Below, one piece after another: positions 1 to 64,000 of a stretch of DNA of 64,000 nucleotides. The first letter of the stretch is position 1. Each line of letters begins with the position of its first letter. The position numbers and the translations under genes were made by a program. The stretch lies in contig CAVSGP010000004.1 of the NCBI GenBank assembly GCA_963727505.1, positions 896,001-960,000 on the forward strand, read 5' to 3'. A model generated the notes under the pieces. The model ran no database searches. It was not told where the DNA came from and saw only the letters and a list, made by a program, of their open reading frames with translations. The stretch is from an uncultured Trueperaceae bacterium. Its GTDB lineage: Bacteria; Deinococcota; Deinococci; Deinococcales; Trueperaceae.

Positions 1-391
1 CGACAGATTTCCTCCCCACGCTGAAAGCTTGCGCGTCAGCAGGTTCTCGTAGGCCGAGGGCGTCGACGATACCGCGCTGACGGTGCGCCCACTTCGGCAC
101 TCCTTGGGCGACCCGACCGGAAGCACGGGCCGCTCGCCCGGGCATCGCCGCACCTCGTGGCGCCGCGACTCATGGTGGGGTCGGGGCTCAAGCATGGCCG
201 TAGTCTAAAGGCAGACGGACCGTATGTGGCATCCCTTCGAGCTCCTTCGTTGACATCGTCGCCGTGCCGGCCGCGCGTTCGCCGCTGGGCGCCTGCGGTC
301 CTCGAGGAGCCGGACCCGCCTTTCGAGTACCGCTTCGAGGACCTGCCGCACTGCGCGACGACGGCGCGCGCCCGGCAGGAGCCTACCTCAC

Positions 392-422
392 GGGACGAAC
401 GTCCCCATGGGGCAAATGTCCC
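392..422. promoter_or_regulatory. Tandem palindromic boxes GGGACGAACGTCCC (392-405) and GGGGCAAATGTCCC (409-422), DosR/NarL-family-like operator candidate
   Basis: GGGAC-N4-GTCCC palindrome plus a degenerate copy 17 bp downstream, ~100 bp upstream of the PRTase gene. Confidence 0.35.
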
Positions 423-524
423 TCCGTCGCGAGCACCGGTACGCGGCGTCTCCGCCGGCCACGTCACGGTAACCGAGGTCACCGATGCCACCCCCGCCGC
501 GCCCCCGGCGAGGCACACTGGAGC

Positions 525-941
525 ATGGCTCCGACGCCGGACGCGCTTCCCATCGATTTCGAGACCATCAGCCGACGACTCCACGACCTGTCGATCCCGG
601 CGGTGGACGTGGTGGTGGGGATCGCCTCCGGTGGCACGGTCCCGGCTTCGCTCCTGGCGCACCAGCTGCGTAAGCCGCTGGCGTTGGTGACGATCAACTT
701 CCGCGCCCCGGACAACGCGCCGCAGCGGCCCGCGCCGGAGCTCCTGAGCGAGGTGCCCGACCTGCCTGCCGGCAGTCACCTGCTCCTGGTGGACGAGGCG
801 AGCGTGACCGGCGCCACGCTCGCGACAGCGCGGACACTGTTCGCGGACCACCCCGTCACCACGCTCGTGCTCAAGGGCAAGGGGGACCTGGTGGCCTTCC
901 CGGAGGTCCGCACCTGCGTGGCGTGGCCCTGGAAGCGCTGA
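525..941 (+). CDS. Type I phosphoribosyltransferase family protein
   Basis: VVVGIASGG and LLLVDEASVTGATL (PRPP-binding loop); GGAG before ATG 525. Confidence 0.8.
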   Translation: MAPTPDALPIDFETISRRLHDLSIPAVDVVVGIASGGTVPASLLAHQLRKPLALVTINFRAPDNAPQRPAPELLSEVPDLPAGSHLLLVDEASVTGATLATARTLFADHPVTTLVLKGKGDLVAFPEVRTCVAWPWKR

Positions 942-1140
942 CAAGCGGAAGGCAGTCCAGCACGACAACCGAAGGACGACGTCGGGCGCGCTACGTTGCC
1001 TGCGTCACCGGCCCGACGCTTCAGTCCGGGACAATTGCACGTTGCAGGGCGCCGGGCCGTGGCAGGTAGGCCTCGTCCGCCCGGCGGCATCGACCCAGAC
1101 GGGACCGCGTCCCGCTACATCGACCTGGAAGGAGCCCATC

Positions 1141-1644
1141 ATGGCGTCCGCCACGACGAGCCAGACAGGATCCAACCTCAACCAGGAACTCGTGCGTCCG
1201 GCCCTGCTGGGCCTCATGGACGGCACCGTCTCCACGCTGGCACCGATCTTCGCCGCCGCGCAGCTCACGAGCAGCATCCACGTGTTCTGGGTAGGGTTGG
1301 CGGCGGCGACCGGAGCCGGTCTGAGCATGGGGCTGGCCGAGGCCCTCTCGCACGGTCCCGACGAGAAGATGGACGTCGCACCGGGGTGGAAGGGGGTCAC
1401 CACCGGCCTCGGCACCACCCTCGGCGGGATCTTCCACAGCTTGCCCTTCCTCATCCCCAACCTCACCCTGGCCCTGATCATCGCCTACATCGTGGTGGGC
1501 GCCGAGTTGCTGGTGATCTCGGCCATCCGCTGGCGCTACCTCAAGTTCCCCCTTTGGAGGACGCTCGTCCTCGTCGTCGGCGGAGGCATCCTGGTGTTCT
1601 TCCTCGGGATCTTCCTGGGCAGCATCGGCAGCGGCGCCATCTGA
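1141..1644 (+). CDS. VIT1/CCC1 family Fe/Mn transporter (like the MbfA membrane domain)
   Basis: LLGLMDGTVSTLAPIFAAA and GAGLSMGLAEALS, about 5 TM helices; GGAAGGAG RBS. Confidence 0.8.
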   Translation: MASATTSQTGSNLNQELVRPALLGLMDGTVSTLAPIFAAAQLTSSIHVFWVGLAAATGAGLSMGLAEALSHGPDEKMDVAPGWKGVTTGLGTTLGGIFHSLPFLIPNLTLALIIAYIVVGAELLVISAIRWRYLKFPLWRTLVLVVGGGILVFFLGIFLGSIGSGAI

Positions 1645-1669
1645 AGCCAACATCCAGAAGGAAAAGGTC

Positions 1670-1695
1670 GCGCCGGCCTCGTTCGAGGCCGGCGC
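1670..1695. terminator. GC-rich hairpin between convergent genes
   Basis: GCGCCGGCCTCG-TT-CGAGGCCGGCGC perfect inverted repeat. Confidence 0.6.
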
Positions 1696-1746
1696 CTTCG
1701 TCGCAGCCGCACCAGCGTGGGGGCGGCCGCGCTCGCCGGCCGCGCC

Positions 1747-2619
1747 TCAGCTCAAAGGCACGATCCGCACGGCGTTGTCGTTGAACAGCGGGATCAGGAG
1801 CAGGTTGCGGGAGCTGTCATAGCCGATGTCAGCCGGCGCCGGCGCGTCGGAAGCGACGGTGACGGACGACCCGTCGGGCGACACCCGCACCACCGAGGAC
1901 GAAGCCCAGCTCGACACCAGCACGTCGCCACCCGGTAGCAGCACCACTCCGTCGAGCTGCCGGACCGGCAGCGCCCGGCGGCTCGTGACGCTTCCGCCCT
2001 GCACCTCGTACATCGCCTTCGAGCCCCCGAACGGCACCACCAGCAGCGCGCCCGACGGAAGCACCGTCACGCCGTTGGGATGGTCCAGCTCGGGTCCGCC
2101 GATGACCGGCTGCAGCTCGCCGTCCCGGTAGCGGTAGATGGCGTCGGTCCCGGTCGCCTGGAACTGCGGGTCCAGCCCGGAGTCCGTGACGTACACGGCG
2201 CCGTCGGGCCCCGCCGCCACGTCGTTGAGGAAGGTACTCCCCGGCACCGCGACCGACCCCACGGGTTCTCCGCTCGACGCGTCGAACATCCGCAGCTCGG
2301 TGATGTCGGCGACGTACAGCACGCCGCCCGTGATGGCCATGCCCTTGGGCCCGTCGAGCGCGACACCCGCCGCGCCACCGTCGATCCACTTCAGATCGAG
2401 GACGCTGCCGTCCGGCGCCAGCCTGCTGATGAAGCCGTTACCGTCCTTGTCGAGCGGCGCGCCGTTGATGTTGGAAACGAGATAGACGTCGTCACCCGGA
2501 ACGTAGAGCACCGACTCCGGCGTGGCGAGCCCGATGTCGTGGAGGGTGTCCGGCGCCTGCGCCACCGCCAGCCCCAGGAGCGCCAGGGCGACAACCGCCC
2601 CCATCCGACGAACGATCAT
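1747..2619 (-). CDS. Secreted SMP-30/gluconolactonase-like beta-propeller protein
   Basis: Signal peptide ending AVAQ; TPESV, GPKGMAI, FLNDVA, HPNGV, LDGV, PADIG blade motifs; GGAGG RBS. Confidence 0.8.
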   Translation of the reverse strand: MIVRRMGAVVALALLGLAVAQAPDTLHDIGLATPESVLYVPGDDVYLVSNINGAPLDKDGNGFISRLAPDGSVLDLKWIDGGAAGVALDGPKGMAITGGVLYVADITELRMFDASSGEPVGSVAVPGSTFLNDVAAGPDGAVYVTDSGLDPQFQATGTDAIYRYRDGELQPVIGGPELDHPNGVTVLPSGALLVVPFGGSKAMYEVQGGSVTSRRALPVRQLDGVVLLPGGDVLVSSWASSSVVRVSPDGSSVTVASDAPAPADIGYDSSRNLLLIPLFNDNAVRIVPLS

Positions 2620-2925
2620 GGTGTACCTCCCGTTCCACGAGAAGAGCCCGGGCGCGAAGTGAGAGACGTCGCCGGCACCCCGCCCCGATGGTCTCGGGGC
2701 AGGGGGCCCCGTTGGGATGCCGCCCGACGCTGCCCAGCCTAGCGGCCGCCCGCGTCGTGGGCAAGCGCGACCGCACCGCGTCCGACAGGCGGCCGTCGGG
2801 GGCGCATGCGATTGCGCTAACGGCGTCCACGGGCCTACCCTGCGGGTGAAGGAGACGGCATGGCGCGGCAGCCAGGGACCGCGGAACGCCGCGATGGCCG
2901 GGCCACCGGGGCCCGAGGAGGCAGC

Positions 2926-3939
2926 ATGAACACCGTCCGCTGGGGCATCATCGGCTGTGGCAACGTCACCGAGGTCAAGAGCGGGCCCGGCTTCCAGAAG
3001 GCGCGGGGCTCGAGCCTGGTCGCCGTGATGCGCAGGAACGGCGCCCTTGCCGAGGACTACGCGCGCCGCCACGGCGTGCCCCGCTTCTACGACGATGCCG
3101 AAGCTCTGATCCAGGACCCCGATGTGGACGCGGTCTACGTTGCGACGCCGCCGTCCAGCCATCGCCTCTACACCGAGATGGCCGTGGCGCGAGGCAAGCC
3201 CGTCTACGTCGAGAAGCCCATGGCGACGACCGGTGCCGACGGCGAAGCCATGCGCTCGGCCTGCGCCGAGGCGGGCGTGCCGCTGTTCGTGGCCTATTAC
3301 CGGCGCGCCCTGCCGCGCTTCCTCCAGGTCCAGGCACTCCTCGCAGACGGCGCCATCGGCGATCCGGTGGCGGTGGTGGTCACGCACCTCAGCCCGCCGG
3401 CCGACAGCGAGAGCGCGGCACTCGCTGGCTGGCGCGTATCCCCCGAGATCGCAGGAGGCGGGTACTTCGTCGACCTGGGGAGCCACACCCTCGACCTGCT
3501 CGACTTCCTGCTGGGGCCCGTGCAGCGGGCGGACGGGAGCGCGGCCAACCGTGCGGGCCTATACCCGGCCGAGGACCTGGTCACCGCCCGGCTCACCTTC
3601 GCGTCCGGCGTCCAGGGCGTGGGCGTGTGGTCGTTCAGCGCCGCAGAGCGTCGCGAGCAGGTCGAGATCTTCGGCACGCGCGGCACATTGCGCTTCTCCG
3701 TGTTCGCCGATGCACCCGTAGCGCTCAGCCGCCAGGGGGTCGAGGAGCTCCTGCCCCTCGTGCCCCACCCGCCGCACGTGCAGCAGCCGCTGATCCAGAC
3801 GGTGGTGAACGCACTCACGGGGAGCGGCACCTGCCCCAGCACCGGCGAGAGCGCCGCACGCACCAGCCACGTCATCGACCGTTTGCTGGCCGACCACCGC
3901 GCCGCGCTCCGCACCGACGGCGCACCGGCAGCGTCCTGA
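2926..3939 (+). CDS. Gfo/Idh/MocA family oxidoreductase
   Basis: VRWGIIGCG, VYVATPP, VEKP, DLGSH motifs; GAGGAGG RBS. Confidence 0.9.
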   Translation: MNTVRWGIIGCGNVTEVKSGPGFQKARGSSLVAVMRRNGALAEDYARRHGVPRFYDDAEALIQDPDVDAVYVATPPSSHRLYTEMAVARGKPVYVEKPMATTGADGEAMRSACAEAGVPLFVAYYRRALPRFLQVQALLADGAIGDPVAVVVTHLSPPADSESAALAGWRVSPEIAGGGYFVDLGSHTLDLLDFLLGPVQRADGSAANRAGLYPAEDLVTARLTFASGVQGVGVWSFSAAERREQVEIFGTRGTLRFSVFADAPVALSRQGVEELLPLVPHPPHVQQPLIQTVVNALTGSGTCPSTGESAARTSHVIDRLLADHRAALRTDGAPAAS

Positions 3940-4125
3940 CGAGCACCGTCCCGACGAACGGCATCCAGGTCACGTCCTCCTCACGGATCGGCGCTACGCT
4001 CGTCTGCGGGCCGGCGGCGGATTCGCAGGCCCCGGCCTGTCCGACGGGCCCGGGTCGCACGACGGACCCGCCCCCACGGCTCCATGCCCTCGTTCGGCGC
4101 CCGCAAGGCGCAAAGAGGAGCGCTC

Positions 4126-4908
4126 ATGCAGATCCGACTGGACGGCAAACGAGCCCTCGTGACCGGTGCCAACAGCGGCATCGGCGCGGCCATCGCCGAG
4201 GCCCTCGGCGAGGCCGGCGCACGCGTGGCCATCAACTTCCTCGAGGGCCAGGACGCAGCCGACGGGGTCGCCGAGCGTGTTCGTAAGGCGGGCGGTGAGG
4301 CTCTCACGGTCCAGGCCGACGTGGCGTCGACCGAAGGCGTGGACGCCATGTACGAACGCCTCGACGAAGCCTGGGGAGGCATCGACATCCTGGTGAACAA
4401 CGCCGGAATCGACGGCGCTCGCGCCGAGGCGTGGCAGAGCGAGCCGGACGCTTGGCGCAAGGTGATCGACGTCAACCTCTTCGGCGCCTTCAACTGCGCG
4501 CGCCAGGCCCTGAAGCGCATGATCCCCGCCGGGAGCGGCGTGGTGCTCACCATCACTTCCGTGCACGAAGTCATCCCCTGGAGCGGCTACAGCGCCTACA
4601 CGGCGGCCAAGGCGGGAGCCGGGATGATGACGCGCACCCTCGCTCAGGAGGCCGCGCCGCACGGCGTGCGCGTCCTGGCGCTGGCGCCGGGCGCCGTCAA
4701 GACCGCCATCAACAAGTCGGTATGGAGCGATCCCGGCGCGCTGTCCGATCTGCTGGACAAGATCCCGCTCAATCGCCTGGGCGACCCGGCGGACATCGCG
4801 CGCATGGCGACCGTGCTGGTCTCCGACGCGGCCGGTTACGTCACCGGCACCACCATCTTCGTGGACGGCGCGATGACCGACTACCCCGACTTCGCGCACG
4901 GTGGCTGA
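4126..4908 (+). CDS. SDR oxidoreductase, glucose 1-dehydrogenase-like
   Basis: TGANSGIG, VNNAG, SVHEVIPW, YTAAK. Confidence 0.9.
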   Translation: MQIRLDGKRALVTGANSGIGAAIAEALGEAGARVAINFLEGQDAADGVAERVRKAGGEALTVQADVASTEGVDAMYERLDEAWGGIDILVNNAGIDGARAEAWQSEPDAWRKVIDVNLFGAFNCARQALKRMIPAGSGVVLTITSVHEVIPWSGYSAYTAAKAGAGMMTRTLAQEAAPHGVRVLALAPGAVKTAINKSVWSDPGALSDLLDKIPLNRLGDPADIARMATVLVSDAAGYVTGTTIFVDGAMTDYPDFAHGG

Positions 4909-4940
4909 TCCCGTGGCTGATCCCGTGGCTGATCCCGTGG
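4901..4940 (+). repeat. 12-bp tandem repeat (GTGGCTGATCCC)x3 over the SDR stop / GH15 start
   Basis: Read directly; encodes (V/M)ADP x3 at the GH15 N-terminus. Confidence 0.9.
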
Positions 4941-7264
4941 ACGCCCCCGGTGCGCCCGGTATCGCCCCGACCTGGACCTCGAGCGCCAAGGACCTCGTCA
5001 CCACGGCGCTCGGACCCTCCAGGCTGTGGGCCACGCTCGGTCACGGCATCGTCAACGAGGTCTACTATCCGACCACGGGCCAGCCTCAGGTCCGCGATCT
5101 GGGCTTCATCGTGGCCGGTGAGGACGGCTGGTGGGAGATCAAGCGCGTGGCCCGCTACCGCATCGCTACGCCGGCTCCGACCGTCCCGCTGCCCACGTTC
5201 CATCATGAGCACGAACGCTACCAGCTCGAGCTCGAGGTGCTCCCCGACCCCGAGCGCGAGGCCCTGCTGGTGCGCTACCACCTCGAGGGTCGAGGCATGC
5301 GGCTCTACCCGTTGCTCGCCCCGCACCTCGGCGCCAACGGCGCCGACAACGACGCCTGGCTCGGGGCCTCCGGCGCGCTCTGTGCCCGGGGCGGCGACGA
5401 GGCGCTCGCGCTCGTGTCCGATGCCGGTTTCGCACGCAGAAGCGCAGGCTACGTCGGCACCTCGGACGGCTGGCAGGACTTCGCGCGCAACGGCGCCATG
5501 ACCTGGGGCTACCAGGCGGCCCGGCACGGCAACGTGGCGCTCATGGGCGAGCTGCCGGCAGCAGAGGGCGTGCTAGCGCTGGGCCTCGCCGAGACCGTGG
5601 AGGGCGCCTTGACCCGCGCGCGCTCCAGCCTGGCCATGGGGTTCGACCATGCACGCCGCGTCTTCGTCGATGCCTGGACCGGCTGGGGCGAGACCTTGAC
5701 GACACCCTCGCTGCCCGACGATCTAGCGCACGAGGCGCTGCTATCGGCGACGGTCCTCAAGGTCCATGAGGACAAGGCCTACCCGGGTGCGGTGGTGGCC
5801 AGTCTCAGCATCCCGTGGGGCAACGCCCGCGACGACCTCGGCGGCTACCACCTGGTGTGGCCGCGCGACGCCGTCGAGACCGGCCTCGGCCTGCTGGCGG
5901 CCGGCCAACGCGGCGACGCTCGCCGCATGCTGGCCTACCTGATCGGCACCCAGAAGCGCGATGGCCACTGGACGCAGAACATGTTCCCCGACGCGCGACC
6001 GTTCTGGTCAGGGGTGCAGCTCGACGAGGTAGGTTTCCCGCTGCTGCTCGCCGCCAAGCTGCGGGAGGAGGACGCCCTCGACGGGCTACAGGGCGTGGAG
6101 GCGATGGCACGCGCCGCGGCCGGCTTCGTGGCACGTCATGGCCCGCTCACGCCGCAGGACCGCTGGGAGGAGAACGGCGGCGCCAATCCCTTCACCATGG
6201 CGGTCGAAGTCGCGGCGCTCGTGGCTTCGAGCGCGTTCCTGGAGGCGGACGAGAGCGCTTACGCGCTCTCGCTGGCCGACAGCTGGAACGAACGCATCGA
6301 GGACCTCACCTACGTCGTCGACGGCCCGCTAGCGGCGCACCACGAGATCGCTGGCTACTACCTGCGCATCGCGCCCCCGCTGTCCGCCGGCGGGCTGCGC
6401 GGCCGGATCGAGGTGCGCAACCGCGTCGACGACAGCCTCGAGGCCGCTCGTCTGGTGAGCCTTGACTACCTGGCGCTGGTGCGCCTCGGACTGCGTGCCG
6501 CCGACGATCCGCGCATCGTGGACACCACCAAGCTGGTCGACCGGATGCTGGCCGTCCCGCTCCCCACCGGCACCGCCTACCACCGCTACAACGACGACGG
6601 CTACGGCGAACACCCCGATGGCAGCCCCTTCGACGGGACCGGCGTCGGCCGCGCCTGGCCGCTGCTGGCCGGCGAACGCGCCCACCTGGCCCTGCAACAA
6701 GGTGAAGATCCGCTGCCCGCACTTCGCGCCATGGCCGCCATGTCCGGTCCCGCGGGCCTCATCCCCGAACAGGTGTGGGACGCGGACCCCATCCCGGAAC
6801 GCTTCCTCGAGCCCGGCAAGCCGTCGGGCAGCGCCATGCCGCTGGTATGGGCGCACGCGGAGTTCGTCAAGCTGGCGTTCGCGCGCGACGCCGGCCGGCC
6901 GCTCGAGCTGCTCGACGCCGTGGTCGATCGCTACCACGGCACGAGGCCACAGGCCGCCTGCTGGCACTGGCGCGACGCCGTTCCCTTCGACGCCCTCCCA
7001 AGGGGTCGGGCATTGCAAGTCGAGCGCCCCTCCCCCTTCACGTTGCACCTGGGCTTCGACGGATGGAACGTACCTCACGACCGCGCGGCCGTTGCGCTGC
7101 CGTTCGGGATGTACGGGGTGCGGCTCGACGCCGACGAGCTGGTGGGGCGCACGACGCTCGAGTTCACGCTGCGCGACGAGGCGTCCGGCGCATGGTCGCC
7201 CGACCGGCAGATCCGGCTGGACGCCGCGGGCCCGCGAGGAAGCATGGAACAGACGGCGGCTTAG
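4901..7264 (+). CDS. Glycoside hydrolase family 15 (bacterial glucoamylase/glucodextranase type)
   Basis: APGAPGIAPTWTSSAKD, GGYHLVWPRD, QDRWEE, YHRYNDDGYGE, IPEQVW, SAMPLVWAHAEF; exact start uncertain because of the repeat. Confidence 0.92.
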   Translation: MADPVADPVADPVDAPGAPGIAPTWTSSAKDLVTTALGPSRLWATLGHGIVNEVYYPTTGQPQVRDLGFIVAGEDGWWEIKRVARYRIATPAPTVPLPTFHHEHERYQLELEVLPDPEREALLVRYHLEGRGMRLYPLLAPHLGANGADNDAWLGASGALCARGGDEALALVSDAGFARRSAGYVGTSDGWQDFARNGAMTWGYQAARHGNVALMGELPAAEGVLALGLAETVEGALTRARSSLAMGFDHARRVFVDAWTGWGETLTTPSLPDDLAHEALLSATVLKVHEDKAYPGAVVASLSIPWGNARDDLGGYHLVWPRDAVETGLGLLAAGQRGDARRMLAYLIGTQKRDGHWTQNMFPDARPFWSGVQLDEVGFPLLLAAKLREEDALDGLQGVEAMARAAAGFVARHGPLTPQDRWEENGGANPFTMAVEVAALVASSAFLEADESAYALSLADSWNERIEDLTYVVDGPLAAHHEIAGYYLRIAPPLSAGGLRGRIEVRNRVDDSLEAARLVSLDYLALVRLGLRAADDPRIVDTTKLVDRMLAVPLPTGTAYHRYNDDGYGEHPDGSPFDGTGVGRAWPLLAGERAHLALQQGEDPLPALRAMAAMSGPAGLIPEQVWDADPIPERFLEPGKPSGSAMPLVWAHAEFVKLAFARDAGRPLELLDAVVDRYHGTRPQAACWHWRDAVPFDALPRGRALQVERPSPFTLHLGFDGWNVPHDRAAVALPFGMYGVRLDADELVGRTTLEFTLRDEASGAWSPDRQIRLDAAGPRGSMEQTAA

Positions 7265-7430
7265 AACACGCAACCTGACACACCGGCGGACGGCCGGGGG
7301 CCTGCACGACTCCTGCACGCAACGCAGCTTCCCCGTGCACGGCCACCCGGCATGGTGGGCTCAGGCGTCCTGGCGGACGCCCTGTCACACGCGGCGCGGC
7401 GCCCACGCCCGCCGCCGGAAGGAGCCTTCC

Positions 7431-8255
7431 ATGGTCCGATCGCTACGGCGCGGCGCCACCGCCGCACTTGCCACCGCCGTCCTCCTGGTGCCCTCGCTAG
7501 CCGCCGCCCAGTCCGGTTCGAACCCGTCCGGCTCGAACACGTCCGGCTCGAACACGACGGGCACGAACACGACGGGCACGAACACGACCGGCACGAACAC
7601 GGCCGGGCCGAACACGGCGGGGCCGAACCAGCCCACGACCCCGAACGCGCCCTCGACGTCGTCCCGAACGCTGGCGCAACTGGAGCGGGAAGCACTCCGA
7701 CTCACGCTCATCGCCCGCCTCCCGGCCGCCGACCGGCCGCAGGCCGGGCAGCTGCTCGACCGCGCCGACGCTCTGCGGCAGCGTGCCACAGACATGAGGC
7801 GTCAAGAGCTGCAGGCGTACGTCGACGCCCTCCAGGCTGGAGCCACACCGACCGACGCACGCACGCAGGCGCAGAAGAAGGTTGCCGGGGAACGCTCCAG
7901 CCTGGCGCAGGACGAGGCGACCCTCCGTACCGACGCGCAGACCTTCGTTCAGAAGGTTCCGCAGGCAAGGGCGCTGCTACGTAACCTGAGCCCGGGTCGA
8001 AGCGCGCGGACGCAGACCCTCGGCCGCGGGTTCGGTTCCGGGCAGGGCTGGGGGCAGGGACGCAGCATGGGCCAGGGTATGAACCGCAAGGGCATGGACC
8101 GCGGCTGGATGGGCCCGGACCGCAACGCTCCCTGGCAGCGTCCCGGCACGGGACCCCGCAACAGTCCCCCCCAGAACGGAACGCCACCGACAACACCCCG
8201 GTCAACGCCACCGAGCAGCACCCCGCCCGCTGGAACCGGAACCGGCGGCGCCTGA
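7431..8255 (+). CDS. Secreted hypothetical protein with NTTG-type repeats, helical core and G/P-rich tail
   Basis: GGAAGGAG RBS; signal peptide ending AAAQ; coding-like codon bias. Confidence 0.7.
   Translation: MVRSLRRGATAALATAVLLVPSLAAAQSGSNPSGSNTSGSNTTGTNTTGTNTTGTNTAGPNTAGPNQPTTPNAPSTSSRTLAQLEREALRLTLIARLPAADRPQAGQLLDRADALRQRATDMRRQELQAYVDALQAGATPTDARTQAQKKVAGERSSLAQDEATLRTDAQTFVQKVPQARALLRNLSPGRSARTQTLGRGFGSGQGWGQGRSMGQGMNRKGMDRGWMGPDRNAPWQRPGTGPRNSPPQNGTPPTTPRSTPPSSTPPAGTGTGGA
7512..7628 (+). repeat. Imperfect 15-bp coding tandem repeat (about 8 units; SNTSG/TNTTG/PNTAG)
   Basis: CGAACAC recurs with 15-bp period. Confidence 0.85.
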
Positions 8256-8344
8256 GACCGCGATCCCGCAGCGCGGCCGCCTCGCCACGCCCGATGCGCG
8301 GGACTACACGCGCGCGGAGCCGCGCACGCAACCCCTTCGCACGA

Positions 8345-8377
8345 ACGATGCCGGCGTCCCATCGACGCCGGCATCGT
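8345..8377. terminator. 14-bp perfect hairpin
   Basis: ACGATGCCGGCGTC-CCATC-GACGCCGGCATCGT between convergent units. Confidence 0.6.
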
Positions 8378-8469
8378 CTTCGTCGCGTGCGACGCCGTCG
8401 CACCCGCCCGCCCGTTCGACCCCGATGGCAGAACCGACGTCCGGCAGGGCTGCGGACCCTACAAGTGGA

Positions 8470-8493
8470 GGGCCCCCGCTTTCGCGGGGGCCC
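8470..8493 (-). terminator. 10-bp hairpin with GAAA loop on the minus strand
   Basis: GGGCCCCCGC-TTTC-GCGGGGGCCC on the + strand. Confidence 0.55.
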
Positions 8494-8720
8494 GGGACGG
8501 AATCGTCCACCATCCACACCTTAGGAGGGGTATGAAGAGAGGTTGCCACGCTCGTTGGCAGCCACGAGTAGAAGGATAGGCCCGTCTCTTGAAAGAAGGT
8601 TGAAGGATTCGTGAGAATCGTGACTGCGTTGCATGAAGTCGACTTCAGACGGTGCCCTCGGACGGTCCGCTCAGGCCGGGCATGGGTGGCGGGCGCCCGC
8701 CACCACGCCCACGGTGCGCC

Positions 8721-9365
8721 TCAATCGAGGAGGTTGTGCTCGAGCGCCCAACGCACCAGTTCGGCTCGGGTCTTGACGCCCAGCTTCTCCGACGCGCGCT
8801 CGCGGTAGGTAGCCACCGTCTTCTCGCTGATCCCCAGCGCTTCCGCGATCTCCTTGTAGGTGCTGCCGTGGGCGATGTGTCGCACCACCTCGTGCTCACG
8901 CTGCGTGAGCCGGGCGTTGCGGTAGGGGTCACCGGTGGCCATCTCCCGTGCCAGCTCGGCCAGCAGCCGCGCAGGAGCATAGTACTCGCCCCGGGACACC
9001 GCCAGGATGGCGTCGACGAGCTGCATCTCGAGCGAGCTCTTGGGCACGTAACCGGAGCCGCCGGCCTCCAGGAAGCCCTGTACGTACTCCGGGTCCTCGT
9101 GCATCGACAGCGCGATGAAGCGGGTCTCGGGCATACGCTTGCGCAGGCCCCGCACCGCTTCGATGCCGTTCATGCCCGGCAACGACAGGTCGAGCAGCAC
9201 CACGTCGGCGCCGATCTCGGGGAGCACCTCCAGCGCCTCCTCGGCGCTCTCGGCCTCACCGACCACCTCGAGCGAGTCCTGGGCGTTCAGCAACATGCGC
9301 ACACCGGCCCGCACGATGGCGTGATCGTCGACGATGAAGAGGCGGATAGGTTGGCGCGTGTTCAC
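8721..9365 (-). CDS. NarL/NreC-family response regulator (REC + LuxR HTH)
   Basis: IVDDHAIVRAG, LLDLSLPGMNG, LTQREHEV...KEIAEALGISEKTVATYR. Confidence 0.95.
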   Translation of the reverse strand: MNTRQPIRLFIVDDHAIVRAGVRMLLNAQDSLEVVGEAESAEEALEVLPEIGADVVLLDLSLPGMNGIEAVRGLRKRMPETRFIALSMHEDPEYVQGFLEAGGSGYVPKSSLEMQLVDAILAVSRGEYYAPARLLAELAREMATGDPYRNARLTQREHEVVRHIAHGSTYKEIAEALGISEKTVATYRERASEKLGVKTRAELVRWALEHNLLD

Positions 9366-9372
9366 GAGGCCT

Positions 9373-10485
9373 TCAGCGTACCGGAAGTCGGGCGTAGAGC
9401 GCGGTGCCTTGCCCGGGCTCGCTCTCGATCCGCAGGCTTCCGCCGAGCACCTCGAGCCGCTCACGCATCCCCATCAGGCCCACCTGCTCGCCGGGAAGCA
9501 GGGCCCGCTCGTCGAACCCGATCCCGTCGTCCTCCACCACGCACTGGACGTAGCTGTTGTAGGAAGTAACCACCACCGATGCCTGCCGGGCCGAGGCGTG
9601 ACGCACGATGTTCGTCAGCCCCTCCTGGACCACGCGGTAGAGCACGATCTCCTCCTGGTGCTGCAGCCTCGAGGGGAGGTTGACGAGCACGCTCACGTCC
9701 AGGCCGTAGCGCTCGTGGATGTCACGGGCGTAGCGACGGATCCCCGCGTCCAGACCGAGCTCGTCCAGCACCGACGGACGCAGGTCGAGCGCGATGCGCC
9801 GCACGTCGGACAGCGTCACCGACGTGAGCTCCTTCAGGCGCTGCAGGCTCTTGGCGTCGGCGTGGTCGATGTTCTGATCGAGGCCCAGCAAGAGGGCGGT
9901 GAGCGCCTGCCCGATCTGGTCGTGGAGGTCGCGCGAGATCCTGCCCCGCTCCTCCTCCTGCGCGGTCAGGAACGCCTGGAGCAGGCGCGAACGCTGCTGC
10001 TCCTTCTCGGCCAGCCGCTGGTGCAGGTGGGTGTGCTGCAGCGATGCGCGCATGACGTCGACGACCGCGCCGAGGAAGCTTTGCGAGACGTCCTCCCCGC
10101 CCGAGAGCGCCAGCAGCGCGACGTCGTCCACGGGCACCAGCAACCAATCGCCGGTACGCGCCACGTCGCCGTCGGACAATGCCTGTTCCCCCTCGGCGAT
10201 CAGGTCGGGGCGCTTGGGGCAGGCCCGCAGCGGGTCGAAAGGGCACAGCCCCACGGTCACGGTCGCCAAGGGGCGACCGGGTCCTTCCCGCAGGAGCCCC
10301 TCGCCGCAGGTGAACCAGCCCATCTCCAGCAGGGCGGTCAACGAGCGCTCGAGCACCTCCGACGCCTGGACGGTATCGGCGACGGCCTCGGCCAGGACGT
10401 GCAGCGTCTCCAGCTCGCGGGTACGACGACCCGCCTCGTCGAGCGTGCCGGTCATCCGGACCATCGGAAGCACCCGCCTGAGCAT
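9373..10485 (-). CDS. Cytoplasmic HisKA_3 sensor histidine kinase with a GAF-like N-terminus
   Basis: EEERGRISRDLHDQIGQ H-box, QEGLTNIVRHA N-box, DDGIGF, GLMGMRER; no TM segment. Confidence 0.92.
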   Translation of the reverse strand: MLRRVLPMVRMTGTLDEAGRRTRELETLHVLAEAVADTVQASEVLERSLTALLEMGWFTCGEGLLREGPGRPLATVTVGLCPFDPLRACPKRPDLIAEGEQALSDGDVARTGDWLLVPVDDVALLALSGGEDVSQSFLGAVVDVMRASLQHTHLHQRLAEKEQQRSRLLQAFLTAQEEERGRISRDLHDQIGQALTALLLGLDQNIDHADAKSLQRLKELTSVTLSDVRRIALDLRPSVLDELGLDAGIRRYARDIHERYGLDVSVLVNLPSRLQHQEEIVLYRVVQEGLTNIVRHASARQASVVVTSYNSYVQCVVEDDGIGFDERALLPGEQVGLMGMRERLEVLGGSLRIESEPGQGTALYARLPVR

Positions 10486-10503
10486 GTCCCCATCATAGGC
10501 GGC

Positions 10504-11046
10504 CTACCCGGCCGTGGGCACTCCGGCCGGAAGCGTCTCTCCCACAACGGTGGGCTGCGGGCGGACCATCATCACCGGCACGTGCGACCGCCGCAGGACG
10601 GCCTCGGCGACGCTGCCCATGACCAGCCGCTCGAGTCCGCTGCGGCCGTGCGTGGCCATGACCACCATGGCGACGTCCTCGCTCCGTGCCACGTCGATGA
10701 TCTCCCCCGCTGCGTCGCCGAAGCGAACGACCGTCGTCACCGTGAAGCCCGCCTGCGCCAGGAGGTTGACCTCGGGTTCCAGGTTGGCGCGCAGCTCGGC
10801 CTTCAGGCCGTCCCACACCTGGCTCTGGAAGATCGGATGGGTACGGTCCGCGTCCCCCCGGCCCAGCAGCCAGCTGTCGAGCGCCAGCGGGCGCGGAGGA
10901 GGACTGGTCACGCCCTCGGGCGTCGACACGACCCGCAACAGCATCACCGCGTAGGTGCTCGAGTCGAGCAGCGACCGCACGTACGGCAGCACCTGTCGGC
11001 TGAACTCCGAACCGTCCAACGGCACGAGAACCTTCCGGTCGCCCAT
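10504..11046 (-). CDS. Universal stress protein
   Basis: KVLVPLDGS...VVMATHGRSGLERLVMGSVAEAVLR. Confidence 0.92.
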   Translation of the reverse strand: MGDRKVLVPLDGSEFSRQVLPYVRSLLDSSTYAVMLLRVVSTPEGVTSPPPRPLALDSWLLGRGDADRTHPIFQSQVWDGLKAELRANLEPEVNLLAQAGFTVTTVVRFGDAAGEIIDVARSEDVAMVVMATHGRSGLERLVMGSVAEAVLRRSHVPVMMVRPQPTVVGETLPAGVPTAG

Positions 11047-11101
11047 CACGCCACCTCCTCCGGATCCCCCGAAGGTCGGGATGCCACGCGGGGCACCCCG
11101 C

Positions 11102-11551
11102 TCAATCCTCCTGGTCGTGCGTCCGGATCAGCAGGAACGGCTTGCTCGAGCGCCTCAGCGCACCCTCGGCCACCGACCCGAACATCCAGCGGTTGAACCC
11201 GCGCCGGCCGTGGGTCCCCATGATCACCGCGTCGCACTCCGCCTCGGCCTCGTGGATGGCCTGCACCGGATCGCGGTTCTCGACCAGCCGGGTCTCCACC
11301 TTCACGCTGGCCTGCTCGGCCTTCGCCGCCGCGTCGTCGAGCACACCCTGCGCCGCGGTCTTGAGGTCCTCGTAGAGCTGCGCCGAGTAGGGCAGTGTCT
11401 CCGGTGTGGCGTAGCCCGTGGTCAGTGGATTCTCCAGCACATGCAGGAACAGCACCTCGGAGCCGAGGCGCCGGGCGAGGTCGAGCCCGTGCTCGATCGC
11501 GTGGTTGGCGCATGCGCTCCCGTCGGTCGGCATCAGGATCTTCTGGTACAT
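11102..11551 (-). CDS. Universal stress protein
   Basis: MYQKILMPTDGS...IMGTHGRRGFNRWMFGSVAEG; AAGGAGG RBS. Confidence 0.95.
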   Translation of the reverse strand: MYQKILMPTDGSACANHAIEHGLDLARRLGSEVLFLHVLENPLTTGYATPETLPYSAQLYEDLKTAAQGVLDDAAAKAEQASVKVETRLVENRDPVQAIHEAEAECDAVIMGTHGRRGFNRWMFGSVAEGALRRSSKPFLLIRTHDQED

Positions 11552-11987
11552 GGCTCCGGCCTCCTTGCGAACCGCACACAGCGCGGCCTTGGCGACCGCC
11601 CTCGAGTTCAGCCTAGGGAGGCGCTCCCACGGCTCCATCCTGGATTGTGCCGACGCCCGTGTCGGAGTTTTCCCGACGCGACCCCTCGGAGGTCCATGCT
11701 CGACTAGGAGAGGATCGAGGAGTGCGGCCGCGCCGCACCCGACAGCCCGACGCCCCAGCGCTCCTCACCCATGGTCACCGTGACCTACCCCCGGCAACCC
11801 GCGGTCACGGTGGCCACCCTTCGCAGGTGTCCGGCGCGCCGATCCCGGCCGCCGGATGCCGCCTAGGGCGTCCCTTCCGGGGACGGGGCATCGCCGCTGG
11901 CACCTGAAGGGCGCCGTGGACGATCCCCAGCGCGTTCCCGCGGTCCTCGGCGTTCGGGTCCACCGGGCGCACCCCATGGGAGGCCGT

Positions 11988-12191
11988 ATGATCGCCGTCG
12001 CCTGCCCCATCTGCGAAGCCGTCATCGAGCTCGAGGATCCCGTCCTGGACGCGACGCTGGCCTGCCCCGATTGCGGTGAGGAGTGGCGTTTGGCCGCCCT
12101 CGACCCGCCCGAGCTCGTCTACGCCCGGGACATGGAGGAAGAGATCGCCATCGAGCCCGACGAGGACCACCCCCGGCAGAGTCCCGCCTGA
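11988..12191 (+). CDS. LysW/ArgW-like acidic zinc-ribbon protein lacking the C-terminal EDWGE motif
   Basis: CPIC...CPDCG..W.L..LDPPEL pattern; GGAGG RBS. Confidence 0.65.
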   Translation: MIAVACPICEAVIELEDPVLDATLACPDCGEEWRLAALDPPELVYARDMEEEIAIEPDEDHPRQSPA

Positions 12192-12278
12192 CCCCTTCGT
12201 TCGCTCCGACGTCGCGCGGGGGCGTCCATCAGGGACGCCCCCGCGTTCGATGCCGCAGCGCGCCGTTCGCGCGTCCGG

Positions 12279-12833
12279 TCAGTCGTCGGCCACCGGCCGT
12301 CCGGCGTCCCCGCCTGCGCCCACCACGGACGCCTCGAGGCGATCGGCGATGTGCGTTGCCCACGCCTCGACCCGCGCGAAGTTGCGGAAGTCCCCGCTCA
12401 CCCCCCGCATCGAGCGGTTGATCAACCAGTCCTGCAAGTTGAGCGCGTCGGGATCGATCTTGCCGGCGAAGAGCGCGATGTCGAGGGGCCGCACCACCGC
12501 CACCAGGCCACGGAGCTCCTCGGGATAGACCCAGCCCCCCAGCGCTTCGACCGGGTCGCCCGGCACGGTAGGTCCGCTGGAGAAGAGCCACACCGGAAGC
12601 GCGCTCAGATCCTCCTGGAAGCTCTCGAGCAGCTCGCGGGCGTCCTCGAGCCAACCACCGGAGTAGAGCGCACTGCCCAGCACCACAGCGCGGTAGCCCT
12701 CCAGGCGCGCGACTTCCGCCGCAGCCCGGACGTCCACGGCGCTGCCACGTTCCTGCAGCACCCGCCCGATCGTCTCGGCGATCTCCCGGGTAGCTCCATA
12801 GCGGCTGGCGTACGCGATGAGGATCGGCACCAA
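12279..12833 (-). CDS. Flavodoxin-domain protein (HemG-like)
   Basis: ILIAYASRYGATREIA, VVLGSALY, VWLFSSGP, GDFRN. Confidence 0.85.
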   Translation of the reverse strand: MVPILIAYASRYGATREIAETIGRVLQERGSAVDVRAAAEVARLEGYRAVVLGSALYSGGWLEDARELLESFQEDLSALPVWLFSSGPTVPGDPVEALGGWVYPEELRGLVAVVRPLDIALFAGKIDPDALNLQDWLINRSMRGVSGDFRNFARVEAWATHIADRLEASVVGAGGDAGRPVADD

Positions 12834-12960
12834 GCACCTCCACGCTCCAACGAAGGTCGCGTCTCCCCGAAGGTAGTGCCCCGAGCGGCGCCTCCCCAGG
12901 GCGAATCATCCGACACCGCTGTAGGATTTTGCCGGACGCTCGCGGAGGACCCGCGCCGGC

Positions 12961-13275
12961 TCAGCCCTGCTCGTCCAGCACGTCCTCCAACCAGGTCATG
13001 GCGCGCATCATCGCGGGGAAGCCGAGGGTGGTCGTCGCCTGCAGCACGGCGTGCTTCAGCTCGTCGGCACTCACACCGGCCTTCAAGGCGCGGCGCGCAT
13101 GGCTGTGCAGGGCTCCCTCGTGCGCGGCTCCCACGGCGAGCGCGAACTTCACCAGGCGCTGCTCGCGCTCGCTCAACGGACCCGCATCGGTCGCGGCCTG
13201 GCCGAGGCTCTCATAGGCTCCGACGACGTCGGGATAGCGCTGCTTGAGGCGTTCGTACGGCTTGGGAAGGCTCAT
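12961..13275 (-). CDS. Carboxymuconolactone decarboxylase (CMD/AhpD-like) family protein, no Cys
   Basis: GPLSEREQRLVKFALAVGA...ALHSHARRALKAG...TTLGFP. Confidence 0.85.
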   Translation of the reverse strand: MSLPKPYERLKQRYPDVVGAYESLGQAATDAGPLSEREQRLVKFALAVGAAHEGALHSHARRALKAGVSADELKHAVLQATTTLGFPAMMRAMTWLEDVLDEQG

Positions 13276-13422
13276 TGGGCTCCTCTCTCGGTTCCGGGGC
13301 GGCAGGTCGGCCGCTTGCCGGCCCTGCCCGGCGGTGGGCGACGAGGCGGTGGGCGAACCGCCGCGGCGACCGTGCAACGCGACGTTCACGTTCCATGCTA
13401 CTCGCGCGCCCGGCACGACAGT

Positions 13423-13457
13423 GGGCGGGGCCCGAAGCGTTCGCCCGGGCCCCGCCC
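13423..13457. terminator. Hairpin downstream of the rhodanese gene
   Basis: GGGCGGGGCCCG...CGGGCCCCGCCC. Confidence 0.55.
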
Positions 13458-13481
13458 TCCTCGGTCCCGCTGCTCGAAGCG

Positions 13482-13931
13482 CTAGTGCGCGACCGGAAGA
13501 CCGGCGCTGGTCCAGGCACCCAACCCGCCGGCGATGTTCTTGACGTTCGAGTAGCCGAGCATCTTGAGGTACAGCGTGCCGTAGAAGCCACGCGTGCCGG
13601 CGGCGCAGTACACCAGGATCGGCTCGTCGAGGTTCGCCGGGAGCTTGTCCAGGCTGTTCGCGAGGTCCGTGATCGGCACCAGCACCGCGCCCTGGATGTA
13701 GCCGTTCTGGTCCCACTCGCTCTGGTTACGCACGTCGAGGAGGAAGGGCTGGATGGCGTCGATCTGCTGCAGCGCCGCCTCCGGCTGGACCTGCAACCAG
13801 CCGGCCTGGCTGGCCTCGGCGATGACCTTGGCGAACGCTTCGGAGCCAGGCGTCGGGGCGGGTCCCTGCGCGAAGGCGGGGAGCATCGCAAGGAAGGTGA
13901 AGGCGGCAAGCGTGGCGAGGATGCGTTTCAT
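13482..13931 (-). CDS. Exported single-domain rhodanese (Sud-like polysulfide sulfurtransferase candidate)
   Basis: Sec signal ending AFAQ; LLDVR, active-site loop CAAGTRG, NIAGGLGAW. Confidence 0.85.
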   Translation of the reverse strand: MKRILATLAAFTFLAMLPAFAQGPAPTPGSEAFAKVIAEASQAGWLQVQPEAALQQIDAIQPFLLDVRNQSEWDQNGYIQGAVLVPITDLANSLDKLPANLDEPILVYCAAGTRGFYGTLYLKMLGYSNVKNIAGGLGAWTSAGLPVAH

Positions 13932-14044
13932 GACAGGTGTTCTCCCTTCTCTAGGGGTTCGAACCCCCATTGGAGCCGATGGGTGGGGTCGGACCCGTAC
14001 GGGGCCCGGGTGTTGCGCGGCCCGCTGGGAGCGGGCGGCGCGGG

Positions 14045-14851
14045 TCACGACAAGGGCGGCATGAACGCTCCGATCTCGACCAGCAACGTGCGGGCGAGGA
14101 CCGCGCCGGCCACCACCAGCACGCCAGCGAGCGCCGGGTAGCGGCGGAGCAGGGCGGGCCCCAGCAGCATGGCCGCGAGCGCGGCGACGAACAGCGTGCC
14201 GCCCTCATGCCAGAGGTGGGCCAGGCCTTCGCGCGCCGCCAGCCCGCCGGTGGCGAGCCCGACCAGGTAGAGGCCGCCCAGCAGGGCTCCGGCGAGGCCC
14301 AGGACTGCCACCGCGGGGCGCAGATCGGTCTGCCGGAAGAGCAGAGCCAGCCCCCAGGCCAGCAGCAGGCCGGTGACCGGCATGAAGGCGAGCAGCAGCG
14401 GTGTCCACAGCGGCCGAGCGCTGTTGGCGGCCAACGCCAGCCCGGGATAGAGCAGCGCCATCGTCGAGGTCAAGACCAGCAGCGCACCCCACAGACGGCG
14501 CGGGCCCCAGCCGAACGCCAGCAGCAGCCCGAGAACGGCCGACCCGGCCAACCCCCACGCCCCCCACCAGATGGCAGACGCGGGCCGGATGCTCAGGAAC
14601 AGGTAGACGTGGGTCAAGCGCCAGCGCGCCAGCGACTCGGCCCACAGCACCACCATGTCCAGGGCGATGAACCCCACCGAGAGAGCGGGCAGGCGCCAGC
14701 CCAGGCGGCCGCGACCGAGCGCGCGGTAGGCGACCAGCAAGGCCACCCCGCCGGCCAGCGCCACCAGGCAGAAGTGCAGCAGCGTCGGCCAGTGCCAGAA
14801 GGCACCGTCGTTGACCGCGCCGTAGAAGGTCGTCACAGGATCTCCCGTCAC
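14045..14851 (-). CDS. psrC: Polysulfide reductase membrane anchor (NrfD family)
   Basis: FYG...FWHW...LHF..VALAGG, LWAES, SAIWWGAWGL, YPGLALA, RPLW closely resemble Thermus PsrC; alternative GTG start at 14836. Confidence 0.88.
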   Translation of the reverse strand: MTGDPVTTFYGAVNDGAFWHWPTLLHFCLVALAGGVALLVAYRALGRGRLGWRLPALSVGFIALDMVVLWAESLARWRLTHVYLFLSIRPASAIWWGAWGLAGSAVLGLLLAFGWGPRRLWGALLVLTSTMALLYPGLALAANSARPLWTPLLLAFMPVTGLLLAWGLALLFRQTDLRPAVAVLGLAGALLGGLYLVGLATGGLAAREGLAHLWHEGGTLFVAALAAMLLGPALLRRYPALAGVLVVAGAVLARTLLVEIGAFMPPLS

Positions 14852-15429
14852 CGCAGCACCCCCTCACGCGTGAGCCCGAAGCGGGCGGGAGCGTTCAGGT
14901 ACACAAGCTTCGGGTGTGTGCCCTGCTCGGGCTTGAGCACCTCGACCCGGTCGGCGGCGCGGATGGCCCGACTCACATCGCTTCCGGGGTCGTCCAGGTC
15001 GCCGAAGGTGCGGCACAGGGTGGGGCAGGTCTCCACGCAGGCGGGCATACGCCCTTCGGCCAGCCGGTGCTCGCAGAAGGTGCACTTGCCGACGAAGCCG
15101 CGCTCATCGAAGTAACGCGCTCCGTAGGGACACGCGGCGATGCACGCGCCGCAGGCGATGCAGGTCTCGGCATCCACCAGCACGATGCCGTCGTCGTTGA
15201 CGTGGCTGGCACCGGTCGGGCAGACCCCGACGCAGGGCGGGTCGGCACACTGCATGCACTGCTCCGGGCGGTACTGCATGGCGAGATCGGGGAAGGTGCC
15301 CGACTCCTCGAGCCGGATCCACAAGCGACTCACCCCGGCCGGGACCTGATTCTCGAGCTTGCAGGCGACGGCGCACGCGGCGCACCCGACGCAGGACGCC
15401 AGATCGATCGCCATGGCGTAGCGGGCCAT
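14848..15429 (-). CDS. psrB: Polysulfide reductase 4x[4Fe-4S] subunit
   Basis: CVGCAACAVAC, CMQCADPPCVGVCP, CIACGACIAACP, KCTFC...CVETCP. Confidence 0.92.
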   Translation of the reverse strand: MARYAMAIDLASCVGCAACAVACKLENQVPAGVSRLWIRLEESGTFPDLAMQYRPEQCMQCADPPCVGVCPTGASHVNDDGIVLVDAETCIACGACIAACPYGARYFDERGFVGKCTFCEHRLAEGRMPACVETCPTLCRTFGDLDDPGSDVSRAIRAADRVEVLKPEQGTHPKLVYLNAPARFGLTREGVLR

Positions 15430-17735
15430 CACACGCTCCTCTCGGCCAGCTTGCTGAGGCGCGGCAACCTCGGCCGCGGCGCACCTGGCACGAGCTTGAC
15501 GAAGGTCACGTGCATCCCAGCGCCGCCCGAGATCGGGTCGAGCCGGTAGTGGCTCATGAGGGCGGTATCGGACGCGCCGCGGCCGTTCGCCACCTTCATG
15601 TCGGGAGCGCGGTGGCCGAACCCGTGCACCATGTAGACGCAATCGCGGCGCAGCCGCTCGGTCGCGAAGACGGCGATCGGGCCGTCACGCACGCCGTCCT
15701 GATTCTCCAGCCAGACGTAGTCGCCGCTCTTCAACCCCAGTGCGGCCGCCTCCGCGTTGTGGATCCACACGGCGTTCTCGCTGTGCATCTCCATCAGCAC
15801 CCAGTTGTTCTGCGTCTTGGCGAAGGTGTGCACGGGACTGCGGCCGTAGAGCAGGCGGTAGCTTCCGGCCGGGCCCTCCTCGGGCGGCTCGTACACCGGC
15901 ATCGGGTCGAAGCCTGCGTCGGCGAACGTCTGCGAGTACAGCTCGATCTTGCCCGAAGGCGTGCCGAAGGGGTCGAGGTTGCGTTGCTCCCAGTCGGCGA
16001 GGTACGGGCGCCCGCGCTGCACCAGGGTGCCCGCCTTCTTCGCCTTGGCGAGGCTCGAGCCGATGCTGCTCAGGCGCTTGTCGAGGTAGGACTCGATGTC
16101 CGGCCAGTCGAAGTACGCCTCGAGACCCAGCCTGAGCCCCAGCTCCCGCGCGATCCACCACCCCGGCTTGGTGTCCCAAAGGGGCTCCACCGCCGGTTGT
16201 CGCAACTCGATGAAGGGAGTCTTGTGCGCGATCTCGACCAGATCGTCGTAGCGCTCGAGGTAGGTGGCCTCCGGCAGGATGACGTCGGCCCACATCACGT
16301 GGTCCATGGGGAGCACGTCGATAGCAACGTAGAGGTCGAGCTTCTTGAGCGCCTCCTGGGTTCGGGCCACGTTCGGGATGGAGTGGAACAGGTTCACGCC
16401 GTAGGCGATCAGGCCGGCGATGCGGTAGGGCTCACCGGTGATCATGGGCGGGATGAGCTCCTGCACCGCCGTGGTCTTCGCGAAGAACATGCCGTGATCG
16501 ACCGAGGCGCGGTAGCCCGTGTCGATCGTCTCGCCGCCGGAAGCGCCCGAGCAGCCGCCGGCGGCGGGTTCGAGCGGGAACGCGGCGTGCGGATACTTCT
16601 CGATGTAGGGCGGTTGCGCGAAGTAGAAGCCACCCTCCACGCCGTAGTTGCCAAGCAGCACGTTGACCAGGTAGAGCGCCCGCATGCGCTGGGTGTCGTT
16701 CCCGTACCAGACCGTGTGCCGGCCCGGAGGCACCACCGCGCGCGGTGCGTGCGCGGCGAGCTCGCGAGCGACGGCACGGATCACGTCCGCATCGAGATCG
16801 GTGACGTTCGCCGCCCACTCCGGCGTGAACGTCTGCACGTGCTCCGTCAACTTGTCGATCCCGACGGTATAGCGCTCGACGTACGCCTTGTCGTAGAGCC
16901 CCTCGGTGATCAGCACGTGGAGCCAGGCGAGCAGCAGGGCGGTGTCGGTGCCGGGCCTGATGGGCAGCCAGCGGTCGGCCTTCGAGGCCGCCACCGAGAA
17001 GCGCGGATCGACGACCACCAGCTTCGCCCCGCGCTTGAGCGCGAGGCTGAAGTCCTGGAGCTGGGTGTTGTGGGTGTCCTCGCCGATATGGTGCCCGACG
17101 AGGACCATGTAGTCCGTGTTCTCCCAGTCGATCGGCTCGTGGCCGCCGATGCCGCGCCCGAACGTCCACTGAGCGGCCGTCTCGCGCGGGCCCGTGCACA
17201 GCGACACCGACGGTTTGCCGACGTTGGGAGTGGCCCATGCCGCCGGGAGGTACTCGCCGAACCAGGTGTCACCGCTGCCGTGCGCGAAGAACGCCATCGA
17301 CTCGCTGCCGTAGCGCTCCTTGATCGCGAGCATGCCGGAAGCGATGACCGCGAGGGCCTCGTCCCACGTAGCCTCCCGGTACTTGCCGTCGCCGCGCTCG
17401 GTGCCCTCCATGCGGATCAAGGGGCGCTTCAGGCGGTCGGGATCGTAGGTCTGCGCCACCGCACCCTGACCCCGCGGGCACAGGCGGCCGCGGGACTTCG
17501 GGTTCTGCTCGTAGCCGTCGACCTTCCACACCCGGCCGTCGGCCACCGAAGCGCGAACGCCGCACTTCCAGAAGCAGTTCTCGCAGTAGGTGAGGACGGT
17601 GCTGACGTCGCCGTCGTACCAGGCCTTCGGCGCCCGCGCCAACGGGTTGGGCAGCTTGAGGGCCTGCGTCTCCGAGGCCACCATCAGCGCGCCCACCGAA
17701 GCGGCGGACAGCTTGAGAAACTCACGCCGTTTCAT
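15429..17735 (-). CDS. psrA: Polysulfide/thiosulfate reductase Mo-bisPGD catalytic subunit
   Basis: Tat signal KRREFLK; CENCFWKC...C Fe-S motif; KPSVSLCT Mo-ligand Cys; GRSPVHTFAKTQNN. Confidence 0.92.
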   Translation of the reverse strand: MKRREFLKLSAASVGALMVASETQALKLPNPLARAPKAWYDGDVSTVLTYCENCFWKCGVRASVADGRVWKVDGYEQNPKSRGRLCPRGQGAVAQTYDPDRLKRPLIRMEGTERGDGKYREATWDEALAVIASGMLAIKERYGSESMAFFAHGSGDTWFGEYLPAAWATPNVGKPSVSLCTGPRETAAQWTFGRGIGGHEPIDWENTDYMVLVGHHIGEDTHNTQLQDFSLALKRGAKLVVVDPRFSVAASKADRWLPIRPGTDTALLLAWLHVLITEGLYDKAYVERYTVGIDKLTEHVQTFTPEWAANVTDLDADVIRAVARELAAHAPRAVVPPGRHTVWYGNDTQRMRALYLVNVLLGNYGVEGGFYFAQPPYIEKYPHAAFPLEPAAGGCSGASGGETIDTGYRASVDHGMFFAKTTAVQELIPPMITGEPYRIAGLIAYGVNLFHSIPNVARTQEALKKLDLYVAIDVLPMDHVMWADVILPEATYLERYDDLVEIAHKTPFIELRQPAVEPLWDTKPGWWIARELGLRLGLEAYFDWPDIESYLDKRLSSIGSSLAKAKKAGTLVQRGRPYLADWEQRNLDPFGTPSGKIELYSQTFADAGFDPMPVYEPPEEGPAGSYRLLYGRSPVHTFAKTQNNWVLMEMHSENAVWIHNAEAAALGLKSGDYVWLENQDGVRDGPIAVFATERLRRDCVYMVHGFGHRAPDMKVANGRGASDTALMSHYRLDPISGGAGMHVTFVKLVPGAPRPRLPRLSKLAERSV

Positions 17736-18337
17736 ACTCTGGGGGCCACCTCCTTCAGGACCGACCGTAGGAAGCGGCTCATCTCACCGTAGAAACCGCT
17801 GTCATCGGCCTCCGACACGGCGTCGGCGAAGCGCGCGAACCAGGCGGACAGGTACGTCGACGCCACCGCCGCCGCGGCGCCGACGCGTCCGCGCTCGAGC
17901 AGTAGCTCGACCGCCTCCGCCACGGCCGCGACGTGATCGGGCAGCTCGCGCCATTCCGGACGGACGCGCAACCCCAGCGACTCCAGGTCGGAGCGCAGGC
18001 GCTGCACGCTGGGACCCAGCAGCTCGGCGTCGCGCGCCAGCCCCACGTAGGGGGGTGCGGGAACGCCGCCGGCACGGCTCACGAAGAGCGCGACGTAGGC
18101 GGTGCGCAGCGTGTCGAAATCGGGCGGCGCGTGCGGGCCGCGCGGCTCCTCGAGGCCGGCATAGTGCGCCAAGGCGTCGGTGACGCTCCGCAGGCGTCCG
18201 CTGACGAGGTCGTCGCGCAGCCCCTCGCCCGGCGAGCGGTAGAGGGCGGCCACGACCTGGCAGGCCGCCGCCAGAGCGTCCGCCGATCGATCGCCGTAGA
18301 CGGGTCCCTGCGGGTCCAGCGAGTTCAAGACCTCCAT
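17732..18337 (-). CDS. TorD/DmsD family molybdoenzyme maturation chaperone
   Basis: YVALF...PAPPY and ELPDHVAAVAE motifs; directly upstream of psrA; GGAGG RBS. Confidence 0.85.
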   Translation of the reverse strand: MEVLNSLDPQGPVYGDRSADALAAACQVVAALYRSPGEGLRDDLVSGRLRSVTDALAHYAGLEEPRGPHAPPDFDTLRTAYVALFVSRAGGVPAPPYVGLARDAELLGPSVQRLRSDLESLGLRVRPEWRELPDHVAAVAEAVELLLERGRVGAAAAVASTYLSAWFARFADAVSEADDSGFYGEMSRFLRSVLKEVAPRV

Positions 18338-18674
18338 CAACACGACCTCCCCAGTCGCTTCAACGCTAGGGCCGAGGTCGGGTAGGGCCAAGGGCAAAAC
18401 GTCCCCTACGGCATCGCTCGATCCCAGGGGCATCGAGAAGGCCGTCCCGACGCCGCTCGGCGGCGGCGCCAGGCGAGCGTCCGAATGCCGGAGGACGCGG
18501 GAAGCGCCGAGGTTCCTATGAATCCCGAAAGGACATTCTTACCTGTACCCTGCCTCCCGACCCCACCTAGCATGAGCCGAGGGTGTCCTGCGCGAGAGCT
18601 TTCCTCCACGACCACGGCGCGGGTTGCGCCCGTCGGGCCGGCCCGCAGCGGCCGCCCCGGGGGAGAGGCTCGAC

Positions 18675-19340
18675 ATGACGAAGCAACCGGTCAGAGGACG
18701 CCGCAAGGGGACCAAGACCGCGGTCTCCAAAGCGTCCGCGACGCGCAAGCGCCGCGCTGCCGACGAGCCGGGAACCGTACAGGACCCGCGCCCGGTACTG
18801 CTTCTGGGAGTCGGCAACATCCTCTACGGCGACGAGGGACTCGGCGTGTACGTCGTGCACCGACTTCGCCGCGCTTACAAGATCCCCCCTGCGCTGCGGA
18901 TCATCGACGGAGGCGCGGCCGGCTGGCATCTCGAGCCCTACATCGCCGAGGCCCGGCGCGTCGTCATCGTCGACGCGGTGGCCGGCGAGGCGGGTTCGAT
19001 CTACCGCTTCAGCCATCGCGACATCCCCGCGAGCGTCCAGAAGACCACGCTGATGTCCCATGAACTCGAGGTCGGCGAGCTTCTCAAGGTCATGGATACC
19101 CAGGGCGAGCTCCCCCCCACCCGCATCATCGCCATGGGCGTGACGCCGACCACCTCCGCGCTCGATCACCTGTCGATGGGCCTCTCCCCCGAGGTCGAGA
19201 CGCGCCTTCCGGCGCTGGAGCTGGTGCTCCTGGCGGAGCTCGCCGACGCCGGAGTGCTCTTGGAGCCGCGGAGCCGACCGCTCGCGGAGGCGCAGGCCCC
19301 ATCGGGTGCCCGACGGCCGCGCCGTGGGCAGCATGCATGA
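18675..19340 (+). CDS. Hydrogenase maturation endopeptidase (HyaD/HybD family) with basic N-terminal extension
   Basis: LLGVGNILYGDEGLG, IIDGG, VIVDAV, MSHE. Confidence 0.9.
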   Translation: MTKQPVRGRRKGTKTAVSKASATRKRRAADEPGTVQDPRPVLLLGVGNILYGDEGLGVYVVHRLRRAYKIPPALRIIDGGAAGWHLEPYIAEARRVVIVDAVAGEAGSIYRFSHRDIPASVQKTTLMSHELEVGELLKVMDTQGELPPTRIIAMGVTPTTSALDHLSMGLSPEVETRLPALELVLLAELADAGVLLEPRSRPLAEAQAPSGARRPRRGQHA

Positions 19341-19680
19341 ACTCTCCATCGCCCGCTCCGTCGTAGATCTCGCTGTCCAAGCCGCAAGCGACGATGCCGC
19401 CGAGCGCATCCTGCGGGTCGGCGTTCGCGTCGGCGCCTTCTCCGGGGTCGACGCCGGCGCCCTCGACAGCGCCTTCCAGGTGGCGCGCCTCGGCACCGCG
19501 GCCGAGGCGGCTGCGTTGGAGATCGACACCGTCCCCCTGGTGTGCCACTGCGAAGGGTGCGACGTCGACTTCGACGTCGACGACCGTCACGGCGTCGCGC
19601 GCTGCCCGCGCTGCGGAGTCCCGAGCGGCGATATCCGCAGCGGCATGGAGCTCGAAGTGAGTTTCGTCGAGGTGATGTGA
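19333..19680 (+). CDS. hypA: Hydrogenase nickel chaperone HypA
   Basis: MHELSIA start; CEGC and CPRC zinc site. Confidence 0.95.
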   Translation: MHELSIARSVVDLAVQAASDDAAERILRVGVRVGAFSGVDAGALDSAFQVARLGTAAEAAALEIDTVPLVCHCEGCDVDFDVDDRHGVARCPRCGVPSGDIRSGMELEVSFVEVM

Positions 19681-19681
19681 G

Positions 19682-20404
19682 ATGAGCGACCGACGTACCA
19701 TCGGTATCAGCCTGCTGTCCGATCGCAACGACGAGCGCGGCCGCCTCCTCGAGGTCGAGAAGGGCGTGCTGGCACGCAACCAGGAGATCGCTGCGGAGAA
19801 CCGCGCGCGCTTCGCGAGCGCGGGGCTCAGCGTCCTGAACGTGCTGTCCTCGCCAGGATCGGGCAAGACCACCTTCCTGGCAAGGTTGCTGGGGGACCGC
19901 CACGACCTCCCAGCCGCGGTCATCGTCGGCGATCTCGCCACGGACAACGACGCCGAGCGCCTGCGCGAGGGTGGCGCGGACGTGGTGCAGATCACCACCG
20001 GCGGGGTGTGTCACCTCGAGGCCGCCATGGTCGCGGGCGCGGTCGAGCGGCTCGAGCTCGACGGGAAGCGCCTTCTCATCATCGAGAACGTCGGCAACCT
20101 GGTCTGCCCCGCGGCCTACGACCTCGGGGAGGGCTTCCGGGTGGTGCTGGTCTCGGTCACCGAGGGGGAGGACAAGCCCCTCAAGTACCCGCGCATGTTC
20201 AAGACCGCCGACGTGGTCGTGATCAACAAGATGGACATCGCCGAGGCGGTCGGCTTCGACCGCGACAGCCTGCGCGCCAACCTCGCCGCGGTGTGCCCGC
20301 AGGCGACGGTCTTCGAGGTCTCCGCACGCACCGGTGCCGGCATGCCGGCGTTCTACGCCCATCTCGACGAGCACATCGCAGGTAGGGCCGTGCCCCTTGA
20401 CTAA
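19682..20404 (+). CDS. hypB: Hydrogenase nickel-insertion GTPase HypB
   Basis: SSPGSGKTT, CHLEA, ENVGNLVCPA, EGEDKPLKYP, NKMD. Confidence 0.96.
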   Translation: MSDRRTIGISLLSDRNDERGRLLEVEKGVLARNQEIAAENRARFASAGLSVLNVLSSPGSGKTTFLARLLGDRHDLPAAVIVGDLATDNDAERLREGGADVVQITTGGVCHLEAAMVAGAVERLELDGKRLLIIENVGNLVCPAAYDLGEGFRVVLVSVTEGEDKPLKYPRMFKTADVVVINKMDIAEAVGFDRDSLRANLAAVCPQATVFEVSARTGAGMPAFYAHLDEHIAGRAVPLD

Positions 20405-22703
20405 CACCGTCCTGGGCAGCCAGCGCGTCCGGATCCGGGTGCAGGGCGTGGTGCAGGGCGTGGGCTTCCGACCCTTCGTCTACCTGCTGGCGCACCGTCA
20501 CGGGCTGGCGGGCTGGGTGTTGAACGACGCTCAGGGCGTGCTGATCGAAGCGATCGGAAGCCCGCAGGCGCTGGCAGCGTTCACCGCAGCCCTTCGAGAT
20601 GAGCCGCCGGGCGCGGCACGGGTGGGCAGCGTCAGGACACTGGAGCGCGAGCCGTTCGACGCACCGGGGCCTCCTTCTTTCTTGATCCGCGAGAGCGCCG
20701 AGGGGGGCGCCGTCACCACCCTGATCTCCCCGGACCTGGCGATCTGCGACGCCTGCCTGGAGGAGCTGTTCGACCCCCGCGACCCGCGCTACGGCTACCC
20801 GTACATCAACTGCACGCACTGCGGCCCGCGCTACTCGATCATCGAGGCCCTCCCGTACGATCGCCCGAAGACCACCATGGCGGCCTGGCCGCTGTGCGAG
20901 CGTTGCGCCGAGGAGTACGCCGATCCGGCGAACCGGCGCTTCCACGCGCAGCCCGTGGCCTGTCCTCGTTGCGGCCCAGACTACCGGCTGCTGGACGCCG
21001 ACGGCACGCCCCTCACCGCACGCGACTCGATCCTCCAGGCCGCGCGGCTGCTGGCCGAGGGTGCCATCGTCGCGCTCAAGGGTATCGGTGGCTACCACCT
21101 CGCGTGCGACGCCCGGAACCCGACGAGCGTTGCGGCGCTCCGCCAGCGCAAGGTCCGCAAGGAGAAGCCGTTCGCACTCATGGCCAGAGATCTCGCCTCG
21201 GCCCGCGAAGCGCTGAGCGTCTCGGCGGCCGAGGCCGCCGCGCTGCTGTCCCCGGCCCGCCCCATCGTGCTGCTCGACCGCAGCGGCGCCGGCCTGCCCG
21301 AGGCGTTGGCGCCCGGCAATGCCGATCTCGGGCTCATGCTCCCCTACGCCCCGCTCCACCATCTGCTGTTCGCGGCTGGCGCGCCGGAGTTGCTGGTCAT
21401 GACCAGCGCCAACCGCGCCTCCGAACCGATCGCCTACCGCGACGAGGAGGCGCTCCGGGTGCTGGCCGGTCTGGCGGACGCCTTCCTCGTCGGGGAGCGA
21501 GGCATCGCGCGGCGCGTGGACGACTCCGTGGCGGCGCTGTTGGACGGCCGGATCACCCTGCTCCGGCGTTCCCGCGGCTTCGCCCCCGAGAGCGTCGTCG
21601 ACGACCCGCGCTTCGCCGGGGATCTCCCCATCCTGGCGCTCGGCGCAGGCCTGAAGAACGCCATCACGCTGGCGGTGGCAGGGCATGCCTTCGTCAGCCA
21701 GCACCTGGGGGATCTCGACCAGGTAGGGGCGTTGCTCGCGTTCGAGGAGACGGTGCACGATCTGTGCGCCATGTACGGCGTCGACCCCGCCCGTGCGCAG
21801 GTGGTGGCCGACCTCCACCCAGACTACGGCTCCAGCCGGCTGGCCGGGGGGCTGGGCGGACCCACGATGCGGGTGCAGCACCACCGCGCCCACGTCGCCT
21901 CGGTGCTGGCCGAACGACGCGCCTGGGAATCGGTGGTGGTGGGGGTCGCCTTCGACGGCGCGGGGCTGGGGGAGGACGGCACCGTGTGGGGTGGCGAGGC
22001 GTTCGCGGGCAGCCTGGCGACCGGCCTCGCGCGCGTGGCTCATCTACGTCCCGCGCCGCTGCCCGGCGGGGACGGCGCAGCAAGGCGGCCCGCTCAGGCC
22101 GCGGTCGGTTTCCTGTGGGGGCAACCCGCTAACGTGGCGTGGCGCGAGCTGCTGCCGAGCGAAACGGTGGCGCTCGCCGGTCGCCTGATCGAAACGGGGG
22201 CGCGCACGCCGCAGACGACCAGCGTGGGACGGCTCTTCGACACGGCAGCCGCGTTGCTTGGTTTCGAGCGAGCGATGACCTTCGAAGGGCAAGCGGCGAT
22301 GTTCCTGGAATCGCTGGCGCGAGGCCTCGGGGCATCGGGCAGCGTCGAGGAGGGCTATCCGCTACCGTTCGACCACGGCGTCTGGGACCATCGGCCGCTG
22401 CTGGCGGCGCTGGTGGCCGACGTGCGCCGGGGGGTGGACACGCCGACCTGCGCACGGCGGTTCCATGCCGGCGTCGCGCAGGGAGTGGCCCGTGGCGCCG
22501 CCGACCTGGCCGAGGAGCACGGCACCCGAACGGTGGTGCTGTCGGGAGGGGTGTGGCAGAACCGCTTGCTGCACGCTTCGGCCGTGGCGGGCTTGCGCGC
22601 GCTCGGGCTCGAGGTGTGGTGGAACCACAAGGTGCCGCCTGGCGACGGCGGCATCTCCCTGGGGCAGGCGGCGTTGGCCGCCGCATCCCGACCGATTTCT
22701 TGA
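20397..22703 (+). CDS. hypF: Carbamoyltransferase HypF
   Basis: GVVQGVGFRPF acylphosphatase domain, two zinc fingers, KGIGGYHLAC, QHHRAH, PPGDGGISLGQ; TTG start inferred. Confidence 0.96.
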   Translation: MTNTVLGSQRVRIRVQGVVQGVGFRPFVYLLAHRHGLAGWVLNDAQGVLIEAIGSPQALAAFTAALRDEPPGAARVGSVRTLEREPFDAPGPPSFLIRESAEGGAVTTLISPDLAICDACLEELFDPRDPRYGYPYINCTHCGPRYSIIEALPYDRPKTTMAAWPLCERCAEEYADPANRRFHAQPVACPRCGPDYRLLDADGTPLTARDSILQAARLLAEGAIVALKGIGGYHLACDARNPTSVAALRQRKVRKEKPFALMARDLASAREALSVSAAEAAALLSPARPIVLLDRSGAGLPEALAPGNADLGLMLPYAPLHHLLFAAGAPELLVMTSANRASEPIAYRDEEALRVLAGLADAFLVGERGIARRVDDSVAALLDGRITLLRRSRGFAPESVVDDPRFAGDLPILALGAGLKNAITLAVAGHAFVSQHLGDLDQVGALLAFEETVHDLCAMYGVDPARAQVVADLHPDYGSSRLAGGLGGPTMRVQHHRAHVASVLAERRAWESVVVGVAFDGAGLGEDGTVWGGEAFAGSLATGLARVAHLRPAPLPGGDGAARRPAQAAVGFLWGQPANVAWRELLPSETVALAGRLIETGARTPQTTSVGRLFDTAAALLGFERAMTFEGQAAMFLESLARGLGASGSVEEGYPLPFDHGVWDHRPLLAALVADVRRGVDTPTCARRFHAGVAQGVARGAADLAEEHGTRTVVLSGGVWQNRLLHASAVAGLRALGLEVWWNHKVPPGDGGISLGQAALAAASRPIS

Positions 22704-22715
22704 AGGAGACGGACC

Positions 22716-22991
22716 ATGTGCCTTGGCATCCCCTATGAGGTCCTGGAAGTGCTCGATCGCGACAGCTGCCACGTGCGAGTGGGGACCGGCGCGCAACCGT
22801 GCTTCACCGGCCTCGTCGACCCGGTGGCGCCAGGCGACTGGGTGCTGGTCCACGCCGGCTTCGCGCTCCGGCGCATCGAGCCCGAGGACGCGCGCGCCAA
22901 CCTGGACTTGATCCGGCGGGCGCTTGCGGCCCCGGAAGCGGCCACCCGCGCAAGCCCGGAGAGCGACGCACCGCGGCAGGACGAACCGTGA
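22716..22991 (+). CDS. hypC: Hydrogenase assembly chaperone HypC
   Basis: MCLGIP N-terminus; GDWVLVHAGFAL. Confidence 0.95.
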   Translation: MCLGIPYEVLEVLDRDSCHVRVGTGAQPCFTGLVDPVAPGDWVLVHAGFALRRIEPEDARANLDLIRRALAAPEAATRASPESDAPRQDEP

Positions 22992-24223
22992 CCGTTCCGC
23001 GTGGAGCGGGTTCCGCGCCTGCCAGTGGAGGGGCCGAATTCCGTCCCGGCGACTACCGCGATGCCGCCTGGGTCCACGCCCTGGCTCGCCGCATCGCCGA
23101 CGTCGCGGCCGAGCTCGACCGGCCGGTCAAGCTGATGCACATCTGCGGCACCCACGAGCACGAGATCGGCCGCTACGGCCTGCGCGACCTGCTCCCGGAC
23201 TCGGTCGAGGTACTGGCCGGTCCAGGCTGCCCGGTGTGCGTGTGCGACAGTGCCTGGATCGATCTGGCCATCGCCCTGGCCGCGATCGACGACGTCATCG
23301 TCACCTCCTTCGGCGACATGCTGGCCGTTCCCGGAACCATCCCCCTGCGCGGGGAGGCCAAAGGCGACGTACGCATGAGCCTGCTCGACGCTCGCGCCCG
23401 CGGTGGCGACGTCCGTGCGGTCACCAGTGTCTTCGAAGCTGCCCGGCTGGCTGCCGAACACCAGGAGCGGCAGGTCGTGTTCTTCTCGGTCGGTTTCGAG
23501 ACCACCGTCGTCGCGACGGCCGCACTGCTGCGCCGGGGCGCCCCACCCAACTTCAGCATCGTGGAGGCCAACTATTTCACCCCGCCCGCCACCCACCTGC
23601 TGCCGACCCTGCCCGGGTTCGACGTCCAAGGCTTCCTCCTCCCGGGACACGCCAGCGCGATCACCGGCACCGGCGTCTACCGCCACCTGCCCGAGCAAGG
23701 GCTGGCGTGCGCGGTCGCCGGCTTCGAGCCGGTCGATGTCCTGGCGGCCGTCCTGGAGCTGCTGGAGCAGCTCGCGCGGGGCCGCCCGCGGCTCGCCAAC
23801 AGCTACCAGAGAGTGGTGGCGCCCGAGGGGAACCCGCGGGCGCTGGCAGAGCTCGATCAGGTCTTCGAGCCGACCACGATGCGCTGGCGCGGCGTCGCCG
23901 ACATCCCAGCGTCCGGTTACCGGCTTCGCCCCGCCTACCGGCAGGCCAGCGCGCAGCTGCGCTTCCCCGCTGCCGCTGCCGTGACGGGGAACGAGCGCGC
24001 CTCCGAGCACCCTGCGGGTTGCCGCTGCGCCGACGTCACCCTGGGGCTGGCCCGCCCCGACGCTTGCGCCCTCTTCGGGCGCCGCTGCTCGCCCGACAAT
24101 CCGTACGGACCCTGCATGGTCAGCCATGAGGGCACCTGCCGCGCCTGGCACCTCTACGGCACCGCGCGCGGCCGCCTGCAGGTCGAGACCGCCGGAGGGA
24201 GCGCCGCCCGTGGGCCGCTATGA
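22988..24223 (+). CDS. hypD: Hydrogenase maturation protein HypD
   Basis: MHICGTHE, GPGCPVC, GFETT, PGH, GPCMVSHEGTC. Confidence 0.95.
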   Translation: MTVPRGAGSAPASGGAEFRPGDYRDAAWVHALARRIADVAAELDRPVKLMHICGTHEHEIGRYGLRDLLPDSVEVLAGPGCPVCVCDSAWIDLAIALAAIDDVIVTSFGDMLAVPGTIPLRGEAKGDVRMSLLDARARGGDVRAVTSVFEAARLAAEHQERQVVFFSVGFETTVVATAALLRRGAPPNFSIVEANYFTPPATHLLPTLPGFDVQGFLLPGHASAITGTGVYRHLPEQGLACAVAGFEPVDVLAAVLELLEQLARGRPRLANSYQRVVAPEGNPRALAELDQVFEPTTMRWRGVADIPASGYRLRPAYRQASAQLRFPAAAAVTGNERASEHPAGCRCADVTLGLARPDACALFGRRCSPDNPYGPCMVSHEGTCRAWHLYGTARGRLQVETAGGSAARGPL

Positions 24224-25223
24224 GTCGATCCGGCTGGCGCACGGAAGTGGCGGTCGCCTCACCGCCGAACTGATCCGCGAGGTCTTCGCCGCCACCTTCG
24301 ACAACGTACCGCTGGCCGCACTCACCGACGCGGCGGTGCTCGACAACCCCGGCGGACGGCTAGCGTTCGCCAGCGACTCGCACGCCGTGAAGCCCTGGCG
24401 CTTCCCTGGCGGGGACATCGGCCGCCTGGCCGTCGCGGGCACCGTCAACGATCTGGCCGTGATGGCGGCCGTTCCGCGCTATCTGTCGGCCGCTTTCATC
24501 CTCGAGGAGGGCTTCCTGGTCGACGATCTCGTGAGCGTGGTGCGTTCCATGAAGCGGACGGCGGATGAGGCCGGGGTCGAAGTGGTGACGGGCGACACCA
24601 AGGTGGTGGAGCGGGGCAAGGGGGACGGCATCTTCATCAACACCACCGGGATCGGCTTCCTCCCACCGGGGCGGGACGTGGGCCCACACCGCCTCACGGC
24701 CGGCGACGCACTGCTCGTGAACGGCACCCTCGGCGACCACGGGCTGGCGGTGCTGGCGGCGCGTGAGGAGCTCGCGTTGGGGACGACGCTCGAGAGCGAC
24801 GTCGCGCCGCTCGGCGGCCTGATCGCAGCGCTGCTGGCGGCGGCCCCAGACGTGCACTTCATGCGTGACCCCACGCGCGGCGGGCTGGCGGCGGTGGCCA
24901 ACGAGATGGTCGCCTCCCGTCCCTTCGGCGTCCGCGTGTGGGACGCGAGAGTGCCCCTGAACCACGACGTGGCCGAGCTGAGCGAGATGCTGGGGATCGA
25001 TCCGCTGCTGGCCGCCAACGAGGGCAAGGTCGTCGTCGCCCTGCCCGCGGACCAGGCAGACGCGGCCCTCGCCGCCCTGCGCGCTCACCCCCTGGGCCGG
25101 AACGCCGCCCTCATCGGCGACCTGGTGCTTCAGCCCGCCGGCATGGCGCTGGTCGAGACGGCCTACGGCAGCCGCAGGGTCCTCGAGATGCCGGTCGAAG
25201 AGCAGCTTCCGAGGATCTGTTGA
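24210..25223 (+). CDS. hypE: Carbamoyl dehydratase HypE
   Basis: AHGSGG, FPGGDIG, GDTKVV, RDPTRGG, C-terminal LPRIC. Confidence 0.96.
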   Translation: MGRYESIRLAHGSGGRLTAELIREVFAATFDNVPLAALTDAAVLDNPGGRLAFASDSHAVKPWRFPGGDIGRLAVAGTVNDLAVMAAVPRYLSAAFILEEGFLVDDLVSVVRSMKRTADEAGVEVVTGDTKVVERGKGDGIFINTTGIGFLPPGRDVGPHRLTAGDALLVNGTLGDHGLAVLAAREELALGTTLESDVAPLGGLIAALLAAAPDVHFMRDPTRGGLAAVANEMVASRPFGVRVWDARVPLNHDVAELSEMLGIDPLLAANEGKVVVALPADQADAALAALRAHPLGRNAALIGDLVLQPAGMALVETAYGSRRVLEMPVEEQLPRIC

Positions 25224-25347
25224 CCGCCCGACGGCGTCCGAACGCGGCTTTCACCCCGTGCAGGCGGGCGTTCCCTGCTAGAGTGAATAGGATGAAGCGA
25301 GCCGGTCGCGCTTCGCGACCAGGCCGTCGGTGAACCGGAGGTAGCGC

Positions 25348-26199
25348 ATGCGTATTCTGCACCCCACCGACTTCTCGTCCACGGCCGAGAAGGCCCTTGC
25401 CTTGGCTCGTGACCTTCGGCAGCGCCTCGACGGTGAGCTCCACCTGGTGCACGTGCAACAGCGCTTCGAATCGGCGCGCTCCCATCCCTACCTGCAACCG
25501 CAACTCGACAACCTCAACCCCGAGCTGACGCGCCGGGTCGAGCAGGACCGCAAGGACGAGGTCGATCGCCTTCGCAACTCGTTGGAGCACCTCGCCTCTC
25601 CCGACGCCACCGCGGAGTTGCGCTGGGGCGATCCGGTGCGGGAGCTGCTCGATGCCGAGAAGAACGTCGATCTCGTCGTCATGGGAGCCCACGGCGCCAA
25701 CCGCCTCGACAACTACTTCCTGGGTGGCATCGCCGGACGGCTGGTGCGGCGTTCCACGGGCCCCATCATCACCGTCCGTGACGAGGTCCCCTCCCTACAG
25801 GTCCGGCGCGTCCTGGTGGCCACCGACTTCGGCGACGCCTCCCGAGCCGCCTGGGAGTTCTGCCGGCGTCTGGGCCGCAGCGGCATCAAGCTCGTCATCG
25901 CCCACGTGCTCGACGATGCCCGGGTGCGCGACAAACCCGACTACATGAACACCGTGACCGACGCCCTCGATGCGCTCGCGGGCGATGTCGCCGAGCGGCA
26001 TCTCGTGCTCGACGGCAACCCGGCTCGCAAGCTCCCCGCGGCTGCAGATGAGGTCGGTGCCGATCTCATCGCCATCGGCCTACGGCGCCATTCGAGCGCC
26101 ATCGGGCTGCTCCTGGGCAGCCGCGCCGACATGCTCATCCGCAGCAGCGCGGTGCCGGTGCTGAGCGTGCCCCACGAGCACGGTAACGGACGCCCCTAG
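25348..26199 (+). CDS. Tandem-domain universal stress protein
   Basis: MRILHPTDFS and second domain RRVLVATDF; GGAGG RBS. Confidence 0.92.
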   Translation: MRILHPTDFSSTAEKALALARDLRQRLDGELHLVHVQQRFESARSHPYLQPQLDNLNPELTRRVEQDRKDEVDRLRNSLEHLASPDATAELRWGDPVRELLDAEKNVDLVVMGAHGANRLDNYFLGGIAGRLVRRSTGPIITVRDEVPSLQVRRVLVATDFGDASRAAWEFCRRLGRSGIKLVIAHVLDDARVRDKPDYMNTVTDALDALAGDVAERHLVLDGNPARKLPAAADEVGADLIAIGLRRHSSAIGLLLGSRADMLIRSSAVPVLSVPHEHGNGRP

Positions 26200-26341
26200 G
26201 CGAGAACGGCGGCCGAGCGGAGCCTCACGTGGCCGCCGTCCCACCAGGGACGCTAGCGGTCGCCGCAGCGCTCGTCATCGGGGGCTGTCCGACATGGGTT
26301 GTACGGGTTTCTTGGACGAACCGTGTGCGCCAACTCCAGGC

Positions 26342-26629
26342 TCAGACCTCGGGGATGCCGAAGCGGGGCGCCTCCTCGACGTGCACCGCGCCGTCCTCCA
26401 CGCGCACGTAGCGGAACTGCTCCAGCTCTTGCAGCGCCGCTTCGACGCTCGCCGGTGCGTCCCGACAGTGCCGCGCGATGTCCCTCACGCGACAACCGTT
26501 TCCCAGCAACGTCACCGACCCGAACACCCCTTTGGCCGCCAGGCTCAGCCGTTCGTCGTCGATGACGATGTCGCTGGACCGCATCCTGGGTCGCGCATCG
26601 GCCTTGCCCTCGAGGGGGGTCCTGGTCAT
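26342..26629 (-). CDS. Small winged-HTH-like hypothetical protein
   Basis: D.RLSLAAKGV...IARHC....V.AAL.ELE...YV pattern typical of HTH domains of replication-type proteins. Confidence 0.5.
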   Translation of the reverse strand: MTRTPLEGKADARPRMRSSDIVIDDERLSLAAKGVFGSVTLLGNGCRVRDIARHCRDAPASVEAALQELEQFRYVRVEDGAVHVEEAPRFGIPEV

Positions 26630-26716
26630 AGAGGCCACGCTACCGGGCGCCGACCATGAAGGCAATGAACAAATCGTCACGACGCGCGGCACCGACGGCC
26701 CCGAGCGGTTCCTCGC

Positions 26717-28363
<1,647 letters not shown>

Positions 28364-28459
28364 GAGGACCTCCTTCCGAGCGACACGCCCACCTTACACC
28401 CCGGCCCGTGCGCGCTTCCGGGGCCCGGGGACCGGCTCCGGGTCGCGTGCGGTGCCTCG

Positions 28460-28468
28460 TGGTACACT
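28460..28468 (+). promoter_or_regulatory. Extended -10 candidate (TGGTACACT) for hppA
   Basis: TGnTAnnnT ~95 bp upstream of ATG 28564. Confidence 0.45.
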
Positions 28469-28563
28469 TTCGCTTGCGTTTCGAACCGGAGAAGGATCCG
28501 TGTCACGGCACGTTGAATCGTGGCCCGATCCCTGCGGAACCACGACTTGACCCTGGAGGCAAG

Positions 28564-30669
<2,106 letters not shown>

Positions 30670-30925
30670 CGCAGCGGCCCGTACGGGCCTCGACGCACGT
30701 TCTTCCCGCGGGGTGGCGCACGGCGCCGCCCCGCGGCTCGCTTGCGCGTCAACGCGCGACGCCACCCTCGCGCCGTTCGGGCCCGTGTTGTCGAAGGGAA
30801 GGTCGTTCTTTGAGGGGGCGCCCGTCGCCTCGTGCGGCCCAACTTTCCAATTATAGCGCAAGCCCGGTCCGCGCACTAGGACCCGGGACCCCGAGTGGTC
30901 TGCCGGACCGGACTATCATCGCATT

Positions 30926-31235
30926 GGAAGGAGGTCTAAACCATAGAGGCCAAAGACCACTTCTCGAAGAGCAACCCTCGGCCCACTAGAGGCTCGACCG
31001 AGTAACTCCTCAAGCGGAGGAGCACCGACAGAGCAGGAATAGGCGATCGAGGGTTGCTCTCATGTGAACTCCGCTGCAGCCTGCGGCCCCACCCAGGATG
31101 GGTGCGGGCCTTTCGCATGCCGCAAGGCCCCACCCGAGCCCGTCCGGTACGGCTAGACCGGAACCTTCGAAACGCCCGTGCTGAATCGCGATGGGCAGAT
31201 CGCGAACCCACGAACAAAGCCCCCTTGGCTGACGC
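30926..31235 (+). ncRNA. Candidate structured ncRNA, Ms1-RNA-like (3' end at either ~31113 or ~31235)
   Basis: TATCAT -10 at 30914-30919; perfect 13-bp stem 30968-30980/31048-31060; blocks GAGGCCAAAGACC, GAGCACCGACAGAGCA, GGAATAGGC resemble Ms1 as I recall it; no credible ORF. Confidence 0.5.
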
Positions 31236-31480
31236 CGGCCTCGTGGACAGCGCCTTTGGGGGCTTGATGCGAGGAGCCGGCGCCGTTGCGACGGCGGCTC
31301 CTCGATCCGATGTCCTTGTACCACTTCCGGGGCAACGCTCGATCGCCGTTCGTTGCGCGATCACCCTTCGTCGGCGCGGACCGAACGGCGCCATGGACAT
31401 TCGTCCTTGCCGGGTCGCATCGCCCCCTGTTACAACTCCGATGTGAGGGTCCGACATCCCCGGTCGCGACCCCTCGGAAC

Positions 31481-31489
31481 TGCTACGCT
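31481..31489 (+). promoter_or_regulatory. Extended -10 candidate (TGCTACGCT) for the ferredoxin gene
   Basis: TGnTAnnnT ~75 bp upstream of ATG 31564. Confidence 0.4.
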
Positions 31490-31563
31490 GGAGTCAGGCA
31501 CACCGTCTGGCACACCGCGCGAAAGGCGGCGCGCGCTTCGGTGCGGCCCGGAGAGGAAGCTCG

Positions 31564-31800
31564 ATGGCATACGTGATCGCTGAGCCCTGCATTGGCGTCA
31601 AGGACGCGTCCTGCGTGGACGTCTGCCCTGTGGAATGCATCTACGAAGCCGAAGACCAGTTCTACATCCATCCAGAGGAGTGCATCGACTGCGGTGCCTG
31701 CGTCCCCGCCTGCCCGGTCGACGCGATCTTCCCCGAGATCGACGTGCCCGATGAGTGGGCGTCGTTCACCGAGAAGAACGCCAAGCTCTCCGGCCTGTAA
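31564..31800 (+). CDS. 7Fe ([3Fe-4S]+[4Fe-4S]) ferredoxin
   Basis: EPCIGVKDASCVDVCPVECI and CIDCGACVPACP; Thermus-type. Confidence 0.95.
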   Translation: MAYVIAEPCIGVKDASCVDVCPVECIYEAEDQFYIHPEECIDCGACVPACPVDAIFPEIDVPDEWASFTEKNAKLSGL

Positions 31801-32191
31801 GCCGGAGAGCCGCTGTCTGAACATTCGACCGGACAGCCGCAACGTGATGCTGGGGACCTGAGCGCCCGGCCCGCGGGCACATCTACCGTGGGTTAGCGGT
31901 GGGTCGGCGCGGTGATCCTGTCGCGTCACGCTCGCTGTCGGCACTCGCCCACCGGCACTCCGACACCGGCGCCATCGAGTGCTTCGCCGCCGCCCACGCC
32001 AACGCGTGGGCGGCGGCCGTCGTTGTCGTGGCTCGACGGCTCCGCACGCGCCGCCACGGGCGTCGACCCGACCACGCCCCGCCGGAACGGCAATGCACCC
32101 GTCTCCGAGAGGACATTCGCACCTTCCGGAGGCCGGCTCCTGCCGCGATACTGGACACGCCGTCGGGTGCACGAGAGCGAGGAGGCGGCGT

Positions 32192-32656
32192 ATGGAGTTC
32201 AGGCGCATCCTGGTGCCGGTCGACGGGAGCCCCTGCAGCGATCGTGCCACGGAAGAGGCGATCGAGCTCGGGCACGTGTTCGGCAGCACTCTTACGTTCC
32301 TGTCGGTCATCGACAACCCCCTGCGGGGTCTGTACGGCTACTCGGAGGGGATCGGCTACTACACGGACGTCTTCGAGGCCCTCGAGCGCGCCGCCAACGC
32401 CGCCCTGGAACGTGGTGCAACCGCCGCCCGTGACGCGGGCCTCGCGGCCGAGACCCGGCTGGTGCGCGAACGGCCCCCCATCGAAGCGATCCTCGAGGCC
32501 GAACCGGAATTCGATCTGACGGTACTCGGCACCCACGGCCGGCACGGGGTCGACCGGGTCTTCCTCGGCTCGGTGACCGAAGGCGTACTGCGCCGTTCGA
32601 GAAAACCCCACCTCGTGGTGCGCTGCATCGAAGAGCGGACTCAAGCGCAGGACTGA
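32192..32656 (+). CDS. Universal stress protein
   Basis: FRRILVPVDGS...LGTHGRHGVDRVFLGSVTEG; GAGGAGG RBS. Confidence 0.95.
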   Translation: MEFRRILVPVDGSPCSDRATEEAIELGHVFGSTLTFLSVIDNPLRGLYGYSEGIGYYTDVFEALERAANAALERGATAARDAGLAAETRLVRERPPIEAILEAEPEFDLTVLGTHGRHGVDRVFLGSVTEGVLRRSRKPHLVVRCIEERTQAQD

Positions 32657-32680
32657 AGCGTTGCCAAGGAGGTCGATTGC

Positions 32681-33841
32681 ATGATCGGCACGGATCGTAT
32701 CCGCGCACTCCAGACGGAAGTCGCAACCCACCCGGCCCCTGTCCTGTCGCTCTATCTGAACGTCAACCCGGCGCGGCCGGAGAACGCCCGCAAGGCTTAC
32801 GCCCTCAGGGCACGCGCTGCCATGGAGCACCTCGGCCTCGACAAGAACACCACCCGCCAGATCGTCGCCAAGCTCCGCCAGGACCACGGCATGCCGGACG
32901 CGCGGACGCTGGTGGTCTTCGCCGGTGACGAACCGCGCACGTTCTTCGAGAGCTACGCCATCCGGCCCGAGATCGCACTCGTCGAGGCCGGCGACGGCGT
33001 GGTGGCGAGGTGGGGCGAGCCGTACGTGGCGCCTCTGCTGTTGACGGTGCAGGAACACCAACGCTACCTGGTCGTGCTGCTGGCCACCGACCACGTCCGC
33101 CTGTTCGAGCTCTACCTCGATGAGGTGGCCGAGCTCGACGCCTTGGTGCAACCGCTCGACGACAGCGGCTGGCGCCCGATGCGCGAACACGCCACCGGCG
33201 CTCCCGGCGTGCCCGCCCGCGGCGGATCGGGGAAGGACCTCTACGACAAGCGGGTGGCCGACTGGCGTCGACGCTTCCACCTCGAGGTGGGTCGGCACCT
33301 GGATCGCATCCTCGCGTCCTTAGGAGGCGACACACGACTCATCCTGATGGGGCAAGGGCAGGAGGTGAACGCCCTCGAGTCGGTGCTGCCTTCGGCGTTC
33401 CAGGCGCTGGTGGTGGAACGCCTCCCCGCCCCCGCCAACGGCGAGGCGCCGGCCGCCGAATTCGAACCGCTGTTCGCGTCGGCCATCCAGCGCATCGAGG
33501 ACGCCACGGAAGCCGCTTATCTCGACCGCATCCAGGAGAAGGGGGTCTGGGGTTTCGGTGCGACCCTCGAAGCGATCGGCGATGGGCGCATCCATCTCCT
33601 GGCGGTGCCGTGGCGCATGCACGCGACCGTGTTCACATGTCCGAACGGGGATCGGGTGGCTGCGACGCGTGCGGACGCGCAACGCCTCTGCCCCGGCGAG
33701 ACGTTGCAGGAGACACCGCTCGCCGACGTCCTCCCAACCCTCATCGCCCGCCACGGCATGCGATTCGCCGTCATGCACGGCGCCAACGAGGTCCGTCTCG
33801 CAGAGGACTTCGACGGGCTGGCGGGGCTCACCCGCTGGTAG
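32681..33841 (+). CDS. Bacterial aeRF1-like protein (baeRF/VLRF1-type; Balon-like hibernation factor candidate)
   Basis: PVLSLYLNVNP N-terminus, WGEPYVAPL, RLILMG middle domain, C-terminal GLAGLTRW; no GGQ. Confidence 0.7.
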   Translation: MIGTDRIRALQTEVATHPAPVLSLYLNVNPARPENARKAYALRARAAMEHLGLDKNTTRQIVAKLRQDHGMPDARTLVVFAGDEPRTFFESYAIRPEIALVEAGDGVVARWGEPYVAPLLLTVQEHQRYLVVLLATDHVRLFELYLDEVAELDALVQPLDDSGWRPMREHATGAPGVPARGGSGKDLYDKRVADWRRRFHLEVGRHLDRILASLGGDTRLILMGQGQEVNALESVLPSAFQALVVERLPAPANGEAPAAEFEPLFASAIQRIEDATEAAYLDRIQEKGVWGFGATLEAIGDGRIHLLAVPWRMHATVFTCPNGDRVAATRADAQRLCPGETLQETPLADVLPTLIARHGMRFAVMHGANEVRLAEDFDGLAGLTRW

Positions 33842-33845
33842 GGCC

Positions 33846-34196
33846 ATGGCCGACACGGGTCACGCGCAGCAGGTCGTTCGCCGGCTTCTCGATGCGGAGA
33901 AGGGCGCCACGGCGCGCCTCGCTGAGGCCGAGGAGCGCGCCCGGCAACAGCTCGCAAGCGCCCACGAGGAAGCCAACCGTACGCGTGCGGATGCTCAGGA
34001 ACGCGCTGCGAGAGAAGGGCATGCCACGCTCGCGTCGGCACGCAGCGAAGCGGAGGCGGAGGCGGCCGCTCTCATCGCCACGGAGCGGGAACGGTGGCAG
34101 CACATCACGGACGCGGCCCAGAGCCGCATCGGTGCCGCCGCCAACGACGTGGTCGCCTGGGTATGCGCCACCGACGATGCGGAGGAGCTCCCATGA
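33846..34196 (+). CDS. V/A-type ATPase peripheral stalk subunit G/H
   Basis: A/E/R-rich coiled coil (LLDAEK..A...LAEA) at the head of the operon. Confidence 0.7.
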   Translation: MADTGHAQQVVRRLLDAEKGATARLAEAEERARQQLASAHEEANRTRADAQERAAREGHATLASARSEAEAEAAALIATERERWQHITDAAQSRIGAAANDVVAWVCATDDAEELP

Positions 34197-35224
34197 TGGG
34201 CGTCTTCCGCCATGCGGCCGCGTATGCGCAGGTACGCGCACGCCTGCCCGGCCTGCTCTCCTCGTCGGAGTGGCGGTCGCTGCTGGAGGAGCAGGGGGTT
34301 GAAGGGATCGCCCGGCGGCTGGAGGGCGGCGCGTACGGCAGCGAGCTCCCCAGCCAACCCGCCGCCCTCGAGCTTCGACTCAAGGCGACGCTAGCGGAGG
34401 AAACGGGTGCCGTGGCGACGTTCCACTGGGGCGCCACCAGGGCGCTGCTCGACGCGTACGCCAGGCGCTTCGAGCTGGCCAACCTCAAGACGGTGTTGCG
34501 CGCCCGCCACCACGGCGTCCCCTGGGCGCGGAGCGTGGTCGTGATGACCCCCCTGAAGCGCTCTTCGCTCCCGTGGCGTCCGCTGCTCGAGGCCCCGTCC
34601 ATGGAGGCGGTCGCGCGGCTGCTGGCAGGAACGCCGTTCGCCCGACCGCTGCTCACCGTTCTCGAACAGCACGGGGATGCCGCTCCCTTCCGCTTCGAGG
34701 TCGCCCTCGACCTCGCCTACTTCCAGGAGCTCGTGCGGCGCATCGAGCGCTTGACAGGCCGCGACGGCGAACGCGCCCGCACCTTCCTCGGCGATTGGAT
34801 CGAGGTCGAGAACCTGGAGTGGGCCTTCCGCTACCGGCGGCTGGCCGGGCTCACGCCCGAGGAGACGGTCAACTACACCTTGCACAGGGCCTTCGGAGCG
34901 GGGCTCGACGCGGTGAGGCGGGTGGTGATGGGGAGCACCGTCGCCGAGGAGGCGGCCCGGCTCGGGTACGTGATCGACGGCGACGCGCCGGAGGACGAGG
35001 CGCTCGCGGCGTTGGAGCGGACCGCGGGACAGCAGCGCGCCGACGCGGCTCTCCACCTGTTCCTCGGGGCGCCCTTCGATGTGGGCGCTCCCCTGGCGCT
35101 GCTCACCCTGCGCGAGACCGAGGTGCTCGACCTGATCACGCTGATCGAGGGCGTCGCGGCGGGCCTGAGCAAGGGCGCGCTGGCCACCCGCTTCCTGGGA
35201 CCGTTGCGCCATGGAGAGGCCTGA
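34193..35224 (+). CDS. ntpC: V/A-type ATPase subunit C (d)
   Basis: YAQVRA..LL, FELANLKTVLR, EVALDLAYF, E..NL.WAFR. Confidence 0.85.
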   Translation: MMGVFRHAAAYAQVRARLPGLLSSSEWRSLLEEQGVEGIARRLEGGAYGSELPSQPAALELRLKATLAEETGAVATFHWGATRALLDAYARRFELANLKTVLRARHHGVPWARSVVVMTPLKRSSLPWRPLLEAPSMEAVARLLAGTPFARPLLTVLEQHGDAAPFRFEVALDLAYFQELVRRIERLTGRDGERARTFLGDWIEVENLEWAFRYRRLAGLTPEETVNYTLHRAFGAGLDAVRRVVMGSTVAEEAARLGYVIDGDAPEDEALAALERTAGQQRADAALHLFLGAPFDVGAPLALLTLRETEVLDLITLIEGVAAGLSKGALATRFLGPLRHGEA

Positions 35225-37130
35225 CCCCGTGCTCGCGCCCGAACGGCTCCAGGAAGTGAGCATCTTCGTGCTCGAGCGCGATGTAGAAGTCAGCGCCAAC
35301 GTCCTGCTCCACTCCGAAACCCTCCACCTCGAGGACGTCGAAACCGAGTCCCTGGAGCCGAAGCGTCACTGGGCCGAGATCGCCGAGCGGGCGCTGGTGT
35401 TGGCGCGCCGCGCCGGACAGGTGCTCGAGCTCCTCGGCATCGAATCGCAGACCCAGGCACCGACCGAACCCGTGCGCCCCAGTGACGAGCTCGAACTGAT
35501 GGAAGCGCAACTGGCCGTGGCGGAGACGCGCGTCCGATCCTGGCGTTCCCGCGCCGACCGGAGCAGACGCGAGTTGGAATCGCTGGCGTTGGCCCGGTCC
35601 CAGCTCGAGTTACTCGAGCCGCTCGACGTCCCCGTCGAGGCGCTGGCTGAGCTCCGGCAGCACTACGTCGTCGTCGGAACCATGCCGGCCGAGAACCTCG
35701 CGCGCGTCGCAGCCGCGCTGTTCACCGTGTCGTTCGTGATCGCTCCGGTGCAGGTGCGCGCCGGGCGCGCTCTGGTGGTGGCGGCCAGCACGCATCAGGA
35801 CGCCGCCATCCTGGACCGGGCATTGCGCAGCGCCTTCTTCGAACCGATCCCACTCCCGGCCGACGCGCGCGGCCATCCGAAGGAGGCGCTGGCGGCGCTC
35901 GAACGGAGCACCGAGCAGGCGCGAGCGCGGCAGACGGAACTCCAGACCGAACGCGCCCGCCTCGCCGCTGCGCTGCGCGAGACCCTCGTTCCGCTCGAGG
36001 CACGCCTGCATGCCGCCGCGGTCGTGGCCGAGGCGATCCGGCGCTTCCCCAGCCGTGGCGAGGTCTACCTGATCGCGGGCTGGGTCCCGGCGCGTAGCGT
36101 CGAGGCTCTCGGCAACAAGCTCCGCGCCGCCGCCACCGCCCCCGTCGTGTTGCAGGCGGCACCGCCTGCCGACACGCGGCAGGGCGTGCCCACACTCCTC
36201 AACACACCGCCCTGGCTACGGCCCTTCCGGATCCTGGTCACCACCTTCGGCCTCTCGGGCTATCGCGAGATCGACCCCACGCTGCCGGCGGCCGCGACCT
36301 TCGTGCTCATGTACGGGATGATGTTCGGAGACATCGGACACGGACTGCTGCTGGCCGCAGCGGGAGCCTTGATGGGCAGGCGCGGCGGGCCGTTGGCGCG
36401 CATCATCACCGTGGCGGGCGTGAGCGGAGCGCTGTTCGGCGTGCTCTACGGGACCGTGCTCGGCGCCCCGCTGTTCGCTCCCCTGTGGCTCCGGCCCATG
36501 GACCGCATCCAGGACCTGCTCCTGGCGTCCCTCGTGGCCGGCGCGCTGGTCCTCAACCTCGGCTTCGCCCTCAACCTGCTCACGCGGGCCCGCACCCACG
36601 ACGTCTTGGGGCTCGTACTGGACAAGAAGGGCATCGTCGGGCTGCTCTTCTACTGGACGCTCGTCGGCGGCACCGTCCTGAGCCTCCTCGGAAGGCTCGA
36701 TGTCCGCATCATGCTCGTGGTGTTGGCCCCGCTGGCGCTGCTGCTGTGGCTCAAGGAGCCGATCGAGGAACGACTCAAGGGACGACCCGTGGGGCCCATC
36801 GGCGACATCGTCGTGACGGGCTTCTTCGAGCTCTTCGAGACGGTGCTCGGTTACGCCAGCAACAGCCTCTCGTTCGTCCGGCTGGGGGCCTTCGCGATCG
36901 CTCACGAGGGGCTCTCCACCATGGTGCTCCGCTACTCCGGCGGGCCCGCGGGCTGGGCCGTGCTGGTGTTGGGAACCGCACTGATCGTCGGCTTCGAGGG
37001 GCTGGTGGTGGGGATCCAGGCCTTGCGCCTGGAGTACTTCGAGTTCTTCGGTCGTTTCTTCAGGGGCGACGGTACCCCCTTCGTCCCACTGACGTTCCAG
37101 GGAGGTCGCGATGCTCGGATGCAAGCCTAG
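35211..37130 (+). CDS. ntpI: V/A-type ATPase subunit I (a)
   Basis: YREIDPT, MFGDIGHG, NSLSFVRLGAFAIAH (essential Arg), QALRLEYFEFFGRFF. Confidence 0.95.
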   Translation: MERPDPVLAPERLQEVSIFVLERDVEVSANVLLHSETLHLEDVETESLEPKRHWAEIAERALVLARRAGQVLELLGIESQTQAPTEPVRPSDELELMEAQLAVAETRVRSWRSRADRSRRELESLALARSQLELLEPLDVPVEALAELRQHYVVVGTMPAENLARVAAALFTVSFVIAPVQVRAGRALVVAASTHQDAAILDRALRSAFFEPIPLPADARGHPKEALAALERSTEQARARQTELQTERARLAAALRETLVPLEARLHAAAVVAEAIRRFPSRGEVYLIAGWVPARSVEALGNKLRAAATAPVVLQAAPPADTRQGVPTLLNTPPWLRPFRILVTTFGLSGYREIDPTLPAAATFVLMYGMMFGDIGHGLLLAAAGALMGRRGGPLARIITVAGVSGALFGVLYGTVLGAPLFAPLWLRPMDRIQDLLLASLVAGALVLNLGFALNLLTRARTHDVLGLVLDKKGIVGLLFYWTLVGGTVLSLLGRLDVRIMLVVLAPLALLLWLKEPIEERLKGRPVGPIGDIVVTGFFELFETVLGYASNSLSFVRLGAFAIAHEGLSTMVLRYSGGPAGWAVLVLGTALIVGFEGLVVGIQALRLEYFEFFGRFFRGDGTPFVPLTFQGGRDARMQA

Positions 37131-37449
37131 GTCCTTCACGCTTCGGATGCTCGTTGCGCTGGCGGTGTGGACATGGGCCGCACTGGCGGCGGCCCAGACA
37201 ACCCCACAGGGTCCTGACCAGGTGGTGCAGGCCGCCACCCAAGGGAATCCCTTCCTGGCCGCCGCCATCGCCACCGGTCTCGCCGCCATCGGAGCGGGCA
37301 TCGCGGTGGGGATCGCGGGGGCTGCAGCCATCGGCGCGATCGCCGAGAAGCCCGAGCTCCTTGGCCGGAGCCTGATCTTCGTCGGTCTGGCCGAAGGGAT
37401 CGTCATCTACGGGCTGATCATCTCCTTCATCATCCTGGGGACGGGTTGA
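37111..37449 (+). CDS. ntpK: V/A-type ATPase proteolipid subunit K (c), single hairpin with signal-like N-terminus
   Basis: GAAAIGAIAEKPE...FVGLAEGIVIYGL (carboxylate Glu; no Gln or Ser/Thr Na+ signature, so probably H+); start may be ATG 37148. Confidence 0.92.
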   Translation: MLGCKPRSFTLRMLVALAVWTWAALAAAQTTPQGPDQVVQAATQGNPFLAAAIATGLAAIGAGIAVGIAGAAAIGAIAEKPELLGRSLIFVGLAEGIVIYGLIISFIILGTG

Positions 37450-37775
37450 GCATCGTGGCCACGGCTCGCGGGCTCTTGGTCATCGGGGGCGCTGATGTCG
37501 TCTTGGGCCTCGGGCTGCTCGGCATCGAGGGCGTCGCCGTATCCGATGCGCCGCAGGCCCGCGCGGCGCTGGAGCAGGCCCTCGCCGATCCCGGCACCGC
37601 GCTGGTGTTGATGGATGAGGCCTGGGTCGAGGGCCTGCGCGACACCCTGGAGGCGGTCGCGCAGGAGTCCGCGCGTCCGCTGGTGGTCGAGATCCCCAGC
37701 GCGACCGGAGCCGACGCGGCGCAGGCGCTCCGCTCGAGGGTCGAGCGCGCGCTCGGCTTCCAGTTGAGGGAGTGA
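37446..37775 (+). CDS. ntpF: V/A-type ATPase subunit F
   Basis: VIGGADVVLGLGLLGIEG...PLVVEIP. Confidence 0.88.
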   Translation: MSIVATARGLLVIGGADVVLGLGLLGIEGVAVSDAPQARAALEQALADPGTALVLMDEAWVEGLRDTLEAVAQESARPLVVEIPSATGADAAQALRSRVERALGFQLRE

Positions 37776-38410
37776 GCCCGGACATGTTGGATGTGCGCGG
37801 AGATCTGGAAGCACTGGTGGCGGAGGCCCATCGGCGGGTGGAACAGCGCGCCCTCGAGCAGGAGGCCAACGCCGAGCGACGCTCCGCAGAGACGCTGAAC
37901 GAAGCGCGCGACGCCGCCGCCGCGATCGTGGAGGACCACCGGCAGCGCACGGAGGCCGAAGCGGCCGAGGTTCGCGTGCGCGTGCTGGCGCTCGGTGAGA
38001 TGCGTGCGAAGCGCGTCGCACTGGAACAACGCGAGGCCCTGCTCGACATCGTCTGGGAACGTGCCAGGGCGCGACTCGAGGCGCTTCCCGACGATCGCCG
38101 ACGATACCTCGCCACGCTCCGAAGACTGGCCGCCCTGGCTGCTCAGAGCCTCGGAGTGGGCGAGGTGGAGCTCGCCTCGGAGGTACGCGGACACGACCTC
38201 CTCACACCAGCGCGGCTCGAGGCGTGGGGCACGGAGGACGGCGTGCGCTATCGCCGCGCGGCCGCTCCGGTGACGATGATGGGCGGTCTGGTGGCGAGCG
38301 CCGACCGGCTCCGGGTCGATGTCAGCTTCGACACGCGCCTCCGGATCGCCCAGGAAGAGCTGCGTGACGGCGCCGCCGCGCTGCTCCTGGAAGGCGATGG
38401 GAAGCCGTGA
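37772..38410 (+). CDS. ntpE: V/A-type ATPase subunit E
   Basis: N-terminal coiled coil; GGLVASADRLRVDVSFDTRL. Confidence 0.85.
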   Translation: MSPDMLDVRGDLEALVAEAHRRVEQRALEQEANAERRSAETLNEARDAAAAIVEDHRQRTEAEAAEVRVRVLALGEMRAKRVALEQREALLDIVWERARARLEALPDDRRRYLATLRRLAALAAQSLGVGEVELASEVRGHDLLTPARLEAWGTEDGVRYRRAAAPVTMMGGLVASADRLRVDVSFDTRLRIAQEELRDGAAALLLEGDGKP

Positions 38411-38426
38411 ACGGAAGGGTGAGGCC

Positions 38427-40235
38427 GTGAGGCAGGTCGGCACCGTGAGCTGGATCAGCGGACCGGTGGTCAAGGCGCGGTTGAGCGCTCCGGTCGGGCT
38501 GCTGGAGCAGGTGTTGGTCGGCGCCCTCGGGCTCACAGGCGAGGTCATCGCGCGAGACCACGATCTCGCGACGGTGCAGGTGTACGAGGAGACGGACGGC
38601 GTGCGGCCCGGTGAGCCTGTGCGGTCCGACGGGCACCCCCTGGAAGTGACTCTGGGGCCGGGCCTGTTGGGCCAGGTCTACGACGGCCTCCAACGCCCCC
38701 TGGAGAGGTTGCTCGAGAGCGGCCCCGGCATCGAGCGGGGGGCCCACGCCGATCCGCTTCCGGACCGGACGTGGCGGTTCGTCGCGCGCGCCGCCGAAGG
38801 CGCCGAGGCCCACCCCGGCTCCCTGGTCGGCACCGTGCAGGAGACGCCCCTGATCGAGCATCGGGTGCTCGTTCCCGCCGGCCTGGAGGGCACGTTCGAG
38901 TGGGTCGCCGACGACGGCGACCTTGCCCGCGACAGCGTGGTGGCCCGGATCCGCAGCGCAGCCGACGGCGAGACGCACGAGCTGACGATGGTGCAGCGCT
39001 GGCCCGTTCGCGTGGCACGCCCGTCGCTGAGGAGGCTCGACTCCGACCGCCCCCTGGTGACGGGGCAACGCGTGCTCGACACCTTCTACCCGGTCGCTCG
39101 CGGCGGTGCGGTGGCGCTCCCCGGGCCGTTCGGAGCCGGCAAGACCATCCTGCAGCACAGCCTGGCGAAGTGGTGCGACGCCGAGGTGATCGTCTACGTG
39201 GGGTGTGGCGAGCGCGGCAACGAGATCGCCCAGGTCCTCAGCGACTTCCCCACCCTGCTCGACCCCGCCTCGGGCCGGCCGCTGTTGGAGCGAACGATCC
39301 TGATCGCCAACACCTCGAACATGCCGGTGGCCGCACGCGAGGCCAGCATCTACACGGGGCTGGCGATGGCGGAGTACTACCGGGACATGGGTTACAGCGT
39401 CGCACTGATGGCCGACTCGACCAGCCGCTGGGCCGAGGCGCTGCGAGAGATCGCGGGGCGTCTGGAGGAGATGCCGGCCGAGGAGGGCTACCCTGCCTAC
39501 CTGCCCAGCCGCTTGGCCGCCTTCTACGAGCGCGCCGGGGTGGTCGAAACGCTCTCGGGCCAGGCCGGGTCGGTCACCATCATCGGAGCGGTCAGCCCCC
39601 CGGGCGGCGACTTCACCGAGCCCGTCACCCAGCATACGCAGCGCTTCACGAGGGCGCTCTGGGCCCTCAGCCGCGAGCTCGCCAGCGCCCGACACTACCC
39701 GGCCATCAGCTGGGAGAGCAGCTACAGCTTCTACGTCGACGAGGTCGCTGCCTGGTGGGAAGCGGAGGGAGGCGAGGGCTGGTCGCAGTTGCGGGGGCGT
39801 GCAGTGTCCATCCTGGAGCAGGACGCTCGCCTGGAGCAGGTCGTGAGGCTCGTCGGGAGCGAGGCGCTGCCCGACCGTCAACGCTGGGTGCTGGAAGCCG
39901 CCCGCTTGCTCAAGGAAGGATTCCTGCGGCAGAACGCCCTGCATCCGATCGACGCCATGTGCCCGCCCAAGAAGCAGGCGAGCCTGCTGGCCCTGTTCGT
40001 GCGGCTCTTCGAACGCGGCCGCGATCTCATCGACGCCGGCGTGCCCCTGGTGAGGGTACGCTCCGCGATCGACGCCGGACGCCTGCTTCGGCTCAAGGAG
40101 ACCGCACCAGGCGACGATCTCTCGCTCATCGAGGCGGCCGAGCGGGAGACCGATGCCGCCTTGGTGGCCCTGCGCGCCACCCCGACCTCGGCGAGTCCTG
40201 CCGAGGCCACGCGACCTGACGGGGACGCGCCATGA
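38427..40235 (+). CDS. ntpA: V/A-type ATPase catalytic subunit A
   Basis: ISGPVV, QVYEET, P-loop GPFGAGKT, GCGERGNE, ANTSNMPVAAREAS. Confidence 0.97.
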   Translation: MRQVGTVSWISGPVVKARLSAPVGLLEQVLVGALGLTGEVIARDHDLATVQVYEETDGVRPGEPVRSDGHPLEVTLGPGLLGQVYDGLQRPLERLLESGPGIERGAHADPLPDRTWRFVARAAEGAEAHPGSLVGTVQETPLIEHRVLVPAGLEGTFEWVADDGDLARDSVVARIRSAADGETHELTMVQRWPVRVARPSLRRLDSDRPLVTGQRVLDTFYPVARGGAVALPGPFGAGKTILQHSLAKWCDAEVIVYVGCGERGNEIAQVLSDFPTLLDPASGRPLLERTILIANTSNMPVAAREASIYTGLAMAEYYRDMGYSVALMADSTSRWAEALREIAGRLEEMPAEEGYPAYLPSRLAAFYERAGVVETLSGQAGSVTIIGAVSPPGGDFTEPVTQHTQRFTRALWALSRELASARHYPAISWESSYSFYVDEVAAWWEAEGGEGWSQLRGRAVSILEQDARLEQVVRLVGSEALPDRQRWVLEAARLLKEGFLRQNALHPIDAMCPPKKQASLLALFVRLFERGRDLIDAGVPLVRVRSAIDAGRLLRLKETAPGDDLSLIEAAERETDAALVALRATPTSASPAEATRPDGDAP

Positions 40236-40268
40236 GATCCCCTCCAGCCGTCAGCACGGATCGAACTG

Positions 40269-41672
40269 GTGGGCGCCGACCGTATCGAGGGGCCGCTCCT
40301 CCTGCTCGAGGGGTTCGGGCGGGCGGCCTACGGCGAAGTGGTCGAGGTCCACGGCGCCGGGCCCGTCCGCCTGGGCGAAGTGCTGGCATCCTCGGAAGAC
40401 TCGGCCGTAATCGAGCTGTGGGGCGACACGGCTGGGATGGCTCCCGAGACGTTGAGCGTGCGCTTCCGAGGCCAGACGCTGCATGCCCCGGTCGCCGAAG
40501 AGATGCTCGGGCGGGTGTTCGACGGGCTCGGTCGACCGCGCGACGGTCTACCCCCTCCGATCGCGGAGCGCCGCGTCGACGTGCATGGGCGACCGATCAA
40601 TCCCGCCGCCCGCGCTTACCCACGGGATCCCATCGAGACCGGAGTGTCGGCGATCGACCTGATGAACACCCTGGTGCGCGGTCAGAAGCTTCCGCTGTTC
40701 TCGGGGTCGGGGCTGCCGCACAACGAGCTGGCGGCTCAGATCGCCCTGCAAGCCCGCATCGCCGGCGAAGGCGAGCGCTTCGCCGTCGTGTTCGTGGCCC
40801 TGGGAAGCTCGCACGACACGGCCGCGTTCTTCCGTGAGCAGTTCGAGGACTCCGGCCTGCTGGCACGCACCGCCCTGTTCCTCAACCTGGCGGACGACGC
40901 GCCGATGGAGCGCATCGTCACGCCCCGCGTGGCACTGTCGCTGGCCGAGCACCTGGCCTTCGAGCACGACTACCACGTCCTAGCACTCCTGACGGACATG
41001 ACCAACTACGCCGAGGCCCTGCGCGAGCTCTCCGCCCGCAAGAACGAGGTCCCCGGTCGCAAGGGCTACCCCGGTTACCTCTACACCGACCTGGCGTCGA
41101 TCTACGAGCGCTGCGGCCGCATCAAGGGCGCGAAGGGATCGCTCACCCAGATCCCCATCCTGACCATGCCGGGAGACGACATCACCCACCCGGTGCCCGA
41201 CCTCACCGGATACATCACGGAGGGCCAGGTGGTGCTCAGCCGGGCGCTCCACCGGGCCGAGGTCTACCCTCCCGTGGATGTGATGCTGTCGCTGTCGCGG
41301 CTGATGAAGGACGGCATCGGCAAGGGCGTCACGCGCGAGGACCACGCCGGACTGGCGGCACAGCTCTACGCGGCCTACGCTCGCGTCCAGGAGGTCCGAA
41401 ATCTGGCGACCGTGATCGGCGACGCGGCGCTCGCCTCGATCGACCGCATGGTCCTGGAGTTCGGAGAGCGTTTCGAGCACGACGTCCTCCGGCAGGGGTC
41501 GAGCGAGATCCGCAGCATCGAGGACAGCCTCGATCGGGGCTGGGCGGCGCTATCGGTGCTGCCCATGGACGAGTTGACACGCGTCGGCGCCGAAGACCTG
41601 CAGAAGCACTACCGTGGCCGGCTTCCGGCCACGGAGGCGGGCTCGCCCCCCGGTTCCGAGGAGCCCCCATGA
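40269..41672 (+). CDS. ntpB: V/A-type ATPase subunit B (start ambiguous)
   Basis: RIEGPL, GQKLPLFSGSGLPHN, TDMTNYAEALRE, HPVPDLTGYITEGQ. Confidence 0.95.
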   Translation: MGADRIEGPLLLLEGFGRAAYGEVVEVHGAGPVRLGEVLASSEDSAVIELWGDTAGMAPETLSVRFRGQTLHAPVAEEMLGRVFDGLGRPRDGLPPPIAERRVDVHGRPINPAARAYPRDPIETGVSAIDLMNTLVRGQKLPLFSGSGLPHNELAAQIALQARIAGEGERFAVVFVALGSSHDTAAFFREQFEDSGLLARTALFLNLADDAPMERIVTPRVALSLAEHLAFEHDYHVLALLTDMTNYAEALRELSARKNEVPGRKGYPGYLYTDLASIYERCGRIKGAKGSLTQIPILTMPGDDITHPVPDLTGYITEGQVVLSRALHRAEVYPPVDVMLSLSRLMKDGIGKGVTREDHAGLAAQLYAAYARVQEVRNLATVIGDAALASIDRMVLEFGERFEHDVLRQGSSEIRSIEDSLDRGWAALSVLPMDELTRVGAEDLQKHYRGRLPATEAGSPPGSEEPP

Positions 41673-42316
41673 GCCACGGCATCCAGGGCGCCGCGGGCGG
41701 GGCTCCGACCCGGGCCAGGCTCCTCGAGCTGCGCCGCAGGGTCGAGGAGGCGCGGGCGGGACATGCCATGCTCGAGCGCAAACGCGAGGTGCTCCTGCGC
41801 GAGGTCTGGGGACTGCTCCGCGAACTCGGTCACGTGGAACGGGACGTACGAAGCCGCTTCGGAGCCGCCTACGCCGCCTTGCGTGAGGCGCGGTTAGCCA
41901 TGGGCAGCGAGGGGCTGGCGTGGGCCGCGCTGGCGCCCGCCGCCCGCAGCACGTGCGTCACCGAAGCTCGCTCGGTGATGGGCGTGAGCCTGCCGCTGGT
42001 GCATGTGAGTGTCACGGCCCTGCCCCTCCCCTACAGCCCCTTCGGCACCAGCATCACCATGGACCGGGCACGCCAGCGCTGGCTCGAGGTCGGAGACGTG
42101 CTCGGCTCCTGGGCGGAGACCTACAGCTCCATCTGGCGTGTCAGCGCCGAGCTGGCGCGTACCCAGCGTCGGGTGAACGCACTCGAGAAGCTGCTCATCC
42201 CTGACTACGAGGCCGCCATCCACGCCATCGAAGAGGCCCTCGAGGAACAGGAGCGCGCCACGTTCCTTCGAGGGAAGCGCGTCAAGCAAGGGAAGGAGGG
42301 CGAGCGTGAGTGGTAG
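41669..42316 (+). CDS. ntpD: V/A-type ATPase subunit D
   Basis: PTRARLL...GHAMLERKR, VMGV, TQRRVNALEKLLIP. Confidence 0.95.
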   Translation: MSHGIQGAAGGAPTRARLLELRRRVEEARAGHAMLERKREVLLREVWGLLRELGHVERDVRSRFGAAYAALREARLAMGSEGLAWAALAPAARSTCVTEARSVMGVSLPLVHVSVTALPLPYSPFGTSITMDRARQRWLEVGDVLGSWAETYSSIWRVSAELARTQRRVNALEKLLIPDYEAAIHAIEEALEEQERATFLRGKRVKQGKEGEREW

Positions 42317-42797
42317 CGTGTTCCAACGTATCCTGGTCCCGACGGACGGCTCCGAGGGCTCGATCCACGCCGCGCAGCTCGCCGTCGACATGCTCCGCGG
42401 CAGCCCCGGCACCATGGCCCTGCTGTTCGTCGTGGACGCCGCCGTCCTGAAGGAGTTGCACCGCTTCGGCGAACGCACCGAGGAGGAGGTCGAGATCGAA
42501 CTCCACGACCACGGACGGCGCTACCTCGACATGCTGCAGGCCGAGGCCGCGGCCGCGGGAGTGGGGTCCGAGACCTTCCTCCGCGAGGGCGACCCCTTCG
42601 CCGAGATCGTGGCGTTGGCCCGCGACCTCGGGGCGGACCTCATCGTCATGGGGCACGTCGGCCAGCGTGGGACCCGCCGCGTCCTGCTCGGCTCCGTCAC
42701 GCAACGCGTTCTCGATTTCGCACACTGCCCGGTGCTGGTCGTGAAGGGCGGAACGGCGGACGGCCCGGGGTCGGCACCGGCCTCCCGGAGGGCGTGA
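42306..42797 (+). CDS. Universal stress protein
   Basis: FQRILVPTDGS...DLIVMG...LLGSVTQRVL. Confidence 0.95.
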   Translation: MSGSVFQRILVPTDGSEGSIHAAQLAVDMLRGSPGTMALLFVVDAAVLKELHRFGERTEEEVEIELHDHGRRYLDMLQAEAAAAGVGSETFLREGDPFAEIVALARDLGADLIVMGHVGQRGTRRVLLGSVTQRVLDFAHCPVLVVKGGTADGPGSAPASRRA

Positions 42798-43255
42798 GCG
42801 TGAACGATCGAACCGACCTCACCTTCGACAACGACGTCGATCTGAACGATCTGGTCGCCGCCTTCGAGCGGGGCGACACCCCCGCCGGAGGGTTCTCGCA
42901 CCAGGCCCACCTGGCGGTCGCGCTGACCTACCTGGACCGCTTCGGGCTGCAAGGCGCCACCGAACGCATGCGGGCGGCGCTGCTGCGGTTCCTGGAGCAC
43001 GTCCTCGGCGACCGTACCGCGGCGGAGGTGAAGTACCGCGAGACGGTCACGGTGTTCTGGCTCCGTCTGCTCGCCGCGGAGCTCGCCTCCACGGATCGCT
43101 CGCGCCCCCTCCACGAGCGTGTCAACCCTCTGCTAGCCCGCTACCGCGACGCCGCGACCATCCGCGAGTACTACACCCAGCGGCGCCTGGAGAGCGAAGA
43201 GGCCCGTCGGCACTTCGTCGAGCCCGACCGCAAGCCGTTGCCGCCCATGGTGTGA
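42794..43255 (+). CDS. Hypothetical protein
   Basis: FSHQAHL..A..Y, KYRETVTVFW, FVEPD motifs; GTGA-coupled to the USP. Confidence 0.75.
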   Translation: MSVNDRTDLTFDNDVDLNDLVAAFERGDTPAGGFSHQAHLAVALTYLDRFGLQGATERMRAALLRFLEHVLGDRTAAEVKYRETVTVFWLRLLAAELASTDRSRPLHERVNPLLARYRDAATIREYYTQRRLESEEARRHFVEPDRKPLPPMV

Positions 43256-43311
43256 TGGGGCATCTCGCAAGAGCGCTCGCCCCGCCGGGGTCGGGCCGGG
43301 GAGAGGTCTGC

Positions 43312-44286
43312 ATGCACATCCTGATTCTCGGTGGCACACGCTTCGTTGGCCTCCACATCGCGCTGGAAGCGCTGGCGCGCGGTCATCGGGTCGACGCCTT
43401 CCACCGCGGCCGTAGCGTCACGCCGCAGGGCGCCACGCCGCTGCTGGGCGACCGCGACGGCGACCTGTCGGCGTTGGAAGCGGGCCACTGGGACGTCGTC
43501 GTCGACGTGAGCGGATACCTGCCGCGGCAGGTGCGGGACGCCGCGAGGACGTTGCGCGAGCGGGCCCAACGCTACCTGTTCATCTCGACCTGCGCGGTGT
43601 ACGCGAGCGTCGACGCGCCCGCCCGGGACGTCGGCTCGCCCCTGCGCACGCTCGACGACCCGACCACCGAGACCATCGACGCCGTCACCTACGGCGGCCT
43701 CAAGGTGCTGTGCGAGCGGGAGGCGGAAGCGGCGTTCGCGGACCGCAGCCTCGCCATCCGCCCCACCTACGTGGTGGGACCGGACGACACCACCGACCGC
43801 TTCACGTACTGGCTGCGGCGGGTCCGGAGCGGCGGCGCCTTCGCAGCGCCCATCGACCCCGCGCTCCCGCTGGCCTTCATCGACGTACGCGATCTGGCCC
43901 GCTTCACCATCGACCAGGCGGAGGGCGAGGCGCTGGGCGCGGTGAACGTGTCCGGGCCGGCCGAGCCGACGACCTGGGGAGCGGTGCTTCGGGAGGTGGC
44001 CGGCGTGACGGACAGCGACGCCCGCCCGGCGTGGGTGCCGCTCGAGCGCCTCGACGCCCTGGACCTGCCGCGGAGCAGCCTTCCGATGGTCACTCCCTTC
44101 CCCTTCCGGGGTGGCGAGCCCTACGCCACGGGGCGGGCGGTGGCCCTGGGTCTCCGGTTCACGCCGCTCGCCGACACGGTCCGGGACACACTCGCCTGGC
44201 ACGACGACCACGGCAGGGAGCATGCGGGGCTCCAGCCCCACGACGAGCGTCGCCTGCTGGCCGCCGGCCATTCTTCCCCCGGCTAG
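43312..44286 (+). CDS. NAD-dependent epimerase/dehydratase family protein
   Basis: ILILGGTRFVG, YGGLK, IRPTYVVGP, DRFTYW, IDVRDLA. Confidence 0.9.
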   Translation: MHILILGGTRFVGLHIALEALARGHRVDAFHRGRSVTPQGATPLLGDRDGDLSALEAGHWDVVVDVSGYLPRQVRDAARTLRERAQRYLFISTCAVYASVDAPARDVGSPLRTLDDPTTETIDAVTYGGLKVLCEREAEAAFADRSLAIRPTYVVGPDDTTDRFTYWLRRVRSGGAFAAPIDPALPLAFIDVRDLARFTIDQAEGEALGAVNVSGPAEPTTWGAVLREVAGVTDSDARPAWVPLERLDALDLPRSSLPMVTPFPFRGGEPYATGRAVALGLRFTPLADTVRDTLAWHDDHGREHAGLQPHDERRLLAAGHSSPG

Positions 44287-44307
44287 CGGCGGCGGCCGTC
44301 AGAGGAA

Positions 44308-44640
44308 CTACCTCGTCGGGGCCGCTTCGACCTCGAGGTCGGGCTCCTTGCTGTCCTGGATGACCTGGTGGACCTCCAGCCGGCTCTCGCCCGTCGGCGT
44401 GGCGCGGGCGTTGGCATGCGCCTTCTTGAACGAGTCCGAACGGGTCCATGCCTCGAACGCCTCGCGGCTCGCCCAGGTGGTCAGCACCACGTACGGGTCG
44501 CCCTCCCGGGTCGGCCGCAGGACCTGGTTGCGGATGAACCCCGGCGTCTCGTCGACGTGCCCCGCCCGTTGACGGAACGCGCGCTCGAACGCCTCGGCGT
44601 TCTCGGGCGCGACCTGGATGCGATTGGCAACAGTGATCAT
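44308..44640 (-). CDS. ABM-family monooxygenase, IsdG/HmoA-like heme-degrading candidate
   Basis: MITVANRI (Asn), FEAWTRS (Trp), KKAHA (His). Confidence 0.8.
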   Translation of the reverse strand: MITVANRIQVAPENAEAFERAFRQRAGHVDETPGFIRNQVLRPTREGDPYVVLTTWASREAFEAWTRSDSFKKAHANARATPTGESRLEVHQVIQDSKEPDLEVEAAPTR

Positions 44641-44757
44641 TCGAATGCCTTCCTCCCCGGCCGCGAGCGGCCGATCCTCCGGTTGTACCGTCACGACCTC
44701 GCCTTCGAACGTCGCCGAGACGTCGGCGATCCGCACCGGGATGTAGGTTGGGAAGCC

Positions 44758-45519
44758 ATGCGCACCCCCTTCGCGGTCCTGCTGGCCGAGTTCCTCGGCA
44801 CCGCCGTCCTGCTCGCGGTGGGGCTCTCCTGCGTGATCGTCGACTTCGGGAGCGGCAGCCCGGTCGTCCGCCTCCTCCCCGAACCGTGGCTGCGGCGGCT
44901 GGTGACGGGCCTACTGTTCGGCTCGACCGGAGGGCTGATCGCCGCCTCCTGGGTCGGGCGCGTCAGCGGCGCCCACATCAATCCCGTGGTGTCCCTGGCG
45001 TTCTGGTGGCGCGGCACCCTGAAGGGGCAGCACGTTCCGGGCTACCTCCTCGCGCAGCTGCTGGGGGGTGCGGCCGGCGCGGTCCCGCTGCTGCTGTGGG
45101 GTCGCCTCGGATCGAGCGTCGACTACGGCGCCACCGTCCCGGGCGCCTGGGGCCCCTGGGGTGCGGTAGCGGGCGAGACGCTGACCACCCTGGCCCTCGT
45201 CGCCGGCCTCTTCGTGTTCACGGGTCACCGCTCGCTGCGCCGCTTCACCCCCCTTCTCATGCCTGCCCTGTACGCGGTGATGGTCGCGTTGGAGGCCCCG
45301 ATCTCCGGGACCAGCACCAACCCCGCCCGCAGCCTGGGGCCCGCCCTCGTGGCAGGACAGTGGAGGGACTTCTGGGTCTACGTCGTCGGGCCTTCGATCG
45401 GTGCCGCGCTGGCCGTGCTGCTGTTCCGATTCCGCTTGCTGCGCCGCTTCGAGTCCGAAGTGGCCAAGCTCTACCACTTCGAGGTCGATCTGCACGGCAT
45501 CTTCGGGCGCATCCGGTGA
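44758..45519 (+). CDS. MIP/aquaporin family channel
   Basis: AEFLGT, SGAHINPV and STNPARSLGPA boxes. Confidence 0.92.
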   Translation: MRTPFAVLLAEFLGTAVLLAVGLSCVIVDFGSGSPVVRLLPEPWLRRLVTGLLFGSTGGLIAASWVGRVSGAHINPVVSLAFWWRGTLKGQHVPGYLLAQLLGGAAGAVPLLLWGRLGSSVDYGATVPGAWGPWGAVAGETLTTLALVAGLFVFTGHRSLRRFTPLLMPALYAVMVALEAPISGTSTNPARSLGPALVAGQWRDFWVYVVGPSIGAALAVLLFRFRLLRRFESEVAKLYHFEVDLHGIFGRIR

Positions 45520-45885
45520 CGAGCCCGGCCCCACGCCGGGAACCTCGTCGCCTCCGCGCTGCACGCCCCGCCTTTCCTCCCCACGGCAACCTCCGCCGGG
45601 AGATCCGGCGCCCCTCGTTCTCCTGACAAGGCCCCGGGCGCGCAGCGCGGGGTTGCGGCCGAAGAACGCACCCCGGGGCCTTCCAGGACGACCTCCGCAA
45701 CTTCATGAACCGGCCCGGTCGCCGGGATTCGTAAGGTGAGGGCTTGCTGAGAGGGCTCCACACCCTTATGGTTGGCTCATAAGCCGAGTAAGCGAAAACC
45801 GCTTGCCCGACTTTCCCTGGCCGGGGGCCAAATCGAAGGGAGAGTGGCAATGATGTCGTCCTATGCCAGAACGACGTCTGTAGGC

Positions 45886-46392
45886 ATGCGTAAGGTTCGT
45901 CTCATCGCGTTGGCTGTGGTCTTCGCGGGCCTGTTCGTGGCAGGCTCGGCGGCGTTCGCTCAGAGCGGGAACGTCGAGAAGTACTCCATCGTGATGAAGG
46001 ATTACAGCTACACGCCCAACACCATGACGTGGCACGTCGGGGACACGGTCCAGATCACCCTCAAGAACGAGTCCACCGACAAGGATCACGAGCTGCTCAT
46101 GGGCAAGGACGTCAACTACAGCACCGACAGCTTCGGGAAGAAGTTCCCCGACGGCTGGAAGACTCCTCTATTCACCGATGCGAGTCAGATCAGCTTCGGT
46201 CAGGGCACCGGCGTCGCCGAATTGCGCGCCGACGGCCCCGAGACCGTGGCGCTCGAGCCCAAGGGCGGCACGGTGACGTACACCTTGGTGGTGCCCGACA
46301 AGGTGGGCACCTGGCAGTTCGGCTGCTTCGAAGAGAACGGCTCGCACTTCGGCGACCACAACATGAAGGGCACGATCAATATCGTGAATTGA
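45886..46392 (+). CDS. Exported cupredoxin (type-1 copper) domain protein
   Basis: Signal peptide ending AFAQ; DHELLM and GCFEENGSH...MKG ligands; start may be 45850. Confidence 0.8.
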   Translation: MRKVRLIALAVVFAGLFVAGSAAFAQSGNVEKYSIVMKDYSYTPNTMTWHVGDTVQITLKNESTDKDHELLMGKDVNYSTDSFGKKFPDGWKTPLFTDASQISFGQGTGVAELRADGPETVALEPKGGTVTYTLVVPDKVGTWQFGCFEENGSHFGDHNMKGTINIVN

Positions 46393-46423
46393 TCCCACCG
46401 CCCTGTTCGGGCAACGGGAACCG

Positions 46424-46453
46424 CGCGCGCCGGGGCATCCGCCCCGGCGCGCG
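46424..46453 (+). terminator. Hairpin after the cupredoxin gene
   Basis: CGCGCGCCGGGGC-ATCC-GCCCCGGCGCGCG then TT. Confidence 0.6.
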
Positions 46454-46536
46454 TTCGCTATGATGTGAGCCGTTCGCAAGGCTCATCCGCGGCCCACGCT
46501 CACGGGGCCGTTCCGCCTGAGAGGGTGCACGTGCCA

Positions 46537-47493
46537 ATGGGACGCATCGCTGTCTTCGGCAGCCTCAACGTGGACCTGGTTACGCGGCTCGAACGCTTCC
46601 CGGACCCGGGAGAGACGGTAGCGGCCCGCGACTTCGCCATGTACCCGGGGGGCAAGGGCGCCAACCAGGCCGTCGCATGCGGCAAGCTCGGGGCGGACGT
46701 CGCCATGTACGGGAAGCTCGGCGCCGATGCGCTCGCCGAGCGCCTCCACGCTTCGCTCGAGGGTGCCGGCGTCCTGACCCACGCCTTGCAGACGGTCGAG
46801 GACGCCGCCACCGGTACCGCCGACATCTGGGTGGAGGACTCCGGCGAGAACATGATCGCCATCGCAGCCGGCGCGAACGGTCGCGTCGATGCCGCTTACG
46901 TCGACCGGCACCTCGAGGCGCTGGCGGACGCCGACTACCTGCTGCTCCAACTCGAGGTCCCCATCGCCGGCCTGGCACACCTACTTGCGTGCCTGCCCCC
47001 TTCCGGCGGCCCGCGGGTCATCCTGGACCCGGCACCTGCTCGGCCGCTCGACGACCTCCCCAGGGGGAGCGTCTGGATGGTGACACCCAACGAGCACGAG
47101 CTGGCCAGGCTCACGGGCATGCCGACGACCGACGGTCCCGCGGTACGCGCCGCGGCGCACGCTCTCGGCGAGCACACCGGCGTCGAGGTCGTGGTGGTGA
47201 AGGCGGGCGCCCGCGGCGCCTTCGTCAGCGCCGCGGGGCGTTTCGAGGCCGTCCCGGGCTACCGCGTCGACGCGGTGGATACCACGGCGGCCGGGGACGC
47301 CTTCAACGGCGCGCTGGCGGCCGCGCTGGCCGGGGCGGTGGGCGAACGGAGCGGGCTCGACGAGGCCGTGCGCTTCGCGCATGCCGCAGCCGCCGTCGCC
47401 GTGACGCGCCCCGGGGCGCAGCCCGCCATGGCGTCGCGCGAGGACGTCGAGGCATTCTTGAGGCAACATCCGGCCGGCGCTTCCGGCCGCTGA
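46537..47493 (+). CDS. rbsK: Ribokinase
   Basis: GSLNVD, PGGKGANQA, PNEHE, DTTAAGDAFNG. Confidence 0.93.
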   Translation: MGRIAVFGSLNVDLVTRLERFPDPGETVAARDFAMYPGGKGANQAVACGKLGADVAMYGKLGADALAERLHASLEGAGVLTHALQTVEDAATGTADIWVEDSGENMIAIAAGANGRVDAAYVDRHLEALADADYLLLQLEVPIAGLAHLLACLPPSGGPRVILDPAPARPLDDLPRGSVWMVTPNEHELARLTGMPTTDGPAVRAAAHALGEHTGVEVVVVKAGARGAFVSAAGRFEAVPGYRVDAVDTTAAGDAFNGALAAALAGAVGERSGLDEAVRFAHAAAAVAVTRPGAQPAMASREDVEAFLRQHPAGASGR

Positions 47494-47504
47494 CGGGGGT
47501 GGGT

Positions 47505-47900
47505 ATGAAGAAGCGGGGCATCCTGAACGCGCAGTTGAGCGGGCTGCTGGCGACGCTGGGGCACACCGACCAGCTCGTGGTGGCCGATTGCGGGCTCCCG
47601 GTGCCGCCCGAGGTGCCCGTGGTGGACCTCGCGCTGGTGCAGGGCGTCCCACGCTTCGCGGAGGTCGTGGCGGCCCTCGCGGACGAGCTCGTGGTGCAGC
47701 GCCTGACGGTGGCGGAGGAAGCGGTGCAGCACAACCCCAGGGCCCTCGACGCGGTGCGTGCCGCGTTCCCGGACGTGCCACTCGACCGCGTGCCTCACGA
47801 GCAATTGAAGCACGAGCTGCCCGTCGTGAAGGCGGTGGTGCGCACGGGCGAGGCGACCCCTTACGCCAACGTCATCCTGGAGTGCGGCGTCGCCTTCTGA
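47505..47900 (+). CDS. rbsD: D-ribose pyranase
   Basis: MKKRGILN, LGHTD, RTGEATPYANVILECGVAF. Confidence 0.95.
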   Translation: MKKRGILNAQLSGLLATLGHTDQLVVADCGLPVPPEVPVVDLALVQGVPRFAEVVAALADELVVQRLTVAEEAVQHNPRALDAVRAAFPDVPLDRVPHEQLKHELPVVKAVVRTGEATPYANVILECGVAF

Positions 47901-48114
47901 GGCGCCCGCGGGCAGCGCCTTGCCGACGCCGCGCGCTGCTGCGAGGCGCGCTCCGATGAGCGCTCTCGCGGCCGTGTGCCGCGGACACGCTCCTGCCGGC
48001 AACTCCCGCTCATCCAGGTGCCGACACGTCTCAGCTAACGCTCATCTACTTCCGTGTGGAACGGTATTCAGCTTGGCTTCAGCTTGCGGGGGCATGCTTG
48101 CGCCGGTGATAGCC

Positions 48115-48789
48115 ATGAAAAGAACCCTTACCCTACTGTTCGCCCTCCTCGCCCTCGGCACCATCGCCCTCGCCGCCTCCCTGCCCAACAGCGGGACGGT
48201 CACCGTCACGAACGACTCCGGCACCCAGGTCGGGACCGGGACCATCAGCAACGGCCAGCTGTCGCTCTCGCTCGACAGCGGCACCAGCGGTTTCGTGACC
48301 ATCACGGTCACCGATGCCAACGGCAACACCCAGACGTTCGACGCCATGGTCAAGGCCGGCGGCAAGGTCACCGTCGTCGACGGCAAGCAGTTCAGCAATC
48401 TGCCGGACTTCGCCAAGAGCGGCGGCGTGGACAGCGTCGACGTCACCGAGAGCAGCGACAACCACGCCTCCACGACTGGCCAGCAAGCGAAGCAGGGCAA
48501 CGCTGCCGCCCCCAGCCAGGAGGAGCAGAGCTCCCAGGCCGGCGATCACAGCCAGGGCAACGGCCAGGTGAGCGGCAGCCAGCAACCCGGCAAGGACGAC
48601 AGCGCCGGGTCGAAGGACTCCAGTTCTGCAGACTCCAGTTCCGACACCAGCGCGTCCAACGAGACCGAGACCTCTGCCGGCGACGACCAGGTGAAGGTCG
48701 GCACGAACCTGACAACCGGCACCAAGACCGGCTCGGGCTCGACCTCCACGGACACCAGCGCCAGCGGAACGGCCTCCACCGACGACTGA
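48115..48789 (+). CDS. Secreted beta-rich protein with a S/T/D/Q-rich disordered tail
   Basis: MKRTLTLLFALLALG signal peptide; low-complexity C-terminal half. Confidence 0.75.
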   Translation: MKRTLTLLFALLALGTIALAASLPNSGTVTVTNDSGTQVGTGTISNGQLSLSLDSGTSGFVTITVTDANGNTQTFDAMVKAGGKVTVVDGKQFSNLPDFAKSGGVDSVDVTESSDNHASTTGQQAKQGNAAAPSQEEQSSQAGDHSQGNGQVSGSQQPGKDDSAGSKDSSSADSSSDTSASNETETSAGDDQVKVGTNLTTGTKTGSGSTSTDTSASGTASTDD

Positions 48790-48940
48790 CCCATCCCCAG
48801 CGTAGGGGCCGCCTCCTTGCGGCCCCCCGGGAGCCGCACCTCCCGAGCCTGCGAGCGCCGCGTCCGCCTTCCGGACGCGGCGCTCGCCGTTGCGCGGAAA
48901 GGCGCCTTCGCGGGGCCGGGCTCACCGGCAGCGCTCGGGC

Positions 48941-50986
48941 TCAGCGGGCGCGGGCGGTCGGCGCCAGCCGTTCCAGCGCCTGACGTTCGATAGCGTCGTC
49001 GAGGGGCGCCAACGCCTCCCAGCCGAGCCGCTCGGCGATCCAGCCGAGCAGCAGGTCGGCAAGCCACGGGTTGCGTGCCAGCACGGGGCCGTGCAGGTAG
49101 GTGCCGATGGCGTGACCGTGTACCACGCCCTCGTCGGCCACGCCCTCGAAGGCGTTGCCGTGCCCCTGGACGACCCGGCCGAGCGGCGTACCGCCGTGCA
49201 GGCGCGTGTGTCCGCCGTGATTCTCGAAACCCACCAGCAGGTCGTTCACGAACGGGCTCTCGACCAGCATGCGGCCCACCAGCCGGGGAGAACCGCGCGA
49301 GGTGGTGACCGGAAGAAGCCCGAGGCCCTTGACCGGCCGGCCGTCCACCTCGAAGCTCTCGCCGAGCAACTGGTAGCCGCCGCACACCACCAGAGCCGCA
49401 GCGCCGTCGTCGAGCAGCGCGCCGATCTCCGCGGCGTGACGGCGGAGATCGCTCATGATCAGCCCCTGCGCCAGATCCTCCCCGCCACCCATCACGACGG
49501 CGTCGACGTCCTTGGGCCAGCGGTCGCCCACGTCGACGCGCAGCACCTCCGCACCGAGACTGCGCCACGCGAGCCGCCGGCGAAGCACCTCGAGGTTGCC
49601 GCCGTCACCGTAGGTGCCCATCTGGTCGGGGTAGAGCCAGGCGATGCGGGCCGGTCGGCCGGTGATGTGCGCACGGCGGGCCGCCGAGGCAGTCGACGCC
49701 TCCCCCTGTGGCAGCGCGATCCCGGCCGCCGGCGCTGCCGCCGGCGGCTTGTCCAGCAGCTGGTGGGCCTGCTTGAGGTTGGTGTAGGTGGACAGCACCA
49801 GCACCGAGCCACCGACCGGCGCCCCGCGAACGGCGACCGTGAGGGCCTCGTGCAACGTAGGGAACGCTGCGGCGTCCGGACGCGGGTCCAGGTAGCGCAT
49901 GCGGATCAGGAACTCCAGGGCCCGGGTCCCTCCGACCGCGACGCGCCCGAGCTCGACGGGGTAGCGGGCGTCCCACAGCCACGACACGTCGACGCCGTCG
50001 GCCGAGCCGTCGTTGATGAGGAACGCGTGCGCGTCGGCGCGTTCCTGTGCAAGGTTCCAGCTCATGCTGGCCGGGTTCTTGACCAGGGCGAGGCTGACCT
50101 GGCGGTCCAGGATCGTGCGCACCTCTCCCCTGCCGCCGACCGTGCCGGGCCAGGCCTCGAGCCGCGGTTCGACCCCCAGCGCCATCGCGGCAGCCAGGGC
50201 AGCCGTAGCGCTGTACGGATGCAGGTAGGGAGGGAGCGGGGGGTACGTTCTCCCGTCCATCGTCAGACCGGCGTCCCCTAGGGTGGCCTCGTAGGGCGTG
50301 GTCGGGTTGGTGAAGCCGCATGCGTCGCAGCGGTAGCGACCGAGGTGCGCGTAGTAGCGCTCGCTGTAGTTGAGCTCCCCACCGCATACCGGACAGGCAG
50401 GGATGTCACTGGGGACCTCCATCGGAGGCAGGGCCGCCCGGAAAGCGAGGCTCCGCCCCTCCACCGCCAGGCTGGCGACCAGCGGGTCGTCACCGTTCAG
50501 CAGCAGCCGGGCCTCGGGCAAGCTAGCGATCGCCCGCTCCAGGTGCCCGCGCGTCGTGCGCACCTCCCCGAAGCGGTCGAGCTGGTCGCGGAACAGCCCG
50601 GTGATGATCACCAGGTGGGGCGCCAGGGCCGGCGCGAGCTTGGGGAACGCCGCCTCGTCGACCTCCATCACCAGCGCGTCGCCGGGCCCCTCCAGGAGCG
50701 CCGCCGCGATGCCCTGGTGCAGGTTGGCGCCCTCCTCGTTGGCCACCACGGCGCGCCCGTCCCGCTCGAGCAGGTGACGTAGCAACGTCATCGTGGAGGT
50801 CTTGCCGTTCGTCCCGGTGATGACCACCCGCAACGGGTAGCGCGCCGCGGCGCGCTCCACGAAATCCGGGTCGAGCTTCACCGCCACCCAACCGGGCAGG
50901 GTGGTGCCGCCGCCCGGTCGCACGCGCCGGAGCACACTCTTCGCCACACGCCCCATCAGGGGCGCCAATGCTCGCCAAGCCGTCAA
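48941..50986 (-). CDS. Fused MurT-GatD (lipid II isoglutaminyl synthase-like)
   Basis: GGTTLPG, TGTNGKTST, FRDQLDRFGE, CPVC...CDAC, VKNP, DVSWLWD (MurT) continuing in frame into YGDGGN, VCGGYQLLG, GFENHGG, GTYLHGP (GatD); TTG start 50986 or ATG 50956. Confidence 0.9.
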   Translation of the reverse strand: MTAWRALAPLMGRVAKSVLRRVRPGGGTTLPGWVAVKLDPDFVERAAARYPLRVVITGTNGKTSTMTLLRHLLERDGRAVVANEEGANLHQGIAAALLEGPGDALVMEVDEAAFPKLAPALAPHLVIITGLFRDQLDRFGEVRTTRGHLERAIASLPEARLLLNGDDPLVASLAVEGRSLAFRAALPPMEVPSDIPACPVCGGELNYSERYYAHLGRYRCDACGFTNPTTPYEATLGDAGLTMDGRTYPPLPPYLHPYSATAALAAAMALGVEPRLEAWPGTVGGRGEVRTILDRQVSLALVKNPASMSWNLAQERADAHAFLINDGSADGVDVSWLWDARYPVELGRVAVGGTRALEFLIRMRYLDPRPDAAAFPTLHEALTVAVRGAPVGGSVLVLSTYTNLKQAHQLLDKPPAAAPAAGIALPQGEASTASAARRAHITGRPARIAWLYPDQMGTYGDGGNLEVLRRRLAWRSLGAEVLRVDVGDRWPKDVDAVVMGGGEDLAQGLIMSDLRRHAAEIGALLDDGAAALVVCGGYQLLGESFEVDGRPVKGLGLLPVTTSRGSPRLVGRMLVESPFVNDLLVGFENHGGHTRLHGGTPLGRVVQGHGNAFEGVADEGVVHGHAIGTYLHGPVLARNPWLADLLLGWIAERLGWEALAPLDDAIERQALERLAPTARAR

Positions 50987-51235
50987 TCGACGTCCTCTCC
51001 CGCGACCCGTCGGCGCCCGACGTCGCAACGTGTCAGGGCCCCGGCGCACCGCACCGAGACCCCTGGGCGCCGCGACCCATGGGCGCGCGAGCCCGGATCC
51101 CGGGCGACGGCGCGCCCCTATGCTACGTCGGCGGGCGCCGCCGTGCCGCAGGACGCGCTGCGGCATGAGACGAGGCCCCGCCGATCGGTCGACGCGATTG
51201 CGGTCGGCAGGCGGTGCTGGTAGCCTGACGTGCAC

Positions 51236-51820
51236 ATGGGCAACAAGCCTCTTCTGGTCGCCGTCGACGTTCAGCGGCTCTACCGCGACTTCGCTCCGTG
51301 GGCGCTCGGCGGCGTGGAGGCCGTGGCGGCCACCATCGCCGGGCTGGCGGACGCGCTGCGGTGCCCGCTGCTGTGCACCCGCACCGTCCTGCCGAGCGCG
51401 CACGGCGTCCAGGACGGCCCCTGGCACGCCTACGAGGAGCGCTGGCAGACGCTGGCCGCGCGCGCCGCCGCCGAGCCGGAGATGCTCGACCCGATGCCCG
51501 CCCTGCGGCAGCGCTGCCAGGCGGTGTTCGACAAGCACACCTACTCGGCTTTCGAGGACGCCGCGTTCGACGCCCACGTGCGTGCCTTCGGCCCCTCGCC
51601 CTTGCTCCTCGCCGGCGTGGAGACCGACATCTGCGTCCTCGCCACCGTCTTCGGCGCGCTCGACCGGAACCTGCCAGTATGGCTGGTCACCGACGCCGTG
51701 GCCGGACCCGACGCGCACGCCCAGCGTGGCGTGCTGGCGACGCTGGCGCGCATGCCGGAGCAGGTGCGCCTGGTGAGCGCACGCGAGGCCGCCCTGGCGC
51801 TCGCCCCGGAGCCGTCATGA
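51236..51820 (+). CDS. Isochorismatase-family cysteine hydrolase
   Basis: VAVDVQ, FDKHTYSAF, GVETDICV (D-K-C triad). Confidence 0.88.
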   Translation: MGNKPLLVAVDVQRLYRDFAPWALGGVEAVAATIAGLADALRCPLLCTRTVLPSAHGVQDGPWHAYEERWQTLAARAAAEPEMLDPMPALRQRCQAVFDKHTYSAFEDAAFDAHVRAFGPSPLLLAGVETDICVLATVFGALDRNLPVWLVTDAVAGPDAHAQRGVLATLARMPEQVRLVSAREAALALAPEPS

Positions 51821-53049
51821 GCAGCGTCGCAGACGTCGCCGCGCATCTCGCGGCCCCGTCGGAGGCCGACGCCCGCTTCCTGGCGGCGTCGGGGGTGCAC
51901 CACGCCTTCGACGGCGCCCCCGTCCTCACCGACGTCGACCTGGCCCTGCCGCGCGGCTCGCTGGCCTGCCTGATCGGGCCCACCGGCTGCGGAAAGACCA
52001 CGCTGCTGCGGGTCCTGGCTGGGTTCCTCCGGCCCGACGCCGGGCGCGTGCACGTCGGCGGCCGCGACGTCACCGACCTTGACCCCGCGCGCCGCGGCAT
52101 CGGCTTCGTCTACCAGGACCTGGCGCTGTTCGACCACATGTCGGTTCGCGGCAACGTCGGCTTCGGCCTGCGCGCGCGGGGCGTGCGGAGCGGGGAGCTG
52201 GAGCGCCGCGTGCACGAGATGCTCGAGCGTGTGGGGCTGGCCGGCTTCGCTAGCCGGCGGCCGACCACGCTCTCCGGGGGCCAGCGCCAGCGCGTGGCGC
52301 TGGCCCGTGCGTTGGTCTTCGAGCCCGACATCCTGCTGCTCGACGAGCCCTTCGCGGCGCTCGACAAGAACGTGCGGGCCCAGATGCAACAGGAGGTGCG
52401 GCGCCTCCAGAAGGAGCTCGGCGTCACCACCATCCTGGTGACGCACGACCAACAGGAAGCCATGCGCCTGGCCGACGTACTGGTGATGCTGCGCGACGGC
52501 GGCATCGAGCAGAGTGGCCCTCCGCGGGAGCTGTACACGCGGCCGGGCAGCGTGTTCGCAGCACGCTTCCTCGGGGAAGCCAACCTGTTCGAGGGTCGCT
52601 TCCGCACCTCCCCGGCCCGGCTCGAGGGCGCCGTGGAGCTCCGCCTCTCCGACGATCCGACCGCGTCGGGCACGGACGTGCCCGACGGAGCGCTCGTCAC
52701 GGCCATGATCCGTCCCGAGGACGTCGTCATCGGCGCGGCCGCGCCGGCCGCCCCACGCGGCGCCGCCGGCGCGGGAGTCGCCGCCGGAGCCGACCCACTC
52801 GGGCCCGCGGCAGCCGAAGGCACCGACATCGAAGGCACCGACATCGAAGGCACCGTCGTAGAAGGCACCGTCGAGGACGCCGCCTTCACCGGCGCGAACA
52901 CGGAGTACACCGTACGGGCCCGGCCCGGGAACGCCGTCGTGCGGGTGCTGGCCTCCGGCACCGAGACCGAGGCCCATGCGCGCGGCGCCGCGGTCTGGCT
53001 AACATTCCCCCGGGAGCGCGTGAGCCTGATCCCCGAGGAGCGCCCATGA
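51817..53049 (+). CDS. ABC transporter ATP-binding protein (PotA-like)
   Basis: GPTGCGKTT, LSGGQRQR, LLLDEP, THDQQEA, C-terminal TOBE-like region. Confidence 0.95.
   Translation: MSSVADVAAHLAAPSEADARFLAASGVHHAFDGAPVLTDVDLALPRGSLACLIGPTGCGKTTLLRVLAGFLRPDAGRVHVGGRDVTDLDPARRGIGFVYQDLALFDHMSVRGNVGFGLRARGVRSGELERRVHEMLERVGLAGFASRRPTTLSGGQRQRVALARALVFEPDILLLDEPFAALDKNVRAQMQQEVRRLQKELGVTTILVTHDQQEAMRLADVLVMLRDGGIEQSGPPRELYTRPGSVFAARFLGEANLFEGRFRTSPARLEGAVELRLSDDPTASGTDVPDGALVTAMIRPEDVVIGAAAPAAPRGAAGAGVAAGADPLGPAAAEGTDIEGTDIEGTVVEGTVEDAAFTGANTEYTVRARPGNAVVRVLASGTETEAHARGAAVWLTFPRERVSLIPEERP
52816..52875 (+). repeat. 15-bp coding tandem repeat GAAGGCACCG(ACATC) x4 (EGTDI/EGTVV)
   Basis: Read directly. 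Confidence 0.85.
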
Positions 53050-55382
53050 GCCTGCGTGAGATCGCCCCCCGCTACCAGCTCAACACCTGGCTGTCTGACA
53101 CGCCCGCTGCCGTGCTGGATGCGGTCTCGGGGCTGTTCGTGATGCCCGTGTTGTACAGCGCGTCGGCCAACGCCACCTCCCGGCTCGATGCTCCCGAGCG
53201 CACGCGCTTCGGCGCCCGCCGCCTCGACGGCTCGCGGCTCGAGCTCGAGGCCGAGCATGCCGGCTCGGTCTTCCGCCTCCGCTACGCCAAGGACGGCCCC
53301 TACCGTCTCACGGGGGAGCTGCGGGCGGTCGAGCTGGCCGAGTGGGGCCTTCGAACCTGGGTCAACCTGCTCGTCGCCTTCCAACCCGGCTCGGAGGGTG
53401 CCGACGCGACCGTCCGACCGCAAGCGCGGGCCGACGGCACGCTCACCGCAGACGCCCCGGGCCGGGGCCTGGCGCTCGCCGTCGCCCAGGCCCCCGTATT
53501 CGTGACCCTTCACGACACGATCGGGGCCTTCGAGGCCGAGCTCACCGAGGGCGGCTACTACGCCGACGAGCGCGCTCTTCGCGAAGACGACCCGCCGACC
53601 GCCGCGCCGGTGATCGCGCTCCGCTTCAACCTGGAGGCCACGCCTGTGGTGCGCTTCACCCTGGCCATCGGCGCCGACGTCGAGCGGGCGCTCGCGCGTG
53701 CCAGGAGGCCGAGCGCCACTGCGGACGCTCCTGCCGGGGACGCTCCCGCCGGGGACGCTCCCGCGCTGGGCGCTGCAGCGCCCGACCCCCACCCGGAGAC
53801 CGACGTGGACGAGGCGCTCGCCGCCGTGGACACCGTGCTGGGGTGGAACTCCGTCATCGACCCGGCGAACGGTCGCTGGTACACCGCGCCCACCCGCACC
53901 TGGATCACCCGGAAGTTCGGGGGCTGGTTCACCTGGCTCGACGACACCTTCTTCCACGCCCACATGGCCGCGGCACTGGACGCGGAGGCCGCCCGGCGCA
54001 ACCTGGAGGTGGCCCTCGCGAGCGCCACGCCCGAGGGCAACCTGGCGTGCCTGCTGAGCCCACGCACGAAGTGGCTCGACCGTTCGCAGAGCCCTGTCGG
54101 CGGTCTGGTGGCGTGGTCCACCTACCTGCGCACGGGCGACCTCGGCGTGCTGGATCGGGCGCTCCCCACCCTCACGGCCGCCTTCGACTGGTGGCAGCGC
54201 GAGCGGCGGGACGCACGCACGGGCCTGTTCGCCTTCGGCACCTCCCGCTACGGTCACGGTGCGTTCAAGGGAACGGCGCTGGCCGCCCGCGACGAGTCGT
54301 TCATGGACAACAGCCCGATGCACGACGGCGTCGAGCTCGACCCCGCCAGCCGACGTCTCCGGCAGCTCGACGTGGGGCTCTCCAGCTTGCTGGCGCTCGA
54401 GGCGGAGATGCTGGCCCGCATCGCCCGGCGCCTCGGTGACCGCGCCGCAGCGGCGCGGCTCGAGGAGGCGGCCAGCGCCATCGTCCAGGCCATCGACACC
54501 GTGCTGTGGGACGAGGAGGCGGGCATCTACGTCAACGTCGCCCTGGACGGCACGCCCTCGAAGCGGGTCGGCCCCACCAGTTTCTACCCGCTGCTGGCCG
54601 GGGTACCGTCCCGCGAACGCGCCGAGCGCATGGTGCGCGGCCAGCTGCTGAACGAGAGCGCTTTCTGGGGACCGCACGTGCTGCCCACCATCCGACGCGA
54701 CGACCCCGCCTTCGGCGACAACGTTTACTGGCGCGGACGGATCTGGCCGCCCACCAACTACCTGGTGGTCCTGGGGCTGCGGCGCTACGCTCTGCACGAG
54801 GTAGCGCGAGACGTCACCGAACGCTCGTACGCCATGTTCGCCCGCGAGTGGCGTGAGCACGGCCACTGCCACGAGAACTACCAGGCCGTCACCGGCGAGG
54901 GCCACGACTCGAAGGACTCCGACACGTTCTACAGCTGGGGCGCGCTGTTGCCGCTGATGCGCGTGGAGGACGCGCTCTTCCCGTCGCCCTGGGAAGGGCT
55001 GTGCGTGGCGACCGATCGCGGCCCTTGCCACCGCGGCACGCTCTGGTCGGGGCGCACGCTCCGACTGGAGGGCGACGTGGGCGGGCGCGAGGATGGCTGG
55101 CAGCTCACGCTCGACGGCCGGCCGGAGCTCGCCGGGGACGCGCGCTGCCGCCTGAGCGGACTGCGGCTCGAAGCGGGCGGACTCGAACTCACGGTCGAGA
55201 GCCCAGGGGCCGTGACGCTGAGCGTGCCGCGCCTGGCCGCCGAGCAGGTACTCCACGCGGCGCTCCCGGAAGGAGTCGAGCTCGCGTTCGACCCGCACGG
55301 CGCCCGCCTGGCCCTGGCCGCGGGCCGGCACGACGTCCGGCTCGCGCTGTCACGCGGCCGGAACACGGGGGACGGCGGGTAG
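53046..55382 (+). CDS. GH63/MGH1-like (alpha/alpha)6 glycoside hydrolase
   Basis: WLDDTFF, DRSQSP, ESFMDNSP, YWRGRIWPPTNY, HENY, FYSWG. Confidence 0.85.
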   Translation: MSLREIAPRYQLNTWLSDTPAAVLDAVSGLFVMPVLYSASANATSRLDAPERTRFGARRLDGSRLELEAEHAGSVFRLRYAKDGPYRLTGELRAVELAEWGLRTWVNLLVAFQPGSEGADATVRPQARADGTLTADAPGRGLALAVAQAPVFVTLHDTIGAFEAELTEGGYYADERALREDDPPTAAPVIALRFNLEATPVVRFTLAIGADVERALARARRPSATADAPAGDAPAGDAPALGAAAPDPHPETDVDEALAAVDTVLGWNSVIDPANGRWYTAPTRTWITRKFGGWFTWLDDTFFHAHMAAALDAEAARRNLEVALASATPEGNLACLLSPRTKWLDRSQSPVGGLVAWSTYLRTGDLGVLDRALPTLTAAFDWWQRERRDARTGLFAFGTSRYGHGAFKGTALAARDESFMDNSPMHDGVELDPASRRLRQLDVGLSSLLALEAEMLARIARRLGDRAAAARLEEAASAIVQAIDTVLWDEEAGIYVNVALDGTPSKRVGPTSFYPLLAGVPSRERAERMVRGQLLNESAFWGPHVLPTIRRDDPAFGDNVYWRGRIWPPTNYLVVLGLRRYALHEVARDVTERSYAMFAREWREHGHCHENYQAVTGEGHDSKDSDTFYSWGALLPLMRVEDALFPSPWEGLCVATDRGPCHRGTLWSGRTLRLEGDVGGREDGWQLTLDGRPELAGDARCRLSGLRLEAGGLELTVESPGAVTLSVPRLAAEQVLHAALPEGVELAFDPHGARLALAAGRHDVRLALSRGRNTGDGG

Positions 55383-55450
55383 GATCGCAAGCAGGGGGAC
55401 CGACGGCGACGCGCGCGGGGTCCCCGCGCAGTAGCATGGAGGGAGGGACT

Positions 55451-56509
55451 ATGAAGAACCGAAGCACGTACGTGTGGCACCTCTTGCTGGTGCTCATCGG
55501 TACCGCCCTGCTGGCCACGGCGTGGGCGCAGAAGCCGACCCTGTTGGTGGCCAACTGGCAGGGCTACGGCAGCGACCTGCCATGGGTTGTCCAGGCCTTC
55601 GAGCAAGAGTGCGGCTGCACCGTCAAGCAGGTCGACTTCAGCTCCGAGCAACAGCTGCTCAACATGCTGAAGCAGGGGGGCGTGGGCCAGATCGACGTGG
55701 CGCTCCCGAACTCGACGTACATCCGCTACGCCGTCGATGACGGCCTCGTCCAGCCCATCGACGCGTCCCGGCTCACCAACTACCACGAGCTCATCCCCGG
55801 CCTGACGCAACTCGCGGCGCTCAGGTCAGGCGGCCAGCTGTACGGCGTGCCGTGGCTGTGGGGCACCGTCGGTGTCGGCTACAACCCCGACCTGGTCAGC
55901 GCCCCGGTCGAAGGCTACGCTGCGTTGTGGGACAAGCAGTACGCCGGCAGGACCACCTTCAACGACGACCCCGTCATCGCCGTCATGACGGCGGCCGTGT
56001 ACCTGGGCGAGGACCCCTACCACCCCGACCTCGCCAAGGTGAAGCAGGCCCTACTGGAACAGAAGCGCCTCGACGTGACCTACTGGGCCACCACCGACGA
56101 CTTCACCAAGCTGTACGCCGCCAAGCAGGTGGTCATCGGCAACGTGTGGTCGGGCCTGGCCACCCAGATCCAGGCCAACGGCTACCCCATCCGCTACGTC
56201 ACGCCCAAGGACGTCATCACCTGGGTCGACAACTGGGTGATCGTCAAGGACGCGCCGCACCCCGCTCTGGCGTACCAGTGGATCGACTTCATGATCTCCC
56301 AGAAGTTCCAGGACCGCTACGCGCGGGACCTCCAGCAGCAGCCACCGTCGCCCGCCAATCAGATCGTGGCCGAGAGCCTGCCGGCCGACCAACGTCAGAC
56401 CTTCCAACCGAACGCCGTGCTGGAGACCAACATCCCGCAAGACACCTACAACGCCTGGTCGCAGCTCTGGACGGACGTGAAGACGACGCCGGTGAAGCCG
56501 CTGCCATGA
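55451..56509 (+). CDS. ABC substrate-binding protein (PotD/PotF family)
   Basis: Signal ending AWAQ; NWQGY, YGVPWLWGTVG, WSG, WVDNW. Confidence 0.9.
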   Translation: MKNRSTYVWHLLLVLIGTALLATAWAQKPTLLVANWQGYGSDLPWVVQAFEQECGCTVKQVDFSSEQQLLNMLKQGGVGQIDVALPNSTYIRYAVDDGLVQPIDASRLTNYHELIPGLTQLAALRSGGQLYGVPWLWGTVGVGYNPDLVSAPVEGYAALWDKQYAGRTTFNDDPVIAVMTAAVYLGEDPYHPDLAKVKQALLEQKRLDVTYWATTDDFTKLYAAKQVVIGNVWSGLATQIQANGYPIRYVTPKDVITWVDNWVIVKDAPHPALAYQWIDFMISQKFQDRYARDLQQQPPSPANQIVAESLPADQRQTFQPNAVLETNIPQDTYNAWSQLWTDVKTTPVKPLP

Positions 56510-56558
56510 CGCACGCGGGCCCCGTACCGGCCCGCCGTCGCCCAGACGGGGTCGGGCG

Positions 56559-57422
56559 TTGAGAGAACGGCGGAGTCGCTGGGCGGGCGCGGGCCTCCTC
56601 GCGCCCGCCTACGGCCTCATCCTGGTGCTGGTCCTGGTTCCGCTGGCGGCGCTGGTCGTCACCAGCCTCACGCCGGTACGCGTAACGGGGGCCTCGACGG
56701 TGGGCCTGCTGTTCGACAACTACCTGCGCTTCTTCCGTGACGCCCCTTCCCGCATCGTTCTGGCCAACTCGTTGACGATCCCCGCGCTCGCCACGCTCCT
56801 GAGCCTGGGGATCGGCTGGCCACTCGCCTACGCCCTGGCCAAGGTGCACCGACGTCGCGGCAACGCCCTGCTGGCCGTGCTCATGGCCCCCTTCTTCGTC
56901 TCCTACCTGCTGATCATCTACGCCTTCCAGGGACTGCTCCAGGTCGGCGGGCCCCTGCAGGCTGCCCTGCACGCGCTCGGGCTGGTGCCGGCCACCACCT
57001 CCCTGCTCTACTCGCGTGCCGCCGTGACGCTGGCGCTCGTGTACGAGTACCTGCCGTTCATGGTGCTGTCGGTCTACGGCTCGCTGGAGCGCATCGAGGA
57101 CAGCGTGCTGGAGGCTGCCGTCGGGCTGGGCGCCGGCCCCTGGCGGGTGTTCGCCGAGATCCTCTGGCCGCGCAGCGTGCCCGGGGTGATCGCCGGTTGC
57201 GCCCTGGTGTTCATCCCGGCCACCGGTTCCTTCGTCGAGCCGCAGATCCTGGGCGGCACGCGCATCAGCATGCTCGGCGAGGTGATCAACGCGCAGATCA
57301 ACCAGACGTTCGACCTCACGCGAGCGGCCACCGTCTCGCTGACGCTGACGGTTGCGGCGGTGCTGGGCTTCGGCGTCCTGGCGGCGCTGGCGCAGGCGAG
57401 CCGCCGAGCGCTGAGGCGGTGA
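56559..57422 (+). CDS. ABC permease (PotB-like)
   Basis: PLAY, PFFVSYL, LPFMVL, EAAVGLGA EAA motif; start ambiguous. Confidence 0.9.
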   Translation: MRERRSRWAGAGLLAPAYGLILVLVLVPLAALVVTSLTPVRVTGASTVGLLFDNYLRFFRDAPSRIVLANSLTIPALATLLSLGIGWPLAYALAKVHRRRGNALLAVLMAPFFVSYLLIIYAFQGLLQVGGPLQAALHALGLVPATTSLLYSRAAVTLALVYEYLPFMVLSVYGSLERIEDSVLEAAVGLGAGPWRVFAEILWPRSVPGVIAGCALVFIPATGSFVEPQILGGTRISMLGEVINAQINQTFDLTRAATVSLTLTVAAVLGFGVLAALAQASRRALRR

Positions 57423-58240
57423 GCGGGACGGGCGGCGGCGCGCGCGCCGCACTGTGGACGGCGTTCACCGCGCTGGTCTATACGGCCATGTTCGTGCCGA
57501 TCGGCTACCTGGTGCTGATGTCGTTCAACACCTCGCCCTACGGCACGTTGCCCCTGCACTTCACCACGCAGTGGTACGTCCGCCTCTTCCACGAGCCTGC
57601 GCTCGCGCAGACCACCCTGCACACGCTGCTGATGAGTCTCGTCGTGGCTGGCGCCTGCGCCGTTGCGGGCAGCATGGCGGCGCTGGGGATGGCCCGGGGG
57701 CGCCTGCCCCGCGCCCTGGTGGACGCGCTCCAGGCGGTGAACCTGGTCCCGGTCACGGTGCCCTGGCTGGTGCTGGGCGTGACCATGTTGCTGTTCCTGC
57801 TGCTCGTGGGCTCGGGCCGCAGCGTGCTCAACCTCTACCTGGGCAACACGGTGGTGGTTGTCCCGTACGTCACGCTGCTGGTCTTCACCCGGCTGCGGGG
57901 GGAGCGCTTCGAGGAGGAGGAGGCGGGAGCCCAGCTCGGCGCCTCTCCGCCGCGCATCTTCCTGGCCATCACCCTGCCCAAGCTCGCGCCCTCGATCCTG
58001 GCGGGCTCGATCATGGCGTTCATGGTGTCGTTCAACAACTTCCTCATCCAGTACTACCTGGCGCCCTTCGGGTTCAACACCCTGCCCATGGAGATCTACG
58101 GGCTGGTGCGCAGTGGTGTCCGGCCCGACATCAACGCCCTGTCCACGTTCCTGGTCCTCGCTTCGATCGCGCTCGTGATGATCCTCGACCGCCTGGTCGG
58201 GATCGGCTCGAGCTTCGGCGCCGGTCGCCGCGGCGGCTGA
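57419..58240 (+). CDS. ABC permease (PotC-like)
   Basis: MSFN, FTTQWY, EEAGAQLGAS, TLPMEIY, PDINALST. Confidence 0.92.
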   Translation: MSGTGGGARAALWTAFTALVYTAMFVPIGYLVLMSFNTSPYGTLPLHFTTQWYVRLFHEPALAQTTLHTLLMSLVVAGACAVAGSMAALGMARGRLPRALVDALQAVNLVPVTVPWLVLGVTMLLFLLLVGSGRSVLNLYLGNTVVVVPYVTLLVFTRLRGERFEEEEAGAQLGASPPRIFLAITLPKLAPSILAGSIMAFMVSFNNFLIQYYLAPFGFNTLPMEIYGLVRSGVRPDINALSTFLVLASIALVMILDRLVGIGSSFGAGRRGG

Positions 58241-58400
58241 AGAGCCCAGCGGCTGAAGAGCCGGGGCGGCCGTGCTGCGTCCGGCGACGCATCCACTCCC
58301 ATCCCCGGCGCGTAAGGAGGGGTGAAGGGCTGCCGCGCCGCGCGACCGTCGCCGTGACGGCTCCGCGCGTGGACGCAGCACCCGGAGGGAGAGGGTACCG

Positions 58401-58940
58401 ATGCGTCGCACGCACAACTTCCTCGCCGCCGTCCTGCTGGTTTCCGTCATGGCGGGTCCCGGACCGGTCACAGGCTCCGGGCCCTGGGCCGCGGCGCAAT
58501 CGACGGGCACGGCGAGCGGCACAGCAACCGTGCGGGTTGCGCACGACGCCAATTACGGCGCCTACCTGACCAACGGCGCGGGACTGGCGCTGTACGTCGC
58601 CGCCCAGCCCGAGCACGTCGCCCGGATCAACGGCTCCGGCGTCCCGCCGATCGCCGCTTGCAACGGCACCTGCCTGCAGGTGTGGCCCCCTCAAACGACC
58701 GACGGCGCGCCCGTCGCCGGTGACGGGGTGAAGGCGGACCTTCTGAGCACGACGGAGGGACCGAACGGCGGCACGCAGGTCACCTATGCGGGCTGGCCGC
58801 TGTACACCTTCGCCGCCGACACGAGTGCAGGGACCACGTTCGGTCAGGCCGTGGTGCCGCCTCAGGGCGCAGCCACGGGCGCGGCCTGGTACCTGATGGC
58901 GCCCGACGGCACGGTCATCCTGATGAAGCCGACCGAGTAG
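58401..58940 (+). CDS. Secreted protein with Yx(FWY)xxD-type repeats (COG4315-like)
   Basis: LTNGAGLALY, CNGTCLQVWPP, QVTYAGWPLYTFAAD. Confidence 0.85.
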   Translation: MRRTHNFLAAVLLVSVMAGPGPVTGSGPWAAAQSTGTASGTATVRVAHDANYGAYLTNGAGLALYVAAQPEHVARINGSGVPPIAACNGTCLQVWPPQTTDGAPVAGDGVKADLLSTTEGPNGGTQVTYAGWPLYTFAADTSAGTTFGQAVVPPQGAATGAAWYLMAPDGTVILMKPTE

Positions 58941-58974
58941 GCGCCCTGCGCGGCCGGACGCTGGTCGCTGCCGA

Positions 58975-59904
58975 TCAGCGGAAGAGGGGGGCCATCGAGG
59001 TCGCGCCGGAGGCCTGGCCCAGCAGCGGCAACCCCCAGGCCTCCTCCAGCGTGCGCAGCAGCGCGTAGTGGTCGGTCGGCGTGTGGAGCGTGAACCCGCG
59101 CGGGCCTTCGCGGCTGATCACGATGGTGGCGATGTGGTTCGCCCCGAGCCCGAGCACGGACGCAACCCCCTGGGGCGCCTCGTCGAACGTCACCACGATG
59201 GCGCTATTGCCCGTCCACGCGCTCGAGGCCAGGATCGCCTGCACCCAGTGCTGCACGAAGGCGTCCCCCGCCCGGTCGAGGGCGTGCGCATCCTGGCAGT
59301 GCGAGGTGCCGTGCATGTCGTGGCACTGGTCGGGGACGATGAAGGCGAAGGCGGGCGCGTGGCCCGTCTCGAGGTCCGCTCCGAGTTGCTGGAGGGGCAC
59401 CACCCGAGCGGCCCTCGCCGGCGCGTCCGCGATGCTCGGGAAGAGCAGGAAGGGGTCGTGCTTCTTGGCGTACAGGCCGCCGGACCCGGCGAACGCGCCC
59501 TGGAATCCTGCCGACGGCAACGCCTGCATGTACGCCTTCCAGCCGAGCCCCGCGCCCTCCAGCTGCCCCGCCAGGGTGGGTTCGTTGAATGTCTGCGAGG
59601 GGTCGTCCGACTGGCTCCCCCACGTCCCCCCCGAGATCAGCGCCACGTAGTTGGGGAGGCTGGGGTGGCCCACCCCGTGGTGATCGGCGGCGAGCGCGTA
59701 GCGCCCGGCCAGGGCATTGAGGTTGGGCATGTCGGGATTGCCGATCACCTGGTCGTAGCCCCGGTTCTCCAGGACGATCAGGAACAGGTGGTCGAAGGGC
59801 GGCACGGGGGCGTCTGGGGGCGCGCTCCCCCCACCCTGCGCACCTGCCACGGCGAGCATCAGCATCGCCATCAACGTCGTCCACACGCGGGTCACCTGGA
59901 GCAT
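58975..59904 (-). CDS. Secreted phosphoesterase (acid phosphatase/phospholipase C family)
   Basis: IVLEN, HPSLPNY, KHDPF, HDMH, TFDE, DHYALLRT. Confidence 0.88.
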   Translation of the reverse strand: MLQVTRVWTTLMAMLMLAVAGAQGGGSAPPDAPVPPFDHLFLIVLENRGYDQVIGNPDMPNLNALAGRYALAADHHGVGHPSLPNYVALISGGTWGSQSDDPSQTFNEPTLAGQLEGAGLGWKAYMQALPSAGFQGAFAGSGGLYAKKHDPFLLFPSIADAPARAARVVPLQQLGADLETGHAPAFAFIVPDQCHDMHGTSHCQDAHALDRAGDAFVQHWVQAILASSAWTGNSAIVVTFDEAPQGVASVLGLGANHIATIVISREGPRGFTLHTPTDHYALLRTLEEAWGLPLLGQASGATSMAPLFR

Positions 59905-60075
59905 CGCGTCCCCTTCCGCCTCACGGCCTTCGAAAGGCTACCCCGCCCGTCCGCGCCGGTGATGAACGCACCGTGTACCCGGCGTCGCGGACCGGCGTGC
60001 ACCGTGTGCACGTCCCCCGTGGTTGGATGGGTCCGGATCGACGATCGCCCCCTACGGGGCAGGAAAGGGAACGTC

Positions 60076-60924
60076 ATGCGCTACGCCACCGTCCTCAGCG
60101 AGAAGGGGCCCGCGCCCGCCATCGTGGTCCGCGACCGGCTGCTCACCTTCGACCGCCTGGCGCGCGAGACCGGCCGGGAGCTCCCTGCCAGCCTGCTCGC
60201 GACCGTGCTCGATGGCGACGTCGGCGTCCGGCGGGCCTACGCGGCCTGGCTCGAGCGCTTCGACCCCGATCGCCTCGCCGCCGCCTCGAGCGCACGCTTC
60301 ACGATGCCGTTCCGTCCGCCCGGCAAGATCTGGGGGATCGGCCTCAACTACCGCGACCACGCGCACGACCTCGACGAGGAGGTGCCACCGGCTCCCGCCA
60401 GCTTCATGCGGCCCCCCTCCAGCGCGATCGGCGACGGCGACACCATCCAGCTGCCGTCGGTCTCGAACCGGGTCACCGCCGAGGCCGAGCTGGCCGTGAT
60501 CTTCGGGCGCCGCACCCGCAACGTCGAGGCCGACGCCGCGTTCGGTGCGGTGTTCGGCTACACGACGGTGCTCGACATGACGGCTGAGGACATCCTCCGC
60601 GTGAATCCCCGTTTCCTGACGCGCGCCAAGAGCTTCGACGGCTTCTTCAGCTTCGGCCCCGTCATCGTGACGCCCGACGAGATCGCCGATGTGAGCGCCC
60701 TGACGGTGCGCATCGAAGTGAACGGCGCCGCCGGACCCGCCAACCAGGTCCGCAACATGACCTACGGCCCAGCCGAGCTCATCGCCTTCCACTCCAAGGG
60801 GATGACATGGGAACCCGGGGACATCCTCTCCACCGGCACGCCGGGTGCGGTCCCCATCGCTGTCGGGGACGAGATCGCCTGCCGCATCGAGGGCGTCGGC
60901 ACGCTGCGCAACACCGTGGCGTGA
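60076..60924 (+). CDS. Fumarylacetoacetate hydrolase family protein
   Basis: GIGLNYRDH, EAELAV, RAKSFD, PGDILSTGTPG. Confidence 0.92.
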   Translation: MRYATVLSEKGPAPAIVVRDRLLTFDRLARETGRELPASLLATVLDGDVGVRRAYAAWLERFDPDRLAAASSARFTMPFRPPGKIWGIGLNYRDHAHDLDEEVPPAPASFMRPPSSAIGDGDTIQLPSVSNRVTAEAELAVIFGRRTRNVEADAAFGAVFGYTTVLDMTAEDILRVNPRFLTRAKSFDGFFSFGPVIVTPDEIADVSALTVRIEVNGAAGPANQVRNMTYGPAELIAFHSKGMTWEPGDILSTGTPGAVPIAVGDEIACRIEGVGTLRNTVA

Positions 60925-60970
60925 TGACTGTGGCGTGATGACTGTGGCGTGAGGACTGTGGCGTGAGGAC
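60916..60970 (+). repeat. 14-bp tandem repeat GTGGCGTGA(T/G)GACT x4 starting over the FAH stop codon
   Basis: Read directly; degenerate copies continue to ~60996. Confidence 0.9.
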
Positions 60971-61001
60971 CCAGCGGTGAGGATCGGGGCGTGAGTCCGG
61001 G

Positions 61002-61601
61002 CTAGAGGCGCAGCAGCCCGACCCCGAACAGTGCCAGCGAGGGGACGTAGACCGTCCATGCGAAGTGGGTCGGCGTGCTCACCAGGAACGCGCCGACCAG
61101 AACGACACCGCCTGTCACGCCCATCGCTACCGCCCACGCGCCGGAGCCGGCTTCGTCGGTACGCAGCAGGCGGACGCCCCCAACCACCAGCAGCACCGCG
61201 ATCAGTGCCGGCGCAAGGACCGGCCCCCACCAGGGCGCGGGGATCAGGAACAGCAGGTCCCCATCGAACGCGCCGCGGGGCCAACCCACCAGCGCGGCGA
61301 GCGCCAGGTAGTAAGCAAGGTCCCAGATCCCGAAGACGAAGGCGAAGGCGCCGAGCCGTTGCCGCCAGCTTCGAGCGGCCAGCAGGGCCACGGCCAGGAT
61401 CATCACCAGCGTGGCGAGCTCCCGAGCGAGCTCCATGCCGCGGACGGAGGCCCACACAGCCCCGTGCGGAGGCGCCACCACGTCGTGCACCCCCACGCCC
61501 AGCAGGCGCCGCAGGTAGATCACCACGACGGCCTCGAGCAGGCCCATCGCCGCGGCGTAGGCGAGCAGCGTCGCGATGCGCGCCCAGCTCCTCGGCCGCA
61601 A
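61002..61601 (-). CDS. Uncharacterised integral membrane protein
   Basis: About 6 hydrophobic helices; EAVVVIYLR, ELARELAT, GIWDLAYY, DLLFLIP.PW.GPV motifs. Confidence 0.75.
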   Translation of the reverse strand: MRPRSWARIATLLAYAAAMGLLEAVVVIYLRRLLGVGVHDVVAPPHGAVWASVRGMELARELATLVMILAVALLAARSWRQRLGAFAFVFGIWDLAYYLALAALVGWPRGAFDGDLLFLIPAPWWGPVLAPALIAVLLVVGGVRLLRTDEAGSGAWAVAMGVTGGVVLVGAFLVSTPTHFAWTVYVPSLALFGVGLLRL

Positions 61602-61606
61602 CCGGC

Positions 61607-62536
61607 TCAGCCCAACCCCTCGACCACCCGCCGCACGCCGTGGAGCAGGCGTGCGGGCGTGTCCGGCGGTACGGTGCAGCCAGGCCCGATGATCAAGCCC
61701 GCGCGCCCCGCCTCGGCGACCGCTCGGCGGATGCCCAGCTCCGCCTCGCCGAGCGTCTGCGTAGCGAAGGCGAGCTCGTCGATGCCGCCGATCAGGGCGC
61801 GGTCCGTGAGCTCGCGCGCCTGCGCGAGCGACGGTTCGGCATGGCGGTGCGACCAGCTGAACGCCTCCACCGGGTAGTCCTCCACGCGCTCGAAGGCGAG
61901 GGCGAAACCGTGGACGTGCCCGATCCGCACCATCCCGTGCGCGGCCTCCAGCACCGCGCGGTCGAAGGGGGCGCAGAGCTCGTCGAACTCGCGCCGCTCG
62001 AGCCCGCCATGCTCCACCGGGACCGCGCCGTTGATCGAGTAGAAGACCCCGTCGGCCCCGGCCTCGCGGACGGCGCCGACGTAGCCCACCAGCGTCTCCT
62101 GCACCGCCCGGAGCGCGCTACGAGCGGCGCGCGGCTCGCTCCGCACCAGCGCCAGGACACTCTGGCCGGCCGATCGAATCAGCGTCTGCAACGGATCGAA
62201 CAGTGTCTCGACAACCGGCACGTCAGGACCGACCGCGTCGCGGATGCGGCGCACGACCTCCAGCTGCCCGGACAGCGGCGGGGCGTCCGGCGCCAGCGGC
62301 TTCACCGCGTGCAGCGCGTCGGCCGACGCCAGGTCTGCATCGTCCACGAGCGGGAGGCGGTAGTCGTTCATCACCTTGACGAAATCCCAGTCGTAGGCGC
62401 TCTGATAGCGAACGTGCAGCTCCGCGACCTCGGTCGGCGTCAGGTGCTCACTGGCGAAGTGCAGCCACACGCTGACGGGCGGCCGGTCGGTGTGCGCGCC
62501 GCGCAGCGCAGCCTCGAAGCGCTCTCGCTTGTTCAT
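61607..62536 (-). CDS. Uroporphyrinogen decarboxylase (URO-D/MtaA) superfamily protein
   Basis: MNKRERF..AL.G..DRPPVSVW.HF, ETLFDP, GADGVFY, LIGGID, IIGPGCTVP. Confidence 0.82.
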   Translation of the reverse strand: MNKRERFEAALRGAHTDRPPVSVWLHFASEHLTPTEVAELHVRYQSAYDWDFVKVMNDYRLPLVDDADLASADALHAVKPLAPDAPPLSGQLEVVRRIRDAVGPDVPVVETLFDPLQTLIRSAGQSVLALVRSEPRAARSALRAVQETLVGYVGAVREAGADGVFYSINGAVPVEHGGLERREFDELCAPFDRAVLEAAHGMVRIGHVHGFALAFERVEDYPVEAFSWSHRHAEPSLAQARELTDRALIGGIDELAFATQTLGEAELGIRRAVAEAGRAGLIIGPGCTVPPDTPARLLHGVRRVVEGLG

Positions 62537-62549
62537 GGACACCACCCCT

Positions 62550-63761
62550 TCACACCGGTCCGCAGCACGGGTCGGGACAGCCTTCCGGGAAGCTCCGGCC
62601 GTCGGCCAGCGCCGCACCGAGCTCGGCCCGGGCCCGCGGCCGGCCGGGCAGCGGGGCCCTCAGGTACACCGCCCCGACCGGCCGCGGCCCGACCGGGATG
62701 AGCTTGCGGATCTGGAAGCCGGGCACGTCGATCGCGGCGACCGCGTCGCGCCCGGGCAACGGGACGAACATGGTCGAGCCCGCGTCGCCGCCGTAGAGGA
62801 ACGTGCCGGCCACCGGGCGGCTCCCCGGGGGGAACGGCACCTTCGCCACCACCTTCAGCGCCTGCGTGTCGATCACCGAGACCTCGTCGGACTCACGGCA
62901 GATCACCATGCCATAGCCGCCGTCGGGCGTGATCTCGCTGGTGAGTGGCATCCGCCCGAGCCCGTCGGACGTCGATAGCCGCGCCACCTCTTGCGGGTGC
63001 GCCGGATCGGCGAGATCGAAGATCGACTCACTCCCGGTCGGCGACCCTCCCGACACCACCGCGTTCTCCACGAAGAGAACGTTCCCCGTCGGACTCACGG
63101 TCGCCATGTAGGGCTCCAGCGGACCACCGCCCGCCTTGCGCGCAAGCTGCAAGCGCGAGGCGACCCGGAGGGCGCCGACGTCGACGGTGGTGAGGGTGTC
63201 CCGTCCACGGTCCGGAAGGTAGGCGTAGTCGCCAATGGCGCGAACGGTCACGTCGCACGGCTGCGAGCCCGAGGGCTGGTCGAGGCTGGCGAGAACGGTT
63301 CCGAACGTCGGGCTGGTAGGCTCCGCGTCGACCCGGAGCAGGCGGTCGCGGTCGCGCGCTGCCACCAACAACGCGGCGCCGTCGGGCGTCAACTCGGTGT
63401 AGTTCTGGCTCGAGCCGGTCGCCACGTGCGCCACCCGGCGCCCGCTCGACAGCTGGAAAGCGTCGACCGAGCCGCTCTCGGCGAAACCGCTCCAGATGAG
63501 GTCGCGTTCGGGATCCCAGCGCGTGGCGGGGAAGCTGAAGGCGCCGGCCAGCGGGAGCGTGGCGAGCACCTCGAGGGAGGCCGGGTCGATCAGGGTGACG
63601 CTGGCGCCGCCGTTGTTGGAGACCACGATGAGATCGCGCTTCGGCGCACCCTGCGCGGTTGCGAAGCGCCAGGATCCCAGCGCGAGCAGGGCGGCACTCC
63701 CGACGGCGCCCTTGAGGAACGTCCGTCGCGACGGATCGCGTTCGTCCTTGGAGCTCGCCAT
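62550..63761 (-). CDS. Tat-exported YncE/YVTN-type beta-propeller with Cys-rich C-terminus
   Basis: SRRTFLK Tat motif; VSN...SVTLID, TPDG, VSVID, IPVGPRP blades; ends EGCPDPCCGPV. Confidence 0.8.
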   Translation of the reverse strand: MASSKDERDPSRRTFLKGAVGSAALLALGSWRFATAQGAPKRDLIVVSNNGGASVTLIDPASLEVLATLPLAGAFSFPATRWDPERDLIWSGFAESGSVDAFQLSSGRRVAHVATGSSQNYTELTPDGAALLVAARDRDRLLRVDAEPTSPTFGTVLASLDQPSGSQPCDVTVRAIGDYAYLPDRGRDTLTTVDVGALRVASRLQLARKAGGGPLEPYMATVSPTGNVLFVENAVVSGGSPTGSESIFDLADPAHPQEVARLSTSDGLGRMPLTSEITPDGGYGMVICRESDEVSVIDTQALKVVAKVPFPPGSRPVAGTFLYGGDAGSTMFVPLPGRDAVAAIDVPGFQIRKLIPVGPRPVGAVYLRAPLPGRPRARAELGAALADGRSFPEGCPDPCCGPV

Positions 63762-64000
63762 GCCGCCTCTCCCTTCACGCAGCCGCGCGGGCCTCGGCCA
63801 CCGGTCTTGTCAGCATAGGCCACCGCCAGAGCGTCTGCCGTCATGGCGCGCGCGTGGCACGCGGGCCGGCTCGACCGCGGCACGCAGCACGGCGGACCCA
63901 GGCAACGCAGGGCCGAGCCGGTCCGACCATGACCGCTCCGGCGTGGCTCGCAGCCTCAGCCCACGTCTCGAAGAGCGTCGCGCCAGTCGTCGAGCGGCCG

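Follow-up and report, generated by a model that had tools for sequence, protein, structure and literature searches.

The 894-nt gap (30670-31563) between a gene for an H+-pyrophosphatase (hppA) and a gene for a 4Fe-4S ferredoxin raises the question of what is encoded there and, if this is an RNA, to which family it belongs. The gap lies in a 64,000-nt stretch of DNA from an uncultured Trueperaceae bacterium, which was analysed as a whole and is hereafter called the window. An earlier note, made from the sequence alone, had described the gap as free of credible ORFs and the host as apparently non-actinobacterial, and had proposed an Ms1-like, RNA polymerase-binding RNA within a dormancy-type block of genes. 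The first two statements agree with our results: the five longest ORFs of the gap (59-173 aa) had no matches to Pfam families, and the host belongs to the Trueperaceae (Deinococcota) and is therefore not actinobacterial. The wording "dormancy-type block" is loose; the neighbourhood comprises genes for hydrogenase maturation, phosphoglucomutase, ferredoxin and a baeRF-family protein, one Usp gene, hppA, and an operon for a V/A-type ATPase.

The gap contains, on the plus strand, the gene of a structured small RNA that represents a previously undescribed family, found only in Trueperaceae in the searches made. No report of a regulatory RNA in Truepera or Trueperaceae was found in open-access papers and bioRxiv.

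A structured RNA gene on the plus strand

RNAalifold was applied to 15 copies of the RNA and gave 40 base pairs, which were evaluated in an alignment of 69 copies. Compensatory (two-sided) changes were present at 35 of the 40 pairs across the 69 copies and 90.5% of the alignment cells were paired, as compared with 38-49% when the partners were slid, these pair counts being biased toward the plus strand because the alignment was fitted to the plus-strand model. None of 500 shuffles reached the pairing values observed for the 69 copies, and the fold of the single plus-strand sequence matched the comparative structure (z = -3.4).

The structure comprises a 5' hairpin (P1, 30926..30964, plus strand), whose two helices carry two-sided changes at all ten of their pairs, and a long rod (P2, 30968..31060, plus strand) with a 13-bp basal stem, internal loops and an apical hairpin. 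The basal stem is perfect in the window (30968-30980/31048-31060) and lies where it had been noted before; all 11 of its modelled pairs were changed on both sides and 95.3% of its cells were paired. The interior of the rod consists of a 7 x 8 loop, a 4-bp helix and a 3 x 3 loop. The most conserved stretch, CCACUAGAGGCUCGACCGAGUAAC (30983..31006, plus strand), forms the 5' side of the internal loops together with the GCUC mini-helix, while the conserved 3' loop side is CACCGACAGAGCAGGAAUAGGCGAU (31023..31047, plus strand), and in the RNA the loop words of the rod read CACUAGAGGCUC and GACNGAGC. The alignment columns T120, G126, G127, C128 and T129 are invariant in the 69 copies, as are C248, A254 and C256 on the 3' loop side, where A250, G255 and A275 are nearly so; the invariant bases are concentrated in the internal loops, on both strands of the rod. 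The apical hairpin CUCCUC-AAGCG-GAGGAG (31006..31022, plus strand), which the earlier note had located correctly as CTCCTC-AAGCG-GAGGAG, is of variable length, with 12 to 76 nt between the conserved flanks among the 69 copies, and its pairs covary.

The proposal of a real structured non-coding RNA on the plus strand behind TATCAT is supported, the rod covarying and the -10 element being kept in position. This predicted -10 element was placed as before at 30914..30919 (plus strand) on the basis of its sequence and its comparative positional conservation: 65 of 68 copies carry a TAnnnT hexamer 3-13 nt (mostly 5-6 nt) 5' of model position 1, as compared with two of 68 on the opposite strand and five copies when the test was shifted 30 nt further upstream. 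A simple consensus scan called no sigma-70 promoter at the gap, because there is no canonical -35 element, and no plus-strand terminator, and the support for the putative promoter and terminator is comparative throughout. An inverted-repeat-like motif, CTAGGAC-N5-GACCCC (30876..30892, plus strand), whose centre lies ~41 nt 5' of the start of the RNA, is possibly an activator site. The pattern yAGGAC-N5-GnCCCT, a regular expression that was written post hoc from the sequences and does not match the deviating copy of the window itself, was present in 26 of 68 copies, its centre lying 39.5-45.5 nt (mostly 41-42 nt) 5' of model position 1, and occurred in 12 of 1360 random windows.

The family-wide conserved core corresponds to a covariance model (CM) match at 30925-31066 (plus strand, 168.3 bits) and measures 129-198 nt across the 69 copies, and the size of the conserved RNA is about 140-190 nt. 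For the host genome a small RNA of ~191 nt is predicted (30926..31116, plus strand), with ends placed according to the -10 element and the terminator. A second hairpin with a short U tract (31085..31113, plus strand), already listed with its TTT in the earlier note, is the likely 3' end in the host genus; it was missed by the consensus scan because it has only three T, and is kept with changed sequence, followed by T-rich text, in genomes of the same genus and in neighbouring genomes. A T-rich tail lies directly 3' of the rod in 28 of 68 copies, and in these the rod itself therefore looks like the terminator. The originally proposed extent of 30914..31270 was too long, and the closing pair between GGCCAA (30948-30953) and TTGGCT (31225-31230) did not hold up, as the letters are present and their pairing is not conserved. 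The TTGGCT partner belongs to a separate conserved element (31208-31324), which in five genomes of the same genus (G002, G005, G006, G007, and G009) is separated from the RNA core by ~4 kb, and the RNA should therefore end near 31116 and not at 31270; the sequence beyond 31116 is not conserved together with the RNA core.

An RNA on the minus strand was considered and rejected. For this sequence only, the minus strand folds slightly better than the plus strand (-92.2 vs -82.1 kcal/mol, z -4.4 vs -3.4), and the extra pairs need a U at 31040 that is absent in most relatives. The distribution of the -10 element between the strands and the T-rich tails both favour the plus strand, and the 69-copy alignment contains 180 G-U/U-G cells vs 84 A-C/C-A cells.

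Distribution of the RNA and its occurrence in RNA libraries

CM matches were obtained in 109 of 128 Trueperaceae genomes (~85%) and in 29 of 36 genera, usually as a single copy. The 114 genomes of the other four families of the order had no match to either model, so that homologs in other Deinococcota, among which the earlier note had suggested looking, were not found. A 40-genome sample of other Deinococcota searched at E<=1 gave three weak matches of 19-21 bits, of which one falls within an ORF of 367 aa and another is, in our reading, the terminal part of a coding frame. A degenerate 22-mer pattern built from 30983-31006 was found at 33 sites in 185,579 species genomes; 32 of these were confirmed by the CM, and a match in Gemmatimonadota, which the CM did not confirm, was taken as chance. 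A sequence from an uncultured Trueperaceae bacterium shared 93.9% identity across 1632 nt covering hppA and the RNA. Several complete Trueperaceae genomes lack the RNA, which is therefore dispensable.

The whole window gave no match to any of 4227 Rfam families at gathering thresholds. On account of this result, the strong covariation and the presence in ~85% of the Trueperaceae genomes, the RNA constitutes a well-defined new family. It can be added to annotation pipelines; the Trueperaceae themselves are known almost solely from metagenome-assembled genomes.

Each of six RNA runs contained only small shares of a 1.5-kb query. In four runs (X1-X4) the cover consisted mostly of hppA and ferredoxin sequence that is conserved and stems from other organisms, and most of the gap was uncovered, which proves nothing. 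Two salt-marsh studies yielded contigs from RNA libraries that covered 30949-31067 and nothing else of the gap; these are a weak hint of expression of the RNA, as contigs cannot show strand, ends or RNA origin.

Comparison with Ms1 and other known RNAs

Ms1 is an abundant RNA of stationary phase that binds the core of RNA polymerase. Membership of the Trueperaceae RNA in the Ms1 family is not supported, since Rfam model, length, synteny, and closing helix are all against it, and the tempting but wrong call of an Ms1 homolog outside the Actinobacteria is hereby corrected. The Ms1 model (RF02566, gathering score 162 bits) had no match in the whole host genome at E<=0.001 or at E<=10. None of the three RNAs that the earlier note had named for an Rfam search, i.e., Ms1, 6S and raiA, matched the gap (30670-31570) at E<=10, and the matches obtained at this threshold (mir-4854, sul1 with 19 bits at a cut-off of 36.2, mir-9279, and two Pyrobaculum sRNAs) were discarded as chance-level. 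As regards the Ms1 motif list of the earlier note, the words GGAATAGGC (also GGAAUAGGC) and GAGGCCAA are absent from the supplement of PMC9130861, which holds the Ms1 of Streptomyces coelicolor, and GGAATAGGC, GGAAUAGGC and GAGGCCAAG are absent from the main text of PMC4191392. According to a passage of PMC4191392 Ms1 is ~300 nt long, in contrast to ~140-190 nt for the Trueperaceae RNA, and in a part of PMC9130861 Ms1 loci are defined by synteny with a HAD-IB hydrolase/phosphoserine phosphatase and an oxidoreductase, whereas the RNA is flanked by hppA and ferredoxin. The hosts differ likewise, the RNA occurring in Deinococcota and Ms1 in mycobacteria and other Actinobacteria. Ms1 is laid out as a hairpin closed by both ends with a central bubble, whereas the ends of the Trueperaceae RNA have no conserved closure and its 5' end forms a covarying hairpin of its own, although the rod does have internal loops. 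The two RNAs are alike in being non-coding, in having their own promoter (here a predicted one), in being largely helical with unpaired loops, and in occurring in lineages without recognised 6S RNA.

The bacterial Y RNA of Deinococcus, which has Rsr/Ro60 as its partner, is also a structured small RNA with a long stem and comes from the same phylum. The RNA described here differs in having no Rfam match and in its host, as no TROVE/Ro60 gene (PF05731) was found in the host genome, which is 97.4% complete, while the D. radiodurans control matched. The raiA motif RNA (RF03072), known from other phyla, resembles it as an orphan structured RNA of ~200 nt with obscure biochemistry, and had no match in the host genome at E<=1. 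A disguised housekeeping RNA was rejected, the SRP RNA being located elsewhere in the host genome.

Possible modes of action

The existence, strand, structure and distribution of the RNA are established by the above results, and its mode of action is inferred. The RNA would most likely act in trans by binding a protein or the ribosome, and the explanation as a whole, i.e., an undescribed, free-standing Trueperaceae RNA gene with its own -10 element and a trans-acting, protein- or ribosome-binding product, appears to us reasonably, though not strongly, probable. The plus strand would be transcribed from TATCAT with a start near 30926, and the RNA would fold into the 5' hairpin and the long rod with its nearly invariant internal loops. 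In many relatives the 3' end would lie at the U tail of the rod itself, and in the host genus at the second terminator hairpin near 31113. The binding surface may be formed by the loop nucleotides conserved on the two strands of the rod, and the 5' hairpin may imitate a translation start by means of a strong Shine-Dalgarno word with AUA/AUC/AUU 5-10 nt later. The near-invariant loops and the imitation of an infC-type start yield concrete, testable ideas on protein or ribosome partners.

Other modes of action were weighed against the genomic context, the structure and the comparison with 6S RNA. The RNA lies downstream of hppA on the same strand in 41 of the 69 copies, at a distance of 160-660 nt (mostly 160-360 nt), and together with the terminator-like rod and U tail of 28 copies this would suit a cis element, either a leader or attenuator of the downstream gene or a 3' element of hppA. 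Such an element is highly improbable and is largely refuted already by the context data: the downstream genes, often encoded on the other strand, are diverse (Usp, LonC-like, ferredoxin, amidotransferase, MFS, and others), the RNA has a putative -10 element of its own, ~20 copies have at least 1400 nt of upstream sequence and no hppA there, and in one genus all six genomes are without hppA and four carry the RNA. Moreover, five genomes that lack the RNA were searched behind hppA for a diverged copy, and the best CM score was 11.1 bits (E = 0.17). A functional tie between the RNA and hppA was rejected by the presence/absence tables, and the RNA serves no particular neighbouring gene. The putative own promoter and intrinsic terminator, the lack of a fixed neighbour and the conserved unpaired stretches of 7-9 nt would also agree with an ordinary sRNA that pairs with mRNAs through the P1 loop, the rod loops or the G-rich 5' word as seeds, base pairing being the commonest mode of action among bacterial sRNAs. 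We consider this rather unlikely, as the conservation resides on both loop strands within a long helix and not in an open seed, and the host genome, which is 97% complete, yielded no Hfq gene. 6S RNA binds to the sigma-70 holoenzyme and serves as a template for product RNAs, and a non-homologous analogue of 6S or Ms1 might sequester RNA polymerase with a looped rod that mimics an open promoter. The 6S model (RF00013, gathering score 46.4 bits) had no match in the host genome at E<=1, exceeded its cut-off in only one of 128 Trueperaceae genomes (89% complete, 3% contamination) and gave no match in Thermus and Deinococcus control genomes either, and no 6S RNA in Deinococcus or Deinococcus-Thermus was found by title or abstract in open-access papers and bioRxiv. 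Like 6S RNA, the Trueperaceae RNA is a rod with internal loops that is nearly universal and mostly single-copy in its own lineage, and its ~191 nt in the host fit the 150-210 nt given for 6S RNA in a passage of PMC4191392; with the 4-bp GCUC/GAGC helix counted as meltable, the loop region would in our reading be ~14 x 14 nt. In contrast to the 6S plan of a rod closed by its termini with a large central bubble, however, the termini do not pair with each other, a separate 5' hairpin is present, and the loops are smaller than in 6S RNA and have a strongly conserved sequence. With a length anywhere between 12 and 76 nt, the stem beyond the loops is a poor fit to a promoter mimic, the gap matched neither the 6S nor the Ms1 model at E<=10, and some complete Trueperaceae genomes are without both this RNA and 6S. 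As the other four families lack the RNA and, in the controls, also 6S, the argument from a missing 6S RNA is weak; the analogue is decidedly unlikely, and binding of RNA polymerase, suggested by analogy, is a minority possibility.

The imitation of a translation start that may accompany the favoured trans-acting role can also be read as a genuine start. The 5' strand of P1 contains the near-invariant, Shine-Dalgarno-like AAGGAGGU (30928-30935), with AUA in the loop (30943-30945). A Shine-Dalgarno word of the AAGGAGGU type followed 5-10 nt later by AUA, AUC or AUU was detected in 65 of the 69 copies, and the third base of the AUH triplet was never G in these 65; of the remaining four copies, three have these words beyond the limits of the search window and one is truncated at the 5' end. 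The word is base-paired in P1, and access by the ribosome would therefore need melting. E. coli infC has an unusual AUU start, which is used for autoregulation. In all 31 Trueperaceae genomes read, the start region of infC consists of GGAGGU, a 5-9 nt spacer (mostly 6-7 nt) and AUA/AUU/AUC. The likeness to the RNA in the host genome is short (13 of 17 positions by our own count) and comprises GGAGGU, a 7-nt spacer, the AUA/AUC/AUU triplet and CC before it; the RNA differs in that no conserved reading frame follows the triplet, its Shine-Dalgarno word is locked in a hairpin, and the choice of triplet does not track that of infC, one genus having AUU in infC and AUA in the RNA. A peptide gene behind the triplet was rejected, as frame, peptide and codon periodicity are not conserved, and the small-protein test found no canonical start, no clear codon periodicity and unrelated peptides among the copies. 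A weakly initiating AUH mini-ORF, similar to infC, would be a different matter: its translation would depend on initiation fidelity (IF3 level) and open P1 and the 5' arm of the rod, and thereby switch the structure, stability or termination of the RNA. Apart from the start layout shared with infC, such a mini-ORF would be in line with frames of at most 21 codons in all but four of the 65 copies, often ending at the conserved loop UAG/UAA (33 of the 65 have the UAG site in frame), and three of the four exceptions end within 12 codons when read from the next AUH downstream. Nevertheless it is distinctly improbable, since the frame is not kept (distances modulo 3 are 33, 21, and 11 of 65), the peptides are not conserved, and codon positions 1 and 2 vary almost like position 3, with mean entropies for positions 1/2/3 of 1.07/1.12/1.29 and 1.02/1.05/1.32 in two groups; furthermore, the Shine-Dalgarno word is sequestered in a covarying helix, and chance alone would produce short frames ending at conserved stop-like words in two of three frames. 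The more specific proposal that the start look-alike serves as a decoy or sensor, which would engage the 30S subunit or report initiation fidelity (IF3 level) and switch the rod accordingly, or that the rod is a polymerase-binding analogue of 6S or Ms1, is unlikely; if true, either one would add a new type of global regulator RNA to the Deinococcota. At the infC starts themselves, an in-frame stop one or two codons before AUA/AUU/AUC was present in four of the 31 genomes.

Structure and covariation of the RNA

The gap between hppA (28408-30669; H_PPase, E = 2.3e-270) and the ferredoxin gene (31564-31800; 4Fe-4S, 78 aa) is 894 nt long, and none of its five longest ORFs had a Pfam match. It holds the gene of a structured small RNA, here called Trueperaceae RNA, at ~30926-31116 (predicted ends) on the plus strand (family-wide core 30925-31066). 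The sequence features that the earlier note had listed for the gap were found in place, namely TATCAT at 30914-30919, the perfect 13-bp stem 30968-30980/31048-31060, the cap CTCCTC-AAGCG-GAGGAG, the hairpin with TTT at 31085-31113, and the words GGCCAA (30948) and TTGGCT (31225).

The consensus structure (40 pairs) was derived from a 15-copy alignment and comprises a 5' hairpin (P1, 30926-30964), a long rod (P2, 30968-31060) and a short tail. P2 starts with a 13-bp basal stem, topped by a small CC/GG step and an internal loop of 7 x 8; above the invariant GCUC/GAGC mini-helix come a 3 x 3 loop, a short helix (CG.GU/AC.CG) and an apical hairpin whose length ranges from 12 to 76 nt across copies.

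The comparison of homologues and their covariation, which the earlier note had proposed, used 69 model-aligned copies from 67 loci picked for being hits, and it bore out the structure: standard pairs made up 90.5% of the cells, 35 of the 40 pairs had changes on both sides, and none of 500 shuffles reached the observed pairing values. Alignment to a fitted model inflates these figures somewhat; the covariation signal is real, because sliding the partners by 1-3 columns reduced pairing to only 38-49%. The bases most conserved in sequence lie in the internal loops of P2, on both strands (CCACUAGAGGCUCGACCGAGUA on the 5' strand; CCGACnGAGC...AAAGG, with several invariant columns, on the 3' strand). 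Such a pattern is typical of a surface for protein binding or tertiary structure and not of an antisense seed.

The two words at 30948 and 31225 had been proposed to pair and close the RNA. This pair has no comparative support and the RNA end was placed at ~31116, since 31208-31324 is an element separate from the core in relatives. This element, which is conserved, contains two strong hairpins and lies just before the ferredoxin gene region, is found ~4 kb from the core in five same-genus genomes (G002, G005, G006, G007, G009), so that the genome of the window and G004 lack ~4 kb here; in G003 and G008, of the same genus, part of it, a short match, lies near the 3' side of the core. Among the genomes with the ~4-kb separation, the annotated ones have Usp and LonC-like genes just behind the core.

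Distribution and relation to known RNAs

A DNA search of 40 related genomes identified a conserved core (window ~30910-31115) in all nine same-genus genomes and in five other genera of the family, and in none of 16 genomes of the order's other families. The covariance model R1, built from the 15-copy alignment (match threshold E<=0.001), matched 109 of 128 Trueperaceae genomes (65 of the 79 of good quality), representing 29 of 36 genera, almost always as a full-length single copy, and 0 of 114 genomes in the order's other four families; these tallies include one unpublished genome (G118) with no match, on which nothing claimed here depends. The broader model R2, from 69 copies, matched 32 of 36 family genomes and likewise none of the 114 genomes outside the family. 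In a 40-genome sample of the phylum (E<=1) it gave only three weak matches, one of them inside a 367-aa ORF and another that reads as the end of a coding frame. A lax re-search of five unmatched family genomes returned one weak match (E = 1.5e-4), and no diverged copy was found behind hppA in five genomes that have hppA and lack the RNA (best score 11.1 bits); the RNA is thus common in the family yet dispensable. Tandem copies occur in two genomes (behind hppA in G137 contig 32 and G131 contig 13) and a second, unlinked match in at least three more; for one such unlinked copy, in G086, the first ORF downstream encodes an rve-type transposase and lies at a distance of ~1.1 kb.

A 22-letter degenerate pattern taken from the most conserved stretch had 33 matches in 185,579 species genomes. 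R2 confirmed 32 of these, in records titled as a bacterium of the Trueperaceae, Truepera, Deinococcaceae, Deinococcales, Deinococci or Deinococcota, or just as 'uncultured bacterium'; the remaining one, titled Gemmatimonadota, had no R2 match and was taken as chance. These titles, together with a record of an 'uncultured Trueperaceae bacterium' whose hppA, spacer and RNA share 93.9% identity with the window across 1632 nt, agree with the non-actinobacterial host assumed earlier, which is a member of the Trueperaceae. Literature searches of open-access papers and bioRxiv returned no report of such an RNA, and it is well supported that it constitutes a new family of structured small RNA, restricted to Trueperaceae as far as searched.

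The earlier note had interpreted the gap as an Ms1-family RNA outside Actinobacteria and had suggested an Infernal comparison with the Ms1, 6S and raiA models of Rfam, none of which matched. A cmscan of the whole window at gathering thresholds gave no Rfam match, and at E<=10 the gap had only chance-level matches, none of them to these three RNAs. A search of the entire genome (3.26 Mb, 97.4% complete) with the Ms1 model was empty both at E<=0.001 and at E<=10, as were those with the 6S and raiA models at E<=1. Among the control genomes, sub-threshold Ms1 matches were obtained in Deinococcus radiodurans at E<=0.001 and also in Caulobacter, Thermus and Haloferax at E<=10; they are probably chance matches, an effect of G+C-rich composition. 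Two papers (PMC9130861, PMC4191392) describe Ms1 as an RNA of ~300 nt, encoded between genes for a HAD-IB hydrolase and an oxidoreductase, that folds into a long hairpin with a central bubble and binds the RNA polymerase core. None of the Ms1 features that could be examined was found in the Trueperaceae RNA, and with no model match in gap or genome membership of the Ms1 family was rejected. Among the words of the earlier note's motif list, GGAATAGGC (also GGAAUAGGC) and GAGGCCAA are absent from the PMC9130861 supplement with the Streptomyces coelicolor Ms1 sequence, and GGAATAGGC, GGAAUAGGC and GAGGCCAAG from the main text of PMC4191392 (2014).

The Trueperaceae have essentially no recognisable 6S RNA. 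The 6S model exceeded its cut-off in one of 128 family genomes (G041 contig 44, 93.3 bits, the sole strong match), and that genome is 89% complete with 3% contamination and lacks the Trueperaceae RNA; the contig may be foreign.

Genomic context, start-region likeness and putative function

In the window the RNA is preceded by HypF, HypD and HypE-like hydrogenase maturation genes and a tandem-domain Usp gene (20334-26199), phosphoglucomutase and hppA, and followed by the ferredoxin gene, a gene for a bacterial eRF1-like protein of baeRF family 10 (32681-33841; E = 2e-24) and, beyond it, a V/A-type ATPase operon (34094-42316). Across the family, 41 of 69 copies follow hppA in the same orientation at a distance of 160-660 nt (mostly 160-360 nt); no hppA occurs in the upstream sequence of ~20 copies for which at least 1400 nt are available. 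Of 128 family genomes, 117 have hppA, and several genomes with hppA lack the RNA; four of the six genomes of a genus without hppA carry the RNA. The downstream genes vary (Usp, LonC-like protease, ferredoxin, amidotransferase, or a GH94 enzyme on the other strand), and the contexts without hppA are unrelated and on either strand (MFS transporters, urease/Bmp, DeoC/BrkB, transposase, Crp-family regulator and others). The Trueperaceae RNA is a free-standing gene.

The 5' strand of P1 carries the near-invariant AAGGAGGU, a perfect Shine-Dalgarno (SD) word, followed after 5-10 nt by AUA, AUC or AUU (AUH) in the loop. Both were picked up by script in 65 of 69 copies, with G as third base in none; three other copies contain these words beyond the range that the script covered, and one is cut at its 5' end. 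The frame behind AUH spans at most 21 codons in all but four of the 65 copies, and three of these four also end within 12 codons if the next AUH downstream is taken. The distance from AUH to a conserved UAG, modulo 3, is 0, 2 and 1 in 33, 21 and 11 copies, the peptides are unrelated among copies, and variation at the first two codon positions comes close to that at the third; a peptide gene was therefore rejected.

The infC start regions of 31 family genomes (the window's own, L141 on contig 4, and 30 further loci, L142-L171) were read from the DNA by the author and not from annotation. All 31 have GGAGGU and, after 5-9 nt (mostly 6-7), AUA, AUU or AUC; in four, a stop codon occurs in frame one or two codons ahead of this triplet, and several loci have no canonical start after it. 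From these readings the start codon of Trueperaceae infC seems to be AUA, AUU or AUC, preceded by a strong GGAGGU. In E. coli, infC has an unusual AUU start that serves autoregulation by IF3. P1 thus resembles an infC-type initiation site, although its SD word is locked in a covarying helix.

We infer, for the mechanism as a whole, that the Trueperaceae RNA would act in trans by binding a protein or the small ribosomal subunit, which is the best-supported reading. Neither an Hfq nor a Ro60 gene was found in the window's genome (97.4% complete). An ordinary base-pairing sRNA ranks lower, as conservation on both strands of the rod loops is unlike an antisense seed. Next come a polymerase-binding analogue of 6S and Ms1, with which the scarcity of recognisable 6S in the family would fit, and then an IF3-sensitive translated switch. 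A cis element ranks last; a leader or 3' element of hppA was rejected in view of the varied contexts and the occurrence of the RNA without hppA and of hppA without the RNA. A new RNA family with such a start-region likeness would be of moderate interest to specialists, and of high interest only once binding to the ribosome or the polymerase had been demonstrated.

Transcribed strand and predicted transcript ends

Simple consensus scans of the gap called no promoter and no plus-strand terminator. In 65 of 68 copies a TAnnnT word (TATCAT, TAGCAT, TACCAT, TATAGT and others) precedes model position 1 at a distance of 3-13 nt, mostly 5-6 nt, compared with 2 of 68 on the opposite strand and five copies when the test was shifted 30 nt further upstream. 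The plus strand is also favoured by the pair cells of the structure (180 G-U/U-G versus 84 A-C/C-A). The single-sequence fold is somewhat better for the minus strand; its extra pairs need U at 31040, where most relatives have A.

In 28 of 68 copies the rod runs straight into a T-rich tail, which also speaks for the plus strand; in these the rod itself looks like an intrinsic terminator. In the window's own genus the tail behind the rod is degenerate (CUCUCAUGUG); after a variable linker comes another hairpin (31085-31113), with a short U tract, and relatives keep this hairpin with changed sequence. Expression was assessed with Logan contigs from four metatranscriptome runs, which show neither strand nor ends and do not exclude DNA; short contigs of 90-99% likeness from two salt-marsh runs, each of a different study, cover 30949-31067 and leave the rest of the gap uncovered, which hints weakly at expression of RNAs of this family.

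In 26 of 68 copies an inverted-repeat-like motif, yAGGAC-N5-GnCCCT, is centred ~41 nt upstream of the start of the RNA, a position that would suit a class II activator site; the window has a deviating copy, outside this count, at 30876-30892. At one locus (L054) a Crp-family gene lies just upstream.
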